From the NCBI RefSeq assembly GCF_044704955.1, contig NC_091979.1, positions 316,572,001-316,636,000 on the forward strand: a DNA stretch of 64,000 bases, written 5' to 3'. The translations under genes and the position numbers were made by a program. Each line of letters begins with the position of its first letter. Within the stretch, counting starts at the first letter, position 1. Below, piece by piece: positions 1 through 64,000 of this stretch. A model generated the notes under the pieces. The model made no database searches. It had not been told where the DNA came from and saw nothing but the letters and a program-made list of their open reading frames with translations. This DNA comes from Pristiophorus japonicus (lineage: Eukaryota).

Positions 1-1740
1 CTGGAGAGACCCACACAGGCTTTTTTTTAAAAAAGGAATTACAGCTTCCCTTTTCCGTTCTTTATCTCATTCCTAGACTAAATTTATTGTCTTTCAACCC
101 AATGTGATCAATGATTGCATGTTTTCTTTTGACAAGTAAGTGAGCATGTCAAATCTTTTTGTAAACCAATGGGACCATGTATTTTTTATCTTTTGCTCAA
201 CAACCCTATCCTTTGTGCATTTCCTAGCTCCATAACATATCATCTGAATAAATCCACACCTGCGTTTCTAATTTAAAATGTAATTCAATTCTAGGTTCAC
301 ACTTTCTTAAAACTTCCCACATACTGGACAACACTGCAAAGGGTTAAAAAAACTTTCACTCTGTTTGAAAAAGTGGGTGGAGCTAAAACAAACAGACAGC
401 TCGACCACTTTTCTAAACAGGCTTTCAGACACATGAAACATTCATTAATTCCCACCTCAAATATTTTGCAGTCAAAAATCACACAAACACTCTCATTCAA
501 AGACAGACATTTACAAAAGCCTCTCTTTATTCAACAAAGCTTATTGTTTGGCCAGCTCTATTTTTGGATCCATACATCATTTAAGATAGTCACTATCAGG
601 TTTTTTTATGGCATTATGTAATTACGCAAGTTATAATTAATACATGATTGATTTACTTTCTCTGTTAATTTTACGTGGGCTCAAAGAATCAGGACCCAGG
701 CCTTATCAATTACTTTCTTTTGTTTCTCCGTCAGGTGGCGGGTAAGAGACCTTTCTGGCCCCCACTCGAGTTTTGTTGGTTTACTGACCATGTCTGGGTA
801 GGACTAGAACTGTTAGGAATCTACTCTCAGAGGTCCGCTTTCAGCTAACGCGACTTGTAGTAGGCCGTCTCTTGGCTTACTGACGGGTCACAAGTCTGTG
901 ATAATTTCTTACAGCAGGCTTATAATACAATCCTTAAATACTTTAAGCAATTCCTGACAGCGCTCTACGTCTCCTTAACGAAATACCTTGCACCATTTTG
1001 CCTATTGGTCCGATCCTGTTCACAGACTTGATTTTCGTTGGTCACTGTGCACCACCTGGTCCCCGGGGTATATTTCAAATTACACTACTGGGCCCAGGAG
1101 GCCCAGGAGATGTCGCTCGGTATCACGATCCCACGGTCTAAGTGTGTTCCCTATGCCTATTTAATCCTGGCCGTCACGTGGGAACAAGTCCTCTTAATTC
1201 GGGCTCAGGCTAGGCGTTTGAGGTATTAGACCGTCTCCTCGTGTCGATCAACCGATGTCCACCTTCAGCACCCTTTCTTATTTTTGTTTTAATCTATACT
1301 CACCCGGTTCTTCCAAGCGTGTCCAGCGACTTCCGAATCCTGTTTGTGACACCACTGTTAGCGCAAATATTTCCCAGGAAGAATCACTCGACACTCTGGG
1401 TCGGTTCCAACATCAAAACAGCCTTTATTACGCCGGCAGGGAGAAAGCCTCTGGGTTACAGCAGGCACTGCTCTCTGCTGAACAAAGACATTCATCGATA
1501 CTTATACGTTTTACAATACTAGGTTACAATTACTCAACCCATCTTGGCTGGACACAATCCAATCACAACGATTATAGATTACATGACAGGTTTCTTTTGG
1601 GCCAATGGAATTGACCCCTAAGCATCAAGGGGCTACATGTTTTTGCTAAGAATTTCTCATGGTCTCGTGATGTGGTCAGGCACACACGTACATACATCTG
1701 CCCTGCAGGTGCCTTTGCCTTTGGAAGCGCCCGACAACAG
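1..1740 (-). mobile_element. 5' end of an endogenous retrovirus/LTR element: LTR about 1356-1740, PBS 1337-1354, leader running off the window start
   Basis: On the - strand the LTR ends ...CTAACA (1356) and is followed by TGGTGTCACAAACAGGATTCG, a tRNA-Leu-like PBS. AATAAA (1424-1429) and TATAAG (about 1501-1506) lie on the - strand inside the LTR. The outer LTR boundary is uncertain. Confidence 0.6.
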
Positions 1741-2185
1741 AATGAGTATAGTTTCCCCAATGATTCATCTGGTTAAAGCAGTGAGTAGCTCAGCCATGTA
1801 AGCAGAAAGATCCCAGGATCCGATTCTGGATCCCTGCTGGATGCAAGTTCCCCAGTATCAGCGGCTTGAGCCTTTGATGCTCTTGTGCCTATTTTCAGGG
1901 AGGCTGCGAGCCTGGTTGGTGGGGAGGGGCAATGGGGATTGTGGTGTTAAGGTGCACCGTGACGGTATGGGACAGGCTCCATGGTCCAGCTGGTCTTTTC
2001 CTGTCTGTTGTTTTTGTTGTTTGTGTGGTTCAGCTTCTGGTTGTTATTTGAGCTGTCAGCTTTTTTAGCGCTGTTTAATAACTTTCCTGAGTTCCTCGGT
2101 TGGCCAGTGTGTAATCATTTCCCCATCACCATTCCTATCTGAATGTGTGACAAAACTAATAAATATTTAAACATATTTCTTACAG

Positions 2186-3614
2186 TGACACTGAAAGGGA
2201 CGCCCTGAAAGTGAAATTACTTCAGCTACAATGTCACTTCACGTGGAATCTGCAGATGGAAAATGTTGAGTGGGATGATTTGCAGGAACGACTAAACTAT
2301 ATAATAGAGTCTGATATTGTGAAATATCAAGCTATGACTTACAATCTACTTGCTTTTGTAAACTGTACGAGAGGCAACTGTGAGAAGTCGGTCAATAATT
2401 TATGGAAAGCTGAAGAAATTCTGAGGAAAAATCACAAATTTGAAATAGAAAAATGGAGCATCATCACCTATGGAAACTCTGCCTGGGTATATTATCATGT
2501 GGGAGAACTGGCAGAGGCCCAGTCCTACCTCGACGAGCTGGAGAGGATCTGTCAACAATTTACTGATGGCTCTCGGTATACAGCACTGATACCTGAAGTA
2601 TACGGGGAGAAGGGTTGGTCACTGTTGAAATGTGGCAGGAAATATTATGAAGAGGCAAATGAATGTATTGAGAAGGCTCTGGAGGGGGATCCTGATGACA
2701 TTGAATGGAACGCAGCTTATGCAACTGTTGTGTTTCGACTTAAAGAAACCTTTGAAGACCCACAGCGTCCTGAACACTGCAAGGTAGTGAAGCAGTTACG
2801 CCGCGCATTAGCACTGAACCCAAATGACTCGTTTGTCAAGATCATGTTGGCTCTGAGACTACAGGATTTCAATCAAATAGATGAATATTACAGATTACTT
2901 GAAGAAGTGCTGCTGGAGTCTCCTGATGATCCATATATAACTCAATATGCAGCCAAAGCTTTAAGAAAACAAGGATCTGTTGAATATTCCTTACAGCTAT
3001 TGAAAAAGGCACTGAAGGTTAAATCCTCTTCTGCACTTCTTCACCATGAGATCGGCTTATGTTACAAAGCTCAGCTGAAACCTCACCGGAAATACTTTGC
3101 TCGTGCAGACAGCAGAAAATTGATTGAACTTTGCAAGTACCATTTCCAAAAAGCGTATGAACAGAAACCCTCGCTTACTTTTGCAATACTTCATTTGGCG
3201 GAACTCCACGCAATATGTGGAGAATATTTCAAAGCCGATGATATCTACACCAACCTGCTTAGAAATAAAGATTACAGCCCTTTGAATAAACGATTAATAC
3301 ATTGGGACTATGGATTGTACCAGCTGTATAAGAAAGGATCCCAGCTGAATGCCATTCATCATTTCAAGGAATGCTTAAAACTCAAAGTTAAGACCAACAA
3401 GAATGAGGAATGCCGCGCAAAATTGAAACGTATTGCTGAAGATCGAATGAGTAAAGATTCAAGAGACAGTGTAGCTTTTGGTATATTGGGACTAATACAC
3501 CAGATTGATGGCAAGAAATCAGAAGCCATTGAATACTTTGAGAATGCCCTGGAGTGTGATCGTGACAATGAAGAATTTCAAAGTGCTCTATGTAAGCTGC
3601 GTCAGGTTACATAG
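2186..3614 (+). CDS. IFIT-family (interferon-induced protein with tetratricopeptide repeats, IFIT1/IFIT5-like) main coding exon 2; intact
   Basis: Motifs LQCHFTW, YGNxAWVYYH, EVYGEKGWSLLK, TPR helices and C-terminal AIEYFENALE. Splice acceptor tttcttacAG at 2184-2185 gives the typical IFIT phase-2 junction (ATGAG|T GAC ACT... = MSDTERDALKVKLLQLQCHFTW). The ORF-track GTG start is not the true start. Exon 1 was not found in the window. Confidence 0.93.
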
Positions 3615-4182
3615 GGCAATGTAGGGGAGAGATTATAGAGAACATGGTTGGAATGTGGGAGGAAATGGATTGCAATGTAGGGGAGAGGGAAGTGTGGGGT
3701 CAAATCTGGTTTGCAGAGCGCTCAGGGTTTGTTGAATCCCCTGAGTATTTTCCAAACCTATCTAACCTTAATTTCAATGTTTAGGGAGTTGAGATTCTGC
3801 TCTCCACATTCTCTAACATTTAAATGTATAACTTTTGGCAGACAGCTCTGACCGTGTTGTTTCCTGACATGTACAGAGCTCTCGCCAAAACAGGCCAGTT
3901 ACAGCCAGGCCGTCAACAAGCAATTTATACTGGGTTCTGTTGACTGTAACTTGATTCAGTTTAAAGGCACTCAAAGTGTCAACAGTCTGGCTGGAATGCT
4001 TTAACCTGCACTGACTGCCTGTAGCCCTGGAACTCCGAGACACCAAATGCTAGCTTGGGGCCAAAACTGAATTTGCACATTTACTCAACAGTCAAATCTT
4101 TAATCAGCAAACTGTTCAAACTATACAACATGCAAATAGTTGGCGATTCAGATTAACCTGATTCGGTAAAGAAACAAATAAC

Positions 4183-5588
4183 GGTCTGGAATTTGCCGTC
4201 ATTTCACCTTTGACACTGACCGTAACTTCAGGATCGAGCGCGTGTGCAACCTAACCTTGCAATCCCACAGTTGTGGTCAGTCATTGACTGCCTCGATACT
4301 GGCTGTGCTATGGAACCCCCACTGCCTCCCAACCCTTCTCCACAGCCGGCAATCAGTGTAAGCTGTCAAATTATGGAAACTGATGAAAACTTTGGCCCTT
4401 CCATGGTAATACCACTGTTAAATACTCCATTAAAGGTTAGGTCCTTTTGGATTAGGTGTAATTGGGGTTTTAACAATATATTGACTGCTGAACAAAGGCT
4501 ATGGCCCTGAAATACTCATTTTAAGTTTCTGGAGTGTCAAATGTATCTACTTTAATAAAAATTGACATTTTTAAGAAATATTAAAAACAACTGATTTTTT
4601 AAAAATATCCATCTTTATTTCAGGATTTCCTTTTCCCCATGTCAGGGCTCCAATCTTTGTTTTGTTCTCTCTAACATTTTCAAAACATTAGAATCAAAAG
4701 GCCTGAACTTGGTCAAAGCCAAGGCCCGGCCAAGTGCCGCCCAAAGCACTGCCGATGGCCGCCGAGAGACCGGGCGGTACTTTGCCGGGAAGAGCCCTCA
4801 AAAAGAGATGGCAGTCCCGCCCGGCAGCAAAATGACAGCTTGTACCATCACTCTGGGCGGCAGCAGGCGGGAGCTCTCAATCTCAGCAGCAGATGCTATC
4901 CTCGCCCAAGTGCCGCCGAGGATTGAGTTGGGTCCAGGGAGGGGGGAAACACTGATAAATAAAAATAATCACAAAAAAAAAATACGCCCGTAGCACCTTC
5001 AGGGGACCCCATTCAGTTAAAACACTGAAAGAAAGAAAATTAAAACATGTTCACGAACCGTTTTTTTGCAGGTCTTCGTACTTACCATCAGGGTTAGACC
5101 TGCCTCCACGGAACGGTCCTTCGCCCTGTTGCTGCTGACTCCCACCCTCAGCAATATGGCAGCTTAGCGAGCGGGAGGTTACTTACGCGACTTGGCCGCC
5201 AGTGGCTGCCAGCAGGCGGTTCCCAGCGGTATTCCCCTCCCGCCGGCATCAGACCAAGAGGGATCTGTCACCTGAGGGGAGAGCGGAGAATAAAATCGGC
5301 AACAGTCGGTGGCACTGGGCGGTAAGGCCACCAATTTCGGGGCCAAAGGAACTTACCCATCTCCTGGTTCACTGTCTGTGACAATTCTGTGTTTACATTG
5401 GCTGCTTAGACAGCTTGTTGAGCTCACAGCAGCTCTCCGCTGGGAATCCCCATTAACTTCCGTTATTTCAATGACGCCTCGGAAAAGCTGAAATGGTCCC
5501 CACAGAGATCACAAGCTTTTTGTGCGAAGATTACTTTGGGACCAGCAGCAAACGCCTTTGCTTCGCCACTGACCGCAAACTACAAGCC
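4183..5588. mobile_element. Non-autonomous PIF/Harbinger-like MITE containing a nested second MITE (4700-5344)
   Basis: Imperfect terminal inverted repeats: outer GGTCTGGAATTTGCC / CGCAAACTACAAGCC; inner GGCCTGAACTTGGT / ACCAATTTCGGGGCC. No coding capacity. Confidence 0.5.
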
Positions 5589-5624
5589 ATTGAGTTGTAT
5601 TGATACAGTACATGTCACAATCTC

Positions 5625-5772
5625 CGCACATCCTGAGTGGGTGGACCAGGCCTCGGTTTAAAGTCTATTCCAAAAGTGCAGTGCAGAACTCCCTTAGTAC
5701 TACACTGACGTGTCAGCCTAGATTTTGTGCTCAAGTCAGTGGAGTTGGATTTGAACCCATAACATTCTGACA
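5625..5772 (-). mobile_element. tRNA-derived DeuSINE (SacSINE1-like) fragment
   Basis: The - strand reads GGGTTCAAATCCAACTCC (B-box), then GACTTGAGCACAAAATCTAGGCTGACAC...TTAAACCGAGGCC, resembling the Deu-domain SINE body. Confidence 0.6.
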
Positions 5773-7784
5773 AAGTCTGTATTTTGACATTTTATTCAAT
5801 GTGTTGTACCCCTCAGTGTGTATTGGTATTACTATTCTGTGTGTGCTATTAAAAGTGTGCCTTTTACTTTCTTTTAAACACAATAAAGCCATACCTGCTT
5901 CCTACCTTGAAACCGACTGTTTGTCCAAGTCTGTCCCAGTCCCTTCATAATTCCAGAGTCCAGAACCAAGGATGTGGGAGCGATTCGAAACCGCTCATAT
6001 AAGGTCAGAAGGGGAAGCTGATCCCCTGAAAACCACCCCTCACACTGCTGACTTTGCTCGAGGGACAATTTCACCAGCCTCAGATGTTCCCCGGCCTCCA
6101 AACTGCACAGCAACCATCAGCTGCACAGAGGAAAACACTGAAACAAGGAATCTCCTCTGGGAACAGTCTCTCGGCACGGCACAAACAAACAGGTAACTCT
6201 ATTCCACCTTGTTTTCACATCATAGACAAAATATTTAGGTTTCGATGGTGCAGGATGTTTTGTGTGCCCCATGTCTCGATGATTGTCCCTTGAGTCGACC
6301 GGTGCTTTAAAACTCCCCGGTTCGGGTTGTTTCCCTGTGGACGGCAGTAGCTTTTGCCAATAGTTCCTGCCTAGCCCGTCGATCAGCGGGTAATCCCACA
6401 CAGAGAGACACCAAGGTCAGATAGATCTTCTCCTATGCCCGATGCGTAGTGCCCCCAGTGGGATTACTGTGTAACCCGGCCGTGAGCGGATGCCACCCGG
6501 TCGGTCTTCCGAATTATACCGGGAACCACAAGCCCCGCAACCCCCAAGTTCAGACCCAAGGAGTTACTATGGATAGATTACAATTGACTCAGACAAAACA
6601 AAACGGTTCAGGTTGGTCAAAGATCGATTCCTTTTAAACCACTCACAAAATGACAACCCCTACTCTCGCTTACGGTTTGGAGTGACTGTGGACACTAGCT
6701 TAAAACCTTAGACTAAATACCCACCCTGTCGGTTATGCTGAACCAAACCCATTCCCAGAATCTAAGCCGAGATAATGGAAACCCTCCTAATTAAACCCCT
6801 CTCCGGTTTGGTCAGAACCCACACTTGGAAGTCTCCTCACACACACATGTGTTAGTCTGTGTCTTGGACACTTGCAGTTCCTCAGCAGCCAAACACGCTG
6901 GCGGTCTTGGGGATTTCCAGAGGTGTATGCTGGATATAATTACCATCCCTTGTCGTTGATTCACGTGGCCCTGGGTCCGTTCAGCTCTGAAGAAAAAACC
7001 GTGTCTCACAGAGGCATGCGATGAGACCTAGAGAGTTACGTTCAGGTGGTACAGCGTGGCACTCACTTCGGGTGTTCCTGGAGAGTTGACGGACTCGTAG
7101 CCACGCGGGGAACCCTGTTCCAGCTGGTAGAGAAAAGTAAGCCCTGAATCCCCAAAGTTCAGCATCTTTATACCCCGTATAATACACAAAACTGGCTGGG
7201 CGATTCCTGGTTACCATGGTCGCAGAGACGCTCATTGGTCTTCCTGGTGATGTCTCTGACCTGGATTGGTCAACTCGATGAACACAATGGTGGGCCATTT
7301 CTGTCAATGATTAGTTCTCGAAGTGCTAACTGTTTGTTGAGTTCTTGACTGCTCCTTCATCGAAAGAGTCCAGAGGTGTTACATTTGGCCTGTAAACCTC
7401 ATTGTCCATCCAGACCTCCTGGCCCCATGGACAAAAGGTGTTTTTCCACAAATCACACAAAGTTCGAAATGAAACGGCCTCTGCCTTTCATGACGTCAGC
7501 TTTGAGACTGGTTCCATGGCAACCCAAAAGACAGACAGCTCCTGCCATATTTCACAGAAACCAAAAATCAGTCCTTTTAAAGTCCAAATGTTCAAACTCC
7601 ATTTTGAAACGCAGCTCATGTGCATCTCCATTTTAAAAGGGTGCAGATCCATTTTAAAAATCCAAAAATCTTGCCGGCCCATACACACACTGATGTTGGC
7701 ACCGGCAAAATCCTACAATGGTCACAAAAAGGGGTCTAAATTATGAAATATGCTCCTGAAACACTGGTGAAAATTCAGGCCCTC

Positions 7785-8105
7785 AAGCCTGCTTCGCTAT
7801 TCAGTGAGATCAGGGTTGATCTTCTATCTCAACTCCATTTTCCTGCACGATCCCCATATCCCTTAATCCCCTTAATATCCAACAATCGATCGATCTACGC
7901 TTGAATGCACTCAAAGACTGAACCTTCATAGCCCCCTGGGGTAGAGAATTCCAAAGATTCACCACCCGCTGAGTGAAGAAATTTCTCCTCATCACAGTCC
8001 TAAATGGCCGACCCCTTATTCTGAGACTGTGACACCCGGTTCTAGACCCCTCAGCCAGAGGAAACATCCTCCCTGCATCTACCCTGTCAAGCTGTGTAAG
8101 AATTT
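7785..8105 (-). mobile_element. CR1 LINE 3' fragment
   Basis: ORF2 C-terminus RRNFFTQRVVNLWNSLP plus 3' UTR. Confidence 0.85.
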
Positions 8106-8109
8106 TGTG

Positions 8110-9850
8110 GGGTCGAAATTCGGTACTGCCGATTTTGAGGGGTGTCACCGGCTGAGAGGATTTTTTACCGTCAGTTGCTCAGGACAGAGGCTGAGAGGAG
8201 ACCACAACCACAGACATACAGAGTCCTATGGAGGGAAATTGCAGAACGAGTGTCTGTGACTGACATTGGGGCCAGGAAATGCCACTCAATGCCAGAAAAA
8301 GTGGAACGATATGACTCAGCTGGGTGAGGGTGTGTATCTTAAATCTTAAACGTCAACATGCTATGCTCTGAGCTCAATGTGCACTCTCTGCTCAATGTCG
8401 TGTTTCGGAACCCATGCCCTACGTGGGTGAGACCAGATGCAAGGTTCCCATTTGTAGCCTCACACACTGCAAGGGCCTGCATGTGCTAAAAACGTTCCTA
8501 CTCGGTTCTCCAGTCCCACCCCTCATGATGTTAACTCTTCAGTCTTCTTATGCATCTGGAGGATGGTCGCCTCCCCATGAATGTTAGGTCCTGGCCCCCT
8601 AATTCAAGCATTGCCACAGCCAGTCCACGTAGTGAATGGAAGTTACCTCGAGCTGTGAAGACTCTCATGCAGTAAACTATGTCTTCATCTTAGATGGTCC
8701 TCATATCGAGGATGATTTGCTTCCACGCCAAAAAGGGATGAATTCACAGGTGTTTCAATGAAGTATCTAATATTCCACATCCCGAACTACATACTGAAGG
8801 GTGGAAGATGCCTGTGAGTGGATTTTTTTAACATGTGGTGGCCGTTGCACACCAGCCATCACACTGGCTTGTCAGAGCAAGGTCTCGGTCCAGTGACAAG
8901 TATTAACCAAGATGACTGGAGACCAGCTCTGCTGCACAGACCTAGTGCGCACCGATATCACAGAGTGGGCTGGCCCGTGCTGCCCCTGGGCCCTCGCCGC
9001 TTATGGGCCCCGAACTCACGCCTCTCCTGAATCCCAATCATGTTGCTCTGCAATTTATTGCCGCTCCCTTGCCCCAGCCTCGTCGATCCTCTGCTGCTTG
9101 CCGCCTTCCTGCTGTACCTATCCACGCTCCAATCTCAGACCAGGATTATGGTGACCTCCAATCCAATCACCTTCCTCACTGCCGTCGCCCTCCTGCACCA
9201 GCTTGTGCTGCTCCCTGGAGTGGTATGCTCCTTTTAAAGCCCGACCTGCCGCAGATGTTCCTCGCAGGTCGGGGTCGCGCTGAGTAAACTATGTAACACC
9301 TGGGAGAAACTTATAGAAGGGCTCTGACTCAGATGTTCTCTTTAATCTTACAGGCAAAGCTTGTCCACAACCAGAGAGCAGATGAGGACTGGAGGAGGGG
9401 ACTGGGAACTCCAGGACGTGACTCCGTTGGAGGAATGCGTCGCAGTCCTGATGGCCGTTCAAGTTGGTGACTTGGTGGTGGGTGAGGCCGAACCCCCTTG
9501 GGTCAGTGCCGGTAGGTTTACTTCCTTTGCAGCATCCGGCAGGCCACATAGGCCTGATTCCACAATCCTTCAGCTCTTTCCATGAGACTTCCATTCTCGA
9601 ATGCCTTCACCGCTCCTTGCCCATGCACTGCTCAACATCCATGCGTGAACTTCATCAGATACACGTCCTCCTTTGACAGGCTCCACCAGGCTGTGTCCTT
9701 GCATCTACAAATTGGCCTAATTTCTCCAGCATTCACACTTCCAATCTTACGTGGTGACATCATCAGGCATGCACATATGTATCGCCATTCAGTGCAACCT
9801 TTAAAACCTTCGTGTTGGAGAATCCGCCAAGAAAGTCCAGACAAGAAAAA
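8110..9850 (+). mobile_element. Decayed Harbinger-associated Myb/SANT (trihelix) gene remnants
   Basis: LWREIAERVS...QCQKKWNDMT-like helix at about 8220-8330 and later degenerate exon-like pieces; interrupted by an RTE-derived element. Confidence 0.45.
8690..9030 (-). mobile_element. Internally deleted non-autonomous RTE element (5' UTR + start of endonuclease + RTE 3' tail)
   Basis: Homologous to 25045-25392. Reads M*FGMWNIRYFIET (degenerate APE start), then the GGAAGCAAATCATCCTCGAT tail. Confidence 0.65.
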
Positions 9851-10103
9851 ACATTTTTCAACTGGGAATTGCTTTAAATGTGTGTACTTGAGCTTTATCT
9901 AACGTTCATTGTATATATTTTCAGAATTGTTGATATTTTTGTGAGCGGTAACATGACTCTTGGACTGGTGTGCTGCTTTGCTCCGGGTGACCCTCCTTGC
10001 TCATGCATTGCCATCCCCCAATCTCCTCTCTTCTACTGCTTAAATTCCTCTCCCTCGAACAATGGGTGTATTTTAGCCTAACTTCAAGTTTAATGTTACT
10101 TAA

Positions 10104-10395
10104 GAACATAAGAATTAGGAGCAGGAGTAGGCCATATGGCCCCTCGACCCTGCTCTGCCGTTCAATAAGGTCATGGCTGATCTTCGAACTCAACTCCATT
10201 TTCCTGCCCGATCCCCATATCCGTAGAGTCCCCGAGAGTCCAAAACTCTATCTATCTCAGCCTTGAATATACTCAATAACCCAGCGTCCACAGCCCTTTA
10301 GGGGAGAGAATTCCAAAGATTCACAACCCTCCAAGTGAAGGAATTCCTCCTCATCTCAGTCTTAAATGGCCGACTCCTTGTCCAGAGACTGCTGC
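10104..10395 (-). mobile_element. CR1 LINE 3' fragment
   Basis: CR1 3' UTR with (TTCTTATG)-type tail and WNSL-coding region. Confidence 0.8.
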
Positions 10396-10979
10396 CTCTT
10401 CAGTGTCTTCTAAGCTGTGTGCGCATCCTGTGAAAACCAGAAGCAGCGTAAAGATGGCGGCGGTGCGGAAGTTGTGGAAAGAGTAGCGGTGAAAAGCAGA
10501 GCGAGGCCGGCCTGCGACTGACACAACAGCAGGGCCTCCGATCCACCAGGATCAATCAGTGGGACGCGAGGATGTGTTGCTGTATGGCCGGCTGACAGCT
10601 GGGTGTGGGTGTGGGAAGGATGAACCAGGAGGTGAGGGGGCTCTGTGTGGGGTGGGTGCTCTCCAGGGGCAGGAGGTGGAGGTATGTGAGGGGCCATCTG
10701 GGGGAATCTGGGGTGTTTCACTGTGTATTGGCACCCCCTCTCCCTGCAGGCAGGTATTGGTATTGATGATCCAAGGTGACCCGGAACCAGAGCAAGCAGC
10801 CCCTCCCACAGTGGCAAAGGGCAAAGGGCAAAGGGCGTGGGGCAATGACGGACACACCGGCGCCGCTCGTGCTCGGTGCGTCGCAACAATCACATCAGCA
10901 AGTCGATGCAATAGTGACCCAATCCGCCTTCTCAATCTACAGCATCGGCAGCTCAGGGCTACAGTGACCCATGAGGTGG

Positions 10980-13875
10980 TGTATCTGAAAAGCATGCACT
11001 CCCATGTTCCGCCACCAGGGCGCTCATCCCCTGAAGTTCCAAGGGATCCCAGCATCCCTTGGGAGCACTGTATATAAGCCAGCCCCTAAGGCCTGTTCCT
11101 CACTCTGGAGTGTCTTATTAAAGACTGAGGTCACTGTTATTTTAACCTCCATGTGTGCAGTCTCATCTGTGTTAGGAACACAATAACTGGCGACGAGAAT
11201 ACGAATCCAACACAAAGATGCAGCAAACTGTGGGCATCCTGGAGAAGTTCTCGGAGGGTGAGGACTGGGAAGCCTATGTCGAACGGCTAGACCAGTACTT
11301 TGTAGCCAACGAGCTGAACGAGAAGGAAGTGCTGCAAAAAGGAGAGTGGTCCTCCTCACGGTCTGCGGGGCACCGACCTACAGCCTCATGAAGAATCTTC
11401 TGGCTCTGGTGAAACCCACAGATAAGTCGTATGAGGAGCTGTGTACACTGGTTCAGGAGCACCTTAACCCAACGGAGAGCGTGCTGATGGCGAGGTATCG
11501 GTTCCACACGTGCCAGCGATCTGAAGGTCAGGAAGTGGCGAGCTACGTCGCCGAGCTAAGATGACTTGCAGGACAATGTGAGTTTGATGGCTACCTGGAA
11601 CAAATGCTCAGAGAATTTTTTGTACTGGGCATTGGACACGCGACCATCCTACGAAAACTTTTGACTGTAGAGAACTGACCCTCAGTAAGGCCATTGCGAT
11701 AGCACAGGTGTTTATGTCCACCAGTGATAACACCAAACAAATCTCTCAGCACACAAGTGCAAGCAATGTTCCTAAATTAACTGGAACTGTGTTTGGTAGC
11801 AGAAATATACAGGGCAGAACCCACGAGTCTGCAACTGTCAGCAGGCCTCAGGTGACCCAGATGACTCAGAGTCCCCAACAACGGATGAATGCAAGGCAAT
11901 TCACACCTTGTTGGCGTTGTGGAGGCTTCCATTTAGCCTATTCATGCCGCTTCAAAGGGTATGTTTGCAAGAGCTGTGGAACAATGGGGCACCTCCAACG
12001 AGCTTGCAGATGAGCTGCAAGCTCTGCAGAACATGCTAACCACTACGTGGCAGAGGAAGATCAGTCCATGGTGGATCAAAGCAAATTCGAGCCTCAGAGA
12101 GAGGAGGCAGATGCTGAAGTACATGGGGTGCACACATTTTTGAAAAAATGTCCACCTATAATGCGAAACATAAAATTGAATGGCTTACCCATAGCCATAC
12201 AACTGGACACTGGCGCTAACCAAACCATCATGAGTAAAAAGATGTGTGAGAGACTGTGGTGCAACAAGGCATTCAGGCCAGCCCTGAGCCCCATCCGCAT
12301 GAAACTGAGAACGTACACCAAAGAGCTTATCACTGTCCTGGGCAGCACCATGTTCAAGGTTACCTACAAGGGCACGGTGCATGAACTGCCACTCTGGATT
12401 GTCCCGGGCGATGGCCCCACACTGCTTGGAAGAAGCTGGCTGGGCAAAATTCGCTGGAACTGGGTTGACATCCGAGCGCTATCACATGTCGATGAGGCCT
12501 CATGTACCCAGGTTCTTAACAAATTTCCTTCCCTTTTTGAGCCAGGCATTGGAAACTTTTCCGGGGTGAAGGTGTGGATCCACTTGGTCCCAGAGGCACG
12601 ACCCATTCACCACAAAGCGCGAACGGTACCTCACATGATGAGGGAGAGAGTGGAAATTGAGCTGGACAGGCTGCAACGCGAGGCCATCATCTCCCCAGTG
12701 GAATTCAGCGAGTGGGCCAGCCCGATTGTTCCAGTACTCAAAAGTGATGGCACGGTCAGGATTTGCGACGATTATAAAGTAATTATTAATCGTTTCTCGC
12801 TACAGGACCAATACCTGCTACGTAAGGGGCAGACGACCTATTTGCGACGATGGCAGGAGGCAAGACATTCACTAAGCTATACCTGACTTCGGCCTACATG
12901 ACGCAGGAGCTGGAGGAGTCTTCGAAGGGCCTCATCTGCATCAACATGCACAAGGGACTGTTCATCTCCAACAGATGCCCGTTTGGAATTCTGTCGGCTG
13001 CAGCGATCTTCCAGAGAAACATGGAGAGCCTTCTCAAGTCGGTACCACGCACAGTAGTTTTTCAGGACGACATATTGGTCACGGGTCAGGACACCGTCGA
13101 GCACCTACAAAACCTGGAGCAGGTCCTCCAGCAACTGGATCGCGTAGGGCTGCGGCTGAAGAGGTCGAAATGCGTCTTCATGGCAACAGAAGTGGAGTTT
13201 TTGGGGAGAAAGATTACGTCGGATGGCATTCGGCCCACAGACGCCAAGACAAAGGCTATCAGGAATACGCCCAGGCCACAGAACATCACAGAGCTGCGGT
13301 CGTTCCTGGGACTCCTCAACTATTTTGGTAACTTCCTACCGGGGTTAAGCACCCTTTTAGAGCCCCCACGCATGTGTTATTGCGTAAAGGTGAGAACTGG
13401 GTATGGGGAAAAAAACAAGTAATTGCTTTTGAGAAAGCCAGAAACATTTTATGCTCCAAAAAGCTGCTTGTATTGTATAACCCATGTAAAAGACTTTAGC
13501 TAGCATGTGACACATCATCGTACAGAGTCGGGTGTGTATGACAACAAGCTAACGTTGCGGGGAAGTTGCAACCTGTCGGCTATGCTTCCAGGAGCTTGTC
13601 TAAGGTCGAGAGGGCCTACAGCATGATTGAGAAAGAGGCATTAGTGCGTGTATTCGTTGTAAAGAAAATGCATCAGTAGCTGTTTGGCCTCAAATTTTAG
13701 CTGGAAACCGAACACAAGCTCCTCATATCCCTGTTTGCTGAAAACAAGGGGATAAATACTAATGCCTCAGCCCGCATACAAAGGTGGGCACTCACGCTAT
13801 CAGCGTATAACTATACCATCCGCCACAGTCCAGGCAGCGAGAACTGTGCAGTTGCTCTCAGTCGGCTACCATCGG
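10980..13875 (+). mobile_element. Gypsy LTR retrotransposon: 5' LTR about 10980-11185, PBS 11188-11197, gag-protease-RT-RNase H; frameshifted and 3'-truncated by CR1
   Basis: TATA and ATTAAA in the LTR; PBS TGGCGACGAG; gag MQQTVGILEKFSEGEDW...; zinc knuckles (CWRCGG.H, CKSCGTMGHLQRAC); protease LDTGA; RT WASPIVPV, CPFG, FQDD, LRSFLGLLNYF. Confidence 0.9.
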
Positions 13876-15126
13876 AACATAAGAACATAAGAATTAGGAA
13901 CAGGAGTAGGTCATTTAGCCCCTCAAGCCTGCTCCGCCACTCAACAAGATCATGGCTGATCTAGCCGTGGACTCAACTCCACTTACCATCCCGCTCTCCG
14001 TAACCCTTAATTCCCTTATTGGTTAAAATCTATCTATCTTTGACTTGAAAACATTCAATGAGCTAGCCTCAACTGCTTCCTTGGGCAGAGAATTCCACAG
14101 ATTCACAACCCTCTGGGAGAAGAAATTCCTTCTCAACTCGGTTTTAAATTGGCTCCTCCGTATTTTGAGGCTGTGCCCCCTAGTTCTAGTCTCCCCGACC
14201 AATGGAAACAACCTCTCTGCCTCTATCTTATCTATCCCTTTCATGATTTTCAATGTTTCTATAAGATCACCCCTCATCCGTCTGAACTCCAATGACTAAA
14301 GACCCAGTCTACTCAATCTATCATCATAAGGTAACCCGCTCATTTCTGGAATCAGCCTAGTGAATCGTCTCTGTAACCCCTCCAAAGCTAGTATATCCTT
14401 CCTTAAGTCAGGTGACCAAAACTGCACGCAGTACGCCAGGTGCGGCCCCACCAATACTCTGTACAGTTGCAGCAGGACCTCCCTGCTTTTGTACTCCATC
14501 CCTCTCGCAATGAAGGCCAACATTCCATTCGCCTTCCTGATTACCTGCTGCACCTGCAAACTAACTTTTTGGGATTCATGCACAAGAGTTTCATGCACAA
14601 GAACCCCCAGGTCCCTCTGCACCGCAGCATGTTGTAATTTCTCCCCATTCAAATAATATTCCCTTTTACTGTTTTTTTTTCCCCAAGGTGGATGACCTCA
14701 CACTTTCCGACATTGTATTCCATCTGCCAAACCTTAGCCTATTCGCTTAACCTATCTAAATCTCTTTGCAGCCTCTCTGTGTCCTCTGCACAATCCGCTT
14801 TCCCACTAATCTTTGTGTCATCTGCAAATTTTGTTACACTACACTCTGTCCTCTCTTCCAGGTCATCTATGTATATTGTAAACAGTTGTGGTCCCAGCAC
14901 CGATCCCTGTGGCACACCACTAAGCACCGATTTCCAACCCAAAAAGGACCCATTTATCCCGACTTTCTGCTTTCTGTTAGCCAGCCAATTCTCGATCCAT
15001 GCTGATACATTTGCTCTGACTCCGCGTACCTTTATCTTCTGCAGTAACCTTTTGTGTGGCACCTTATCAAATGCCTTTTGGAAATCTAAATACACCACAT
15101 CCATCGGTACACCTCTATCCACCATG
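13876..15126 (-). mobile_element. CR1 LINE, 5'-truncated (RT through 3' tail)
   Basis: [41 protein letters not shown]. Confidence 0.92.
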
Positions 15127-15299
15127 CACCTTCCCTGCTGTCTCTCTGCACCTTCCCTGCTGTCTCTCACTATCCTTTAATATTTTTCCTGTGGTGTTTT
15201 GAATGCTGTGCTTCATCCCGATGTACCAAATAAACAAATTATTCATTTTAAGCAAGGAAATTTAATAAGCAAGCAGTTTTCATCCAAGTCCATAAAAGA

Positions 15300-15540
15300 C
15301 ATTAAAATATCAGGGCAGATGACCAAAAGCTTCAGCAAAGAGGTAGGATTTATGGAGCATCTTAAAAGAGGAGCGGACGAGAGGCGGAGAGGTTATGGAA
15401 GGGAATTCCAGAGCATAGGGCCCAGGCAGCTGAAGGCATGGGAGCCAATGGTGGAGCGATTAAAATCGGGGGCCAATGGTGGAGCGATTAAAATCGGGGA
15501 CCAATGGTGGAGCGCCTTTCTTCTGGTTGCTGAGTTTAAA
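15300..15540 (-). mobile_element. L2 LINE 3' fragment
   Basis: AFSCLGPMLWNSLP on the - strand; contains a short internal tandem duplication (CCAATGGTGGAGCGATTAAAATCGGGG). Confidence 0.6.
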
Positions 15541-15569
15541 GCAGTGTCCGGGAGGATTGCGACTCCGTT

Positions 15570-17270
15570 CTGTGCTCTCACCAAAACCCCCTCCCCCGCT
15601 CTGTGCCCTCACCAAAACCCCCTCCCTCGCTCCGTGCCCTCATCAAACCCCCTCCCCCGCTCTGTGCCCTCACCAAACCCCCTCCCTCGCTCCGTGCCCT
15701 CATCAAACCCCCTCCCCCGCTCTGTGCCCTCACCAAACCCCCTCCCTCGCTCCGTGCCCTCACCAAACCCCCTCCCCCGCTCTGTGCCCTCACCAAACCC
15801 CCTCCCCCGCTCTGTGCCCTCACCAAACCCCCTCCCCTGCTCTGTGCCCTCACCAAACCCCCTCCCTCGCTCTGTGCCCTCACCAAACCCCCTCCCCCGC
15901 TCTGTGCCCTCACCAAACCCCCTCCCCCGCTCTGTGCCCTCATCAAACCCCCTCCCTCGCTCTGTGCCCTCATCAAACCCCTTCCCTCGCTCTGTGCCCT
16001 CACCAAACCCCCTCCCCCGCTCTGTGCCCTCACCAAACCCCCTCCCTCGCTCTGTGCCCTCACCAAACTCCCTCCCCCGCTCTGTGCCCTCACCAAACCC
16101 CCTCCCTCGCTCCGTGCCCTCACCAAACTACCTCCCTCACTCTGTGCCCTCACCAAACCCCCTACCCCGCTCTGTGCCCTCACCAAACCCCCTCCCTCAC
16201 TCTGTGCCCTCACCAAACCCCCTCCCCCGCTCTGTGCCCTCACCAAACCCCCTCCCTCACTCTGTGCCCTCACCAAACCCCCTCCCCCGCTCTGTGCCCT
16301 CACCAAACCCCCTCCCTCACTCCGTGCCCTCATCAAACTCCGTCCCTCGCTCCGTGCTCTCACCAAACCCCCTCCCTCACTCCGTGCCCTCATCAAACTC
16401 CGTCCCTCACTCCGTGCCCTCATCAAACCCCCTCCCTCACTCCGTGTCCTCATCAAACCCCCTCCCCCACTCTGTGCCCTCACCAAACCCCCTCCCTCGC
16501 TCTGTGCCCTCATCAAACCCCCTCCCCCAATCTGTGCCCTCACCAAACCCCTTCCCTCGCTCTGTGCCCTCACCAAACCCCTTCCCTCGCTCTGTGCCCT
16601 CACCAAATCCCCTCCCTCACTCCGTGCCCTCATCAAACTCCGTCCCTCACTCCGTGCCCTCATCAAACCCCCTGCCTCACTCTGTGCCCTCACCAAACCC
16701 CCTCCCTTGCTCCGTGCCCTCACCAACTCTGCTGCCTCACTCTGTGCCCTCACCAAACCCCCTCCCTCACTCTGTGCTCTCACCAAACCCCCTCCCTCGC
16801 TCTGTGCCCTCACCAAACCCCCTCCCTCACTCTGTGCTCTCACCAAACCCCCTCCCTCGCTCTGTGCCCTCACGAAACCCCCTCCCTCGCACCGTGCCCT
16901 CACCAAAACCCCTCCCTCGCTCTGTGCCATCACCAAACCCCCTCCCTCGCTCTGTGCCCTCACCAAAACCCCTCCCTCACTCCGTGCCCTCACCAACTCC
17001 GCTGCCTCCCTCTGTGTCCTCACCAAACCCCCTCCCTCATTCTGTGCCATCACCAAACTCCTCCGTGCTCTCACCAAACCCCTTCCCTCGCTCCGTGCCC
17101 TCACCAACTCCGCTGCCTCGCTCCGTGCCATCACCAAACCCCCTCCCTCGTTCTGTGCCCTCACCAAACCCCCTCCCTCGCTCCATGCCCTGACCAAACC
17201 CCCCTCCCCCGCTCTATGCCCTAACCAACGCCCCCCCGCCCCCTGCTCTGTACCCTCACCAAACCTCACC
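15570..17270. repeat. 30-bp minisatellite (TCTGTGCCCTCACCAAACCCCCTCCCCCGC)n, about 55 units
   Basis: Directly visible 30-bp period; explains the 580-660 aa repetitive ORFs. Confidence 0.97.
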
Positions 17271-17803
17271 CCCCTACCCCAGCTGTGGGCCCTCACCAAA
17301 CCTCCCCTCCCCACTGCTGATGCCCCACTCAGCAGTAACCAGACTGTCTTGTGGAGGGGAGAGAGACACTTGGTCCTCAATATTAACCCCCTCCCCTATG
17401 ACGGGAGGGAGAGGGTCAGAGGAGTGTGAAAGACTTAAATACAGAGAACGTGTCCCCAACACATGGTGCCTTATATTCGCCGGCGGACTTTGGGGTGAGT
17501 AAGTGCCTCACTGTGGAGAGCCAGGACATTTTATTAACATATTTAAATCGGGCTCCCACAGTGCAACACGCTGCTGATGAGCAGGTTTCCCAGGGGTCGG
17601 GAAACACGGCAGTGGAAGGGAAGCGGGAACTGTCAGCTCCACAAGTTATGTGTCTTTCTCATCATTCCTTGTGGGCCAGGACCTAACAAGGAAACATCTT
17701 GCCTCCCCTTTCCCGAGTACCTAGCACCCTCCCCATCGCAGCCTCTCCCCTCTCCACATCGCGGCCTCTCCCCCCTCCACATTGCAGCCTCTCTCCCCCT
17801 CCC

Positions 17804-18537
17804 CATCACCTATGGAAACTATGCCTGGGTATATTATCACATGGGCCAACTGATAGAGGCCCAGTCCTACCTCAACAAGCTGGAGATGATCTGTAAACAA
17901 TTTACTGATGGCTCTCGGTATAAGCACTGATACCTGAAGTATACGGGGAGAAGGGTTGGTCACTGTTGAGTTCTGCCGCTCAATACTATGAAGAGGCAAA
18001 GGAATGTTTTGAGAAGGCTCTGGAGGAAGATTCTGATGACACTGAATGGAACGTTGGCTATGCGACTGCTCTGTTTTGTCTGGAAGGGTTTTCTGGTACC
18101 CCAGAGAGTGGTGACCGCAGCCAATCAGTGAAGCGGTTACAACGTGTGCTGGAACTTGATCCAGATGACTCTGTAACCATGGTGATGTTGGCTCTAAAAC
18201 TGCAAGAGTTCAATCAAAAGGAGGCAGCACTCAGGAGTTCAATCAAAAGGAGGAAGTTGAACAAGCATTGCAGAAGTCTCCTGATCTTCCATATGTAACT
18301 CGTTATGCAGCAACATTTCTGAGAAGAGAAGATGTGGAAAAAGCTGTGGAGCTGTTGAAGAATGCATTAGAAATGACCCCAAACTCTCCCTTCTTACACC
18401 ACCAAATAGGTCTGTGTTACAGAAAGCGACTACTTCAACTGATCAAATATCCAGGCAGCAGAGACCCTCGCAATCCTGCTTTTCAACAGAAAGCTGAGTT
18501 GATCAATCAATGCAAGTACTATTTTCAAATGGCATTT
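17804..18537 (+). pseudogene. IFIT pseudogene fragment (5'- and 3'-truncated, frameshifted)
   Basis: ITYGNYAWVYYH...YYEEAKECFEKALEE...PYVTRYAA...FLHHQIGLCY. One-nt deletion at about 17921 and an internal duplication/frameshift at about 18205-18255. Ends at a CR1 tail. Confidence 0.9.
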
Positions 18538-18569
18538 AACATAGAAACATAGAAACATATAAATTTACA

Positions 18570-21500
18570 ATGTACCACACTCCAACCGGCCGTTAGTGAA
18601 GATCTCCTGGTGAATGGCGGAGTGATTGAGAAAGTTCCACAGCTGGAAGGAAACAAGGATTGTGGACTGAGGAACAACAGCAGGTGAACCAGCACAGGAT
18701 TGTGAGAGCACCAACCAGTGAGCCCCTTCCGTTTGAAAGCGCTTCAATAGATCGACTGGGGAGAAAGGAGGTGCGTGGAGAGGCGGGATTTCCGGGGATC
18801 AGAGAGGCCTACACAAGGCCAGTGAGACCGGGAGCAGCGTCGAGGAGGTACGTGGAGAGGCGGGAGTTCCGGGGATCGGAGAGGCCTACACAAGGCCAGT
18901 GAGACCAGGAGCAGCGTCGAGGAGGTCCGTGGAGAGGCGGGAGTTCCAGGGATCGGAGAGGCCGACACAAGGCCAGTGAGACCTGGAGCAGCGTCGAGGA
19001 GGTACGTGGAGAGGCGGGAGTTCCGGGGATCGGAGAGGCCTACACAAGGCCAGTGAGACCAGGAGCAGCGTCGAGGAGGTATGTGGAGTGGCGGGAGTTC
19101 CGGGGATCGGAGAGGCCTACACAAGGCCAGTGAGACCAGGAGCAGCGTCGAGGAGGTATGTGGAGAGGCGGGAGTTCCAGGGATCGGAGAGGCCTACACA
19201 AGGCCAGTGAGACCAGGAGCAGCGTCGAGGAGGTGCGTGGAGAGGCGGGAGTTCCGGGGATCGGAGAGGCCTACACAAGGCCAGTGAGACCAGGAGCAGC
19301 ACCGAGGAGGTGCGTGGAGAGGCGGGAGTTCCGGGGATCGGAGAGGCCTACACAAGGACAGTGAGACCTGGAGCAGCGTCGAGGAGGTCCGTGGAGAGGC
19401 GTGGCTTGTCCAGTTACAAGGGGAAGGCAAAAAAGAAGCAGAAAGAAATAGAAAGGTGACGTCACAGCCAAGGGGGTAAGTGATTGGCTGATGATTGGTA
19501 AGTAGTTTTTCTTTTTTCTCTTCTATATCAGGAAGTATCCTTTAGCATTGTTGTTGTCAATTTAAGTTAATCTAAGGGTTAAGTCATGGCAGGAGAGCTT
19601 GGACACGTGTTATGCTTCTCCTGTACTATGTGGGAAATCAGAGACGCCTCCAGTGTCCCTGACGACTATGTGTGCGGGAAGTGTATCCGCGTCCAGCTCC
19701 TGGCGGACTGCGTTGTGGAATTGGAGCTGGAGGTGGATTCACTCTGGAGCATCCACGATGCTGAGAATGACGTGAATAGCATGTTTAGTGAGTTGGTCTT
19801 ACCGCAGGTAAAGGGTCCACAGCCAGATAGGGAATGGAAGACCAACAGGAAGAGCAGTGCAAGGAAGGTAGTGCAGGGATCCCCTGCGGTTATCCCCCTG
19901 CAAAACAGATACACAGCTTTGAGTGCTATTGGGGGGGATGACTCATCAGGGGGGAGCAGCAGCAGCCAAGTTCATGGCACCATTGGTGGCTCTGTTGCAC
20001 AGGAGGGCAGGAAAAAGAGTGGGAGAGCAATAGTGATAGGGGATTCAATTGTAAGGGGAATAGATAGGCGTTTCTGCGGCCACAACCGAGACTCCAGGAT
20101 GGTATGTTGCCTCCCTGGTGCAAGGGTCAAGGATGTCTCGGAGCGGGTGCAGGACATTCTGAAAAGGGAGGGTGAATAGCCAGTTGTCGTGGTGCATATA
20201 GGTACCAACGATATAGGTAAAAAAATGGGATGAGGTCCTATGAGATGAATTTAAGGAGCTAGGAGCTAAATTAAAAAGTAGGACCTCAAAAGTAGTAAAC
20301 TCGGGATTGCTACCAGTGCCACGAGCTAGTCAGAGTAGGAATTGCAGGATAGCTCAGATGAATACGTGGCTTGAGCAGTGGTGCAGCAGGGAGGGATTCA
20401 CATTCCTGGGGCATTGGAACCGGTTCTGGGGGAGGTGGGACCAGTACAAACCGGACGGTCTGCACCTAGGAAGGACTGGAACCAATGTCCTAGGAGGAGT
20501 GTTTGCTAGTGCTGTTGGGGAGGAGTTAAACTAATATGGCAGGGGGATGGGAACCAATGCAGGGAGACAGAGGGAAACAAAATGGAGACAGAAGCAAAAG
20601 ACAGAAAAGAGATGAGTAAAAGTGGAGGGCAGAGAAACCCAAGGCAAAAAACAAAAAGGGCCACTTTGCAGCAAAATTCTAAAGGGTCTAAGTATGGTAA
20701 AAAGGCAAGCCTGAAGGCTCTGTGCCTCAATGCGAGGAGTATTCGGCATAAGGTGGACGAATTAACTGTGCAGATAGCAGTTACCGGATATCAGAATGGC
20801 AGGCAGTGACTAGTGGGGTACCGCAAGGTTCTGTGCTGGGGCCCCAGCTGTTTACATTGTACATTAACGATTTAGACGAGGGGATTAAATGTAGTATTTC
20901 CAAATTTGCGGATGACACTAAATTGGGTGGCAGTATGAGCTGCGAGGAGGATGCTATGAGGCTGCAGAGTGACTTGGATAGGTTAGGTGAGTGAGCAAAT
21001 GCATGGCAGATGAAGTATAATGTGGATAAATGTGAGGTTATCCACTTTGGTGGTAAAAACAGAGAGACAGACTATTATCTGAATGGTGACAGATTAGAAA
21101 AGGAGAGGTGCAACGAGACCTGGGTGTCATGGTACATCAGTCATTGAAGGTTGGCATGCAGGTACAGCAGGCGGTTAAGAAAGCAAATGGCATGTTGGCC
21201 TTCATAGCGAGGGGATTTGAGTACAGGGGCAGGGAGGTGTTGCTACAGTTGTACAGGGCCTTGGTGAGGCCACACCTGGAGTATTGTGTACAGTTTTGGT
21301 CTCCTAACTTGAGGAAAGACATTCTTGCTATTGAGGGAGTGCAGCGAAGGTTCACCAGATTGATTCCCGGGATGGCGGGATTGACATATCAAGAAAGACT
21401 GGATCAACTGGGCTTGTATTCACTGGAGTTGAGAAGAATGAGAGAGGATCTCATAGAAACATTTAAAATTCTGATGGGTTTCGACAGGTTAGATGCAAGA

Positions 21501-21842
21501 AGAATGTTCCCAATGTTGGGGAAGTCCAGAACCAGGTGTCACAGTCTAAGGATAAGGGGTAAGCCATTTAGGACCGAGATGAGGAGAAACTTCTTCACCC
21601 AGAGAGTGGTGAACCTGTGGAATTCTCTACCACAGAAAGTTGTTGAGGCCAATTCACTAAATATATTCGAAAAGGAGTTAGATGTAGCCCTTACTATGAG
21701 GGGGATCAAGGGGTATGGCGAGAAAGCAGGAATGGGGTACTGAAGTTGCATGTTCAGCCATGAACTCATTGAATGGCGGTGCAGGCTCGAAGGTCCGAAT
21801 GCCCTACTCACACACCTATTTTCTAGCTTTCTATCTTTCTAT
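18570..21842 (+). mobile_element. Near-full-length CR1 LINE with repeat-containing 5' UTR, ORF1 (zinc finger + SGNH esterase) and internally deleted ORF2
   Basis: ORF1 19586-20534: CFSC/CGKC, IVIGDSIVRG, DGLHL, with stops. ORF2 start LCLNARSI jumps at about 20790 directly to [16 protein letters not shown]. (TTTCTAT)-type tail. Confidence 0.9.
18765..19400 (+). repeat. 77-bp tandem repeat (about 8 units) in the CR1 5' UTR
   Basis: Unit GAGGAGGTACGTGGAGAGGCGGGAGTTCCGGGGATCGGAGAGGCCTACACAAGGCCAGTGAGACCAGGAGCAGCGTC; period 18842 to 18919. Confidence 0.95.
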
Positions 21843-22102
21843 GAATCCCTGGCCCAAGACCGCCCTCAGTGGAGGAAGAGCATCCAGGAGGCCTCGAGTC
21901 TCGTCATCGAGAGCATGCAGAAACCAAGCACAGACAGTGGAAGGAGAGAGCGGCAAACCAGATTCCCTACCCACCCGTTCCTTCAACGACTGTCTGTCCC
22001 ACCTGTGACAGAAACTGTAATTCCCATATTGGACTGGACAGTCACCTGAGAACTCACTTTTGGAGTGGAAGAAAGTCTTCCTCAATTTCGAGGGACTGCC
22101 TA
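21843..22102 (+). mobile_element. RTE LINE 3' end
   Basis: C-terminal C2H2 finger CPTCDRNCNSHIGLDSHLRTH followed by the RTE tail GGAAGAAAGTCTTCCTCAATTTCGAGGGACTGCC. Confidence 0.75.
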
Positions 22103-23870
22103 TAGAAACATAGAAACATAGAAAATAGGTGTAGCAATAGGCCATTCGGCCCTTCGAGCCTGCACCGCCATTCAATGAGTCTCTGTTTTTACCACCAAAG
22201 TGGATAACCTCACATTTATCCACATTATACTTCATCTGCCATGCATTTGCCCACTCACCTAACCTATCCAAGTCACTCTGCAGCCTCATAGCATCCTCCT
22301 CGCAGCTCACACTGCCACCCGACTTAGTGTCATCCACAAATTTGGAGATAGTACATTTAATCCTCTCATCTAAATCATTAATGTGCAATGTAAACAGCTG
22401 GGGCCCCAGCACAGAACCTTGCGGTACCCCACTAGTCACTGCCTGCCATTCTGAAAAGTACCCATTTACTCCTACTCTTTGCTTCCTGTCTGTCAACCAG
22501 TTCTCAATCCACGTCAGCACACTACCCCCAATCCCATGTGCTTTAACTTTGCACACTAATCTCTTAAGTGGGACCTTGTCGAAGACCTTCTGAAAGTCCA
22601 AATATACCACATCAACTGGTTCTCCCTTGTCCACTCTACTGGAAACATCCTCAAAAAATTCCAGAAGATTTGTCAAGCATGATTTCCCTTTCACAAATCC
22701 ATGCTGACTTGGACTTATCATATCACCTCTTTCCAAATGCGCTGCTATGATGTCCTTAATAATTGATTCCATCATTTTACCCACTACCAATGTCAGGCTG
22801 ACCGGTCTATAATTCCCTGTTTTCTCTCTCCCTCCTTTTTTAAAAAGTGGGGTTACATTGGCTACCCTCCACTCCATTGGTAACTGATCCAGAGTCCATG
22901 GAATGTTGGAAATGACTGTCAATGCATCCGCTATTTCCAAGGCACCTCCTTAAGTACTCTGGGATGCAGTCCATCAGGTCCTGGGGATTTATCGGCCTTC
23001 AATCCCATTAATTTCCCCAACACAATTTCCTGACTAGTAAGGATTTCCCTCAGTTCCTCCTTCTTACTGGACCCTCTTATCCCTTTTATATCCGGAAATT
23101 TGTTTGTGTCCTCCTTAGTGAATACTGAACCAAAGTACTTGTTCAATTGGTCTGCCATTTCTTTGTTCCCCGTTATGACTTCCCCTGATTCTGACTGCAG
23201 GGGACCTACATTTGTCTTTACTAACCTTTTTCTCTTTACATATCTGTAGAAGCTTTTGCAGTCGGTCTTAATGTTCCCTGCAAGCTTCCTCTCATACTCT
23301 ATTTTCCCTGCCCTAATCAAACCCTTTGTCCTCCTCTGCTGAGTTCTAAATTTCTCCCAGTCCCCGGGTTCGCTACTATTTCTGGCCAATTTGTATGCCA
23401 CTTCCTTGGCTTTAATACTATCCCTGATTTCCTTTGATAGCCACGGTTAAGCCACCTTCCCTTTTTTATTTTTACGCCAGACAGGGATGTACAATTGTTG
23501 TAGTTCATCCATGCAGTCTCTAAATGTCTGCCATTGCCCATCCACAGTCAACCCTTTAAGTATCATTCGCCAATCTACCGTAGCCAATTCACACCTCATA
23601 CTTTCAAAGTTACCCTTCTTTAAGTTCTGGACCATGGTCTCTGAATTAACTGTTTCATTCTCCATCCTAATGCAGAATTCCACCATATTATGGTCACTCT
23701 TCCCCAAGGGGCCTCGCACAACGAGATTGCTAATTAATCCTCTCTCATTACACAACACCCAGTCTAAGATGGCCTCCCCCCTAGTTGGTTCCTCGACATA
23801 TTGGTATAGAAAACCATCCCTTATGCACTCCAGGAAATCCTCCTCCACCGTATTGCTTCCAGTTTGGTTG
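22103..23870 (-). mobile_element. CR1 LINE ORF2 (endonuclease end to RT, internal deletion) with 3' tail
   Basis: GPLGKSDHN, NYRPVSL, QHGFVKGKSC, FVDDTK; (TTTCTATG)n tail. Confidence 0.92.
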
Positions 23871-24299
23871 ATGATGATGATGATTACACTATGTTACGAG
23901 ATGTATTGACATTTTAAGATAAAAACAGTGACATTGACTCCGATATTAATCCAGAGACAGGATCAGAGTAGGGTGGGGGAGGGGCGATAGCAGATGACAG
24001 AAGCCAACATTGTGGGACCCGTGGAAAAATCCATTTTCAATGGGGATTCCTCATTTTCAATTTTTTCCGGGTTTCGTGTCCCCAAAGTATGAGAGAAGGC
24101 ATGACACAGACCTGCATGATGCAATTTTACCTCGAGCACTGAAAGGGCCAGTTCACAGAGGCAATGGAGGAGGAGGTTTGCAGTTAGCTACATTGGGTTG
24201 GAAGGGGTTCAGGCAGAATTATGGAAGGAAGGAGGACAAAGGCTGCTCCCAGGTTTAATGAGGCGTCCCTGGATATTATTGGAGTCCTCATCTGATGGG

Positions 24300-24950
24300 G
24301 AGTGCTGAGCGGCTTGTTCCTCTGCACCTCTAGTCCTCGCTGCTGTGCTGTGTTGTGTTGTGCAGAATGCAGCACACCACGATTTTCCTGGAGACCCTCA
24401 TTGGTGAGTACTGAAGGGTGTCTCCAGACCTGTCTAGGCTCCTGAAACGCATCTTGAGCATGTCAATGGCTTGCTCAATGACACATCTGGTTGACGTCTG
24501 GCTCCTGATGTAACTCTCCTCAGAGGTATCATTAGCCAGGTTTGAAGGGGATATCTTTGTCGCCTCGCCCTTAAGGCTGGTTCCAGGTCTGAACATGTTG
24601 GGGATTCTGGATTGCCACAGCATGATCGCAGCTCCCAGGGAATCTGGCGCAGACCTGCATGAACCTTTATTTTTTAATTACACACTAGCTGAGCATTGAT
24701 GGAATGGAATCCCTTGGGATTGACAAATACTCCTGGTTGATCTGTGGGGTGCTCGGACTGCCCCGTGTGTGCAGTCGATGCCAGCCTGCCCCTGTGGGAA
24801 GCCAGCCAGAGATGTAAATCCGAGTGCCCACTGATTCTGGCTATTGTCATCACAGGGGCAGTTTATATACCTCCAGCACGGGCGAACAATCCATCAGTCA
24901 CCTGCCTTACGCATTGACTTGCAGCCGACTGCGAGACTCCGTGTGCGTTG
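24300..24950 (-). mobile_element. Harbinger (HARBI1-like) DDE transposase fragment
   Basis: RCVIEQAIDMLKMRFRSLDRSG...VVCCILHN. Confidence 0.8.
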
Positions 24951-25044
24951 GGTTACGGCCGCATTTCACATGTTTGACAGTTTAACCCTCCGTGACCCTC
25001 TCCCACCTGGTGTGAGGGGTTAATATCAAAGTCATTGTGATAGC

Positions 25045-25392
25045 GGCCCAGGAGAGGTGTGCGTTTGGGGCCCATAAGAGGCGAGGACACAGGAGCAGCA
25101 CGGGCCAGCCCACACTACGATATGTGCGTGCACTAGGTCCATGCAGCAGAGCTGGCCTGCTGTCTTGGTTAATCCTTACAACTGGACCAAGACCTAGTTC
25201 TGTCAAGCCTGTGCGATGGCTGGTGTGCAACGGCCACCACAGATTAAAAAAATCCATGCACTGTCATCTTCCACCCTTCAACATGTTTTTCTGGACCAGT
25301 AATATTAGGTCCTTCATTGAAACACCTGTGTACTCATCCCTTTTTGACATGGAAGCAAGTCATCCTCGATACGAGGGGCTGCCTAAGAGAGA
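25045..25392 (+). mobile_element. Internally deleted non-autonomous RTE element (second copy)
   Basis: Matches 8690-9030; ends GGAAGCAAGTCATCCTCGATACGAGGGGCTGCCTAAGAGAGAG, like the RTE tail at about 22060-22100. Confidence 0.65.
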
Positions 25393-25898
25393 GACATTGT
25401 TTTCAAACCCACTGAAATGAGGGGAGCTGGAGCTATCCGCTTATAGCAGATGTATGTATACAACAAGGCAGCTGCCTCAGGGCAAACTCCTTCCTAAACC
25501 TGCCTCCCTGTGTCTGCTGCAATGAAAATAGAACATTTCTTACAGCAGGGGACTGGTGATGGTGGAATTGCTCTCTCTCTCTCCCTCTCTCTCCACTCTG
25601 TCTCCCTGTATTCCCTCCCTCTCTGTGAGAGCTGGGACTGGTGCATGCACTAGGTTCCAGAGGGTGGCAGTGTGGGTTATTAGTTACTCGCATTGCTCCT
25701 GCACAAATAGGCTGTGCGTTATATAAAAGACACAATCTGTAAGTGGTTTTGCCCTTGGTGGTTTCAATCAGCTCCCTTACAACATTTCTAGACACCGGAA
25801 TTATAGTGGTGAACAAGAATACATTTATAGCCAGATCATTCCGTCTCAACCGTCACAATGCTTTTATTCGATTTAAGGCACACACTTGCTTCCAGTAA

Positions 25899-28800
25899 GA
25901 AACATAGAAACATAGAAAATAGGTGCAGGAGTCGGCCATTCGGTCCTTCGAGCCTGCACCACCATTCAATAAGATCATGGCTGATCATTCCTTCAGTACC
26001 CCGTTCCTGCTTTCTCTCCATACCCCTTGATCCCTTTAGCCACAAGGGCCATATCTAGCTCCCTCTTGAATATATCCAATGAACTGGCAACAACAAATCT
26101 CTGCGGTAGGGAATTCCACAGGTTCACAACTCTATGAGTGAAGAAGTTCCTCCTCATCTCAGTCCTAAATGGCTTACCCCTTATCCTTAAATTGTGTCCC
26201 CTGGTTCTGGACTTCCCCAACATCGGGCCTGCATCTAACCTGTCCAGTCCCGTCAGAATTTTATACGTTTCTATGAGATTCCCTCTCATCCTTCTAAACT
26301 CCAGTGAATACAGGCCCAGTCGATCCAGTCTCTCCTCATATGTCAGTCCTGCCATCCCGGGAATCAGTCTGGTGAACCTTCGCTGCACTCCCGCAATAGC
26401 AAGAACGTCCTTCCTCAGATTAGGAGACCAAAACTGAACACAATATTCCAGGTGGGGCTTCACCAAGGCCCTGTACAACTGCAGTAAGACTTCCCTGTTC
26501 CTATACTCCTACACCTGAAGTACTGCGTGCAGTTTTGGTCACCTTACTTAAGGAAGAATATATTGGCTTTGGAGGGGGTACAGAGATGATTCACTAGGCT
26601 GATTCTGGAGATGAGGGGGTTACCTTATAGAAAACATAGAAAACATAGAAAATAGGTGCAGGAGTAGGCCATTCGGCCCTTCGAGCCTGCACCACCATTC
26701 AACAAGATCATGGCTGATCACCCACCCCTGCACCTCCATATTATGATGATAGATTGAGTAGACTGGGTCTTTACTCCTTGGAGTTCAGAAGGATGAGGGG
26801 TGATCTTATAGAAACATTTAAAGTAATGAAAGGGATAGACAAGATAGAGGCAGAGAGGTTGTTTCCACTGGTCGGGGAGACTAGAACTAGGGGGCACAGC
26901 CTCAAAATACGGGGGAGCCAATTTAAAACTGAGTTGAGAAGGAATTTCTTCTCCCAGAGGGTTGTGAATCTGTGGAATTCTCTGCCCAAGGAAGCAGTTG
27001 AGGCTAGCTCATTGAATGTATTCAAATCACAGAGAGGTAGATTTTTAACCAATAAGGGAATTAAGGGTTACGGGGAGCGGGCGGGTAAGTGGAGCTGAGT
27101 CCACGGCCAGATCAGCCATGATCTTGTTGAATGGCGGAGCAGGCTCGAGGGGCTAGATGGCCTACTCCTGTTCCTAATTCTTATGTTCTTATGTTCTTAT
27201 GTTCCTCACAGCTCACACCGCCACCCAGTTTAGTGTCATCTGCAAACTTGGAGATATTACATTCAATTCCATCATCTAAATCATTAATATATGTTGTAAA
27301 ATAGCTGGGGTCCCAGCACTGAGCCCTGCGGCACTCCACTAGTCACTGCCTGCCATTCTGAAAAGGACCTGTTAATCCATACTCTCTGCCTCCTGTCTGC
27401 CAACCAGTTCTCTATCTACATCAGTACATTACCCCCAATGCCATGTGCTTTGATTTTGCACACCGATCTCTTGTGTGGGACCTTGTCAAAAGTCTTTTGA
27501 AAGTCCAAATACACCACATCCACTGATTCTCCCCTGTCCACTCTACTGGTTACATCCTCAAAAAATTCCAGAAGATTTGTCAAGCATGATTTTCCTTTCA
27601 TAAATCCATGCTGAATTGGACCAATCCAAATGCGCTGCTATTTCATCCTTAATGATTGATTCCAACATTTTCCCCACTACTGATGTCAGGCTAACCGGTC
27701 TATAATTACCCGTTTTCTCTCTCCCTCCTTTTTTAAAAAGTGGTGTTACATTAGCAACCCTCCAGTCCATAGGAACTGATCCAGCGTCGATAGACTGTTG
27801 GAAAATTATCACTAATGCATCCACTATTTCTAGGGCCATTTCATTAAGTACTCTGGGATGCAGACTATCAAGCCCTGGGGATTTATCGGCCTTCAATCCC
27901 GTCAATTTCCCGAATACAATTTCCCGCCTAATTACAATATCCTTCAGTTCCTCCTTCTCACTAGACCTTTGGTCCCCTAGTACATCCGGAATGTTATTTG
28001 TGTCTTCCTTTACAAAGACAGAACCAAAGTACTTGTTCAATTGGTCTGCCATTTCTTTGTTCCCCATTATAAATTCACCTGAATCCGACTGCAAGGGACC
28101 TACGTTTGCCTTCACTAATCTTTTTCTCTTAACATATCTATAGAAGCTTTTGCAGTCAGTTTTTATGTTTCCGGCAAGCTTCCTCTCATACTCTATTTTC
28201 CCCCTCTTAATTAAACCTTTTGTCCTCCTCTGCTGTATTCTAAATTTCTCCCAGTCCTCTGGCTTGCTACTTTTTCTGGCTAATTTGTATGCCTCTTCAT
28301 TGGATTTAACACTATCCTTAATTTCCCTTGTTAACCACGGTTGAGCCACCTTCCCTGTTTTATTTTTACTCCAGACAGGGATATACAATTGTTGAAGTTC
28401 ATCCATATGATCTTTGTGTTTTGCCATTGCCTATCCACCGTCAACCCTTTAAATATCATTTGGCAGTCTAATCTAGCCAATTCGCGCCTCATGCCATCAA
28501 AGTTACCTTTCCTTCTGTTCAGGGCCCGAGTTTCTAAATTAACTTTCTCACTCTCCATCTTAATAAAGAATTCTACCATATTATGGTCACTCTTCCCCAA
28601 GGAACCTCGCACAACAAGATTGCTAATTAGTCCCTTCTCATTACACATCATCCAGTCTAGGATAGCCAGCTCTCTGGTTGGTTCCTCGACATATTGGTCT
28701 CGAAAACCATCCCCAATACACTCCAGGAAATCCTCCTCCACTGCATTGCTACCAGTTAGGTTAGCCCAATCAATATGTAGATTGAAGTCGCCCATGGTAA

Positions 28801-29375
28801 CTGCTGTACCTTTATTGCACACATCCCTTATTTCTTGTTTGATGCTGTCCCCAACCTCACTGCTATTATTTGGTGGCCTGTACACAACTCCCACTTGCGT
28901 TTTCTGTCCTTTGGTATTCTGTAGCTCCACCCATACAGATTCCACATCATCCAAGCTAATGTCCTTCCTACAATTGCATTAATTTCCTCTTTAACCAGCA
29001 ACGCCATCCCACCTCCTTTTCCTTTCTGTCTATCCTTCCTAAATACTGAATACCCTTGGATGTTGAGTTCCCAGCCTTGATCACCCTGGAGCCGTGTCTC
29101 CATGATGCCAATCACATCGTATACGTTAACAGCTATCTGTGCAGTTAATTCGTCCACCTTATTCCGAATACTCCTCGCATTGTGGCACAGAGCCTTCAGG
29201 CTTGTCTTTTTAACATACTTTGACCCTTTAGAATTCTGTTGTAAAGTGGCCCTTTTTGTTTTTTGCCTTGGGTTTCTCTGCCCTCCACTTTTACTATTCT
29301 CCTTTCTATCTTTTGCTTCTGTCTCCATTTTATTCCCCTCTGTCTCCCTGAATAGATTCCCATCCCCCTGCCATA
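25899..29375 (-). mobile_element. Long CR1 LINE (ORF2 endonuclease-RT-3' tail) interrupted by an opposite-strand CR1
   Basis: LCHNARSIRNK, VGVVYRPP, MGDFN, SDHN and RT motifs; 3' part 25899-26508 and 5' part 27205-29375. Confidence 0.9.
26510..27204 (+). mobile_element. CR1 3' fragment nested in the - strand CR1 (itself carrying a short CR1 tail at about 26630-26720)
   Basis: LGLYSLEFRRMRGDLIE...WNSLP; (TTCTTATG)n tail. Confidence 0.88.
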
Positions 29376-30354
29376 TTAATTTACACACTCTGGTGGCATG
29401 AAACAAACAGAATAAAATACAGTACAACACACAACACTGGCCCATCTGAACAGGCCCCCATCGCAAAGTACCCATGACTAAAACACTCCTGTTTGGCTCA
29501 ATAGGGCACCACTGAATCTGTCCAACAGATTGTACATACGCCTATGATCCATGCAGAAACCTCTCCATTAAATCCCTAAGGCTTGGTTGGGACACACAAC
29601 ACCCCTTCATACCATGCTGTGGTCTTAAGACATGTGTGGGCTGGGATAATGCTCACCAGTTACCCCTCTGGCTTACTCACTGCTTCTCCCGATGAGGGAG
29701 GCTCTCTTTGCTCATAGCTGGTGGTTTCTTCTCTCCGTCCCAGACCGAGTGCTCAGTCCTTGTGTGCGTTGAATGAAACAAGTAAGCTTGGAGGAGGAGA
29801 GCGATGGCTGCAACTGCCGTTTCTCTTATACCTGAAAATACTTCTGAATTCTTCGTGCCAAAATTCAGTCTTTTGCCTGAGGCAGTCCAACTGAAAGAGC
29901 AATGAATCCTGTGTCTTTGTTACTGGGCCATTCTGGGGATAAAGGCTCCAATGAGTCTGGGTGGCCAAATGGCTTCCTTTGTCCTGAGGTTCCTGTGCTC
30001 TGGGGCTCGCCGTCATTTCGATGGCTTGAGCTCTGACCAATTTACTTGGTCTCTCACTGATGACAAAGGGTCCCATCAGCCATCTTCCTGCAATTTTAGC
30101 CATTGACCCATCCCCACCCACCTGATGTGTATTCCTGTGGAACATGTATGGACCTATCCCAAGTCCGCTGTCTGCTCTTCTGCAGTAACAGAAAATATGG
30201 AAAAGCAAAAGTCCAAAATTAAAGTACAAAATGTTTTGAAGTCTGTCGATGTTTCCGCCGATTCTTACAATCAGCAATCTCCAAGTGTGTTGCTAATGGT
30301 TACTCGAAGGATATGCTGCTTTAATGCAACCAGAATTAGTCAAATTTAGAAAAC

Positions 30355-31745
30355 CATTGGAGTGCTTAAGCAGCGCTTTAGATGCCTGGACCAGTCAGGA
30401 GGCGAGCTCCAAAACCACCCTGAGAAGGTGGCTCAATTCGTGGTGGTGTGCTCCATGCTGCACAACTTGGCTATCAGGAGGGGACAAGAATTGCCTGAAG
30501 TGTCTGACAGTCCACCTCACCACAGAGAGGAAGAGGAGGACAAGGAGGCAGATGCTGAAATTATGCCAGACAATCAGGCTGGCGCTGAAGCCATGCCCCT
30601 GCCCCCCTGTAAACCGCATGAAAGGGCCCGTGGTGGCATGATAGCTGCAAGAGCCTTAGGTTAGGAGCTCATCAATGAGCGCTTTGCCTGGAAGAATGTT
30701 GGTGTTATTTACAAGGCTGACACACTGCTGGGTGTGCAGATCATACATCAATGGTGGGCATCATGTTGGTGACAGTTAAAGTTTACATTGATTGAAATTA
30801 AGTGCAATTATACCCTTTGATGTTAAGGAATCACCAGCATGTAACGGTGCAGCTACCTGAGCCTATGCGCAACTAGGTTTTGTTGAATAAAAATCATTTA
30901 AACCACACAGTTGTCTGAAATCATCAGTATTTCTGTAAAAAACAATCCTTCCCCTTGCCGTCCTCGCCCCCCCACCCCGCTTTTCCTCCCCACCTCTATC
31001 CCTTCCACTTCCCCTCTTGACTCCAAGCCGCCTGGCCGAGGAGCTCCTCAGGTGATGCTTCATTGTGGAGGGTTGGGGGGGATGACGGCTGAACTGCTGA
31101 GTGGACGGATACGGGAGAGGACGATCCCAAGGTGGAAATGTGCTCCGAGCCAGAAGCAAGATGTTGATCGTGGCTCTCATGTGTCGTGGCAATGGTGGCG
31201 TGGCACCTTGGGATGCAATGCTGTGCTCCGGGACCACTGGGAGCTCTCTGCCATCAGTGTTTCTGGCTACTAGCTCCAGGGCCTCCACCATCCCTTTCAT
31301 GTTACATCTTATTTGTTGGATAAAAACTCGGTGCCAACAAAGTTCTTGGTGCTTAGTCGGCTCCTTGCTGCTGGTGAATCTCCCTCATGCCTCCCACAAC
31401 AGCCAAACAAGCCCACACCACAGCCACACACCAGTCCCTCTCAGCTCCCCCTCTCTCTGTGTCCTCTTCTGTGCATGTCATGGTGACCCTTGACCTCCTG
31501 AATCGCGGGAATCGAGCGCTAACATGCCATTGCTAAGGATGATGACACTTTACAGCAGAAGTTCAGAGAGATTTAACGCTACCGTGCATTTCATATCGCT
31601 CGCGGTAACGCCTAATTTCAAAAATGCTGACTGGTGCTTTGAGAATGGGCGAGAAGCCGACGATCTGAAAACCCTTTCTTACCGCCCACACCGGAAATAA
31701 CGCCCATTTTTGGGCAATATGCACAAAAGTGGAAAATCTAACCCA
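30355..31745 (+). mobile_element. Harbinger transposon remnant: transposase C-terminus (+), convergent partner-ORF remnant (-) and terminal region
   Basis: LKQRFRCLDQSGG...VVVCSMLHNLA at 30362-30664; terminal GTGGAAAATCTAACCC resembles a Harbinger TIR. Confidence 0.65.
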
Positions 31746-31748
31746 TAG

Positions 31749-34700
31749 TGTTTAATCAGACTTTAAGATGGAATATAACACATTAGTTATATTGCAAAAA
31801 CATACAATCATAACAGGTAGCTGATAGATATTCCGTCTTTAGTTCAAAACAATGATTTAAACACAGCATTCGTATCAGTTTTATACATTCATAACAGTTT
31901 TATACATTTTTCGGTATCCCTGATTTCTAACATATTCCCCTCCTTGAGAGAAAGTTATTTTGATCTCTCATTTCCGTACCTCTACTAACCATGCCAACTC
32001 TAGATTTTGCTAAGGGTGATTCAAAAATGAAGATTTTCCCCTTTCTTACAATCCGTTCCTTTAAACGGGAGAAGCAACCTCTGACCCCTTTCTCAAATTC
32101 AATTCACTGTTCCGGTGTTCCAATTGTGCCCTGCCTGGGCTATCCTCTGTTTCTTGTATCTCTCCTGATCTTACCCCACCTGGGGTTTCCTCTGTGTTGC
32201 TTCACATATTCCCTTTTGTTGTGTTCAATTAATCAAATATCAAATACACTATCATCACAAGTTAGATAATTACCAAGCGTGTGAAATAATTTGAACCTAA
32301 GAATGTACTGATATATTAGGCCCAATATCCCACCATTCTGAATGTCATACCAATTGCACCACTTAATTGTGCAGCTTATACTGAAGTATCTCATTTACTG
32401 TCAGTTTCACTTCGGTATCGGTTTTGAAAGAGGTTCTGTTAGACCCATAAAACATGCTACAGGAGGCACCATCAAAACCCTCATACTGGATTCATACTGG
32501 CTTTTCCCACGCTCTGTTACCTACAAAACATAATTATTATAGTTACAATTCAGTCTGACAATCAGTAGCACATCAACTAAGTATATACATGTCCAGCAAA
32601 CATTGATGCAGGTAATGAAAACAGACATTGTACAGAAAGCTGAAGTTTAACATCTAATCAACAAGTCATGGACTTAAAAGATTCTCCAAATCTCTATTTT
32701 TGTCATTAATTAGATCGTTTCTCGATGGAGTATGTGTTAATTGTCTCACTTCCCTGAGCCACATTAACCATTTCACATCTTCTGTTGTCAAGTAACTGAG
32801 CATGTCTGAGACCTGTTCGAATGTCTGAAGTAAATGATGACCTCCAGCAGGAGGGTTCGATAACTGATCATTCTTAACTGGTTCTATAAGATAAAACATG
32901 CAATATTTATTCTTTCACGGTTTTCAACTGATTGATATGGTACTATTTAGCCCCCTTGGTCCTCCCCTTTTTCCCCAGGGAATTGCAACAGATAAACCGA
33001 AGGACTGACCCCGTCAATAATCGGGAATGGGGCCATTCCACCTTGGTTCGAAGCAATGTTGTTGCTTCCCATAGTTTAGTAGCATTACGATATCTCCCAC
33101 TTGCTGTTCAAAAGGTCGGAACTGCTTATCGAAGTGTTTCTATGCCTGGCTTCTTGACTTCCCTGTCTGTCTGGCTACATTTCAAGCCATTTTTGGTTGG
33201 CAGTTCCCTGTACTAAGGGTGTAACTGAAGGGGTTAACAGATGGGCTGGCATTCGCATTAGTCGCCCAGTCATAGCTTGGTAGGGTGAAATACCCGTTGT
33301 GCTATGCGGGGTGGATCTAATAACTATCTGGCACATTGACAGCATGCTAGACCATTTGGTGGGGTGATCTGCACCAAATTTGTTTAACATAACTTTCAGA
33401 ATTCGATTTCCTCTTTCCACCATTCCAGATGATTGTGGACGGTGGGAGATGTGAAGTTTATGCAACATACCCATTGTCCGTTGCAGCTCGGTAAAACTTT
33501 GTGCGGTATCAGCCTGAATTGGCACTCCCTGCCTGCAGCTCACCTCACCCAATAATAGGCGAGCTGCTGTCAATACTGTGTTTGTTTTACATGGAAAAGA
33601 CTCCATCCATTTTGTAAATGTATCAACTACAACCAGACAATACCACAACCCAGAAGGTCCTGTAGGCAAGGGCCTATAAAGTCAATTTGAAGGTGAGACC
33701 ATGGCCCCTCGTGAGGAGGGGGACTACCCAACAGTGCTCGCTTCATGTGGCACTTGGGTTTTGCTGTAAACAGGGCAGGCAACATTCACTCTATGAGTGA
33801 CGTCAGTTACACAATTATGATGCCATGCAAATTTGCGTAGTCTCTGAACAGTTGCATCGGCTGAATAGTGTCCTCCCACCGGGTGTCAGTGGAGGAGATC
33901 AAACATTTTGGGTGCCATGGATGGGGGAACACAGACAACTGGGAGATCAGATGATAGCCACCGCAAGCAGGGCCCATACATTAACAGGAGGGCAGATTTC
34001 CCAGACTGATCTGGAGCCAATTGTGTGTCCACAGCCCATGGAGTGGGCTGAGACAACGGACATCCATCCCGATGCCATGCAATAACAACCGCATAGGGAA
34101 GATAACTGGCCTAGAGACCGGGAGATCGATATCCCCACCTTGAATACTCGGGACAGACCTTAAGGGAGGGGTAGGAGCTTGCCAGAGGTCACCATTAACG
34201 GTGGCATCTGTAGCAGCATGATCTGCTTGTGAGTTGCTCCGGGTGTGTAAGTTCAAAGATGCTGAGTGAGACTTCTTCTTACCAACATAAACAGGGGCTG
34301 ATCGTGTTCCGAGCATACAGCGATAAAGGTAACAAAGTGTTAATCGCATAGGCACTATCTGGCCAGGCATTAACAGGTATGTCATAAGTAATTTGGATTG
34401 CTGTCACCAGGGCTGCAACTTCAGCACATTGAGCAGAGTGGGGAATGCATTTATACTTAATTTCTCGGTCAGGCATAACTAATTCAAATCCACTAGGGGT
34501 TTTCCATTTCTGTGATAGGATGATCCATCAATGTAAACATCCGTGGCATCACCTATTGGAGTAAGAGAGATGGGATGACGGTCGAACTTCAGTGGTGAAA
34601 GTGGACATTCATGGCTTCTGCCCTCATAAAATACGAGCTGAGGTAGAGTTGTCTGCTTTGGCGTTAATTCCAAATCTCTCTGAGTTAATAGAAGTGTCCA

Positions 34701-37700
34701 ATGACTGAGTTGAGCAGAGGAGACCAGCGTGCCCCCCGGTTTAAGTAGAAGATTCAAGGGAGTGTGGGGGCTATGAATGATCGGTTTATTTAAACTGATA
34801 ATAAACAAGAATTGTTTGACTGCCCAAAAAGTGGCCAGCAGATGTCACTCACACACAGTAAAATTCTTCTCCACGCCAGTCAAAATACGAGAGGCCTACA
34901 CAATTGGCATAAGTTTACTCTGTACCTCTTGACACAAAATGGCACCAAGACTCTGATCGGTGGATCCCATCTCCAGGTGGAAAGGCTGAACTCGGTCAGG
35001 CTAATCAGGCATGTGACTTGCATATCGGCAATTTTAAGGAGGGACACCGCTGTTGTATGTTCGATGATCCAGTCACAGGCCACAGTGTCCTCTTCACCCT
35101 TTAATAGTTCATATAAGGGTTTGGCCAGCTCTGCAAATCTGGGAATGAACGAGCGCTGATATCCCAGCAGACCCAGAAAGGAGAGAAGTGCTGTTTTGGA
35201 TACGGGCAATGGTACCTAAAGCATAGCAATCTTATCCTGGTCGGGACTGAGTCCCTTTGGCCCCACAATAACCCCTAAAAATATCACTTCAGGTAGCAAC
35301 AATTGTGCCTTTTTGGGATTAATGTTCAACCCAGCTTTCGGAAGAAGGTCTAATAACTCTTCCATGAAGAAAGACTGGATCGACTAGGCTTATATTCACT
35401 GGAATTTAGAAGAATGAGAGGAGATCTCATAGAAGCATATAAAAGTCTGACGGGATTGGACAGGTTAGATACAGGAAGAATGTTCCCGATGTTGGGGAAG
35501 TCCAGAACCAGGGGTCACAGTCTAAGGATAAGGGGTAAGCCATCTAATACCGAGATGAGGAGAAACTTTTTCACCCAGAGAATTGTGAACCTGTGGAATT
35601 CTCTACCACAGAAAGTTGTTGAGTCCAGTTCGTTGAATATATTCAAAAGGGAGTTAGATGTGTCCCTTACGACTAAAGGGATCAGGGGGTATGGAGAGAA
35701 GGCAGGAGTGGGGTACTGAAGTTACATGATCAGCCATGATCTTATTAAACGGCGGTGCAGGCTCGAAGGGCCGAATGGCCTACTCCTGCACCTATTTTCG
35801 ATGTTTCTATGTTTCAATATGAGTTTGTTTATCAGATGTTGCAAGCAAAAGGTCATCAACATACTGCAGCAGACAGTCAGGTCTCAAAAAAGGGTTTAAG
35901 TACCTGAGCCATCCGTTTGTGGAATATAGTCGGGGCGTTGTGAAAGCCTTGAGGCAAACATGCCCTTCATGTTCCTTTGATCTTCAAAGGTGAAAGCAAA
36001 CTTGTTCTGATCCCTTCCCTTGACAGGGATACTCCAGAACCTGGTTGAAATATCAAAGGTGGAGACGTAGCAGCGACCCGGGGGAATTTGGGACAGGAGA
36101 ATGTGGTCTCCCGATCAACAGGGGCACAAGCTGGAGTAACCGAATTAAGCTTGCGATAATCAATTGTTAAACGGCAACTATCGTCTAGTTTCCTAACTGG
36201 CCAAGTTGGAGAATTAGTAGTAAAAGTGCCAGTGTGAATAACGACCCAATAGTAGACCCAACATAAGGTTTCCTCTCAGCTGGAATGGCATACTGCTTAA
36301 CAGGAGGGTGGGAGGGCCCAATAATCTTCTCCTCCCCTGACATTCTACCACAATTGTGTCTGGATTTAGCAAAAACACCTGAAAATTTACACTCAGCAAA
36401 TCAACCCCGGGGTCTTCAGTCCAGGGAAGGGTGAAGTTCTCGGGTTTTTTAATCGTATATACCAAATGGGCATCCGAACAGGCCTCGGTGGTCCCTCACT
36501 AAAGTGCCACCATAAACAATAGTTGAGAACAGCGTGGTGTGTACGTAATGTGTCACTCCCGAGAATTCCTTTCTGGTCATAAGTAGTCAGATAAACGGCA
36601 GAGCGAACATTAACGGAATCCCCATTGATAGATAGAACAATAGGAATTAACCCCTGATTAGCCACCCGCGTAGCAGCATTAAAACCAGAAAGATTCAGAG
36701 CAAGACCTGAATGGGGCAGGGTCGTGTAAAATAGTCATGGCAGAGCCGGAGTCCATGAGCATGACATGGTGGCGGCCTTCATGATCAATAGTTGGTCTGA
36801 AGGGTCTCGCATCCTCCTCATACCAAATGGGAGAGGAGGAGGAGTTGGTCACTGGTGAGGTTGGTGACCGTCACAGTGTTTGGGAAGGGGTGGATAGTTC
36901 TGGCCATGTACCCCCACTACGGGAGACAGCTGCCACAGTTTGCCCCCCATTTGATTGTGTTGCATGGTCTCTACCATTGCCGACAAGCACTCCAGTTTCT
37001 GTAGCATCTGTCTTGAATCCAGTCTGCTATCGTCCTGACCTGGAGAATGGTAACGCGGCCCAAAATTTGAGCGTCGACGACCTCGACATTCTCGAGAAAT
37101 GTGACCGGTTTTTTTTACAGTGAAAGCAAGTCACATCGCGTCTGTCCCTCTCATTGGGAGAGCCCTGTGGTGGTTGGGGATCTGGGTTTAGGGGACCCTC
37201 CACCGCTGAAACTCGAGCTTGAGGTCGAAGGGACTTGCTCGGTCCAGGCTTGAATACAGACTCCCATCAAGTCCACCCACGGGGTCCGTTTATGAACTGC
37301 TATTCCCAGAGCATCTCTTATCCCAGGCAAAAAACCGTTCAGAAACTTCAGTTTGAATTTCTTAGCTTCATTTGCATCTTGATATCATTGGGCCTTTTCG
37401 TATTAGCCATATAACCGAGAACGAAAGGAAATAGGGCGCTCATCTGGTGAGCGCATCCCATCAGCTGGTTAAAGTCAATTGAATCCATACCCAGTCGGAC
37501 GGACACTGCCTCCAACACATACCACCAATCTCTGTCTGAATCATACACATCCTGGGGGAGCACATCCCAAAGGTCCTCGGAGACACATCACAACAAAACC
37601 TGTTTTAAATCTGCCGTCTCTAATTCAGGATGGCTACGGCGGAACCTGCCCCAGTTACGGGTCAGGGTGATCGGATTCATCCCCAAGATGACGGGTCCCA

Positions 37701-40356
37701 TCGATTCTACGAGTGCCTTTAATTCATCCGGTTTCAGACTTCTGCTAGTAGTGGTGACGCTTTCTCTCGGGGGTTGGTCATATGTCCCGGAGACCTCAGA
37801 ATTAGTGTCAAACTCATCTTCATTATCTGCCTGGGCTGTTGTAATAGTGGTAGTGATCAGATTAACCTTCTTTGTCTCTGCCGGGGTGTTCCCTCCTGGA
37901 TAAGGGGGAGGGGGCGTGAGGGTCGGGGGCTGTCCTGACAATAAGAATCTTTGTGGGATTATTTCTGTTTAGTCAGGCCTTCCGGGTTAACATTGGGGTC
38001 TCCCAGTTTAGAGCGAGTGATGGCTGCCACAACAGCTGATTGCTTTCCCAGTTTCCCCTGCAATTCTAGTATTTTTAATTCACACTGGGAGTGACCAATG
38101 CCCACCGGAGGGGGGCTTACAAGATACTCTCTGAGAACTCCTCTTGAGTTCCTCAGTTGTGAGGACAAGAGTTTAACCTTGGATTTTAAAGACTGGTTTT
38201 GCTCAAAGGCCTGCTGATGACGTTGTGAAGCCAGTCGGGCTTCCTCTCCTCATGTCGAAGGAAAGAACAGACATTAGCATATCGATCCTGCCAGTCCTGT
38301 CATTTTTTTTCAAGTGAAGTATTTTGTTCTAAGCGCTCGAGTTCTTTCGAGCGGACGGCACACAAGTGGGCCATATTGGGCTGTATATGACTAGCTTCTT
38401 TAAGCTTAATCTTCTTCTCATTCACTTGGGACGCTATCCCATCCCAGTGCTTGGAGTAACTACACCCCTCCTCTTGGACCACTCTAATAACCTCTTTGGC
38501 CCTCTGGACCCCGAATTTCTCGGAGAGACTGCTCATGATTTTATGTCTACAATGAGCATCCGTGATTTGTTTTTTGGTTTCCGTGACGAAGCACACCCCC
38601 ATACGGGGTTTCCTACCCAGTCGTTCCACCTGATACCCTTTATGACATTTTAGAGCAAGTCTGTCTCCAACTCGTTTCTCCACAATAACCTTTTTACAGT
38701 CCTGCCCCCGAAGCCAATTGGTTGGAAATAGCCAAGTTTAAGGCTATCTCTGGTCCCTTTAATAATCAGGATCAACGGTAAAACCAATCTGGTGGATACA
38801 TTATATTTAATCAGAGTTTAAGACAGAATATAACATATTAGTTATAGAGCAAAAACATACAACCGTAACAGGTAGTTGATACCGATTCCGATCGGACAAA
38901 AGGCTGATACAAGTGAGCAGTACTCTGGCTTGCAGTCTCTTTCTCTCGTCTAGATCTTCCTTCGGTAAAGCATGGGATCTTTCTCGAAAAGTGTTCAATC
39001 AGCTAAATTTCTGTTTCGCCCTTCCCTCACACCATCTATACCATCATTCTTCAGGAAGCTACTTTTATTCTATTTTTAGGAGTGGGCCTGACCCTGGATA
39101 TTGACAAGACCGTTTGACCTTTCGAGGTGCCCCTAAAAACTTACTATCCAATAAGCTTTCTAGTTCTTTGTCTCAATTCTTGTTTCAACAACCCGCCTTA
39201 AAGATGTCTTACAATTTTGGTCACATTTCACTATTTATATCTTATCGAAGTAGCTTTTCTGTGGAATTCCTTTGATACCTCTCTGTCTCTATTCTCCCAG
39301 GAACAATCACTACACAGCCTTATTCCTCTACTCTTTGAACTATGAAGCTGATGTGGAGTATTACAAAGATGCTCAACACAAGTCTGTTTTGGAGAAAAGA
39401 TTTGTTTATTAAGTACTCGATCGAGAGAAAGACAGCTTCTGCACGAGTTCAGTAACTCGGTGATCCAAACTAGCTGTTCTCCTCGAACAAGCGTCAGGTT
39501 ACTATTTTTATAGTAACAGTCAAAATACATACAAAATTATGAAGTTCCGTGTGGAAGCTTTCCATTTGTTGTTTCCCTGCCACATCACAAAGTTTCGCCT
39601 AACTTTATGATTGCAAATATTAATTAGTTAATACAATTATATTGACAGCAAGCTTCGTTACCTCCCCTGTGCGCCTTTTATCTGATAAGTTACGTGCTAC
39701 ATCATTCTCAGGTCTGCACCTCTTGGCTGATCTGCTCTCAACCAGTTGAGATTTTTCTCAATCCGCCTTTGTTTCCCGTAATCATTTATCACCTCATGTG
39801 ACCTAACCTTGGCCCAACTGTCTGGGTTATACTGTGATAAGGTGATTTATCTTCCGAAGAGTTGGAGTTTTAACATTTTCCCTGTGTTTCGGAGCACGTA
39901 TTTCTTTTGTTTCTGACAGCCTTTGTTTTTGGTTGTTAACGTTACTTAATTAGGTCCCCTTTGATTAATTAGGTTCCCTCTACTTCATTTTTTTTCTACA
40001 GAAGCAAAACCAGAAAACTGCTCACCCCAGAGTGTTACCTCTTTTACGACATAGCAACATGTTTACCGTAACTCTACAAACTTCCTTTCATTATCTACGC
40101 CAGCAGTTTTGTTCAGGTAACTTTAAACCCTACCCGTTGCATTATACATAAAATACATCAACAAGTATTTAAATTGCCTAGCATCAGGGAGATTGTAAAT
40201 AGTACAAAAAACTATACCCTCCATTTCTAAGCATTTCTCTGATTCGAATAGATATTCCGTCTGCAGTTCAAAACAACGATTTAAACATAATATTCTTATC
40301 CGTTTTACACATTCGTGACAGTTTTATACATTTTTAGGAATCCCTGATTTCGAAAA
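31749..40356 (-). mobile_element. Decayed endogenous retrovirus-like provirus: 5' LTR about 38804-40356, gag, protease, RT, tether, RNase H, integrase, possible env remnant, deleted 3' LTR 31749-31932
   Basis: PPPY (37588-37941 ORF); CFHCKKTGHISREC knuckle (about 37085-37130, with a frameshift); protease MDSGS (about 36745); RT LPQGFHNAP and QYVDD (about 35850-35960); SFLGLLGY; RNase H VYIDGSS; integrase QIDFIGPLP, VVVDTFTKW, SSGMVER, WNGP, HINQLK; PPT AAGGAGGGGAA next to the 3' LTR. Many stops and frameshifts. Confidence 0.88.
35363..35815 (+). mobile_element. CR1 3' fragment inserted into the ERV RT
   Basis: RGDLIE...QRIVNLWNSLP and a TTTCTATG tail splitting the RT domain. Confidence 0.9.
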
Positions 40357-40857
40357 AGTGCTGACAATCAGATGCCCCTCACAACCAACAGTAATACAAT
40401 AACTCATTGATAGTCTATATGTTACAAGCAGTAATAGGTGTAATGTCTCTCTATCCTACGTGTAACTAGCAGTAATACTTTAACCCACTGATACTCACCC
40501 TGAAACCATACCCAGAATCCCCCTGCACTGCACCAGGTGAGGTCAGGCTCCCCAGTTGAAGCCACATTTAACAGGCCCCATCTCTCTCTCTATCTCCTTG
40601 GAATCTGATTTGGTCTCCGGTTCCGTGTGAAGGTGACAATTCTGAACTGGGAACCTCAGTCTGAGCTGATCTGTATTTGGACTTCACACGTCAAACCCGG
40701 CCGGCACAGACCCACCTGAACCAATCCGAGAGATTGCGCAAAGGGCAGTGAGCTCAGTGTTTGGGGCACTTCTCACAGGGAACATTGTCCTAAACTCAGC
40801 TCAGCACCAACATTTCTAAACCATTCCATGTGTTCGGTCTCAATAAAGGAGGGTTTT

Positions 40858-41065
40858 CATAGAATTATAGAAATGACTACACAGGAGGAGACCATTCGGC
40901 CTCGGAGCTCGCACTCTCTTCTGTAATCCCATTCCCCCCAGATCTTATAACATTCTTCCTTTTCAAATATTTATCACGTTCCCTTTAGGTTTTAGAATCC
41001 TTGGTTTCTGTTCCATAGTTCCCCATTCGCCCACCACTGGAAATAATCTTTCACTATTTACCCAC
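40858..41065 (-). mobile_element. Old CR1-like 3' fragment
   Basis: CATAGAATTATAGAAAT tail and GGAGACCATTCGGCC 3' UTR motif. Confidence 0.5.
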
Positions 41066-41182
41066 AGTAAGGTCCCCAGGTTTCACTCACCCCTTTACTG
41101 GCTGCTCCTCTCTCAGTGTCACTCCCACTCACCACGTTGCTGCTGCTCCCGGCTCTGGGGGAAATACTGGAACCCACACCCA

Positions 41183-41965
41183 CCCCATTCCCCAGTCTCC
41201 CTCTCCCCGAGCCCCCATTCCCCAGTCTCTCTCTCCCCGAGCCCCCATTCCCCAGTCTCTATCTCCCCGAGCCCCCATTCCCAAGTCTCCCAGTCCCCAA
41301 TCCCCCATTCCCCAGTCTCCCTCTCCCAGAGCCCCCATTCCCCAGTCTCCCTCTCTCCCCGAGCCCCCATTCCCCAGTCTCTCTCTCCACGAGGCCCCAT
41401 TCCCAAGTCTCCCTCTCCCCAAGCCCTCATTCCCCAGTCTCCCGCTCCCCGAGCCCCCATTCCCCAGTCTCTCTCTCCCCGAGGCCCCATTCCCAAGTCT
41501 CCCTCTCCCCAAGCCCTCATTCCCCAGTCTCTCTCTCCCCGAGCCCCCATTCCCAAGTCTCCCAGTCCCCAAGCCCCCATTCGCCAGTCTCCCGCTCCCT
41601 GAGCCCCCATTCCCCAGTCACCGTCTCCCTGAACCCCCATTCCCCAGTCTCCCTCTCCCCAAGCTCCCATTCCTCAGTCTCCCACTCTCCCCAAGCCCCC
41701 ATTCCCCAGTCTCCCTCGCCCGGAGCCCCCATTCCCAGTCTCCCTCTTCCCAAGCCCCCATTCCCCAGTCTCTCCCTCTCTCCCCGAGCCCCCATTCCCC
41801 AGTCTCCCTCTCCCCCACCCCCCATTCCCCAGTCTCCCTCTCCACGAGCCCCCATTCCCCAGTCTCCCTCTCCCTGAGCCCCCATTCCCCAGTCTCTCTC
41901 TCCCCAAGCCCCCATTCCCAGTCTCCCTCTCTCCCCCAGCCCCCATTCCCAGTCTCCCTCTCCTC
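41183..41965. repeat. 30-bp minisatellite (CCCCCATTCCCCAGTCTCCCTCTCCCCGAG)n, left array
   Basis: Visible approximately 30-bp period with indel variants. Confidence 0.95.
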
Positions 41966-41976
41966 CGGCCACCATA

Positions 41977-42037
41977 CATAGAATCATAGAATGGTTGCAG
42001 CACGGAAGACGACCATTTGGCCATCCAGCCCGTGCCG
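41977..42037 (-). mobile_element. About 60-bp CR1 extreme 3' end abutting the MHC class I 3' UTR
   Basis: The - strand reads GGCACGGGCTGGATGGCCAAATGGTCGTCTTCCGTGCTGCAACCATTCTATGATTCTATG: CR1 3' stem-loop region plus (ATTCTATG)2 tail. Confidence 0.7.
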
Positions 42038-42288
42038 AATTAGACATATCTCATTTACATTAAACACCAAAAGACCCAACTGGAGATTTCTATCCAATCA
42101 CCAAAAAGAAAATATCCCCAAACCCACTCAATGATAGATACGTTACCGATTACTATTAACACTGGCAGCAGCCAGTGACAATCAAACGAAATGAAGATGC
42201 AGAATCGTGGATTGCTTCTGAATGAACCCTCCTTGCGACACAGCAAGTCCAGATTCTAGTCCCAGTGAACTTCACTTCGGGACCAGCC

Positions 42289-43356
42289 TCAGGCTTGGGC
42301 TGGTGAGTTTGGGGATAATTCTCCTCGTTCAGCAGGGTTCGCTGGGCTGTAACCAGATGTCTCCTCTCCTCCTCTCCTCTTCCACACAACCGCACCGATC
42401 ACAAGAGCAATCAGGGCGACGGCAGCAATCACAATTCCAACAATCAAACCCCTATTTGTTCCCTCTGGCGATCCTGGAGTCACTCGGAACGTCCCGTCCC
42501 AGTCTCGGGTCTTCCCTCCTGCTTGGCCGCTCTGCTCATACTGACAGGAATAGGTGGCTCCATCCGCGGGCTCGATCTGAGCCCATGTCGTGAGCTGGTA
42601 GGTGCCATCGTGGTTGGGCAGGATGCCCGTGGATTCCGTGTCCCTGATTGGCTCGCCATTTCTCAGGAGGGTCACTTGGATTTCGCGAGGGTAAAAACCT
42701 GTGAGGAGACAGGAGAGTTGGGGGGCTTTAATATTCGACGCCTTGTCCACAGAAGGAAACACTTGAGGAGCAACAGCTCCCAGTTCTCTCTCTCCAGCCT
42801 TCAGGTATTTCTTCAGCCACTCGATGCACTCCTGCTCCAGGTAACTTTTGTCCTGCTGCATTTCGGCCCTGTCCTGGTCCCACTTGTTCTTGGTGATCTC
42901 TCCCCACGGTACCGGGGTGACCCACACCAGGCGATCCTTGTCGAAGCTGATCAGGTCCTTCCCGTCCCAGCCGTACTGCCAGAAGCCGCTGGTGGTGCCG
43001 CCATCCCGCAGCTCACAGCCGCACAACCTCTGCAGCGTGTGGATCCCGCCGGTCTGGTTGGTGCGGGTTAAGACGGTCTGAATGTTGCCTTTCATCACCT
43101 GCTCCTTGCCCCGCAGGATCTGTGTGTAGCGCTCCCAGTACTCGGCGCCCTCGCTCTCCCTGATCCACCGCTGCCGCGGGGTGTACTGGCGGCTCACACT
43201 GTCATAGTAAATAAACTGCTGGTCATCCACATAACCCACATCGGTGAACTCAGCAATGCCCGGGAGCGGAGTGATAGCCGTGTGCATGTACCGTAGGGAG
43301 TGAGAGCCTGCACACACCTCTCCACACAGAAGGGCCAGCACGGTCAGTCCAAACAT
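42289..43356 (-). CDS. Intronless MHC class I heavy chain, resembling the shark classical UAA lineage (355 aa)
   Basis: Signal peptide MFGLTVLALLCGEVCA; alpha1 GSHSLRY...EYWER...RTNQT (N86 glycan); alpha2 CGCEL...EITKNKWD...YLEQECIEWLKKY; alpha3 LSCLLTGFYP...PNHDGTYQ...YSC; TM GLIVGIVIAAVALIALVIGAVVW; tail with GYSPA. Single open frame across all normal exon junctions. Confidence 0.95.
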   Translation of the reverse strand: MFGLTVLALLCGEVCAGSHSLRYMHTAITPLPGIAEFTDVGYVDDQQFIYYDSVSRQYTPRQRWIRESEGAEYWERYTQILRGKEQVMKGNIQTVLTRTNQTGGIHTLQRLCGCELRDGGTTSGFWQYGWDGKDLISFDKDRLVWVTPVPWGEITKNKWDQDRAEMQQDKSYLEQECIEWLKKYLKAGERELGAVAPQVFPSVDKASNIKAPQLSCLLTGFYPREIQVTLLRNGEPIRDTESTGILPNHDGTYQLTTWAQIEPADGATYSCQYEQSGQAGGKTRDWDGTFRVTPGSPEGTNRGLIVGIVIAAVALIALVIGAVVWKRRGGEETSGYSPANPAERGELSPNSPAQA

Positions 43357-43452
43357 TGTTACTTCCCTCGACAGGCTGGAATGAGCGGTTTGCAGGCAAT
43401 CCTTTTCCGAGAGACCGTCCGTGAGCTGCGCCCAATTCAGACCGTGTGATTC

Positions 43453-44610
43453 CTGTGCCCTGTGCCGATACTGTGTCTCTGGGACTGTCTCTCTGTGCCC
43501 TGTGCTGATACTGTGTCTCTGGGACTGTCTCTCTGTGCCCAGTGCTGATACTGTGTCTCTGGGACTGTCTCTCTGTGCCCAGTGCTGATACTGTGTCTCT
43601 GGGACTGTCTCTCTGTGCCCAGTGCTGATACTGTGTCTCTGGGACTGTCTCTCTGTGCCCAGTGCTGATACTGTGTCCCTGGGACTGTCTCTCTGTGCCC
43701 TGTGCTGATACTGTGTCTCTGGGACTGTCTCTCTGTGCCCTGTGCTGATACTGTGTCCCTGGGACTGTCTCTCTGTGCCCAGTGCTGATACTGTGTCCCT
43801 GGGACTGTCTCTCTGTGCCCTGTGCTGATACTGTGTCTCTGGGACTGTCTCTCTGTGCCCTGTGCTGATACTGTGTCCCTGGGACTGTTTCTCTGTGCCC
43901 TGTGCCGATACTGTGTCTCTGGGACTGTCTCTCTGTGCCCAGTGCTGATACTGTGTCTCTGGGACTGTCTCTGTGCCCTGTGCTGATACTGTGTCTCTGG
44001 GACTGTCTCTGTGCCCTGTGCTGATACTGTGTCTCTGAGACTGTCTCTCGGTGCCCTGTGCTGATACTGTGTCTCTGGGACTGTCTCTCTGTGCCCAGTG
44101 CTGATACTGTGTCCCTGGGACTGTCTCTCTGTGCCCTGTGCTGATACTGTGTCTCTGGGACTGTCTCTGTGTGCCCTGTGCTGATACTGTGTCTCTGGGA
44201 CTGTCTCTCTGTGCCCTGTGCTGATACTGTGTCTCTGGGACTGTCTCTCTGTGCCCTGTGCTGATACTGTGTCTCTGGGACTGTCTCTCTGTGCCCTATG
44301 CTGATACTGTGTCTCCGGGACTGTCTTGGTGCCCTGTGCTGATACTGTGTCTCTGGGACTGTCTCTGTGCCCTGTGCTGATACTGTGTCTCTGGGACTGT
44401 CTCTCTGTGCCCTGTGCTGATACTGTGTCTCTGGGACTGTCTCGGTGCCCTGTGCTGATACTGTGTCTCTGGGACTGTCTCTGTGCCCTGTGCTGATACT
44501 GTGTCTCTGGGACTGTCTCTCTGTGCCCTGTGCTGATACTGTGTCTCTGGGACTGTCTCGGTGCCCTGTGCTGATACTGTGTCTCTGGGACTGTCTCTGT
44601 GCCCTGTGCT
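43453..44610. repeat. 40/38-bp minisatellite (TGTGCTGATACTGTGTCTCTGGGACTGTCTCTCTGTGCCC)n, about 29 units
   Basis: Visible period; lies between the MHC ATG and the X-Y module. Confidence 0.97.
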
Positions 44611-44796
44611 GTCTGTTCTTGCGCTTTGCCCAGTGCAGAGTGTTTTACACTCAGACTCCTCCGGTTCGATTGGTTCGAGGGTATATTTGTCTCCAATTAC
44701 AATAAAAACAGGCTGTGAGTCAATAGGCTCCGGGTAGAAAAGACACGGGGAGAGTTTGTGTTGGTGCCGAAATAAACTTTCCAAACATTGAACTAT

Positions 44797-44838
44797 CCAA
44801 TCAGACAAATACTGCGAGCTGCATCATCAGTTGCCGGG
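44797..44838 (-). promoter_or_regulatory. MHC enhanceosome X1-X2-Y module (RFX, CREB/ATF and NF-Y sites)
   Basis: The - strand reads CCCGGCAACTGATG ATGCAGCTCGCAGTATTTGT CTGATTGG: X1, overlapping X2-like TGATGCA, a 20-nt spacer and Y box CTGATTGG, oriented toward the class I ORF. Confidence 0.8.
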
Positions 44839-44956
44839 TAGGTTAAAGATAATCCCCGCCTCTCCCGGTCCCGAGTTCTCCCACCACCATCCAAACCCAA
44901 CTTCCCGACTCCCAACCCCCCGAAAGCTCTGCCCACCCCCGGCAGCTCGATCTCCT

Positions 44957-45115
44957 GAGGGGTTCAAGGGATCTGCTGCGAGGGGGCTGAAGGGATCTGC
45001 TGGGAGGGGGCTGAATGGATCTGTTCGGAGGGGGCTGAAGGGATCTGCTGGGAGGGGGCTGAAGGGATCGGCTGGGAGGGGGCTGAAGGGATCTGCTGGG
45101 AGGGGGCTGAAGGGA
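44957..45115. repeat. 24-bp tandem repeat (AGGGGGCTGAAGGGATCTGCTGGG)n, about 6-7 units
   Basis: Visible period; produces the GRGLKGSA pseudo-ORF. Confidence 0.9.
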
Positions 45116-45272
45116 GTTGCTGTGGTGTGTGAGAGAAGGCCAGGGCTGGAGAGGCCCAGTGACCTTGTCTGGAGCCCAGGGATCAGTCCAGCTCTTCCAG
45201 GCCCCCACAGAATAAATTACACTCAACCTGGCCTCTTCTACCTCCCGCCTGGCCTCACCATGATCCCCCCTG

Positions 45273-45818
45273 ACCCATTCCCCAGTCTCTCTCTCCCGAG
45301 CCCCCATTCCCCCTCTCCCCGAGCCCCCATTCCCCAGTCTCCATCTCCCCGAGGCCCCATTCCCCAGTCTTCCTCTCCCCGAGCCCCCATTCCCCAATCT
45401 CTTTCTCCCTGAGCCCCCATTCCCCAGTCTCCCTCTCCCCGAGCTCCCATTCCCCAGTCTCCCTCTCCCTGAGCCCCCATTCCCCAGTTTCCCTCTCCCC
45501 AAGCCTTCATTCCCCAGTCTCCCTCTCCCCGAGCCCCCATTCCCCAGTTTCCCTCTCCCCAAGCCCCCATTTCCCAGTCTCCCTCTCCCCGAGCCCCCAT
45601 TCCCCAGTCTCCCTCTCCCCGAGCTCCCATTCCCCAGTCTCCCTCTCCCCAAGCCTCCATTCCCCATTCTCACTCTCCCCAAGCCCCCATTCCCCAGTCT
45701 CCCTCTCCCCGAGCCCCCATTCCCCAGTCTCCCTCTCCCCGAGCCCCCATTCCCCAGTCTCCCTCTCCCCGAGCCCCCATTCCCCAGTCTCCCATTCCCC
45801 GAGCCCTCTTTCCCCAGT
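45273..45818. repeat. 30-bp minisatellite (CCCCCATTCCCCAGTCTCCCTCTCCCCGAG)n, right array; same unit and orientation as 41183-41965
   Basis: Visible period. Confidence 0.95.
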
Positions 45819-45819
45819 G

Positions 45820-46180
45820 TTAAGGGATGATCTAATTGAGATGTTTGATATGATTAAAGGATTTGACCGGGTCGATCGAGAGAAACGATTTCCTCTGGTG
45901 GGGGAGGCCAGAACAAGGGGGCATGAAATAGAAATTTGAGCTCAGCCATTCAGGGGTGATGTCAGACAGCACCTCTTCACACAAAGGGTAGTGGAAATCT
46001 GGAACTCTCTCCCCCAATAAGCTGTCGAGGTTAGGCCAATTAAAAATGTCAAAACTGAGATGATAGAATTTTGTTAGACAAGGGTATTAAGGGTTAGAGA
46101 ACCAGGGTGGGTAGATGGAGTTGTGATACAGTTCAGTCATGATAAATTAAATGGTGGAACATGTTCCTATGTTCCTACCT
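45820..46180 (+). mobile_element. CR1 3' fragment
   Basis: RDDLIE...FTQRVVEIWNSLP-like coding and a TGTTCCTATGTTCCT tail. Confidence 0.75.
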
Positions 46181-46464
46181 ATGATCATACTAATGGATGA
46201 TCGTGGATTTCTGCTGGCACTCATGAGCCAATTGTTCATTTGTTGTTGCCTCCAGGACCATTACGGGATTCCAATGGGTTTCCCCCGAACTGAGGGATGC
46301 CAGGCAGTGAGGCTGCAGGGAGGTGTTCCGGGCCCATGTGCACTGACCTGCTCATCTGTTCTGCTATTCTGACTTTACCAGCATTGCTATGTTGATTATA
46401 TATGAGCTAAAAATGTAAGTTAGATACACATAAGATGGGCTTTGATTATTTTGTTCTCTTACAG

Positions 46465-49400
46465 CAACACACTGAATGATTGCTTGAAAGCAAAACTTGG
46501 CCGCTTCAATGTCACTTCACGTGGGGCCCACAGAGAGACAGCATTGACTTGGACGACATGAAGTATAGATTACAAGATTTAATACAGGCTCGTGTGAAAT
46601 ATCAGGCCAGGTCTGACAACCACCTCGCATTTGTAAACTGTCAGCAAGGCAATTCAAAGGGGCAATTCAAAACTTAAAGGAAGCTGAAAAGATTCTGAGG
46701 GAGAACCATGAACATGAATTTGAAAGAAGAAGCATCATCACCTATGGAAACTATGCCTGGGTATATTATCACATGGGCCAACTGACAGAGGCCCAGTCCT
46801 ACCTCGACAAGCTGGAGATGATCTGTAAATAATTTACTGATGGCTCTCAGTATACAGCACTGATACCTGAAGTATACGGGGAGAAGGGTTGGTCACTGTT
46901 GAATTCTCCTTGTCAATACTATGAAGAGGCAAAGGAATGTTTTGAGAAGACTCTGGAGGAAGATCCTGATGACACTGAATGGAACGTTGGCTATGCGACT
47001 GTTTTGTTCCGTCTGGAAGGGTTTTCTGGTACCCCAGAGAGTGGTGACTGCAGCCAATCAGTGAAGCAGTTGTGACGTGTGCTGGAACTTGATCCAGATG
47101 ACTCTGTAGCCATGTTGGCTCTAAAACTACAAGAGTTCAATCAAAAGGTGGAAGAACACGAATTAGTTGAACAAGCATTGCAGAAGTCCCCTGATCTTCC
47201 ATATGTAACTCGTTATGCAGCAAAATTTTACAGAAGAGAAGGAGATGTGGAAAAAGCTGTGGAGCTGTTGAAGAAAGCATTAAAAATTACTCCAAACTCT
47301 ACCTTCATACACCACCAAATAGGTCAGTGTTGCAGAAAAAAAATATTTCAACTGATCAAATATCCAGGCAGCAAAGCCCCTCGCAATCCTGCTTTTCAAC
47401 AGAAAGCTGAGTTGATCAATCAATGCAAGTACTATTTTGAAAAGGCATTTGAGCAGAAGCCATCATTTATTTTTGCACAATTGCAAATCTACAACGCAGA
47501 AGGAGGCCATTTCGGCCCATCGTGTCCACACCGGCCGACAAAGAAACATACGGCCCTCAGTCAGCAGCCCTGAAAGTTACATATAAACGTATGAACAATG
47601 AACAATGGCAGAAAGGTAAAGAGCACCCAGCCCAACCAGTCTGCCCCACACAACTGCGACACCCCTTGCACCGAAACATTCTACACTCCTCCCCAACCGG
47701 AGCCATGTGATCTCCTGGGAAAGGCAAAAAACAGATAAAAACCCAGGTCAATTGGGGAAAAAATATCTCGGAACATTCCTCTCCAACCCATCCAGGTAAT
47801 CGAAACTCGTCCAGGAGATCACCCTGGATATATTCGATTTGCTGCAGTACTTACCATCATAGCTGTGCCTGCCAACAACAGGTTATCCAGTCTAATCCCA
47901 CTTACCAGCTTTAGGTCCATGTAACCCTGCAGATTATGGCACTTCAAGTGTCCATCCAAGCACCTTTTAAATGTGTTGAGGGTTTCTACATCCACCACCC
48001 TTCCAGGCCCTAAGTTCCAGACCCCCACAACCCTCTGCTTGAAAAAGCCACCCCTCAAATCCCCTCTGAACCTTCCACCAACCACCTTAAAACTATGCCC
48101 CCTCATAATTGAACCCACCACCAAGGGAAATAGGTCCTTGCTATCCACTATATCCAGACCCCTCAAAATTTTGGACACCTCAATGAGGTCTCCTCTCAAC
48201 ATCCTCTGTTCCAATGAGAACAAACACAGCCTATCCAATGATGTGGTATATTTGGACTTTCAGAAGGCTTTCGACAAGGTCCCACACAAGAGATTAATGT
48301 GCAAAGTTAAAGCACATGGGATTGGGGGTAGTGTGCTGACGTGGATTGAGAACTGGTTGTCAGACAGGAAGCAAAGAGTAGGAGTAAATGGGTACTTTTC
48401 AGAATGGCAGGCAGTGACTAGTGGGGTACCACAAGGTTCTGTGCTGGGGCCCCAGCTGTTTACATTGTACATTAATGATTTAGATGAGGGGATTAAATGT
48501 AGTATCTCCAAATTTGCGGATGACACTAAGTTGGGTGGCAGTGTGAGCTGCGAGGAGGATGCTATGAGGCTGCAGAGTGACTTGGATAGGTTAGGTGAGT
48601 GGGCAAATGAATGGCAGATGAAGTATAATGTGGATAAATGTGAGGTTATCCACTTTGGTGGTAAAAACAGAGAGACAGACTATTATCTGAATGGTGACAG
48701 ATTAGTAAAAGGGAAGGTGCAACGAGACCTGGGTGTCATGGTACATCAGTCATTGAAGGTTGGCATGCAGGTACAGCAGGCGGTTAAGAAAGCAAATGGC
48801 ATGTTGGCCTTCATAGCGAGGGGATTTGAGTACAGGGGCTGGGAGGTGTTGCTACAGTTGTACAGGGCCTTGGTGAGGCCACACCTGGAGTATTGTGTAC
48901 AGTTTTGGTCTCCTAACTTGAGGAAGGACATTCTTGCTATTGAGAGAGTGCAGCGAAGATTCACCAGACTGATTCCCGGGATGGTGGGACTGACCTATCA
49001 AGAAAGACTGGATCAACTGGGCTTGTATTCACTGGAGTTCAGAAGAATGAGAGGGGACCTCATAGAAACGTTTAAAATTCTGACGGGTTTAGACAGGTTA
49101 GATGCAGGAAGAATGTTCCCAATGTTGGGGAAGTCACAGTCTAAGGATAAGGGGTAAGCCATTTAGGACCGAGATGAGGAGAAACTTCTTCACCCAGAGA
49201 GTGGTGAACCTGTGGAATTCTCTACCACAGAAAGTAGTTGAGGCCAATTCACTAAATATATTCAAAAGGGAGTTAGATGAAGTCCTTACTACTCGGGGGA
49301 TCAAGGGGTATGGCGAGAAAGCAGGAAGGGGGTACTGAAGTTTCATGTTCAGCCATGAACTGATTGAATGATGGTGCAGGCGAGAAGGGCTGAATGGCCT

Positions 49401-51500
49401 GATCCTGCATCTATTTTCTATGTTTCTATGTTTCTATCCTCATAGCTAAGTTTCTCCATTCCAGGCAGCATCCTAGCAAATGTCCTCTGCACCCTCTCTA
49501 TTGCAATCACGTCCTTTCTATAATATGGCGACCAGAACTGCACGCAGTACTCCAGCTGTGGCCTAACCAAAGTATTATACATTTTAAGCATAACCTCCCT
49601 GCTCTTGTATTATGTGCCTCAGCCAAGAAAGGCAACCATTCCGTATGCCTTCTTCACCACCTTATCCACCTGGCCTGCTACTTTCAGGGATCTGTGGACA
49701 AGCACTCCAAGATCCCTTTATTCATCTACACTTTTACCGGTTAATGTGTATACCCTTTCCTTATTAGCCCTCTCAAAGTGCATTACCTCATACTTATCCA
49801 AATTAAATTCCATTTGCCACTGCTCTGCCCACCTGACCATTAGATTGATATCCTCCTGCAGTCCATGACTTTCTGCTTCATTAACGACCACACAGCCAAT
49901 TTTGGTGTCACCTGCAAACTTCTTAATCATACTCCCGATAATCAAATCTAGATCATTGATGTATACCACAAAAAGCAAGGAACCCAGTACTGAGCCCTGC
50001 GGACCCCACTGGAAACATCCTTCCAGTCACAAAAACATCCATTTACCATTACCCTTTGCTTCTTACCGCTGAACCAATTTTGGATCCAACTAGCATGTTG
50101 GCATGGATAGAGGATTGGCTGACGAACAAAAACAGAGAGTCGGGATAAATGGGTCATTTTCTGGTTGGCAAACAGTGACGAGTGGGGTGCCGCAGGGATC
50201 GTTGCTGCGGCCTCAAGTATTTACAATCTATATTAATGACTTGGATGAAGGGACCGAGTGTAATGTAGCCAAGTTTGCTGATGATACAAAGATGGGTGGG
50301 AAAGCAAATAGTGAGGAGGACACAAAAAATCTGCAAAGGGATATAGACAGGCTAAGTGAGTGGGCAAACATTTGGCAGATATAGTATAATGTGGGAAAAT
50401 GTGAGGTTATCCACTTTGGCAGAAAAAATAGAAAAGCAAATTATAATTTAAATGAAAAAAAATTGCAAAGTGCTGCTGTACAGAGGGAACTGGGGGTCCT
50501 TGTGCATGAAACACACAAAGTTAGTATGCAAGTAATCAGGAAGGCAAATGGAATGTTGGCCTTTATTGCAAGGGGGATAGAGTATAAAAGCAGCAAAGTC
50601 CTGCTACAACTGTACAGGATATTGGTGAGGCCAACCTATCGAGTACTGCGTACAATTTTGGCTTCCATATTTAAGAAAGGATATACTTGCATTGGAGGCT
50701 GTTCAGAGAAGGTTCACTTGGTTGATTCCGCAGTTGAGGGGGTTGACTTATGGAGGTAGGTTGAGTAAGTTGGGCCAATACTCATTGGAGTTCAGAAGAA
50801 TGAGAGGTATCTTATCGAAAAATAAGATAATGAGGGGGCTTGACAAGGTGGATGCAGAAAGGATATTTCCACTCATCGGGGAAACTAAAACTAGGGCACA
50901 TAGTCTCAGAATAAGGGGCCACCCATTTAAAACTGAGTTGAGGAGGAATTTCTTCTCTCAGAGGGTTGTAAATCTATGGAATTCTCTGCCCCAGAGCACT
51001 GTGGAGGCTGGGTCATTGAATATATTTAAGGAGGAGATATACAGATTTTTGAGCGATAAGGGAACAAGGAGTTATGGGGAGCGGTCAGGGATGTGGAGCT
51101 GAGTCCATTATCAGATCAGCCTTAATATTAAATGGCGGAGCAGGTTCATGGGGCCAGGTGGCCTACTCCTGCTCCTATTTCTTATGTTCTTATGTTATTA
51201 TGTCCTGATAAACAGCAGGCAGTGTCTTTGCAGATTGGGTTATTTGAACTGCACTAGAAAGGATCTGAATCAAATGCAATCACCAATTTTCTGGAAGGAC
51301 TTACAATTGAACAAGGCACAAAAGGTTGGCAATTGTGTCACGAAAATTTGAGAAAGATTGTATCAAAACAAATTGACAGGAATCCCAGAGACAGCAAGGC
51401 CTTTGGTGTTCCTGGGTTACTGCACCAGCTGGATGGGGAGAAGTGCGAAGCTATTTAATGCTTTGAAAAGGCCTTGGAGTTTGATTATGACAAAAAATAA
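46465..51500 (+). pseudogene. IFIT pseudogene exon 2: 46465-47483 plus C-terminal part about 51203-51500, split by about 3.7 kb of nested CR1
   Basis: Acceptor ttgttctcttacAG (46463-46464); LQCHFTW; frameshifts at about 46500 and 46660; stops TAA 46830 and TGA 47073. Resumes PDKQQ...KGSESNAI...PRDSKAFG...LHQLDGEK..AI*CFEKALE with more stops. Confidence 0.92.
47484..51200. mobile_element. Nested CR1 cluster: - strand CR1 (47484-48238 and 49437-50092) interrupted by a + strand CR1 (48239-49436), followed by another + strand CR1 (50093-51200)
   Basis: RT motifs (DFQKAFDKVPH, GVPQGS, FADDTK) and CR1 tails at each junction. Confidence 0.9.
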
Positions 51501-52789
51501 GCATTTTTAATAGAAGTGCCCAGCCTTTCACCTGTGGGAAACCTGATTTAAGATAACTGAAATGTCTGAAAAGAAAACTATACTGAGCCATTTATTAGTT
51601 TCATTGTTATACATTAGTCAGTTTGTAAGTCAATAAAGTATGTTTAATATGTAAAACTTTTAAATCATGCCGACTAGTGCCTGGTGCCTAAGACAATTAG
51701 TTTAATTTGAAAACCTTCCTCGAACGGGTGCAATCGGTGGAAACTCGCCATCCTCGTTATTTCTATCTGTGGGCCGGGCCAGTTTTGTAGATTTTTAAAC
51801 CAGTGTTAAAGATCACGGAATACTTGATTTACACTTGATGTAAATCATGCTCGAGTTCCCGTGATCTTTTGCGCTGGTTGAGCAGTTTTCACCGGATTGT
51901 GCTGATAAAACTATCACAAATTAGCAGAGACTCTACCCCAGTGTTTGAAAGATGCTGTGATGCTCTCTGATCAATGAACAAGTTTGGCAGCATACTCATC
52001 CGACTTACCTTATTTAATATATACTGTTAATATTTTTATTCGAAGCAGCCTTTTGCTTCAGTATTTGTGAGTACAGTCCCCACCGATTTCCCCGCTTTGT
52101 ACGGGATGGTCGGTATCACGCCTGAATAAAGATTATGTTCTCTCTCTCCGGGAAATGAGCCGCCCACAGCTCCCTGATTTCCAGCCTCTTCAATGGAAGC
52201 GGTTAATTTCTACCGCGTGACTTATGGATAAATGATAAAGTAATAGATTAAAATGGTTAAAAAATAATAAAGCTTTATAGTTGCAGAGATAGCTTTTCCC
52301 AGCAGAAATGTTAATTTGCTGTAATATCAGAGACTGAGTGTTAAAATAACCAATAAAAATGAACTGTAGTTACGATTTTATTTGTGTCATTGATCTGCGC
52401 TAATGCTGACAGCAAGTGTCACTCATAGTCCATACTTTGTGATAGTGAACTGTACCAGCTCTGTAAGGAACATTCAGACCAGCCTTTAACACAGGCAGTA
52501 AACTGAACAGCTGTTGATTGTGGAGTGACACATGGACCTTACACTGATAGCTGTAGCCATAATGCTATTAGAGAAAGGTTAGGGAGGAATGGTTGGGAAA
52601 GTTCCGTGGAATTGGACAGTGGAAGAACCTAACATTGGGAGAGGTGCAGATGCCTCACACCATATTTACACCGAATGGAAAATCACCTCCTTGAAACAGC
52701 ACCAGAAACAGCCTTTCTGTGGAGGTTTTCTCAGGTCCGTGCAATGCTGGAAACTGAACTTAAGGTATTGGAGATGATACACAGTCACC

Positions 52790-53470
52790 TGAGGGGCTAA
52801 ACTGGATCGCCCTGAAGACGGGATCAGAGATCATGAAGCGTGATTAACCCACGCCCGTTGATTGAAATGCAGGCAGCACGCCAACTTGGTGCTGCGCCAA
52901 CCGGCACCTCTTAAAGGGGTGCTGCATTGTGGCTGGAGCAGGTGCTGGGGGTCGTGGTTGAAGAGATTCTGACCTGGGAAAGAGGAAAGGCACAACAGGG
53001 GAGCTAGCGGTCTCCAAGTTATTGGGACGTTGCACTGAAGGCCTTGATGGAGGATGTGGAAAGGAGGCGCGATGTCCTGAATCCACAGGGGGGAAGGCAG
53101 CCCTCCAGACACACGGTCAAAAGGAAGTGGAAGCAGATAGCCGTGGTGGTCAGTGCCCGGAGTCAAGCCCCGAGGACCCGCATACAGTGCCGCAAGAAGT
53201 TCAGTGACCTCAAATGAGTGGTCAAGGTCAGTGAATGCAACCTCAAATGCCATGTCTTCCCAACTGCAACAGGAGCCACACCCACTGCTCAATTCACCAC
53301 ATCCCCATCGCTCACCTCCCAACAATCTCTCTCAGTCAGGCTTCATACCTGACATAGCTTCACCTCACCCTCACATACTTCACACTGCCGCAAGCCTCAC
53401 ACTCACATCTCACAGCTTGCACACACTGCTAGCTATTCAACCATGACAGCCACATCAGTCAAACAGATTG
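52790..53470 (+). mobile_element. Harbinger-associated Myb/SANT gene remnant
   Basis: LMEDVERRRDVL...WKQIAVVVSARSQAPRTRIQCRKKFSDLK at about 53040-53220. Confidence 0.65.
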
Positions 53471-53601
53471 CCCTGGAGTCTGTCTGTATTGAAGGTTAAT
53501 CTCCAGCACACTGCTGTGAGCAACTAGGGAGAACATTCACGGGGACATGAAATAAATGGTGTGTTTTTAACATTTTCTTTGAATCCTTTTGTTTATTAGT
53601 A

Positions 53602-54418
53602 CAGGTACAACGTCTGAACTCCGCTGTTGGCGCTCCTCGCCATCGGCCAATCCTCCGCTCCTCGCCATCGGCCAATCCTCCGCTCCTCACCGCCGGCCAA
53701 TCCTCCACTCCTCACCGCCGGCCAATCCTCCACTCCTCACCGCCGGCCAATCCTCCGCTCCTCACCGCCGGCCAATCCTCCACTCCTCACCGCCGGCCGA
53801 TCCTCCACTCCTCACCACTGGCCAATCCTCCGCTCCTCACCGCCGGCCAATCCTCCACTCCTCACCGCCGGCCAATCCCCCGCTCCTCACCGCCGGCCAA
53901 TCCTCCGCTCCTCACCACCGGCCAATCCTCCGCTCCTCACTGCCGGCCAATCCCCCGCTCCTCACCACCGACCGATCCTCCGCTCCTCACCGCCGGCCGA
54001 TCCTCCGCTCCTCACCGCCGGCCAATCCTCCGCTCCTCACCACCGGCCAATCCCCCGCTCCTCACCACCGGCCAATCCTCCGCTCCTCACCACCGGCCAA
54101 TCCTCCGCTCCTCACCGCCGGCCAATCCTCCGCTCCTCACCGCCGGCCAATCCTCCGCTCCTCACCACCGGCCGATCCTTCTCTCCTCACCACCGGCCGA
54201 TCCTCCGCTCCTCGCTGGCCGCCGATTCTCCGCTCCTCACCGCCGGCCGATCCTTCACTCCTCGCCACCGGCCGATCCCCCGCTCCTCGCTGGCCGCCGA
54301 TTCTCACTGGCCGTGGCCCCCCGGCACTGCCCTCCGTTGCCACCTTGGCCGCTTCAAAACTGTCCAATTTTCGGACAATTCTGGTTTTGGGAATTCTGGA
54401 TTCTGGACGTTGTACCTG
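53602..54418. mobile_element. Tc1/mariner-pogo (Tigger-like) MITE carrying an internal minisatellite
   Basis: TIRs CAGGTACAACGTC (53602) and GACGTTGTACCTG (ending 54418); TA on the left flank (the right flank reads GA). Confidence 0.7.
53630..54310. repeat. 25-bp minisatellite (CCGGCCAATCCTCCGCTCCTCACCG)n, about 27 units
   Basis: Visible period; the 25-aa repeat in the ORFs equals 3 units. Confidence 0.95.
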
Positions 54419-55426
54419 GAATATAAATATTGGAGGTGGGGAAAAAGGCTGCTGTCTCACAATAAAAAATCATCCAATCAGGTTCTGGAGTCTGTTCCCT
54501 TTCCTATTGGTGGGGGAATGTGTGAGGATGTGCGAGTCCGGTAATCACTGATGGGAGCTCAGGGTGGGGCTATTGGAGGTGGGAGGTCATGTGATAAAAC
54601 ATCCAGGAATACGTCCAACCAGAGTTGGCAACACTACTTCAACCATCCCAGCAGCTTTTTTCATGATAGCTTTGAAATACCATTATATCTTCCTGAGCTG
54701 GGTTTTCCTCCAGGAAGGGTTTGTGTCAGAGGTGGGTCAAGCGGGGCTTCCACCGAACACTCTGACCCACGTCAACCGACCCATTTTCCTGGGTTGGGGC
54801 TCATTAGACCCGCAGGGCAGGCTCCCAGCGGGATCTCCGTTACACTTCAAGGAGCCACCACTGATAGCCAGGGAATGGTGGCATCGCACAGCAACACCAG
54901 AGAGAGGAACATCCACCATTAACGGGGGCAGAAACACCCCAAAGATTAGCAGCGCAATTTTACTTACCGCTTCAGAATGAGCAGCATTTGTACAAACTGA
55001 GTGACTGGGGACAGAAGCGAGGGAGAGGTGCCCACTGTTGGGCCTTCTCTGTCCATAAGGGCGTTCTGCTACTTCCCCAGCCTGTATTATAAATATATCT
55101 AGATAGCAATACAAGTTGTTGTTGTATTGCCGGCCCTCACCTGGTGGCCCGTTTCCCACTCCCTGCCCCCCTCACCCCACCAACATATCAAATGGGGTAT
55201 GGGGGGACTTTCTGGTGGTGCTCTGAGGAGTGAGGTTCTGGCGGTCGGCTTCCGCACCCCATTTTCATCCTTCCCCATTTTTGGGTGGTGCAACTGAAGT
55301 AAAACCAGACCCTTGTTTCTCACTCAGTGGTGGATGTGTGAGTCGACTGTTAATTCTACAGTCACCATTTTAATTCTACCAATCTGGAGTTATTAATTTG
55401 CAAAAAATAAACTTTAAAAATATAAA

Positions 55427-55830
55427 GGCCTAGAAATTCGTTAGCCCCCGAAAACGGGCGCGGGGATCGCGATGTGCGATCAACACACGCCAGTTGTGGG
55501 GAATGCAAGCAACACACGAACTTCATACTGCCTGCTCATTTCCATGGTTATGGCATTCAGCCCAGTGTCGAACGTGCTGCTGAGTGGCTGAATGCTCAGC
55601 ACGGGACCCAAGGTCGTGCGAGGCTAGTACCACATAAAGCTAGCCTGCACTACTTAAAGGCAGTCTACATTTCTGAAAGGGGAGGTGCATTCTGTCTGCA
55701 GCAGCTCATTGAACTGGCTGGGGAAGACAGTGAGAGGAGGAGAAAAGAAAAATCATGTCACAACAGCGAAGAGAGCGTGTGGCAAGTTTCTCGGATACAG
55801 CACTGGAGGCCTTGGTGTAGGGGGTCAACT
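55427..55830 (+). mobile_element. Harbinger-like terminal fragment
   Basis: GGCCTAGAAATTCG TIR-like start; ERVASFSDTALEALV Myb-like ORF start. Confidence 0.4.
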
Positions 55831-55869
55831 CGAGGAGAGAGGTGTTGTTTCCACAGGGAGCCAGGAGAC

Positions 55870-58800
55870 ATTCATCACCAAATCACATCATGGTCTCTCG
55901 CCATACTCCTCTGACACCTCCTCCTTTGAACAGCTCATCTTGTTCCACATCTCTGTCATCTCATGTAATTCCTCATTCTCCATCGCCCAGCCAAATACCA
56001 AGTAATTTCCACTCAGATATCTTCACAACCTCTTCACCGACTGACTTCTCATCTTTGGTGATTTCAAGTACGTCCCAACTCAGCTTTCTCTCTCACCTCT
56101 GACTTCACTGCCCTCCTATCCTCCCTTAACCTCTCCCTCCATATAAACTCCACAACCCATATTCACGGCCACCCACTCGATCTTGCCAGCTCACTTGGCC
56201 CATTTTCCACCCTCCGTGAACTTGAATTCATCCAAAACTCTGCTGCCCGTACCCCAACTCACACCGTCCCGTTCACCCATCACCCCTTTGCTCACTGACA
56301 TACATTGGCTCCCAGTCTGGCAACGCCTCAATCTTTAAATTCTCATTTGGTGAGAAGGCAGATTGCAAAACAGTTTTGTTTAAGAGGTTAAGCTTCTAGT
56401 TTCACAATCAGGAAACAAATAATCTGGATAATAGAATAACATACACAGGAATTCAGTTGCCAGCTCTGTTCCCCTTTTGTAACTGACTTTGTGGTCCCGA
56501 TTTTAACTCCTCCCCACCGCCTGGCAAAAACCGACAGGCAGGCAGTTAAAATGGAGTGGGGTAATTGCTATGTAACCAGGCCGATGGAACTTGAGTTTCC
56601 CTGTGTCCATTCTCGTGAGCATTTTGTCTGCCTCTCCGGACCCGAGCCCATCACTTCTACTTGTGCTTTTCACTGACACTTTATTTTATTTCTCTTTACC
56701 CTTCATTGATCCCTCACTTCTGTCGACGTGTCTCCTATCATTTCTCCCCTCTCGGGTACTCGGCCCTCCCAATTCCCTACTCCAATCTGACAGCTCACCT
56801 CCACCTTCCTGCACTAATGCTGCCCTCACAGGTTTGACTGCATCTTAGATAAGCTTACAGCTGCCCCCTGTGCCTCGCTTGGCACTCTCCGGAGAGCCTA
56901 ACAAGACACTCAGCATTCTCTCCTTATGAGCAACAACTCAAACTGCCTCATCCTATTCTTCGCTGAGCTTACTACTCAGTGTGAGAGCTGGGCATTAACC
57001 TTTCCAATCTCCATCCCGTCCCACTCACCCCTCCCAAAGCTAACCCTGTGGATGATTGCTGCGACATCAGGGTCTTGACAGAAACCTGGCTGATGGTTGA
57101 AGGTGCCTTCCCCCAAGTGAATCTTTCCCACCAGGCTATACCTTTCACCACTGGCCTCACCCAAACGACCGCTGTGGCGGTGTGATATTTATCACCAAAT
57201 CACACCGAGGTAGTTCTCTGTACTTGTCTGGCATCTTCTCTCCCTTTGACCATCCCACTTTGTTCTACCTCTCTCAAATTTAAAATCCTCATTCTCTAAT
57301 GCCCAGCCAAATACAGAGCCAAATTTCTACCGAGATATCTTCACTGCTTTCCTCCCTTAGTCTCTGCACCAACTGACTTCTCATCTTCGGTGATTTCAAC
57401 CTCCATCTTAAATCAACATTCTCTCTCACCTCTGAGTTCATTACCCTCATATCCTCACTTAATCTTTCCCTTCATATAAACTCCCCTACCCATATTCATG
57501 GCCATCCCCTCGACCTTGCCTCCTCACTTGGCCTCGCTGTTCCCCCCGTGTCAATCACAGATAAGGCCATCTCTGATCACTTCCTAGTATTGCTCACAAC
57601 ACACATCCCCCTTTCCCCTCACAACTTCACTTCGTTCTGTGTCTGCCACTGTAAAAAAAACTCTCCCCAAGTCACTTAACACTGCACTTTCAAATTCTCA
57701 ACTGCCTCGCATTTGTCCCTCCATTGATCACAACATTTCTTCATTTACTGATCTGCTCAATCACTCCCTCACCTCCACCTCTGATGCTCTTGTCCCCATT
57801 TAAACCATTAATCTCTTTCACTCTGGTTCTTCTCCCTGGTACGGCCCTCATCACTGCTCCCTCAAGCCCAAGGGATGCAGACATGAATTTTTATGGTAAA
57901 CAAATGGTTTCGCTATTCATTGCCAGCTCTGACTGCAGCATATAAAGTATTATCGGGCCCTGCGCTCCTCTGCCAAAAATGCTCACCTTTCCACGATCTT
58001 TCTGGAAGGCATTGAAAGCCCCTGGCTTCTATTCTATTGACACACAGTCTTCCCAAATCCCTCTTCCTGCCTCTTCCACCCTCATCTCCAAAAACAAGTG
58101 TGAGGAGGTCATACATTTTTTGGTCACAAACATTGAGACCATCCGTTCAGCCGCATCACCTGCTTCCGTCTTTTCACCGAGCCCACCAGGTCAAACTTCA
58201 CCTATGGTTTCCCTCTGCTCTAGCCCTGAACTTGCATATTTCTCCATTTCTCCCCAATCTCACCTCATGCCCACTCCAAGCTCCCCTTGTCTATTCGACC
58301 CACCTCCTGCTCACTCGAACCCCATTGTTACCAAATTGATAACCGCCCAACTTCCCTTCCTGGCCCCCATAACAGCAGATATTGTTAAATCTCCTCAAGT
58401 ACTGTCCCCCAGCCCTTCACATCTGCTTTCATCATCCTTCTCCTCAAAAAAAATCATTCCTAACACCTCTGTCCCTGCAACCCACTGACCCATCTCCAAA
58501 ATCCTTTCCTCTCCAATGTCCTTGAATGTGCCATCGCCTCCCAAATCCATGCTGATCATTCCCGCAGATCCATGTTTGAAACCCTACAATCAGTTTTCCT
58601 CCAGTACTGATTCGAACCTTATCAAAGTCACAAATGACATCCTATGTGTCTGTGACTGTGTTAAACTAACCCTCTTCATTGTTCTCAACCTGTCTACAGC
58701 CTTTGACACGGTTGACCACAACATCACTTGCAACACCTCTCCTCCCTCCTCCAGCTGGGTGGATCTGCACTCTCCTGGTTCCATTCTTCTCTATCCAATC

Positions 58801-59998
58801 ATAGTCAGACAATCATCTGCAATGGATTCTCTTCCCACTACCACAGCATTACCTCTGGACTCCCCAAGGATCTAGCCCTGGCCCCCTCCTTTACTCTACA
58901 TCATGCTGCCCCTCGGTGAAATCATCCCACAACACAGCATCAGGTTCCATATCTGTGCTGACAACACCCAGCTCTACCTCACTACCACCTCTCCCGACCC
59001 ATTCACAGTTTCTAATTGGTCACACTGGTTATCCAAAACTCAGTACTGGATGAGCAGAAATTTCTTCCAACTAAATATTGGGAATCTTCACCACAAACTC
59101 CGTTCCCAAGCCACTGACTCCATCCCTCTCCCTGGCAACTGTCTGAGGCTGAACCAGTCCACTCGCAACCTTGGTGTCACATTTGACACCGAGATGAGCT
59201 TCCGACCACATGTCAGCTCCATCAGCAAGTCTGCTAACTTCCACCTCAGTAACGTCACACAACTGCACTCCTGCCTCAGCTCAGCTGCTGCTGGAACCCT
59301 CATCCATGCCTTTGTTACCTCTGGCCTTGACTATTCCAATGCTCTCTCGGCCGGCCTCCCATCTGCCATTCTCCATGAACTTGAATTCTTACAAAATTCT
59401 GCTGCCCGTATCCTAACTCACACCGTCCCATTCACCCATCACCCCTTTGCTCACTGATATACATTGGCTCCCAGCCTGGCAATTTTTAAATTCTCATTTG
59501 GTGAGAAGGCAGATTGCAAAACAGTTATGGTTAGTTTTGTTGAACAGGTTAAGTTTCTAATTTCACAATCAGGAAACAAATAATCTGGATAATAGAATAA
59601 CATACACAACAAATCAGTTGTTGGCTCCGTTACCCCTTTGTAACTGACTTTGTGGTCCCGATTTTAACTCCCCCACTACCTGGCGAAAACCGACAGGCAG
59701 GCAGTTAAAATGGAGTGGGGTAATTGCTATGTAACCAGGCCGATGGAACTTGAGTTTCCCTGTGTCCATTCTCGTGAGCATTTTGTCTGCCTCTCCGGAC
59801 CCGAGCCCATCACTTCTACTTGTGCTTTTCACTGACACTTTATTTATTTTTGTTTCCCCCTCCTTGATCCCTCACTTCTGTCGACGTGTCTCCTATCATT
59901 TCTCCCCTCTCGGGTACTCGGCCCTCCCAATTCCCTACTCCAATCCGACAGCTCACCTCCACCTTCCTGCACTCATGCTGCCCTCACAGGTTTGACTG
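55870..59998 (+). mobile_element. Tandemly duplicated L2 LINE unit: deleted copy 55870-56340, long decayed copy about 56590-59490, third start truncated by Gypsy
   Basis: Endonuclease VLTETWL and FGDFN; RT LNLSTAFDTVDH, CADNTQLY, HAFVTSGLDYSN, LQNSAARIL. 56200-56840 is repeated at about 59360-59998. Confidence 0.85.
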
Positions 59999-62900
59999 TG
60001 TTATGTATGCTTGCTTGTATTGTTTTATGGTGTTTGTAACACTGAATGTACCTTACACTGTACACATCTTACTGTACACCAGAGGGTGCTGCTGCTGGAG
60101 ACCTAAGGGTTACCTACACACTGCAGGTAACCCAGTCTAAAAGGGAGCTCACAGCTTGGTGTCCCAACTCAGGAGCTGCAAATAAAGGACTACAGTGTAC
60201 ACAGTTTAAGTACCATACACTGCCTCGTGGAGTCATTACCAAAGGTGCCTGCATACACTGCAATTGGCGATGAGATCACGAACTACATGCTCAGCATGTC
60301 GAATCTCAGCAACTTTCAGCAATTTACCGATGGGGAAGATTGGGATACTTTTGTAGAAAGATTGGAACATTTCTTCATAGCCAACGACCAGGATGGGGAC
60401 ACACTGGCTACACGACTGAAAGCGCAGGGCCATCCTGCTTAGCAGTTGTGGGCCCACCATCCATTGTCTCGTCAGGGACTTGCTAGCCCCTGTGAAGACA
60501 ACCACCAACAGCTATGAGGAACTTGTAACACTAATACAGGAGCAAGTAAAACCAAAAGAAAGCATCCTCAAAGCCAGGCACCGGTTCTTCACTTACCGGC
60601 GACCCGAAGGCCAGGAAATTACTAAGTATGCTGCACATTTAAGAAGACTAGCTGCACCGTGTGATTTTGGAGACCACCTGAATGAAGCATTAAGGGACAT
60701 ATTTGTCATCGAAATTGGCCACAAGGGCCTCCTACACAAATTGCTCTCTGCGGACATCACAGTCACCCTGCAGAAAGCAATTCAAGTGAGCCAGGCCTAC
60801 ATGGTTTCGGCCGGCGACTCCAGGCGAATACTGACCCAGGACTCTAAACCGGCGAGCGCAGTGCACCGCATGGACACTTCTAAAGGCAGAAATGCTGCCC
60901 GAGTCCCGCAACCCTGGTCCGCCACATGGGGCAAACCGGATGGCCCCGTGCTGACGCTGTGGAGGAAACCACAGGGCCCACCAGTGCCGCTACAAAGACT
61001 AGACATACAAAAGCTGCAAAGAGAAAGGGCACCATCAAAGGATGTGTAGAAAAAGCTTTACTCACTGCGTCACTGAAGAGGAGGCTGATCACCGGGGCTC
61101 CGACACAGATGAAGATGAAGCTGCTCAACCCGTGGAACAAAAGAATGGAGATAATACCTGCTCCACTGAAAGTTCTCTGTGGACGATGGAAATCTACATC
61201 GGTGGGGTCCCAGTTTCCATGGAGATCGACACAGGGCCGAGCCAGTCTGTGATGAGCCAAACGACCTTTGAAAAAATTTGGATGAATCCCACCACTCGAC
61301 CAAAACTGTCTCCTGTCCAGGCACAGCTGCTCACCTACACCAAAGGTAAAATCCAAATCGTTGGCAGCGTGAACGTCCAGGTCTCTCAGGGCGACGTGTT
61401 GAACAAACTCCCCCCTGTGGATCATTGCTGGAGATGGTCCCACACTGCTGGGAAGGAATTGGATGAACCCGGTCCAAATCAGGGGAAGTGGCGACGGCCT
61501 CCAGGCTCCAGCAATCGACATCCCACGCAGCCCCGAACATGGATCCATCGCTGCATCGAGAGATCCCAGCGACCAGTCGACTGCGGGGTGACGACTCCAC
61601 AACACCGTGACAAGATCTCAGGAACCGAAAATCCAACCTTCATCTTCCAGGCCAGGGCAGGACTCCAAGAGGTGGACATCATCGAAAGAAGTGGATTCCC
61701 GACGTCCATGGCCAAACCTGAGGAAGAAAAGATCACCACAGCCGACCTGGAGGAGAGCCAGAAGATAGCTGCCTCACCACGAGGAAAAAAAACTAAAATC
61801 AAAATGGCCGGGACCAGATCATGAGGGGCAGCATTGGAGGAGCGACACGTGACATCGAGCGGCCAATCGGATTTGAAGGCTCCCTTAAAGGAGACCGGTA
61901 ACCAAAAAAATTTAAAGGGGCAGTTTCAACTTAAAGATGACAGGGACTTTAAAGCTAAAAATGCAGTAAAAGGGTGGACGTATGATAATGTAACCATGAA
62001 TTGTGATGCTGGTGTAACTAATGTGAAAAATAAAATGAATGCTTGTGTAAGTAAGTTTAGGAACAAGCTTGTTATGTATGATGATTATGGCAGGGAGTTT
62101 GAAATACCTAATGTAACCATGTCTGGTGAGACCATGATACCAAAAAGTGATGCAAATGCTGTTATTAACAATGTAAAGGCAGTCAATAATATAGACTCAA
62201 CTATGTATGATCAGAGCTAGGGTGTCATGTATACAGGTAGGACACTGTTAAAGCACACAGTGTTCGACAGGGACCATGCAAATGCTAGAGGAATCCCCCC
62301 ATGGGAGACCCCCAGGTCCAGTTGGCTACCAGACCATGTAGCCTGGATCTTTGGAACGAGTGTGATGCCCCAGGAAGGACACACACACACCCAGCACACC
62401 CAGTGGAAGCAGACCCACTACAGGGACAGTGGTCAATGGGCAACACAGCCACCACCACTGGCAACCTGCCCCAGACCAGCCCTACACCTCCTGGCCACGA
62501 GGGCCAACACCAGGAGCGAGAGGCCAATACCCTCCAGCTTTCCTGGCAAACCCTGGGATGACCAGACTCTCATCCCAATTGGAGGACAAGGAGCCCACAC
62601 AGTCCTGTGGTCCTGCCCACCACCACACAACTACCCATATCTCAGAATATGCACCCTACCCACTGCTGCAATGACTACCCCACTGAGGGATCCCACAACA
62701 GTGACACCCACATGGTCTGTGTGAGGGATGGGGGGGAAATATATGAGGCCAGCCTTAAGAACAGGGATCACACCTGGCACCCACACAACCCTCACTACAC
62801 CTAGCACCCACACAACCCTCACCACAACCTCCCATAACCCACTACCGATCACTTCCCCAGGTCATTACAATAAGGACTTGAAAAATGCTTAGGGGGGAGT

Positions 62901-63167
62901 GTTGTTATGTATGCTTGCTTGTATTGTTATATGATGTTTGTATCACTGAATGTACCTTACACTGTACACACCTTACTGTACACCAGAGGGTGCTGCTGCT
63001 GGAGACCTAAGGGTTACCTACACACTGCGGGTAACCCAGTCCAAAAGGGAGCTCACAGCTTGGTGTCCTCACTCGAGGAGCTGCAAATAAAGGACTGCAG
63101 TGTACACAGTTTAAGTACCATACCCTGCCTCATTGAGTCATTACCAAAGGTGCCTGCATACACCACA
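59999..63167 (+). mobile_element. Non-autonomous Gypsy LTR element: LTRs 59999-60262 and 62903-63167, gag + protease only
   Basis: Two LTRs of about 264 bp bounded by TG...CA; PBS TGGCGATGAG at 60265; PPT AGGGGGGAG at 62891; gag FTDGEDWDTFVERL, ARHRFF; protease MEIDTG; no RT motif found. Confidence 0.88.
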
Positions 63168-64000
63168 GTAACGGCTCCCCAGTTTATGACCTGGACCAGC
63201 CAGGATCCCACGTTACTGCCTGCTAACGGCAAACCGCTAGACGGGATGTTGCAGCTTATCCGTCGCAAACACAGGTTGCTCATCCCATCAGATTGGCTTC
63301 TATGGGGCAATCCTGCTACGTTGCAAAGAAAGGGAGGGAGGCTATACATAGTTGGTGGTCCGGGCCTCCATACCATGGCCCAGGATTCACGGGGACCCTC
63401 CCACGACCACTGAAAGTCTCAAGTCCATATCAGCCATCCTTGGCTTGCCAGACCTTAGGGTCAGAGACAATAGTCCGGAGCGGGCAGCCCAAATCATAAA
63501 GCCAAGCACTACACGTGTCACGGTAGACTCTCCACAGACCCAGATATCTCGGGTGCTACGCAGTTACCAGACAGAATCACTCAGAACCGTGCTTTCCTTA
63601 TGCTATCAGCAGAGAATGCACCACGATCGCATGGCTCCTCCACGCGACATCAGAATAAATGATGTAGACCATGTTCAAGGCCCCAGATGGGCTGCTAGCA
63701 CTGTATTAGCCAACGAGGGGAATGGAGTGTTTGTAATAAAAATGGAACGTTTGTTGTGGAACCATGTACTGGGCAAACGCACAGAGCATTTGGACCAGAC
63801 CCAACTGCGAACTACAGATAAACAGGAACCACAGGAACCACTGGCCCCCAGCAACACACTAAACACAAGTGACCTCGCCGTCAACCACGAGGATGAACCC
63901 ACCATGCCCATCAGTCCGATCAGACCAGCCGCGTGGCCGTGCAGCAACGATCAGACCAACTCACCCGTGCCAGGACTTCAACTCAGGCGATCGACGCGGG
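63168..64000 (+). mobile_element. Degenerate Gypsy pol/integrase remnant
   Basis: TWTSQDP...LLWGN and GPRW...HLDQ segments typical of Gypsy integrase flanks. Confidence 0.55.

Follow-up and report, generated by a model that had tools for sequence, protein, structure and literature searches.

The ORF2 protein of a stringent LINE binds its cognate 3′ stem-loop, as described for zebrafish L2 elements in the extract of PMC4176376 used here, and SINEs borrow LINE 3′ tails (PMC3747384, in extract). CR1 is limited in what it can mobilise (extract of PMC5470649), and its specificity is the usual reason given for the small number of retrogenes in birds and other CR1-rich genomes (extracts of PMC5470649 and PMC3136929). 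In sharks, HE1/HER1 is a case of a SINE having its 3′ tail in common with a stringent LINE (the relevant part of Ohshima 2013, PMC3747384), while snoRTE and PlatSINE1 are bipartite, RTE-tailed SINEs in which host RNA joined to a LINE tail has been amplified (the relevant part of Kojima 2020, PMC7245038). Processed pseudogenes and retrogenes made by L1 are characterized by exact intron loss, 5′ truncation and dispersal, and some of these retrogenes carry parental regulatory motifs (Casola and Betran 2017, PMC5470649, in extract). With respect to shark MHC class I, the portion of Verissimo et al. (2023, PMC10751288) drawn on here describes a survey of elasmobranch genomes in which class I genes were found nowhere but in the MHC; its supplements may list class I hits.

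The locus described here lies in a window of 64,000 nucleotides (the whole stretch of DNA that was analysed) from Pristiophorus japonicus (NC_091979.1, positions 316,572,001 to 316,636,000; contig C3 below). Like the tail-sharing SINEs it would represent a non-autonomous RNA mobilised through a borrowed tail; unlike in them, a spliced mRNA that codes for protein is involved, with the tail inside its UTR, and the copies have neither the small-RNA head nor the uniform 5′ end of a SINE, their 5′ ends being variable. The snoRTE and PlatSINE1 families, in which host RNA and a LINE tail are likewise combined, are uniform non-coding chimeras, whereas here we find 5′-truncated copies of a gene, together with one gene family that is intact. 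Shared with L1 retrocopies are the exact loss of introns, 5′ truncation and dispersal, as are the parental regulatory motifs of the window copy, but in contrast to an L1-type processed pseudogene it has no poly(A) tail or polyadenylation signal and no target-site duplication (TSD), and an internal CR1 tail sets its 3′ end. In the class I domains and the nine anchor residues the gene resembles the shark class I genes already described; unlike those, nine copies are intronless and lie on another contig (C3 and not C19). There is also a resemblance to 5′ transduction by SVA in primates, in which upstream spliced host exons are carried along as a transcript runs into the retroelement; that process is driven by L1 and poly(A), whereas here there is only a 60-nt tail, with internal priming as the proposed route.

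In the literature searched, most subscription papers lying outside it, we found no natural case in which a CR1 tail embedded in the UTR led to retroposition of a protein-coding mRNA, and no report of intronless shark class I genes. Tail sharing, retrogenes and 5′ transduction all have precedent, and each part is known singly. Taking the parts jointly, we lean towards the view, on sequence grounds, that in genomes dominated by stringent LINEs a sense LINE tail in a 3′ UTR can make a gene's mRNA a repeated retroposition substrate, that this has happened twice here to class I genes (CR1 and RTE), and that the CR1 route gave rise to a class I family that works, has its own promoter and lies away from the MHC, in an interferon-response cluster. 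The locus would then show the loophole predicted by the CR1-specificity model, with internal controls, since one gene accounts for about 40 insertions whose 3′ end is internal and fixed, and another gene, carrying another tail, behaves alike; a testable rule emerges for which genes are retrocopied outside mammals. Intact class I genes are also added outside the shark MHC, where the recent survey, in the portion drawn on here, found none (PMC10751288).

Structure of the window gene

The minus strand of the window carries an unbroken, intronless MHC class I heavy-chain ORF of 355 aa (43356-42289). Translation and alignment show that all nine conserved peptide-anchor residues, for which the numbering is our assumption, are retained, and a UniRef cluster labelled Pristiophorus japonicus matches the protein at 99% identity. 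The stop codon is followed by a 3′ UTR of 252 nt (42037-42288), which derives from exon 8 of the parent gene, where it is spliced to the stop-codon exon; it is 81% identical to C19:54658196-54657885 and the junction is crossed. The 3′ end of the retrocopy is a 5′-truncated CR1 3′ terminus of 60 nt (41977-42036), also on the minus strand and also present in the last exon of the parent. Its predicted fold is a hairpin (about 42036-41999) of -23.9 kcal/mol, a figure without a shuffle control, then two octamers, (ATTCTATG)2, at 41992-41977; the piece ends ATTCTATGATTCTATG. A hairpin followed by an octamer microsatellite is the CR1 3′ structure given in the extract of PMC8665684, and the predicted structure of the window tail matches it. 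Alignment places the piece at the 3′ terminus of elements that form an abundant family (2799 first-look candidates), and at 8 of the 12 family loci examined a sense match to the C-terminus of a LINE ORF2 in the window continues into the tail region. By chance, a same-sense CR1-like tail would be expected in 320 nt about 1% of the time (16 tails in 264 kb).

Neither AATAAA nor ATTAAA occurs in 41871-42290 and there is no A-tail; a G-rich 30-bp minisatellite (41183-41975) comes next, and a second array of the same unit (45302-45818) begins 460 nt past the 5′ limit of homology. No match to the post-tail parental DNA was found downstream of the tail, no TSD at the ends of the copy and no empty insertion site, the 5′ flank matching only the duplicated C3 copies.

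Upstream of the ORF, the window copy has the class I 5′ UTR (43357-43452) common to intron-containing paralogs (80% identity to L089, 75-77% to L087 and L088), then a 40-bp minisatellite of 29.4 copies (43453-44611), a few related units of which occupy the corresponding position in paralog L089, and then the parental proximal promoter (44612-44842), all on the minus strand. The promoter is 75-84% identical to five class I promoters, with all matches starting at 44842. At this position begins a motif that we take to be X-box-like, followed at a spacing of 20 nt by a presumptive Y box (CTGATTGG, 44804-44797). The 5′ limit of homology is thus at 44842, at the X-box-like motif; the paralogs share 55-750 nt farther upstream, a stretch that the window copy lacks. 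The promoter segment of about 230 nt is absent from every other dispersed copy.

A preliminary description, made from the sequence of the window, had already placed about 60 nt of CR1 terminus some 250 nt past the stop codon in the same orientation, with no AATAAA or poly(A), and both observations hold. The extent of the copy that it recognized was too short, as homology reaches the parental promoter. The weak TSD pair that it put forward (42038-42045 and 43434-43442) exists as letters but is not a TSD, because 43434-43442 lies in the paralog-shared 5′ UTR and 42038-42045 in the parent-shared 3′ UTR.

The parent gene

An exon-by-exon protein match in the same genome locates the parent at C19:54675987-54657885, a gene of eight exons and seven GT-AG introns with a 355-aa product. 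All seven parental exon junctions are crossed by the window copy, from which the introns have been exactly lost; with one gene on C3 and the other on C19, the two are unlinked. Exon 8 of the parent already holds the 60-nt CR1 hairpin and ATTCTATG tail. Alignment with the intron-containing parent, which the preliminary description had proposed as a check, therefore found the CR1 end in the parental 3′ UTR.

Two sequencing runs (X1 and X2) contain joints skipping two parental introns and coverage extending about 300 nt beyond the tail. The dispersed copy L196 continues for some 400 nt after the tail, where it terminates with AATAAA and A8. The CR1 tail is therefore internal to the parent mRNA and not its end, and the final 300-400 nt of that mRNA are missing from the window copy.

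A proteasome beta exon is located about 260 kb from the parent, which fits the class Ia region of sharks in the linkage context given in the relevant part of PMC10751288. The present-day parent is not the exact source of the window copy, because its 5′ UTR is shorter than that of the window copy, which resembles the paralogs there, and because alpha1 dS between the two is 0.91, against about 0.25 in the other domains. Elsewhere on C19, at 56677602-56677832 (L085), there is a class I promoter 97% like that of the parent; the nearest alpha1 exon found is 65 kb away.

Dispersed copies

A search with the UTR plus tail, in which 40 of 935 candidates were scored, yielded 30 dispersed loci besides the parent and the nine C3 copies, and a junction pattern gave 38 hits, with none for the control. 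The 30 dispersed loci and 10 pattern loci were read; after removal of the transposon-borne one and of L101, a duplicate of L099, 38 independent dispersed copies remained. All but one of these (37/38) stop in or at the tail, so the screen for other intronless copies ending in a CR1 tail that had been suggested beforehand proved positive. The copies cover 74-1204 nt of the mRNA with variable 5′ ends (median 326, which the 315-nt length of the query biases), an exon junction is crossed in 23 of the 38, and the number of octamer repeats differs among them. Apart from short repeat matches, their flanks are unrelated. TSD-like words in the CR1-tailed copies are at chance level (5/37, compared with 12% in the control). 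Recombination into resident CR1 elements was considered and rejected, CR1 body being present in just 1 of 38 5′ flanks.

A query with the post-tail UTR, which avoids picking copies by their tail, found four dispersed matches, with all five candidates scored. The loci concerned are L060/L195, L143, L196 and L197, of which only L196 has poly(A); L060 is interrupted for about 6 kb and then resumes. Other routes therefore also copy class I mRNA. L195, L197 and L143 pass the CR1 tail and end at one common flank sequence, which suggests a third capture route. If the C3 gene and the transposon-borne copy each count as a single event, at least 39 events end at the tail and four pass it.

One spliced retrocopy, extending from mid-alpha3 to the UTR, is found inside a 1.3-1.5 kb terminal-inverted-repeat element (L012-L017, L019-L024, L028 and L030). 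Many coding fragments might have been taken for separate retrocopies; 13 of them are this one transposon-borne retrocopy and were counted as a single event. L010 and L051 (C13:26.06-26.08 Mb) are the two parts of a single long, dead retrocopy, between which about 20 kb of DNA has been inserted.

Proposed mechanism and alternatives

The tail is in the parental UTR and dozens of copies stop there, so a retrotransposon likely copied the mRNA via the borrowed tail. The window gene is a processed copy of an MHC class I gene, and we consider it very probable that CR1 reverse transcriptase recognised the 60-nt tail inside the parental 3′ UTR and primed there; the part played by the CR1 enzyme we infer from the anatomy of the copies. 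A 5′-truncated CR1 would have inserted in sense into the parental 3′ UTR, after which CR1 ORF2 would have acted in trans on the spliced germline mRNA, with target-primed reverse transcription from the octamers, and neither the poly(A) tail nor the final 300-400 nt would have been copied. One rare full-length event may have used a transcript initiated at the X box or farther upstream, in which case the copy brought its promoter with it, and segmental duplication of the surrounding IFIT-like cluster would then have given nine copies.

The preliminary description had allowed the mRNA either to carry a CR1 tail or to be joined to one by template switching. The former is borne out by exon 8 of the parent and the latter is not needed, being an additional step that is superfluous given the embedded tail. 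In such a switch, reverse transcription would have begun on genuine CR1 RNA and moved to the class I mRNA at the common 60 nt of homology; this homology does exist, and the tails of most copies are indistinguishable from the CR1 family tail. Nevertheless, L019, L028, L067 and L109 carry the parent's own shortened tail, L019 also grouping with the parent in the copy tree (100/96), and we regard a switch as very unlikely.

Most copies might instead stem from one or a few transcribed retrocopies acting as SINE-like masters, and not from the intron-containing gene. The copies are 86-97% identical to their majority sequence, most of them being nearer to it than to today's parent, and L058 and the window gene form a weak group (88/83). 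The tree is nevertheless star-like, with 20 of 29 inner branches open, and 5′ ends vary; moreover, the younger transposon-borne copy has 16 of 40 derived sites in common with the parent, and the CR1 tail would still be required, all of which leaves such masters a very unlikely source.

Very improbable, in our judgement, is a DNA-level duplicate from which the introns were removed by recombination with cDNA: it would account for the 230 nt of promoter, which a normal mRNA would lack, but homology stops at the X box although the paralogs share 55-750 nt more upstream, and it stops exactly at the tail, without parental downstream DNA. Next to no credence can be given to a poly(A)-primed copy later hit by an independent CR1 insertion, or to a tail outside the copy, for although CR1-like tails occur frequently (16 in 264 kb), the identical UTR-tail junction occurs in the parent and at dozens of unlinked loci, the parent's sequence refutes a later insertion and the two words of the alternative TSD pair fall within parental sequence.

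The retrogene family on C3

Priming by CR1 at the embedded tail, which we prefer, would have founded a gene family. Nine copies of the window gene are located at C3:316.6-319.3 Mb, and 8 of the 9 have intact ORFs with 0-9 nt differences; some may be assembly duplicates. They lie outside the MHC and inside a large cluster of single-exon TPR genes (2163-3614, 17924-18552 and 46659-47573 in the window), which we take to be IFIT-like. The cluster extends over G000:C3:316.35-319.54 Mb, with TPR genes also at C5:24.7-25.1 Mb; a search for these genes gave 91 matches. A broken TPR-gene piece is found about 2 kb beyond the promoter of each class I retrogene copy.

Being on C3, the window copy lacks the linkage to PSMB8/9 and TAP that goes with class Ia. 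In an alpha3 tree its protein falls in a clade of 11 shark sequences (100/99), the lineage of Squalus Q8HWH7. Contigs of 560, 315 and 286 nt from X1 have 0-1 differences to the window gene; those of X2 are shorter, one covering 43235-43426 with 0 differences, and X3, coded as another organism and study, has 99% pieces of it. Judged from contigs of an intronless gene in runs of unrecorded kind, the window copy is likely transcribed. By pairwise counts, its dN/dS against the parent is 0.43 over alpha3-TM-cytoplasmic, and seven dead copies give 0.57-0.85 over a similar stretch; the lower value for the window copy is suggestive only.

A second tailed gene, and controls

A control search with the alpha3 exon of a paralog revealed eight dispersed copies, all from one C19 paralog (C19:5715-5717 Mb). 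The last exon of this gene contains a 556-nt element (G000:C19:57169205-57169761, L037) with a TSD, and four other paralogs show the empty site. The element ends in a tail common to ORF2 elements that are presumably of RTE type; Pfam gave no family. Of 41 matches, with the copies numbered L145-L173, thirty loci were read; besides the gene itself and the four paralogs without the tail, these comprise 24 distinct copies at dispersed sites. Nineteen of the 24 end at the tail, five are broken earlier and none pass it, and no copies of the four untailed paralogs are among the loci read. The 3′ end is fixed here too, but at another position, given by another tail in another gene. A TSD search of the RTE-tailed copies gave 3 of 11 candidates.

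Among other genes, GAPDH had no processed copies among six exon-sized matches and RPL21 gave three matches, these Pfam-based controls covering coding parts and missing UTR-only copies. One of the RPL21 matches (G000:C3:66928451-66928753) is full-length with one stop. Eighteen dispersed fragments of a proteasome alpha subunit (L174-L191), which we assume to be PSMA4-like, represent one retrocopy with AATAAA and an A-tail in a common element of about 1.5-1.9 kb. They are a single poly(A)-type copy and so speak neither for nor against the generality of the tail rule, but ordinary poly(A) retroposition is evidently not absent here. The scarcity of processed genes expected beforehand holds in part, poly(A)-type copies also being present in this genome. 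L192 is a proteasome beta-like sequence that is apparently intronless.

What the first reader, a model, noticed from the sequence alone, without database searches (positions are those of the whole stretch)
42289..43356. Intact single-exon, classical-type MHC class I gene
Seen: a 355-aa ORF running through leader, alpha1, alpha2, alpha3, TM and cytoplasmic tail without introns, stops or frameshifts, among heavily decayed neighbours; alpha1-2 is CpG-rich. By eye, 8 of 9 peptide-terminus anchors are kept (Y7, Y59, R84, T143, K146, W147, Y159, Y171; position 123 is L), plus both disulfides and the N86 glycan. Known: class I genes normally encode each domain on a separate exon. Inference: a potentially functional peptide-presenting retrogene or intron-lost gene.
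Basis: partly seen in the sequence, partly recalled or inferred. Interest (0 to 1): 0.9.

Follow-up and report, generated by a model that had tools for sequence, protein, structure and literature searches.

The report
Intronless shark MHC class I gene
A Japanese sawshark carries an intact, apparently transcribed MHC class I gene whose whole protein is encoded on one exon; it is one of at least six near-identical copies and sits among interferon-induced IFIT genes, an unusual place and gene structure for an antigen-presenting gene.

Summary
Window 42289-43356 (minus strand) is an uninterrupted 355-codon MHC class I heavy chain: leader, alpha1, alpha2, alpha3, transmembrane segment and tail. Every peptide-terminus anchor, both disulfides and the N86 glycan site are kept. 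The genome is Pristiophorus japonicus.

- **Copies:** The gene is one of at least six distinct proteins that are 99% or more identical. The nearest other sawshark class I protein is only 73% identical, so this is not a fresh copy of a known allele.
- **DNA support:** DNA-run contigs cross the leader/alpha1, alpha1/alpha2 and alpha2/alpha3 junctions without a break. This argues against cDNA contamination or a near-identical spliced parent.
- **Expression:** Two transcriptome-like runs hold exact contigs. One carries two alleles private to this copy.
- **Gene structure:** It is not a single-exon gene. Paralogue models and intact splice signals in the window show noncoding exons about 3 kb upstream.
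- **Setting:** The gene lies head-to-head with a broken IFIT gene in an IFIT cluster.
- **Origin:** No poly(A) tract or target-site duplication survives, and an MHC-type X-Y promoter box lies upstream.

Best reading: an old, cDNA-derived class I gene, later amplified as DNA, probably a nonclassical peptide binder. The precedent is the teleost L lineage. The scan noted this class I/IFIT module before, here and 2.5 Mb away.

The parts
42289..43356 (-). Complete class I coding sequence on one exon. Leader 43309-43356, alpha1 43048-43308, alpha2 42772-43047, alpha3 42496-42771, connecting peptide/TM/cytoplasmic tail 42292-42495, stop 42289-42291.
   Evidence: Domain limits are set by homology to 6lup and canonical class I exon borders (inference).
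41976..42288 (-). 3' UTR. 42037-42288 is unique sequence; 41976-42036 is the head of a very abundant shark repeat. No poly(A) tract, canonical poly(A) signal or target-site duplication.
   Evidence: X5 exact contig 41980-42539, and repeat depth of about 160,000 in X1.
43357..43425 (-). 5' UTR part of the coding exon, with two splice acceptors: GCGCAG|CTCACGG at 43426/43425 and TTCCAG|CCTG at 43376/43375.
   Evidence: N-terminal extensions of paralogue models P0001/P0122 and P0124 map here. The X6 exact contig stops at 43426, while the DNA contig runs on.
43453..44611 (.). 40-bp satellite of 29 units, inside the 5' intron, between the X-Y box and the ATG.
44797..44834 (-). MHC-type X1-X2-Y promoter box: GCAACTGATG, 20 nt, CTGATTGG. 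It lies on the gene strand, 1.44 kb upstream of the ATG, or about 284 nt if the satellite is removed.
   Evidence: 1 match; 0 of 100 shuffles. The comparison with the HLA-DRA X-Y spacing is from memory.
46193..46261 (-). Upstream noncoding exon '1b', with donor TA|GTATGA at 46193/46192. It encodes the 23-residue extension of paralogue P0124 (22 of 23 identical).
46379..46384 (-). 3' end of upstream exon '1a': ATGCTG followed by donor GTAAAG. It supplies the 'ML' of paralogue models P0001/P0122. The start of this exon is not defined.
46464..47489 (+). IFIT pseudogene exon 2, head-to-head with the class I gene. It has a frameshift between 46653 and 46662, is cut at IFIT residue 329, and its tail lies at 51204-51491 beyond a reverse-transcriptase insertion.
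41183..41975 (.). 30-bp satellite flanking the 3' side. The same satellite, in the same orientation, recurs at 45275-45818 on the 5' side.

Best explanation
This is a real, transcribed MHC class I heavy-chain gene of Pristiophorus japonicus. Its coding introns were all removed through an mRNA/cDNA intermediate, either by retroposition or by conversion of a genomic copy with its own cDNA. The event is old. The lineage is as far from the nearest sawshark class I (73%) as that gene is from its Squalus and Heptranchias counterparts.

The intronless gene lies in an IFIT cluster. It was later multiplied at the DNA level, as a unit of at least 4.4 kb that includes the upstream noncoding exons, into at least six copies that are 99% or more identical.

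Transcripts start about 3 kb upstream, antisense to the 5' end of a broken IFIT gene. They are spliced over a repeat-filled intron onto the single coding exon.

The product is a full-length membrane class I chain. It keeps the beta2-microglobulin-type alpha3 domain and every residue that clamps peptide N- and C-termini. The most likely function is therefore peptide binding as a low-expressed, oligomorphic, nonclassical (class Ib) molecule.

Shown: the ORF, the fold, the anchors, the multiple copies, the lack of introns in DNA contigs, the splice sites and the IFIT context. Inferred: that the transcriptome-like runs are RNA, the route of intron loss, peptide binding and the class Ib status.
For: - **ORF, domains and fold:**
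- **Anchors:** all anchors, cysteines and N86 are kept in all six copies.
- **Species and copies:** species identity and six distinct proteins at 99% or more, the window's own among them.
- **No close parent:** the nearest other P. japonicus protein is 73% identical. Domain identities are alpha1 64%, alpha2 72%, alpha3 84%, tail 74%, similar to the P0004-Squalus distance.
- **Phylogeny:** the family is monophyletic (100/100) with a stem of 0.24, inside a squalomorph clade with P0004 and Squalus Q8HWH7.
- **Constraint:** only 4 of 66 near-invariant columns are changed, one of them private to this copy. Other annotated shark class I genes range from 0 to 9.
- **DNA contigs:** X1 records 6, 7 and 8 cross the alpha2/alpha3, alpha1/alpha2 and leader/alpha1 junctions unbroken.
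- **Transcript-like contigs:** X5 has exact contigs 41980-42539, 42526-42840 and 42832-43117 at depth 35-50. They carry the window-private 43001C and 42073G, whereas the DNA majority has T and A. X6 has exact contigs 42093-42270 and 43235-43426.
- **Upstream exons:** paralogue N-terminal extensions map to 46261-46193 and 46384-46379, with GT donors and matching AG acceptors.
- **Promoter box:** X-Y box.
- **IFIT neighbours:**
Against: - No poly(A) tract, poly(A) signal or target-site duplication.
- The X-Y box upstream is not expected for a plain retrocopy.
- The runs taken as RNA are of unrecorded kind, and contigs give no strand. Part of the signal could be IFIT-locus or antisense transcription.
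- Depth is about a thousand-fold below the dominant class I paralogue in the same run.
- The six copies are too alike to show selection since amplification. An intact ORF in each is also what a young dead family would show.
- The conserved tail motif GESSSNSSAQA is changed to GELSPNSPAQA.
dN/dS and the limits of the duplicated unit are therefore untested.
Confidence: 0.6

Rival explanations
1. A young, transcribed but functionless processed-copy family. The ORFs are intact only because the copies are too recent to have decayed, and the RNA is locus noise from the IFIT region.
For: The copies differ by under 1%. Depth is low relative to the main class I. Conserved tail serines are changed and four near-invariant columns are altered. 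The surroundings are repeat-rich with broken IFIT copies.
Against: The lineage's own branch is about 0.24 substitutions per site with no stop or frameshift and with all anchors and cysteines kept. That needs long purifying selection, unless all of it predates the intron loss. No near-identical spliced parent is seen in the proteins or in the DNA contigs. Spliced 5' exons with GT-AG signals lie on the gene's own strand.
Confidence: 0.27
2. It is the sawshark's classical (class Ia) peptide-presenting locus, which happens to have lost its introns.
For: The full set of peptide-terminus anchors, the N86 glycan, the disulfides and a standard TM and tail are present. It sits in the same clade as the most classical-looking squalomorph sequences.
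Against: There are at least six nearly identical copies rather than one polymorphic locus. In run X5 a paralogue is hundreds to thousands of times deeper. The neighbours are IFIT genes and transposons, with no antigen-processing genes in 64 kb. In surveyed elasmobranchs class Ia is tightly linked to TAP and PSMB genes (PMC10751288).
Confidence: 0.05
3. Assembly artefact or cDNA contamination.
For: An intronless class I sequence is what a contaminating cDNA would look like.
Against: The sequence is embedded in genomic repeats, with a 5' intron and upstream exons. Contigs of a separate DNA-type run cover the ORF and both flanks evenly and without breaks at the domain junctions. Six distinct annotated copies exist. 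A second class I/IFIT module was noted 2.5 Mb away (unchecked note).
Confidence: 0.02

Closest known systems
Teleost MHC class I L lineage 'processed genes' (Dijkstra et al. 2007; Grimholt et al. 2015, PMC4364491)
   Same: These are expressed class I genes that lack the introns between alpha1, alpha2 and alpha3. This is ascribed to retroposition of (partly) spliced mRNA. They are multicopy and nonclassical.
   Different: L-lineage molecules lack the peptide-terminus anchors and are thought to bind non-peptide ligands or none. The sawshark family keeps all anchors, has also lost the leader and TM/tail introns, belongs to the shark UAA-like clade, and lies in an IFIT cluster.
Shark classical class I UAA (nurse shark Gici-UAA, PDB 6lup; Squalus acanthias Q8HWH7)
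   Same: 55-72% identical, with the same fold (TM 0.94), the same anchors, the same extra Cys next to C101, and the same tail architecture.
   Different: UAA is a single polymorphic, intron-bearing locus tightly linked to TAP and PSMB genes (established knowledge; PMC10751288). This family is intronless, multicopy, weakly expressed and IFIT-linked.
Shark multicopy nonclassical UBA family (UAA-derived; Bartl 1997; PMC12562908, PMC10751288)
   Same: An expanded, UAA-derived class Ib family.
   Different: UBA clusters map inside the MHC between c4 and rxrb. The sawshark family does not group with Hefr O19480 or with the nurse shark nonclassical sequence Q8WLW4. No intronless UBA gene was found in the papers searched.
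Functional retrogenes that recruit distant promoters through new 5' UTR exons and introns (general retrogene literature, e.g. PMC5470649)
   Same: An intronless coding exon preceded by noncoding exons several kb upstream, borrowed from a neighbouring gene's region.
   Different: No poly(A) tract or target-site duplication is left, and an MHC-type X-Y box lies in the 5' intron. A plain mRNA copy would not carry such a box.

Membership tests
MHC class I heavy chain | alpha1-alpha2 peptide-binding superdomain plus a C1-set alpha3 domain | tested here: met
   Pfam MHC_I 3.5e-52 over the full model and C1-set 1.1e-14. PDB 6lup 3.1e-93. Model TM 0.94 to 6lup.
MHC class I heavy chain | Disulfides C101-C164 and C203-C259, and the N86 glycosylation site | tested here: met
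Peptide-binding (classical-type groove) class I | Conserved residues binding the peptide termini: Y7, Y59, R/Y84, T143, K146, W147, Y159, Y171 | tested here: met
   All eight are present in all six copies. Position 123 is L, as in the Squalus and Heptranchias relatives. Their role in the P1 hydrogen-bond network is described in PMC8236899.
Classical class Ia locus | High allelic polymorphism at a single or few loci | not testable with these tools
   Only one genome was available. Its six copies differ at about nine residues in all, which speaks against this feature but is not a population sample.
Classical class Ia locus | Dominant, broad expression | tested here: inconclusive
   Exact contigs have depth 35-50 in X5 and about 7 in X6, against 20,000-125,000 for paralogue contigs. 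The run kind and tissues are not on record.
Classical class Ia locus | Tight linkage to TAP, PSMB and other MHC genes | tested here: not met
   The 64 kb holds three IFIT copies and transposon ORFs only. Wider linkage was not tested.
Processed gene / retrogene | Absence of all parental introns in the coding region | tested here: met
   The ORF is contiguous across all domain borders in the assembly and in the DNA-run contigs. That relatives have one exon per domain is established knowledge; unchecked scan notes s1-874480 and s1-874511 point the same way. It was not verified here.
Processed gene / retrogene | 3' poly(A) tract and flanking target-site duplication | tested here: not met
   No A-run, no poly(A) signal and no shared flank word of 8 nt or more.
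Processed gene / retrogene | Location away from the parent and without the parental promoter | tested here: inconclusive
   The IFIT-cluster location fits. However, an MHC-type X-Y box lies 1.44 kb upstream on the gene strand.
Transposon-captured gene (Harbinger/MITE-type, as noted elsewhere in this genome) | Terminal inverted repeats bounding the captured segment | tested here: not met
   No inverted repeats of 30 nt or more in 34-54 kb, and only two weak 15-18 nt pairs in 40-47 kb.

The most novel reading that the evidence does not exclude
A processed, MHC-unlinked class I family with a fully peptide-competent groove has been wired into, and co-amplified with, an interferon-induced IFIT cluster. 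This would give sawsharks an interferon-driven, retrogene-based antigen-presentation module outside the MHC. It would be an exception to the rule that all elasmobranch class I genes lie in the MHC.
Probability: 0.2. Interest if true: 0.75.

Novelty: new variant of a known kind. Interest (0 to 1): 0.55.

Why it matters
Class I genes almost always keep one exon per domain. The known exception, the teleost L lineage, has lost the peptide anchors. Here a cartilaginous fish has an intronless class I family that keeps a complete peptide-binding signature. It seems to be transcribed and lies among IFIT genes rather than with TAP and PSMB genes. A 2023 survey found every elasmobranch class I gene inside the MHC (PMC10751288). 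If the protein is made and binds peptide, this shows that reverse transcription can seed new antigen-presenting loci outside the MHC early in jawed-vertebrate history. It also offers a simple one-exon system for expression and structural work. If the family is dead, it is still a dated marker of retro-duplication and IFIT-cluster expansion in squalomorph sharks.

Tried and rejected
- **Paralogue and relative loci:** I could not compute dN/dS, could not define the ends of the duplicated unit, and could not check directly that relatives have introns.
- **Transposon capture** (lead from scan notes s1-874478 and s1-874499): I found no terminal inverted repeats, and no homology between the sequences just outside the two satellite blocks. 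I rejected it for this copy.
- **Retrogene hallmarks:** I found no poly(A) tract, poly(A) signal or target-site duplication.
- **IFIT exon 1 and promoter:** I searched for them to decide whether the class I gene lies inside an IFIT intron. The upstream region of the intact IFIT copy has no match elsewhere in the window. The only strict ISRE is at 19445. This remains undecided.
- **Literature:** searches for intronless or processed class I genes in sharks found nothing on this. The papers of Almeida et al. 2020 and 2021 were not held. I therefore could not settle the assignment to a named shark lineage (UAA/UBA/UCA/UDA/UEA).
- **Branch order:** the AU test could not order the family, P0004 and Squalus (p 0.42).
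- **Copy number:** I did not use contig depth as a copy number, as the tool warns against it.

Full report
**What is there**

Window 42289-43356 on the minus strand is a 355-codon ORF from ATG to stop. It matches Pfam MHC_I over the whole model (3.5e-52) and C1-set (1.1e-14). Its best solved relative is the nurse shark classical class I chain 6lup (3.1e-93, residues 17-277). An AlphaFold2 model built on 46 relatives has mean pLDDT 83. Only the signal peptide, the connecting peptide and the tail are low. The model superposes on 6lup with TM 0.94.

Leader, alpha1, alpha2, alpha3, connecting peptide, transmembrane helix and cytoplasmic tail follow each other without interruption. In an alignment with 6lup and the closest shark sequences the following are all present: Y7, Y59, R84, N86, T143, K146, W147, Y159, Y171 and the two disulfide pairs. 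Position 123 is L, as in the Squalus and Heptranchias relatives. CpG observed/expected is 0.75 in alpha1 and 0.56 in alpha2, against 0.44 for the window.

It is the only class I sequence in the 64 kb. The 'decayed neighbours' are transposon ORFs and broken IFIT copies.

**Whose gene, and how many**

The protein search identifies the genome as Pristiophorus japonicus (Japanese sawshark). The ORF's exact product is already in public protein collections. It belongs to a 90% cluster of six distinct P. japonicus proteins, all 99% or more identical, named 'class I histocompatibility antigen, F10 alpha chain-like'. The six differ at about nine residues in total. The window copy has one private change, D119G (43001 C on the plus strand).

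The next closest P. japonicus protein, P0004, is 73% identical: alpha1 64%, alpha2 72%, alpha3 84%, TM and tail 74%. Squalus acanthias Q8HWH7 is 72% identical and a Heptranchias protein 68%. These distances equal those among P0004, Squalus and Heptranchias themselves.

In maximum-likelihood trees the six copies form a 100%-supported group on a stem of 0.24-0.26 substitutions per site. That group sits inside a squalomorph clade with P0004 and Squalus. The order of the three is unresolved (AU p 0.42).

**Is the lack of introns real?**

I laid the contigs of four public runs on 41976-43436. In X1 (kind guessed as DNA, 3.8 Gb of contigs, possibly the assembly's own sample) single contigs run through:
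- the alpha2/alpha3 border (record 6, 42536-43020);
- the alpha1/alpha2 border (record 7, 42991-43165);
- the leader/alpha1 border and on into the 5' flank (record 8, 43136 to beyond 43436).

Their depth is even at about 195. A near-identical intron-bearing copy would have split these contigs at the borders. Together with the genomic embedding described below, this excludes cDNA contamination. It also argues that all copies sharing these words are intronless at those three borders. That relatives have one exon per domain is textbook knowledge. Unchecked scan notes report intron-bearing class I genes elsewhere in this genome.

**Expression**

Runs X5 and X6 are of unrecorded kind. They have the make-up of transcriptomes: 136-164 Mb of contigs, with depths from under 10 to over 100,000 among class I-like contigs.
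- X5 holds exact contigs 41980-42539 (depth 50), 42526-42840 (36) and 42832-43117 (35.5).
- These carry the window-private alleles 43001C and 42073G. The DNA-run contigs show only T and A at those places.
- This copy therefore appears to be the one transcribed in that sample.
- X6 holds exact contigs for 42093-42270 and 43235-43426 (depth about 7).
- Paralogue contigs that are 90-99% alike reach depths of 20,000-125,000 in X5, so this family is a minor class I transcript.

Contigs give no strand, and the RNA nature of these runs is my inference.

**Gene structure upstream**

Three of the six paralogue models carry N-terminal extensions. The extension of P0001 and P0122 (MLLTDG...SREVT) is the in-frame reading of the window's 5' flank from 43425 down to the ATG. 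It is preceded by 'ML'. The extension of P0124 shares only LSREVT with the window.
- The first 23 residues of P0124 are encoded, 22 of 23 identical, at 46261-46193 on the gene strand. They end in TA|GTATGA. The acceptor TTCCAG|CCTG at 43376/43375 completes the Tyr codon exactly.
- ATGCTG|GTAAAG at 46384-46377 supplies 'ML' and joins the acceptor GCGCAG|CTCACGG at 43426/43425.
- The X6 exact contig ends at 43426. That is the last base shared by the spliced and unspliced forms. The DNA contig continues past it.

The gene is therefore not single-exon. It has alternative noncoding first exons about 3 kb upstream, a repeat-filled intron, and one exon with the whole coding sequence. Because paralogues share these exons, the copies arose by DNA-level duplication of a unit of at least 4.4 kb, not by repeated retroposition.

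**The intron and flanks**

Going upstream from the ATG, the intron holds:
- a 40-bp satellite (43453-44611);
- 350 bp of unique sequence;
- a 24-bp repeat (44959-45122);
- a 30-bp satellite (45275-45818), which recurs on the 3' side of the gene (41183-41975).

In the unique stretch, on the gene strand, lies GCAACTGATG-20 nt-CTGATTGG (44797-44834). This is an RFX-type X1 half-site with GATG, a CRE-like TGATGCA, and a Y box. The spacing is the one I recall for HLA-DRA. The pattern occurs once in the window and in none of 100 shuffles. I wrote the pattern after seeing the site, so the shuffle count overstates the significance, but a chance origin is still unlikely.

Such an S-X-Y-type module is peculiar to MHC and a few related genes. 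Its presence suggests that the intronless gene kept, or moved together with, a native promoter. On the 3' side there is no poly(A) tract, no poly(A) signal and no target-site duplication. No inverted repeats bound the region.

**Neighbourhood**

- ORF 2211-3614 (plus strand) is an intact IFIT gene body (IFIT5 2.5e-99).
- IFIT fragments in three frames lie at 17805-18537.
- An IFIT exon 2 with a frameshift runs from 46464 to 47489. Its tail is displaced to 51204-51491 by a reverse-transcriptase insertion.
- The class I first exons lie antisense just upstream of that IFIT exon 2, so the two genes are head-to-head or nested.
- No antigen-processing or other MHC gene is in the window.
- The scan had already noted this class I/IFIT arrangement on this stretch (s1-874856), and a second such module 2.48 Mb further along the same piece (s1-874857). 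The second note is unchecked, but it fits the DNA-level duplication inferred here.

**How it most likely arose and works**

Losing five or more introns precisely is best explained by a reverse-transcribed mRNA. This could be classical retroposition into the IFIT cluster followed by recruitment of upstream exons. It could also be conversion of a genomic copy by its cDNA, followed by DNA transposition with its promoter.
- For retroposition: the non-MHC location and the borrowed 5' exons.
- For conversion: the X-Y box and the missing retroposition marks.

I cannot separate the two.

The lineage's own branch (0.24 per site) carries no stop or frameshift. Only 4 of 66 near-invariant columns are changed (F24M, P35A, S347L, and the private D119G). 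This is within the 0-9 range of other annotated shark class I genes. That implies long purifying selection, although part of the branch may predate the intron loss. The copies themselves are too alike to test selection.

With all peptide-terminus anchors kept, the likeliest product is a beta2-microglobulin-associated, peptide-binding class I molecule. Copy number, low relative expression, the altered tail serines (GESSSNSSAQA to GELSPNSPAQA) and the location make it nonclassical rather than classical. Interferon control through the IFIT locus is an attractive but untested idea.

**Comparison with what is known**

The closest precedent is the teleost L lineage. Most trout genes of that lineage lack the introns between alpha1, alpha2 and alpha3. 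This is ascribed to retroposition of partly spliced mRNA, but the molecules lack the peptide anchors (PMC4364491). A processed class II DAB pseudogene is known in the wallaby (PMC3179965). For elasmobranchs, a 2023 survey found all class Ia and Ib genes inside the MHC (PMC10751288). No squalomorph term turned up in a text search of that paper. I found no paper on intronless shark class I genes or on the P. japonicus MHC. The proteins themselves are already annotated, so the sequence is not new. The gene structure, the IFIT setting and the retained anchors are.

**Verdict**

Interest is moderate to good (0.55).

Noticed in passing
window 2211-3614 (+): Intact 467-residue IFIT gene body (IFIT5 2.5e-99, IFIT1 4.7e-96). 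Its exon 2 acceptor is at about 2185 (TTCTTACAG|TGACAC). Exon 1 and the promoter were not located.
   Followed up: partly
window 17805-18537 (+) and 46464-47489 / 51204-51491 (+): Two decayed IFIT copies. One is spread over three reading frames. The other has a frameshift and is split by a reverse-transcriptase-bearing insertion (ORF 47973-49157). The window is therefore an IFIT cluster in birth-and-death turnover.
   Followed up: partly
window 43453-44611; 41183-41975 and 45275-45818; 44959-45122; 53558-53982: Four different minisatellites with periods of 40, 30, 24 and 25 bp within 13 kb. The 30-bp one brackets the class I gene on both sides in the same orientation. It is unclear whether it marks an insertion into a satellite or is part of the duplicated unit.
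   Followed up: partly
window 41976-42036 and 40858-40910: Heads of a very abundant shark interspersed repeat (CATAGAAT[CT]ATAGAA...CCATT[CT]GGCC). Summed contig depth is about 160,000 in the DNA-type run. The class I 3' UTR contig in X5 reads into it.
   Followed up: no
Read-laying run X7 (organism B, 2021) on 42310-42458 and 42747-43049: A run labelled as a different organism holds contigs 99.3% identical to this gene. This is either a congener that keeps the family or a labelling difference. It would help date the family.
   Followed up: no
proteins P0007 and P0008 (Heptranchias perlo, 612-kb contig): The closest Heptranchias class I proteins also stand for 6-7 near-identical sequences each on one unplaced contig. 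This suggests multicopy UAA-like genes in another squalomorph. Their exon structure could not be checked.
   Followed up: no
window 12047-13422 (+), 21831-22940 (-), 28828-29475 (-), 61042-61824 (+): Retroelement ORFs: aspartyl protease plus reverse transcriptase, LINE-type reverse transcriptase, and an endonuclease fragment. Sources of reverse transcriptase are therefore plentiful in the region.
   Followed up: no

What the first reader, a model, noticed from the sequence alone, without database searches (positions are those of the whole stretch)
44797..44880. Well-preserved X1-X2-Y enhanceosome upstream of an intronless class I gene, a promoter a simple retrocopy should not have
Seen (- strand): CCCGGCAACTGATGATGCAGCTCGCAGTATTTGTCTGATTGG, preceded by GGGGATTATC (kappaB-like) and GGGACC (S-box-like, off-spacing). 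It aligns without gaps to the HLA-DRA X-Y region as I recall it (CCTAGCAACAGATG-20 nt-CTGATTGG). Known: this geometry recruits RFX/CREB/NF-Y and NLRC5 or CIITA. Inference: introns were lost in place by cDNA recombination, or an upstream-initiated transcript carried the promoter along, or the copy captured another MHC-pathway promoter; each would make expression plausible.
Basis: partly seen in the sequence, partly recalled or inferred. Interest (0 to 1): 0.8.

Follow-up and report, generated by a model that had tools for sequence, protein, structure and literature searches.

The report
Doubled MHC promoter inside shark retrogene
An intron-free MHC class I gene copy in the Japanese sawshark brought its own MHC-type promoter along when it was pasted into a new place, and that promoter holds two copies of the X-Y control module, so the copy could be switched on like a normal antigen-presenting gene; this has not been shown.

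Summary
The motif is real and not chance. The reported string lies on the minus strand at 44797-44838. Its X box (GCAACTGATGATGC) is identical over 14 bases to the mouse H2-Eb X box, and its X-to-Y length equals that of mouse H2-K.

It has an AP-1/CRE-like X2 (TGACTCA) and is the best match in the window to the H2-K X-Y segment. A degenerate ISRE plus GCACC precede it; CCAAT and TGTAAAA follow.

The 1.4 kb gap to the start codon is a 40-bp x 29 minisatellite in an ATG-free leader.

The unit 41971-45273 (upstream DNA, both modules, leader, ORF, 3' UTR) is one clean insertion into a 30-bp minisatellite and ends in two CR1 terminal octamers. The promoter therefore came in with the copy, most likely through an RNA started upstream of it, a known but rare route.

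Canonical ISRE, kappaB and CRE sites are absent, S-X spacing differs from mouse, and one probable RNA contig covers the modules. Function is untested.

Earlier scan notes report sister copies and a 104-bp doubled SXY promoter elsewhere in this genome.

The parts
44867..44872 (-). S-like box of module 1 (GGGACC), 34 nt (start to start) upstream of CCGG of X1
   Evidence: The same hexamer occurs in the H2-Eb S region printed in PMC4374748, but the S-X distance here is 11 nt longer.
44848..44857 (-). GGGGATTATC, a weak kappaB half-site-like string between the S-like box and X1
   Evidence: It fails GGGRNWYYCC. I do not count it as a functional element.
44797..44841 (-). Module 1: CTACCC-GGCAAC (X1, perfect RGYAAC half-site), TGATGCA (X2 position), CTGATTGG (Y)
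   Evidence: The X box is 14/14 identical to mouse H2-Eb, and this tile gives the top local score in the window for H2-Eb (35 against a next best of 28 outside the promoter).
44769..44779 (-). Degenerate ISRE-like AAGTTTATTTC directly before the S-like box of module 2
   Evidence: One search aligns AGTTT-ATTTCGGCACC with the H2-K ISRE plus the start of S. One spacer base is missing, and it does not meet the ISRE patterns I scanned.
44763..44768 (-). S-like box of module 2 (GGCACC), exactly 104 nt from that of module 1
   Evidence: GCACC follows the ISRE in H2-K. The distance to CCGG is 34 nt here and 28 nt in H2-K.
44693..44737 (-). Module 2 (promoter-proximal): CTACCC-GGAGCC (X1), TGACTCA (X2, AP-1/CRE-like), TAATTGG (Y)
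   Evidence: It is the best ungapped match of the H2-K X-to-Y segment in the whole window (27/41). One of 200 shuffles reached that score.
44643..44673 (-). Core promoter candidates: CCAAT (44673-44669) and TGTAAAA (44649-44643). I predict a start site near 44615-44625.
   Evidence: The start site is inferred from geometry only.
43453..44611 (-). 40-bp x 29 minisatellite inside the presumed 5' leader
   Evidence: There is no ATG from 44787 to 43357. 70-nt pieces of the repeat occur in the contigs of both runs.
43357..43452 (-). Unique part of the 5' leader next to the start codon
   Evidence: An exact 192-nt contig spans 43235-43426 with no joint. The RefSeq-derived protein of a sister copy (P0001) reads 25 codons into this leader.
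42289..43356 (-). Intronless MHC class I ORF, 355 aa
   Evidence: Pfam MHC_I 3.5e-52 and C1-set 1.1e-14. It is 99% identical to a Pristiophorus japonicus class I protein.
41971..42288 (-). 3' UTR ending in ATTCTATGATTCTATG (41992-41977), the CR1-type terminal octamer twice
   Evidence: the only such site in the window. The octamer is defined in PMC2612034.
44901..45273 (-). 5' part of the insert upstream of the modules, with a 24-bp x 7 repeat (44959-45122)
   Evidence: No contig lies at 44974-45300.
45274..45818 (.). 30-bp minisatellite flanking the insert on its 5' side; it ends at unit phase 28
41183..41970 (.). The same 30-bp minisatellite on the 3' side; it resumes at unit phase 29

Best explanation
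The motif is the distal half of a doubled MHC class I-type promoter that travelled inside a retrocopy.

Shown:
- Two co-oriented modules lie exactly 104 bp apart. Each has an S-like box, X1, X2 and Y.
- The proximal module is preceded by a degenerate ISRE and followed by CCAAT and a TATA-like TGTAAAA.
- A leader with no ATG follows. It has been inflated by a 40-bp minisatellite and runs to the start codon of an intact, intron-free class I ORF.
- All of this is one 3303-bp insert in a 30-bp minisatellite, with continuous repeat phase across it and a CR1 octamer tail at its 3' end.

Inferred:
- A spliced class I transcript that began upstream of the normal promoter was copied by CR1 reverse transcriptase and inserted next to an IFIT gene, so the downstream promoter came along.
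- Segmental duplication then made the sister copies.
- The inherited promoter, mainly the proximal module, still binds RFX, a bZIP factor and NF-Y, and can recruit the shark NLRC5 or CIITA orthologue. It would then start transcription near 44620.
For: - Motif identity and spacing against mouse H2-Eb and H2-K.
- The RGYAAC-to-ATTGG pattern is unique in the window.
- The 104-bp register holds for all four boxes.
- Order of elements: ISRE-like/GCACC prefix, then CCAAT and TGTAAAA.
- No ATG over 1431 nt before the class I start codon, while all five upstream ATGs lie at or above 44788.
- The insert is cleanly bounded: repeat phase 28 on one side, 29 on the other.
- The 3' end is (ATTCTATG)2, the only such site in the window.
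- Contigs of probable RNA runs match the CDS, 3' UTR and leader exactly and hold minisatellite units. No joints were seen.
- Whale shark has CIITA and NLRC5 orthologues (PMC8455134).
- Promoter inheritance through an upstream-initiated parental transcript is documented for about 3% of expressed mammalian retrocopies (PMC4772013).
- CpG observed/expected is 0.73 in the promoter and 0.96 in the leader, against 0.44 for the window. This is weak support.
- Lead only: scan notes s1-879240 and s1-879071 report a doubled SXY with the same 104-bp period at a class I gene start on another piece.
Against: - There is no consensus ISRE, kappaB or CRE.
- X1 of the proximal module is a poor RFX half-site (GGAGCC).
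- S-X spacing is 6 nt (versus H2-K) or 11 nt (versus H2-Eb) longer than in mouse, and in mouse spacing and the S box decide NLRC5 recruitment (PMC4374748).
- A 269-nt contig (44652-44919, 3 mismatches, depth about a quarter of the CDS contigs) covers both modules. If it is sense RNA, some transcripts start upstream of them.
- The kind of the runs is not on record, and contigs show no strand and no ends.
- Gapped similarity to H2-K is not significant on its own: a TE-like site at 57053-57106 scores higher.
- In salmon cells the enhanceosome seemed dispensable for IFN-gamma induction (PMC7573153).
- I did not align the parent promoter.
Confidence: 0.6

Rival explanations
1. The promoter came along but is now a fossil. 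The modules are no longer used, and the RNA seen comes from a start upstream of them (about 44920-45120), from read-through, or from the neighbouring IFIT transcription unit.
For: - A contig covers 44652-44919, including both modules, at about a quarter of the CDS contig depth.
- Canonical ISRE, kappaB and CRE are absent, and S-X spacing is off.
- The exactly matching CDS contigs have a depth of only 35-50, while related class I sequence in the same runs reaches tens of thousands.
Against: - A transcript starting above the modules would carry four or five upstream ATGs with short ORFs, whereas the 1431 nt below 44788 have none.
- The copies are young (99% identical proteins), so the motifs have had little time to decay.
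- Contigs cannot show strand or ends.
Confidence: 0.22
2. DNA-level duplication of an intron-containing class I gene with its promoter, followed by loss of all introns in place through recombination with a cDNA.
For: It would explain promoter plus intronless CDS without needing an unusual transcript.
Against: - The unit is a 3.3-kb insert with exact phase continuity of the host minisatellite across it, and a CR1 octamer tail exactly at its 3' boundary. That is the signature of one target-primed reverse transcription event.
- It lies in an IFIT cluster, not next to other MHC genes.
Confidence: 0.08
3. The upstream segment was captured from another SXY-bearing gene (class II, B2M, TAP) or from one of the solitary SXY modules reported elsewhere in this genome, for example by template switching.
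For: - Module 1 has a class II-type X box (14/14 with H2-Eb) and a GGGACC S-like box.
- Scan note s1-879241 reports exon-less SXY modules among transposons. I did not check this.
Against: - The proximal module, its ISRE-like/GCACC prefix and its X-Y length follow H2-K.
- The two modules are copies of each other in one register.
- The segment is continuous with the class I leader.
Confidence: 0.07
4. Chance resemblance in repeat-rich DNA.
For: Gapped alignment scores of this size do occur by chance in the window.
Against: - A 14-mer identical to a mouse X box, an 8-mer Y box at the right distance, a second module in the same register, and the position upstream of a class I ORF.
Confidence: 0.03

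Closest known systems
Mouse H2-K (class I) ISRE-S-X-Y promoter, the NLRC5-type module of Ludigs et al. 2015 (PMC4374748)
   Same: - The order is the same: ISRE-like, GCACC, X1 (CCGG...), X2 (TGAC.C), Y (ATTGG).
- The CCGG-to-ATTGG length is identical (41 nt).
- Module 2 matches 27/41 without gaps.
- CCAAT and a weak TATA lie downstream.
   Different: - The ISRE lacks one spacer base.
- S-to-X is 6 nt longer.
- The module is doubled.
- There is no enhancer A.
- Occupancy by NLRC5 or RFX is unknown.
Mouse H2-Eb (class II) S-X-Y module, the CIITA type
   Same: Module 1 shares the X box GCAACTGATGATGC (14/14), the Y box CTGATTGG and a GGGACC S-like box.
   Different: - X-Y is 1 nt longer and S-X is 11 nt longer.
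- The module sits upstream of a class I gene, not a class II gene.
Retrocopies that inherit a parental promoter through an upstream-initiated parental transcript (Carelli et al. 2016, PMC4772013)
   Same: An intronless copy whose upstream sequence belongs to the inserted unit and looks like the parent family's promoter.
   Different: - It was made by CR1 (octamer tail, no poly(A), no target-site duplication seen) rather than L1.
- The parent is an MHC class I gene.
- The leader carries a 1.16-kb minisatellite.
- I did not check the parental sequence.
Doubled SXY promoter of a sawshark class I gene start on another piece of this genome (scan notes s1-879240 and s1-879071; I did not see the sequence)
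   Same: Two tandem modules with the same 104-bp period.
   Different: That promoter is said to have an ISRE and H2-K-like spacing. Here the ISRE is degenerate, and the S-like box I could identify is 6 nt further out.

Membership tests
MHC SXY regulatory module | X1 box with an RFX-type half-site (RGYAAC) | tested here: met
   Module 1 has GGCAAC, a perfect match. Module 2 has GGAGCC (3/6), close to the weak site of H2-K, GGACAC (4/6).
MHC SXY regulatory module | X2 box (CRE/TRE-like) abutting X1 | tested here: inconclusive
   Module 2 has TGACTCA, a consensus AP-1 site, at the X2 position. Module 1 has TGATGCA, which is not a CRE but equals the H2-Eb sequence at that place.
MHC SXY regulatory module | Y box (inverted CCAAT, ATTGG) on the same strand | tested here: met
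   CTGATTGG at 44804-44797 and TAATTGG at 44699-44693.
MHC SXY regulatory module | Constrained X-Y spacing (20-22 bp in NLRC5 targets) | tested here: met
   CCGG-to-ATTGG is 41 nt in both modules, as in H2-K. PMC4374748 gives the constraint.
MHC SXY regulatory module | S box at about 16 bp from X; it decides NLRC5 versus CIITA | tested here: inconclusive
   GGGACC and GGCACC lie in the same register in both modules, but 6 nt (versus H2-K) or 11 nt (versus H2-Eb) further from X. The published S logo is a figure and could not be read.
MHC SXY regulatory module | Position just upstream of the transcription start | tested here: inconclusive
   The geometry fits a start near 44620 (CCAAT, TGTAAAA). 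One unstranded contig covers the modules, and no 5' ends are available.
MHC SXY regulatory module | Bound by RFX5/RFXAP/RFXANK, CREB/ATF and NF-Y, and dependent on NLRC5 or CIITA | not testable with these tools
   Only the existence of CIITA and NLRC5 orthologues in a shark is documented (PMC8455134).
Classical class I promoter (enhancer A + ISRE + SXY) | Consensus ISRE and kappaB sites upstream of S | tested here: not met
   No match to the ISRE or kappaB patterns in 44600-45310. There is only a one-base-short ISRE-like string and a kappaB half-site.
Retrocopy with inherited parental promoter | Coding region without introns | tested here: met
   A single 355-aa ORF covers the leader peptide, alpha1-3, the transmembrane segment and the tail.
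Retrocopy with inherited parental promoter | Retroelement-type 3' end and discrete insertion borders that enclose the promoter | tested here: met
   (ATTCTATG)2 at 41992-41977. The host 30-bp repeat goes from phase 28 to phase 29 across 45273-41971.
Retrocopy with inherited parental promoter | Upstream sequence homologous to the parent gene's promoter | not tested
There is only motif-level likeness to mouse and an unchecked scan note.
Retrocopy with inherited parental promoter | Retrocopy transcripts start inside the inherited sequence | tested here: inconclusive
   Contigs show the leader and minisatellite in probable RNA, but neither 5' ends nor strand.

The most novel reading that the evidence does not exclude
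The two modules are functionally different. The distal one would be a class II/CIITA-type module (H2-Eb-identical X box, GGGACC S box) and the proximal one a class I/NLRC5-type module. A shark class I retrogene family in an interferon-induced IFIT cluster would then be under dual CIITA and NLRC5 control. The tandem would preserve something close to the ancestral, not yet class-specialised SXY switch.
Probability: 0.1. Interest if true: 0.75.

Novelty: new member of a known kind. Interest (0 to 1): 0.5.

Why it matters
Retrocopies usually arrive without a promoter, and most die for that reason. This one arrived with an MHC-type promoter, which would explain how an intron-free class I family could stay intact and multiply outside the MHC, among interferon-induced IFIT genes.

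It also gives a compact natural construct for testing whether the SXY/NLRC5 logic known from mammals already operates in cartilaginous fish: two modules, a core promoter and a leader in about 300 bp before the minisatellite. Little promoter work exists for these fish. My searches found no paper on shark class I promoters or on intronless shark class I genes.

Tried and rejected
- The search of earlier findings by sequence gave nothing.
- Gapped local alignment to mouse H2-K is not significant alone. A TE-like site at 57053-57106 scored 40 against 31 for the promoter and has no Y box. I rely on the structured motif and spacing counts instead.
- Ungapped comparison of module 1 with H2-Eb fails (23/40) because of a 1-nt spacing difference.
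- Scans for consensus ISRE, kappaB, CRE, GAS and Sp1 sites in 44600-45310 found nothing.
- blastn of the promoter, leader, 3' UTR and 5' part of the insert against the rest of the window gave only self hits.
- The old HLA-DRA papers are held as abstract and references only, so the recalled HLA-DRA string was not checked.
- Read laying gave contigs only: no strand, no ends, no joints.
- The mouse reference sequences were entered only as the primers printed in PMC4374748. The scripts overlapped them.

Full report
**Where we are.** The window comes from the Japanese sawshark. The 355-aa ORF at 42289-43356 (minus strand) is 99% identical to a Pristiophorus japonicus class I protein and 72-73% identical to sawshark and spiny dogfish class I proteins. 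It has Pfam MHC_I and C1-set domains and no introns. An intact IFIT gene lies at 2183-3614 (E 2.5e-99 to IFIT5 structures). A broken IFIT copy starts at 46464.

**The observation.** The reported 42-nt string is on the minus strand at 44797-44838. It occurs once in the window and never in shuffles. I took reference sequences from a paper rather than from memory: the mouse H2-K and H2-Eb SXY reporter primers printed in PMC4374748.
- The X box GCAACTGATGATGC is identical to H2-Eb at 14 of 14 bases. It is followed by the same Y box, CTGATTGG, one base further away than in H2-Eb.
- The CCGG-to-ATTGG length is 41 nt, exactly as in H2-K.
- An RGYAAC half-site followed by ATTGG at this distance occurs nowhere else on either strand.

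This is not chance. GGGGATTATC fails the kappaB consensus, and there is no consensus ISRE, CRE or GAS in 44600-45310.

A self-comparison of the promoter shows one clear peak at an offset of 104 bp, with 35% identity against about 24% at other offsets. At that offset every box recurs:

| Box | Module 1 starts at | Module 2 starts at |
|---|---|---|
| S-like: GGGACC / GGCACC | 44872 | 44768 |
| CTACCCGG | 44841 | 44737 |
| X2 position: TGATGCA / TGACTCA | 44826 | 44722 |
| ATTGG | 44801 | 44697 |

- Module 2 (44737-44693) has a consensus AP-1/CRE-like X2.
- It is the best ungapped match to the H2-K X-to-Y segment in the whole window: 27/41, reached by 1 of 200 shuffles.
- It is preceded by AGTTTATTTCGGCACC, which aligns with the H2-K ISRE plus the first bases of its S region. 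One spacer base is missing, so it is not a consensus ISRE.
- CCAAT (44673-44669) and TGTAAAA (44649-44643) lie downstream.

The order is therefore ISRE-like, S-like, X1, X2, Y, CCAAT, TATA-like. That is the layout of a mammalian class I promoter, with an extra, more class II-like module in front.

One caution: gapped alignment scores of this size are not significant by themselves. A TE-like site at 57053-57106 scores higher against H2-K and has no Y box.

**Spacing.** X-Y spacing equals that of H2-K. The S-like boxes lie 34 nt before CCGG in both modules, against 28 nt in H2-K and 23 nt in H2-Eb. In mouse, spacing and the S box decide NLRC5 recruitment (PMC4374748). So either the shark S element is something I could not recognise, or the geometry differs. 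I leave the S box as inconclusive.

**Why the module is 1.4 kb from the start codon.** Between TGTAAAA and the ORF lie about 30 unique bases, a 40-bp x 29 minisatellite (43453-44611) and 96 unique bases.
- On the minus strand there is no ATG from 44787 down to the class I start codon, a stretch of 1431 nt. All five upstream ATGs of the insert lie at or above 44788.
- Counting one repeat unit only once leaves about 310 unique bases, where roughly five ATGs would be expected by chance (my estimate).
- The leader is thus compatible with scanning from a start just downstream of the TATA-like box.

**How the promoter got there.** The same 30-bp minisatellite flanks the gene on both sides.
- Phase tracking shows that the upstream array ends at unit position 28 (45274) and the downstream array resumes at position 29 (41970). 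So 41971-45273 is a clean 3303-bp insertion, with no duplication or loss of target.
- Its 3' end is ATTCTATGATTCTATG, the only such site in the window. This is the terminal octamer of CR1 elements (PMC2612034).
- The insert contains 370 bp upstream of the modules, both modules, the leader, the ORF and the 3' UTR.

The simplest reading is one CR1-mediated retroposition of a spliced class I transcript that had started upstream of the normal promoter. This route is documented for about 3% of expressed mammalian retrocopies (PMC4772013). 'Introns lost in place' does not fit an ectopic insert with a retroelement tail. 'Captured from another gene' is disfavoured by the class I-like order of the proximal module and by the continuity with the leader.

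**RNA.** Two runs hold parts of the stretch. Their kind is not on record. They have short contigs and depths of tens of thousands over class I coding parts only, so I take them to be RNA-seq.
- Exact contigs cover 41980-43117 and 43235-43426.
- 70-nt pieces of the minisatellite are present in both runs.
- No joints were reported.
- These points fit an unspliced leader that includes the minisatellite.
- A 269-nt contig with three mismatches, so from a sister copy or allele, covers 44652-44919 including both modules, at about a quarter of the CDS contig depth. Nothing lies at 44974-45300.
- If that contig is sense RNA, some transcripts start upstream of the modules. That would weaken the claim that the modules act as a classical upstream enhancer, but it would show just the kind of transcript needed as the retroposition template.
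- Contigs give no strand and no ends, so this stays open.

**Context and limits.**
- A shark has CIITA and NLRC5 orthologues (PMC8455134).
- In salmon cells the enhanceosome seemed dispensable for IFN-gamma induction (PMC7573153), so mammalian logic cannot be assumed.
- CpG observed/expected is higher in the promoter (0.73) and leader (0.96) than in the window (0.44). This is weak support.
- Earlier scan notes say that sister copies exist over about 2.5 Mb and were 'pasted, promoter included'. They also say that a class I gene start on another piece has two SXY modules 104 bp apart. The equal period is a striking lead, but I did not see that sequence.

**Verdict.** The feature is real and correctly recognised as an MHC-type X-Y module. 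It is half of a doubled class I-type promoter carried inside a CR1-made retrocopy. The mechanism of arrival is a known, rare kind. Activity of the promoter is plausible but unproven.

Noticed in passing
window 57053-57106 (-): This is the best gapped match in the window to the mouse H2-K S-X segment (score 40), in TE-like DNA. It has no ATTGG at X-Y distance. I take it as chance, though solitary SXY-like modules are reported elsewhere in this genome.
   Followed up: partly
window 43453-44611 (-): The 40-bp x 29 minisatellite has no ATG and no stop codon in any frame on the gene's strand, which gives a spurious 419-aa 'ORF' at 43437-44696. Units alternate between 38 and 40 bp towards the promoter end.
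   Followed up: partly
window 2183-3614 (+) and 46464-47573 (+): Two IFIT second exons, each after a tcttacag-type acceptor. The first is intact (467-aa ORF, E 2.5e-99 to IFIT5). The second is broken by stops. The class I insert lies 1.2 kb upstream of the broken one, on the opposite strand, possibly inside its first intron.
   Followed up: partly
window 41003-41014 (-): The only near-ISRE in the neighbourhood (GGAACAGAAACC, which reads GGTTTCTGTTCC on the plus strand) lies just before the left 30-bp array. It could be the ISRE of the broken IFIT gene's promoter.
   Followed up: no
window 44959-45122 (-): A 24-bp x 7 tandem repeat (CTCCCAGCAGATCCCTTCAGCCCC on the gene's strand) lies inside the insert, upstream of the modules. 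Origin unknown.
   Followed up: no
window 43405-43415 (-), compared with protein P0001: A sister copy's annotated protein starts 25 codons upstream in the leader (MLLTDGL...). This copy reads gcg cag there instead of an ATG, so the copies differ in having an in-frame upstream start.
   Followed up: partly
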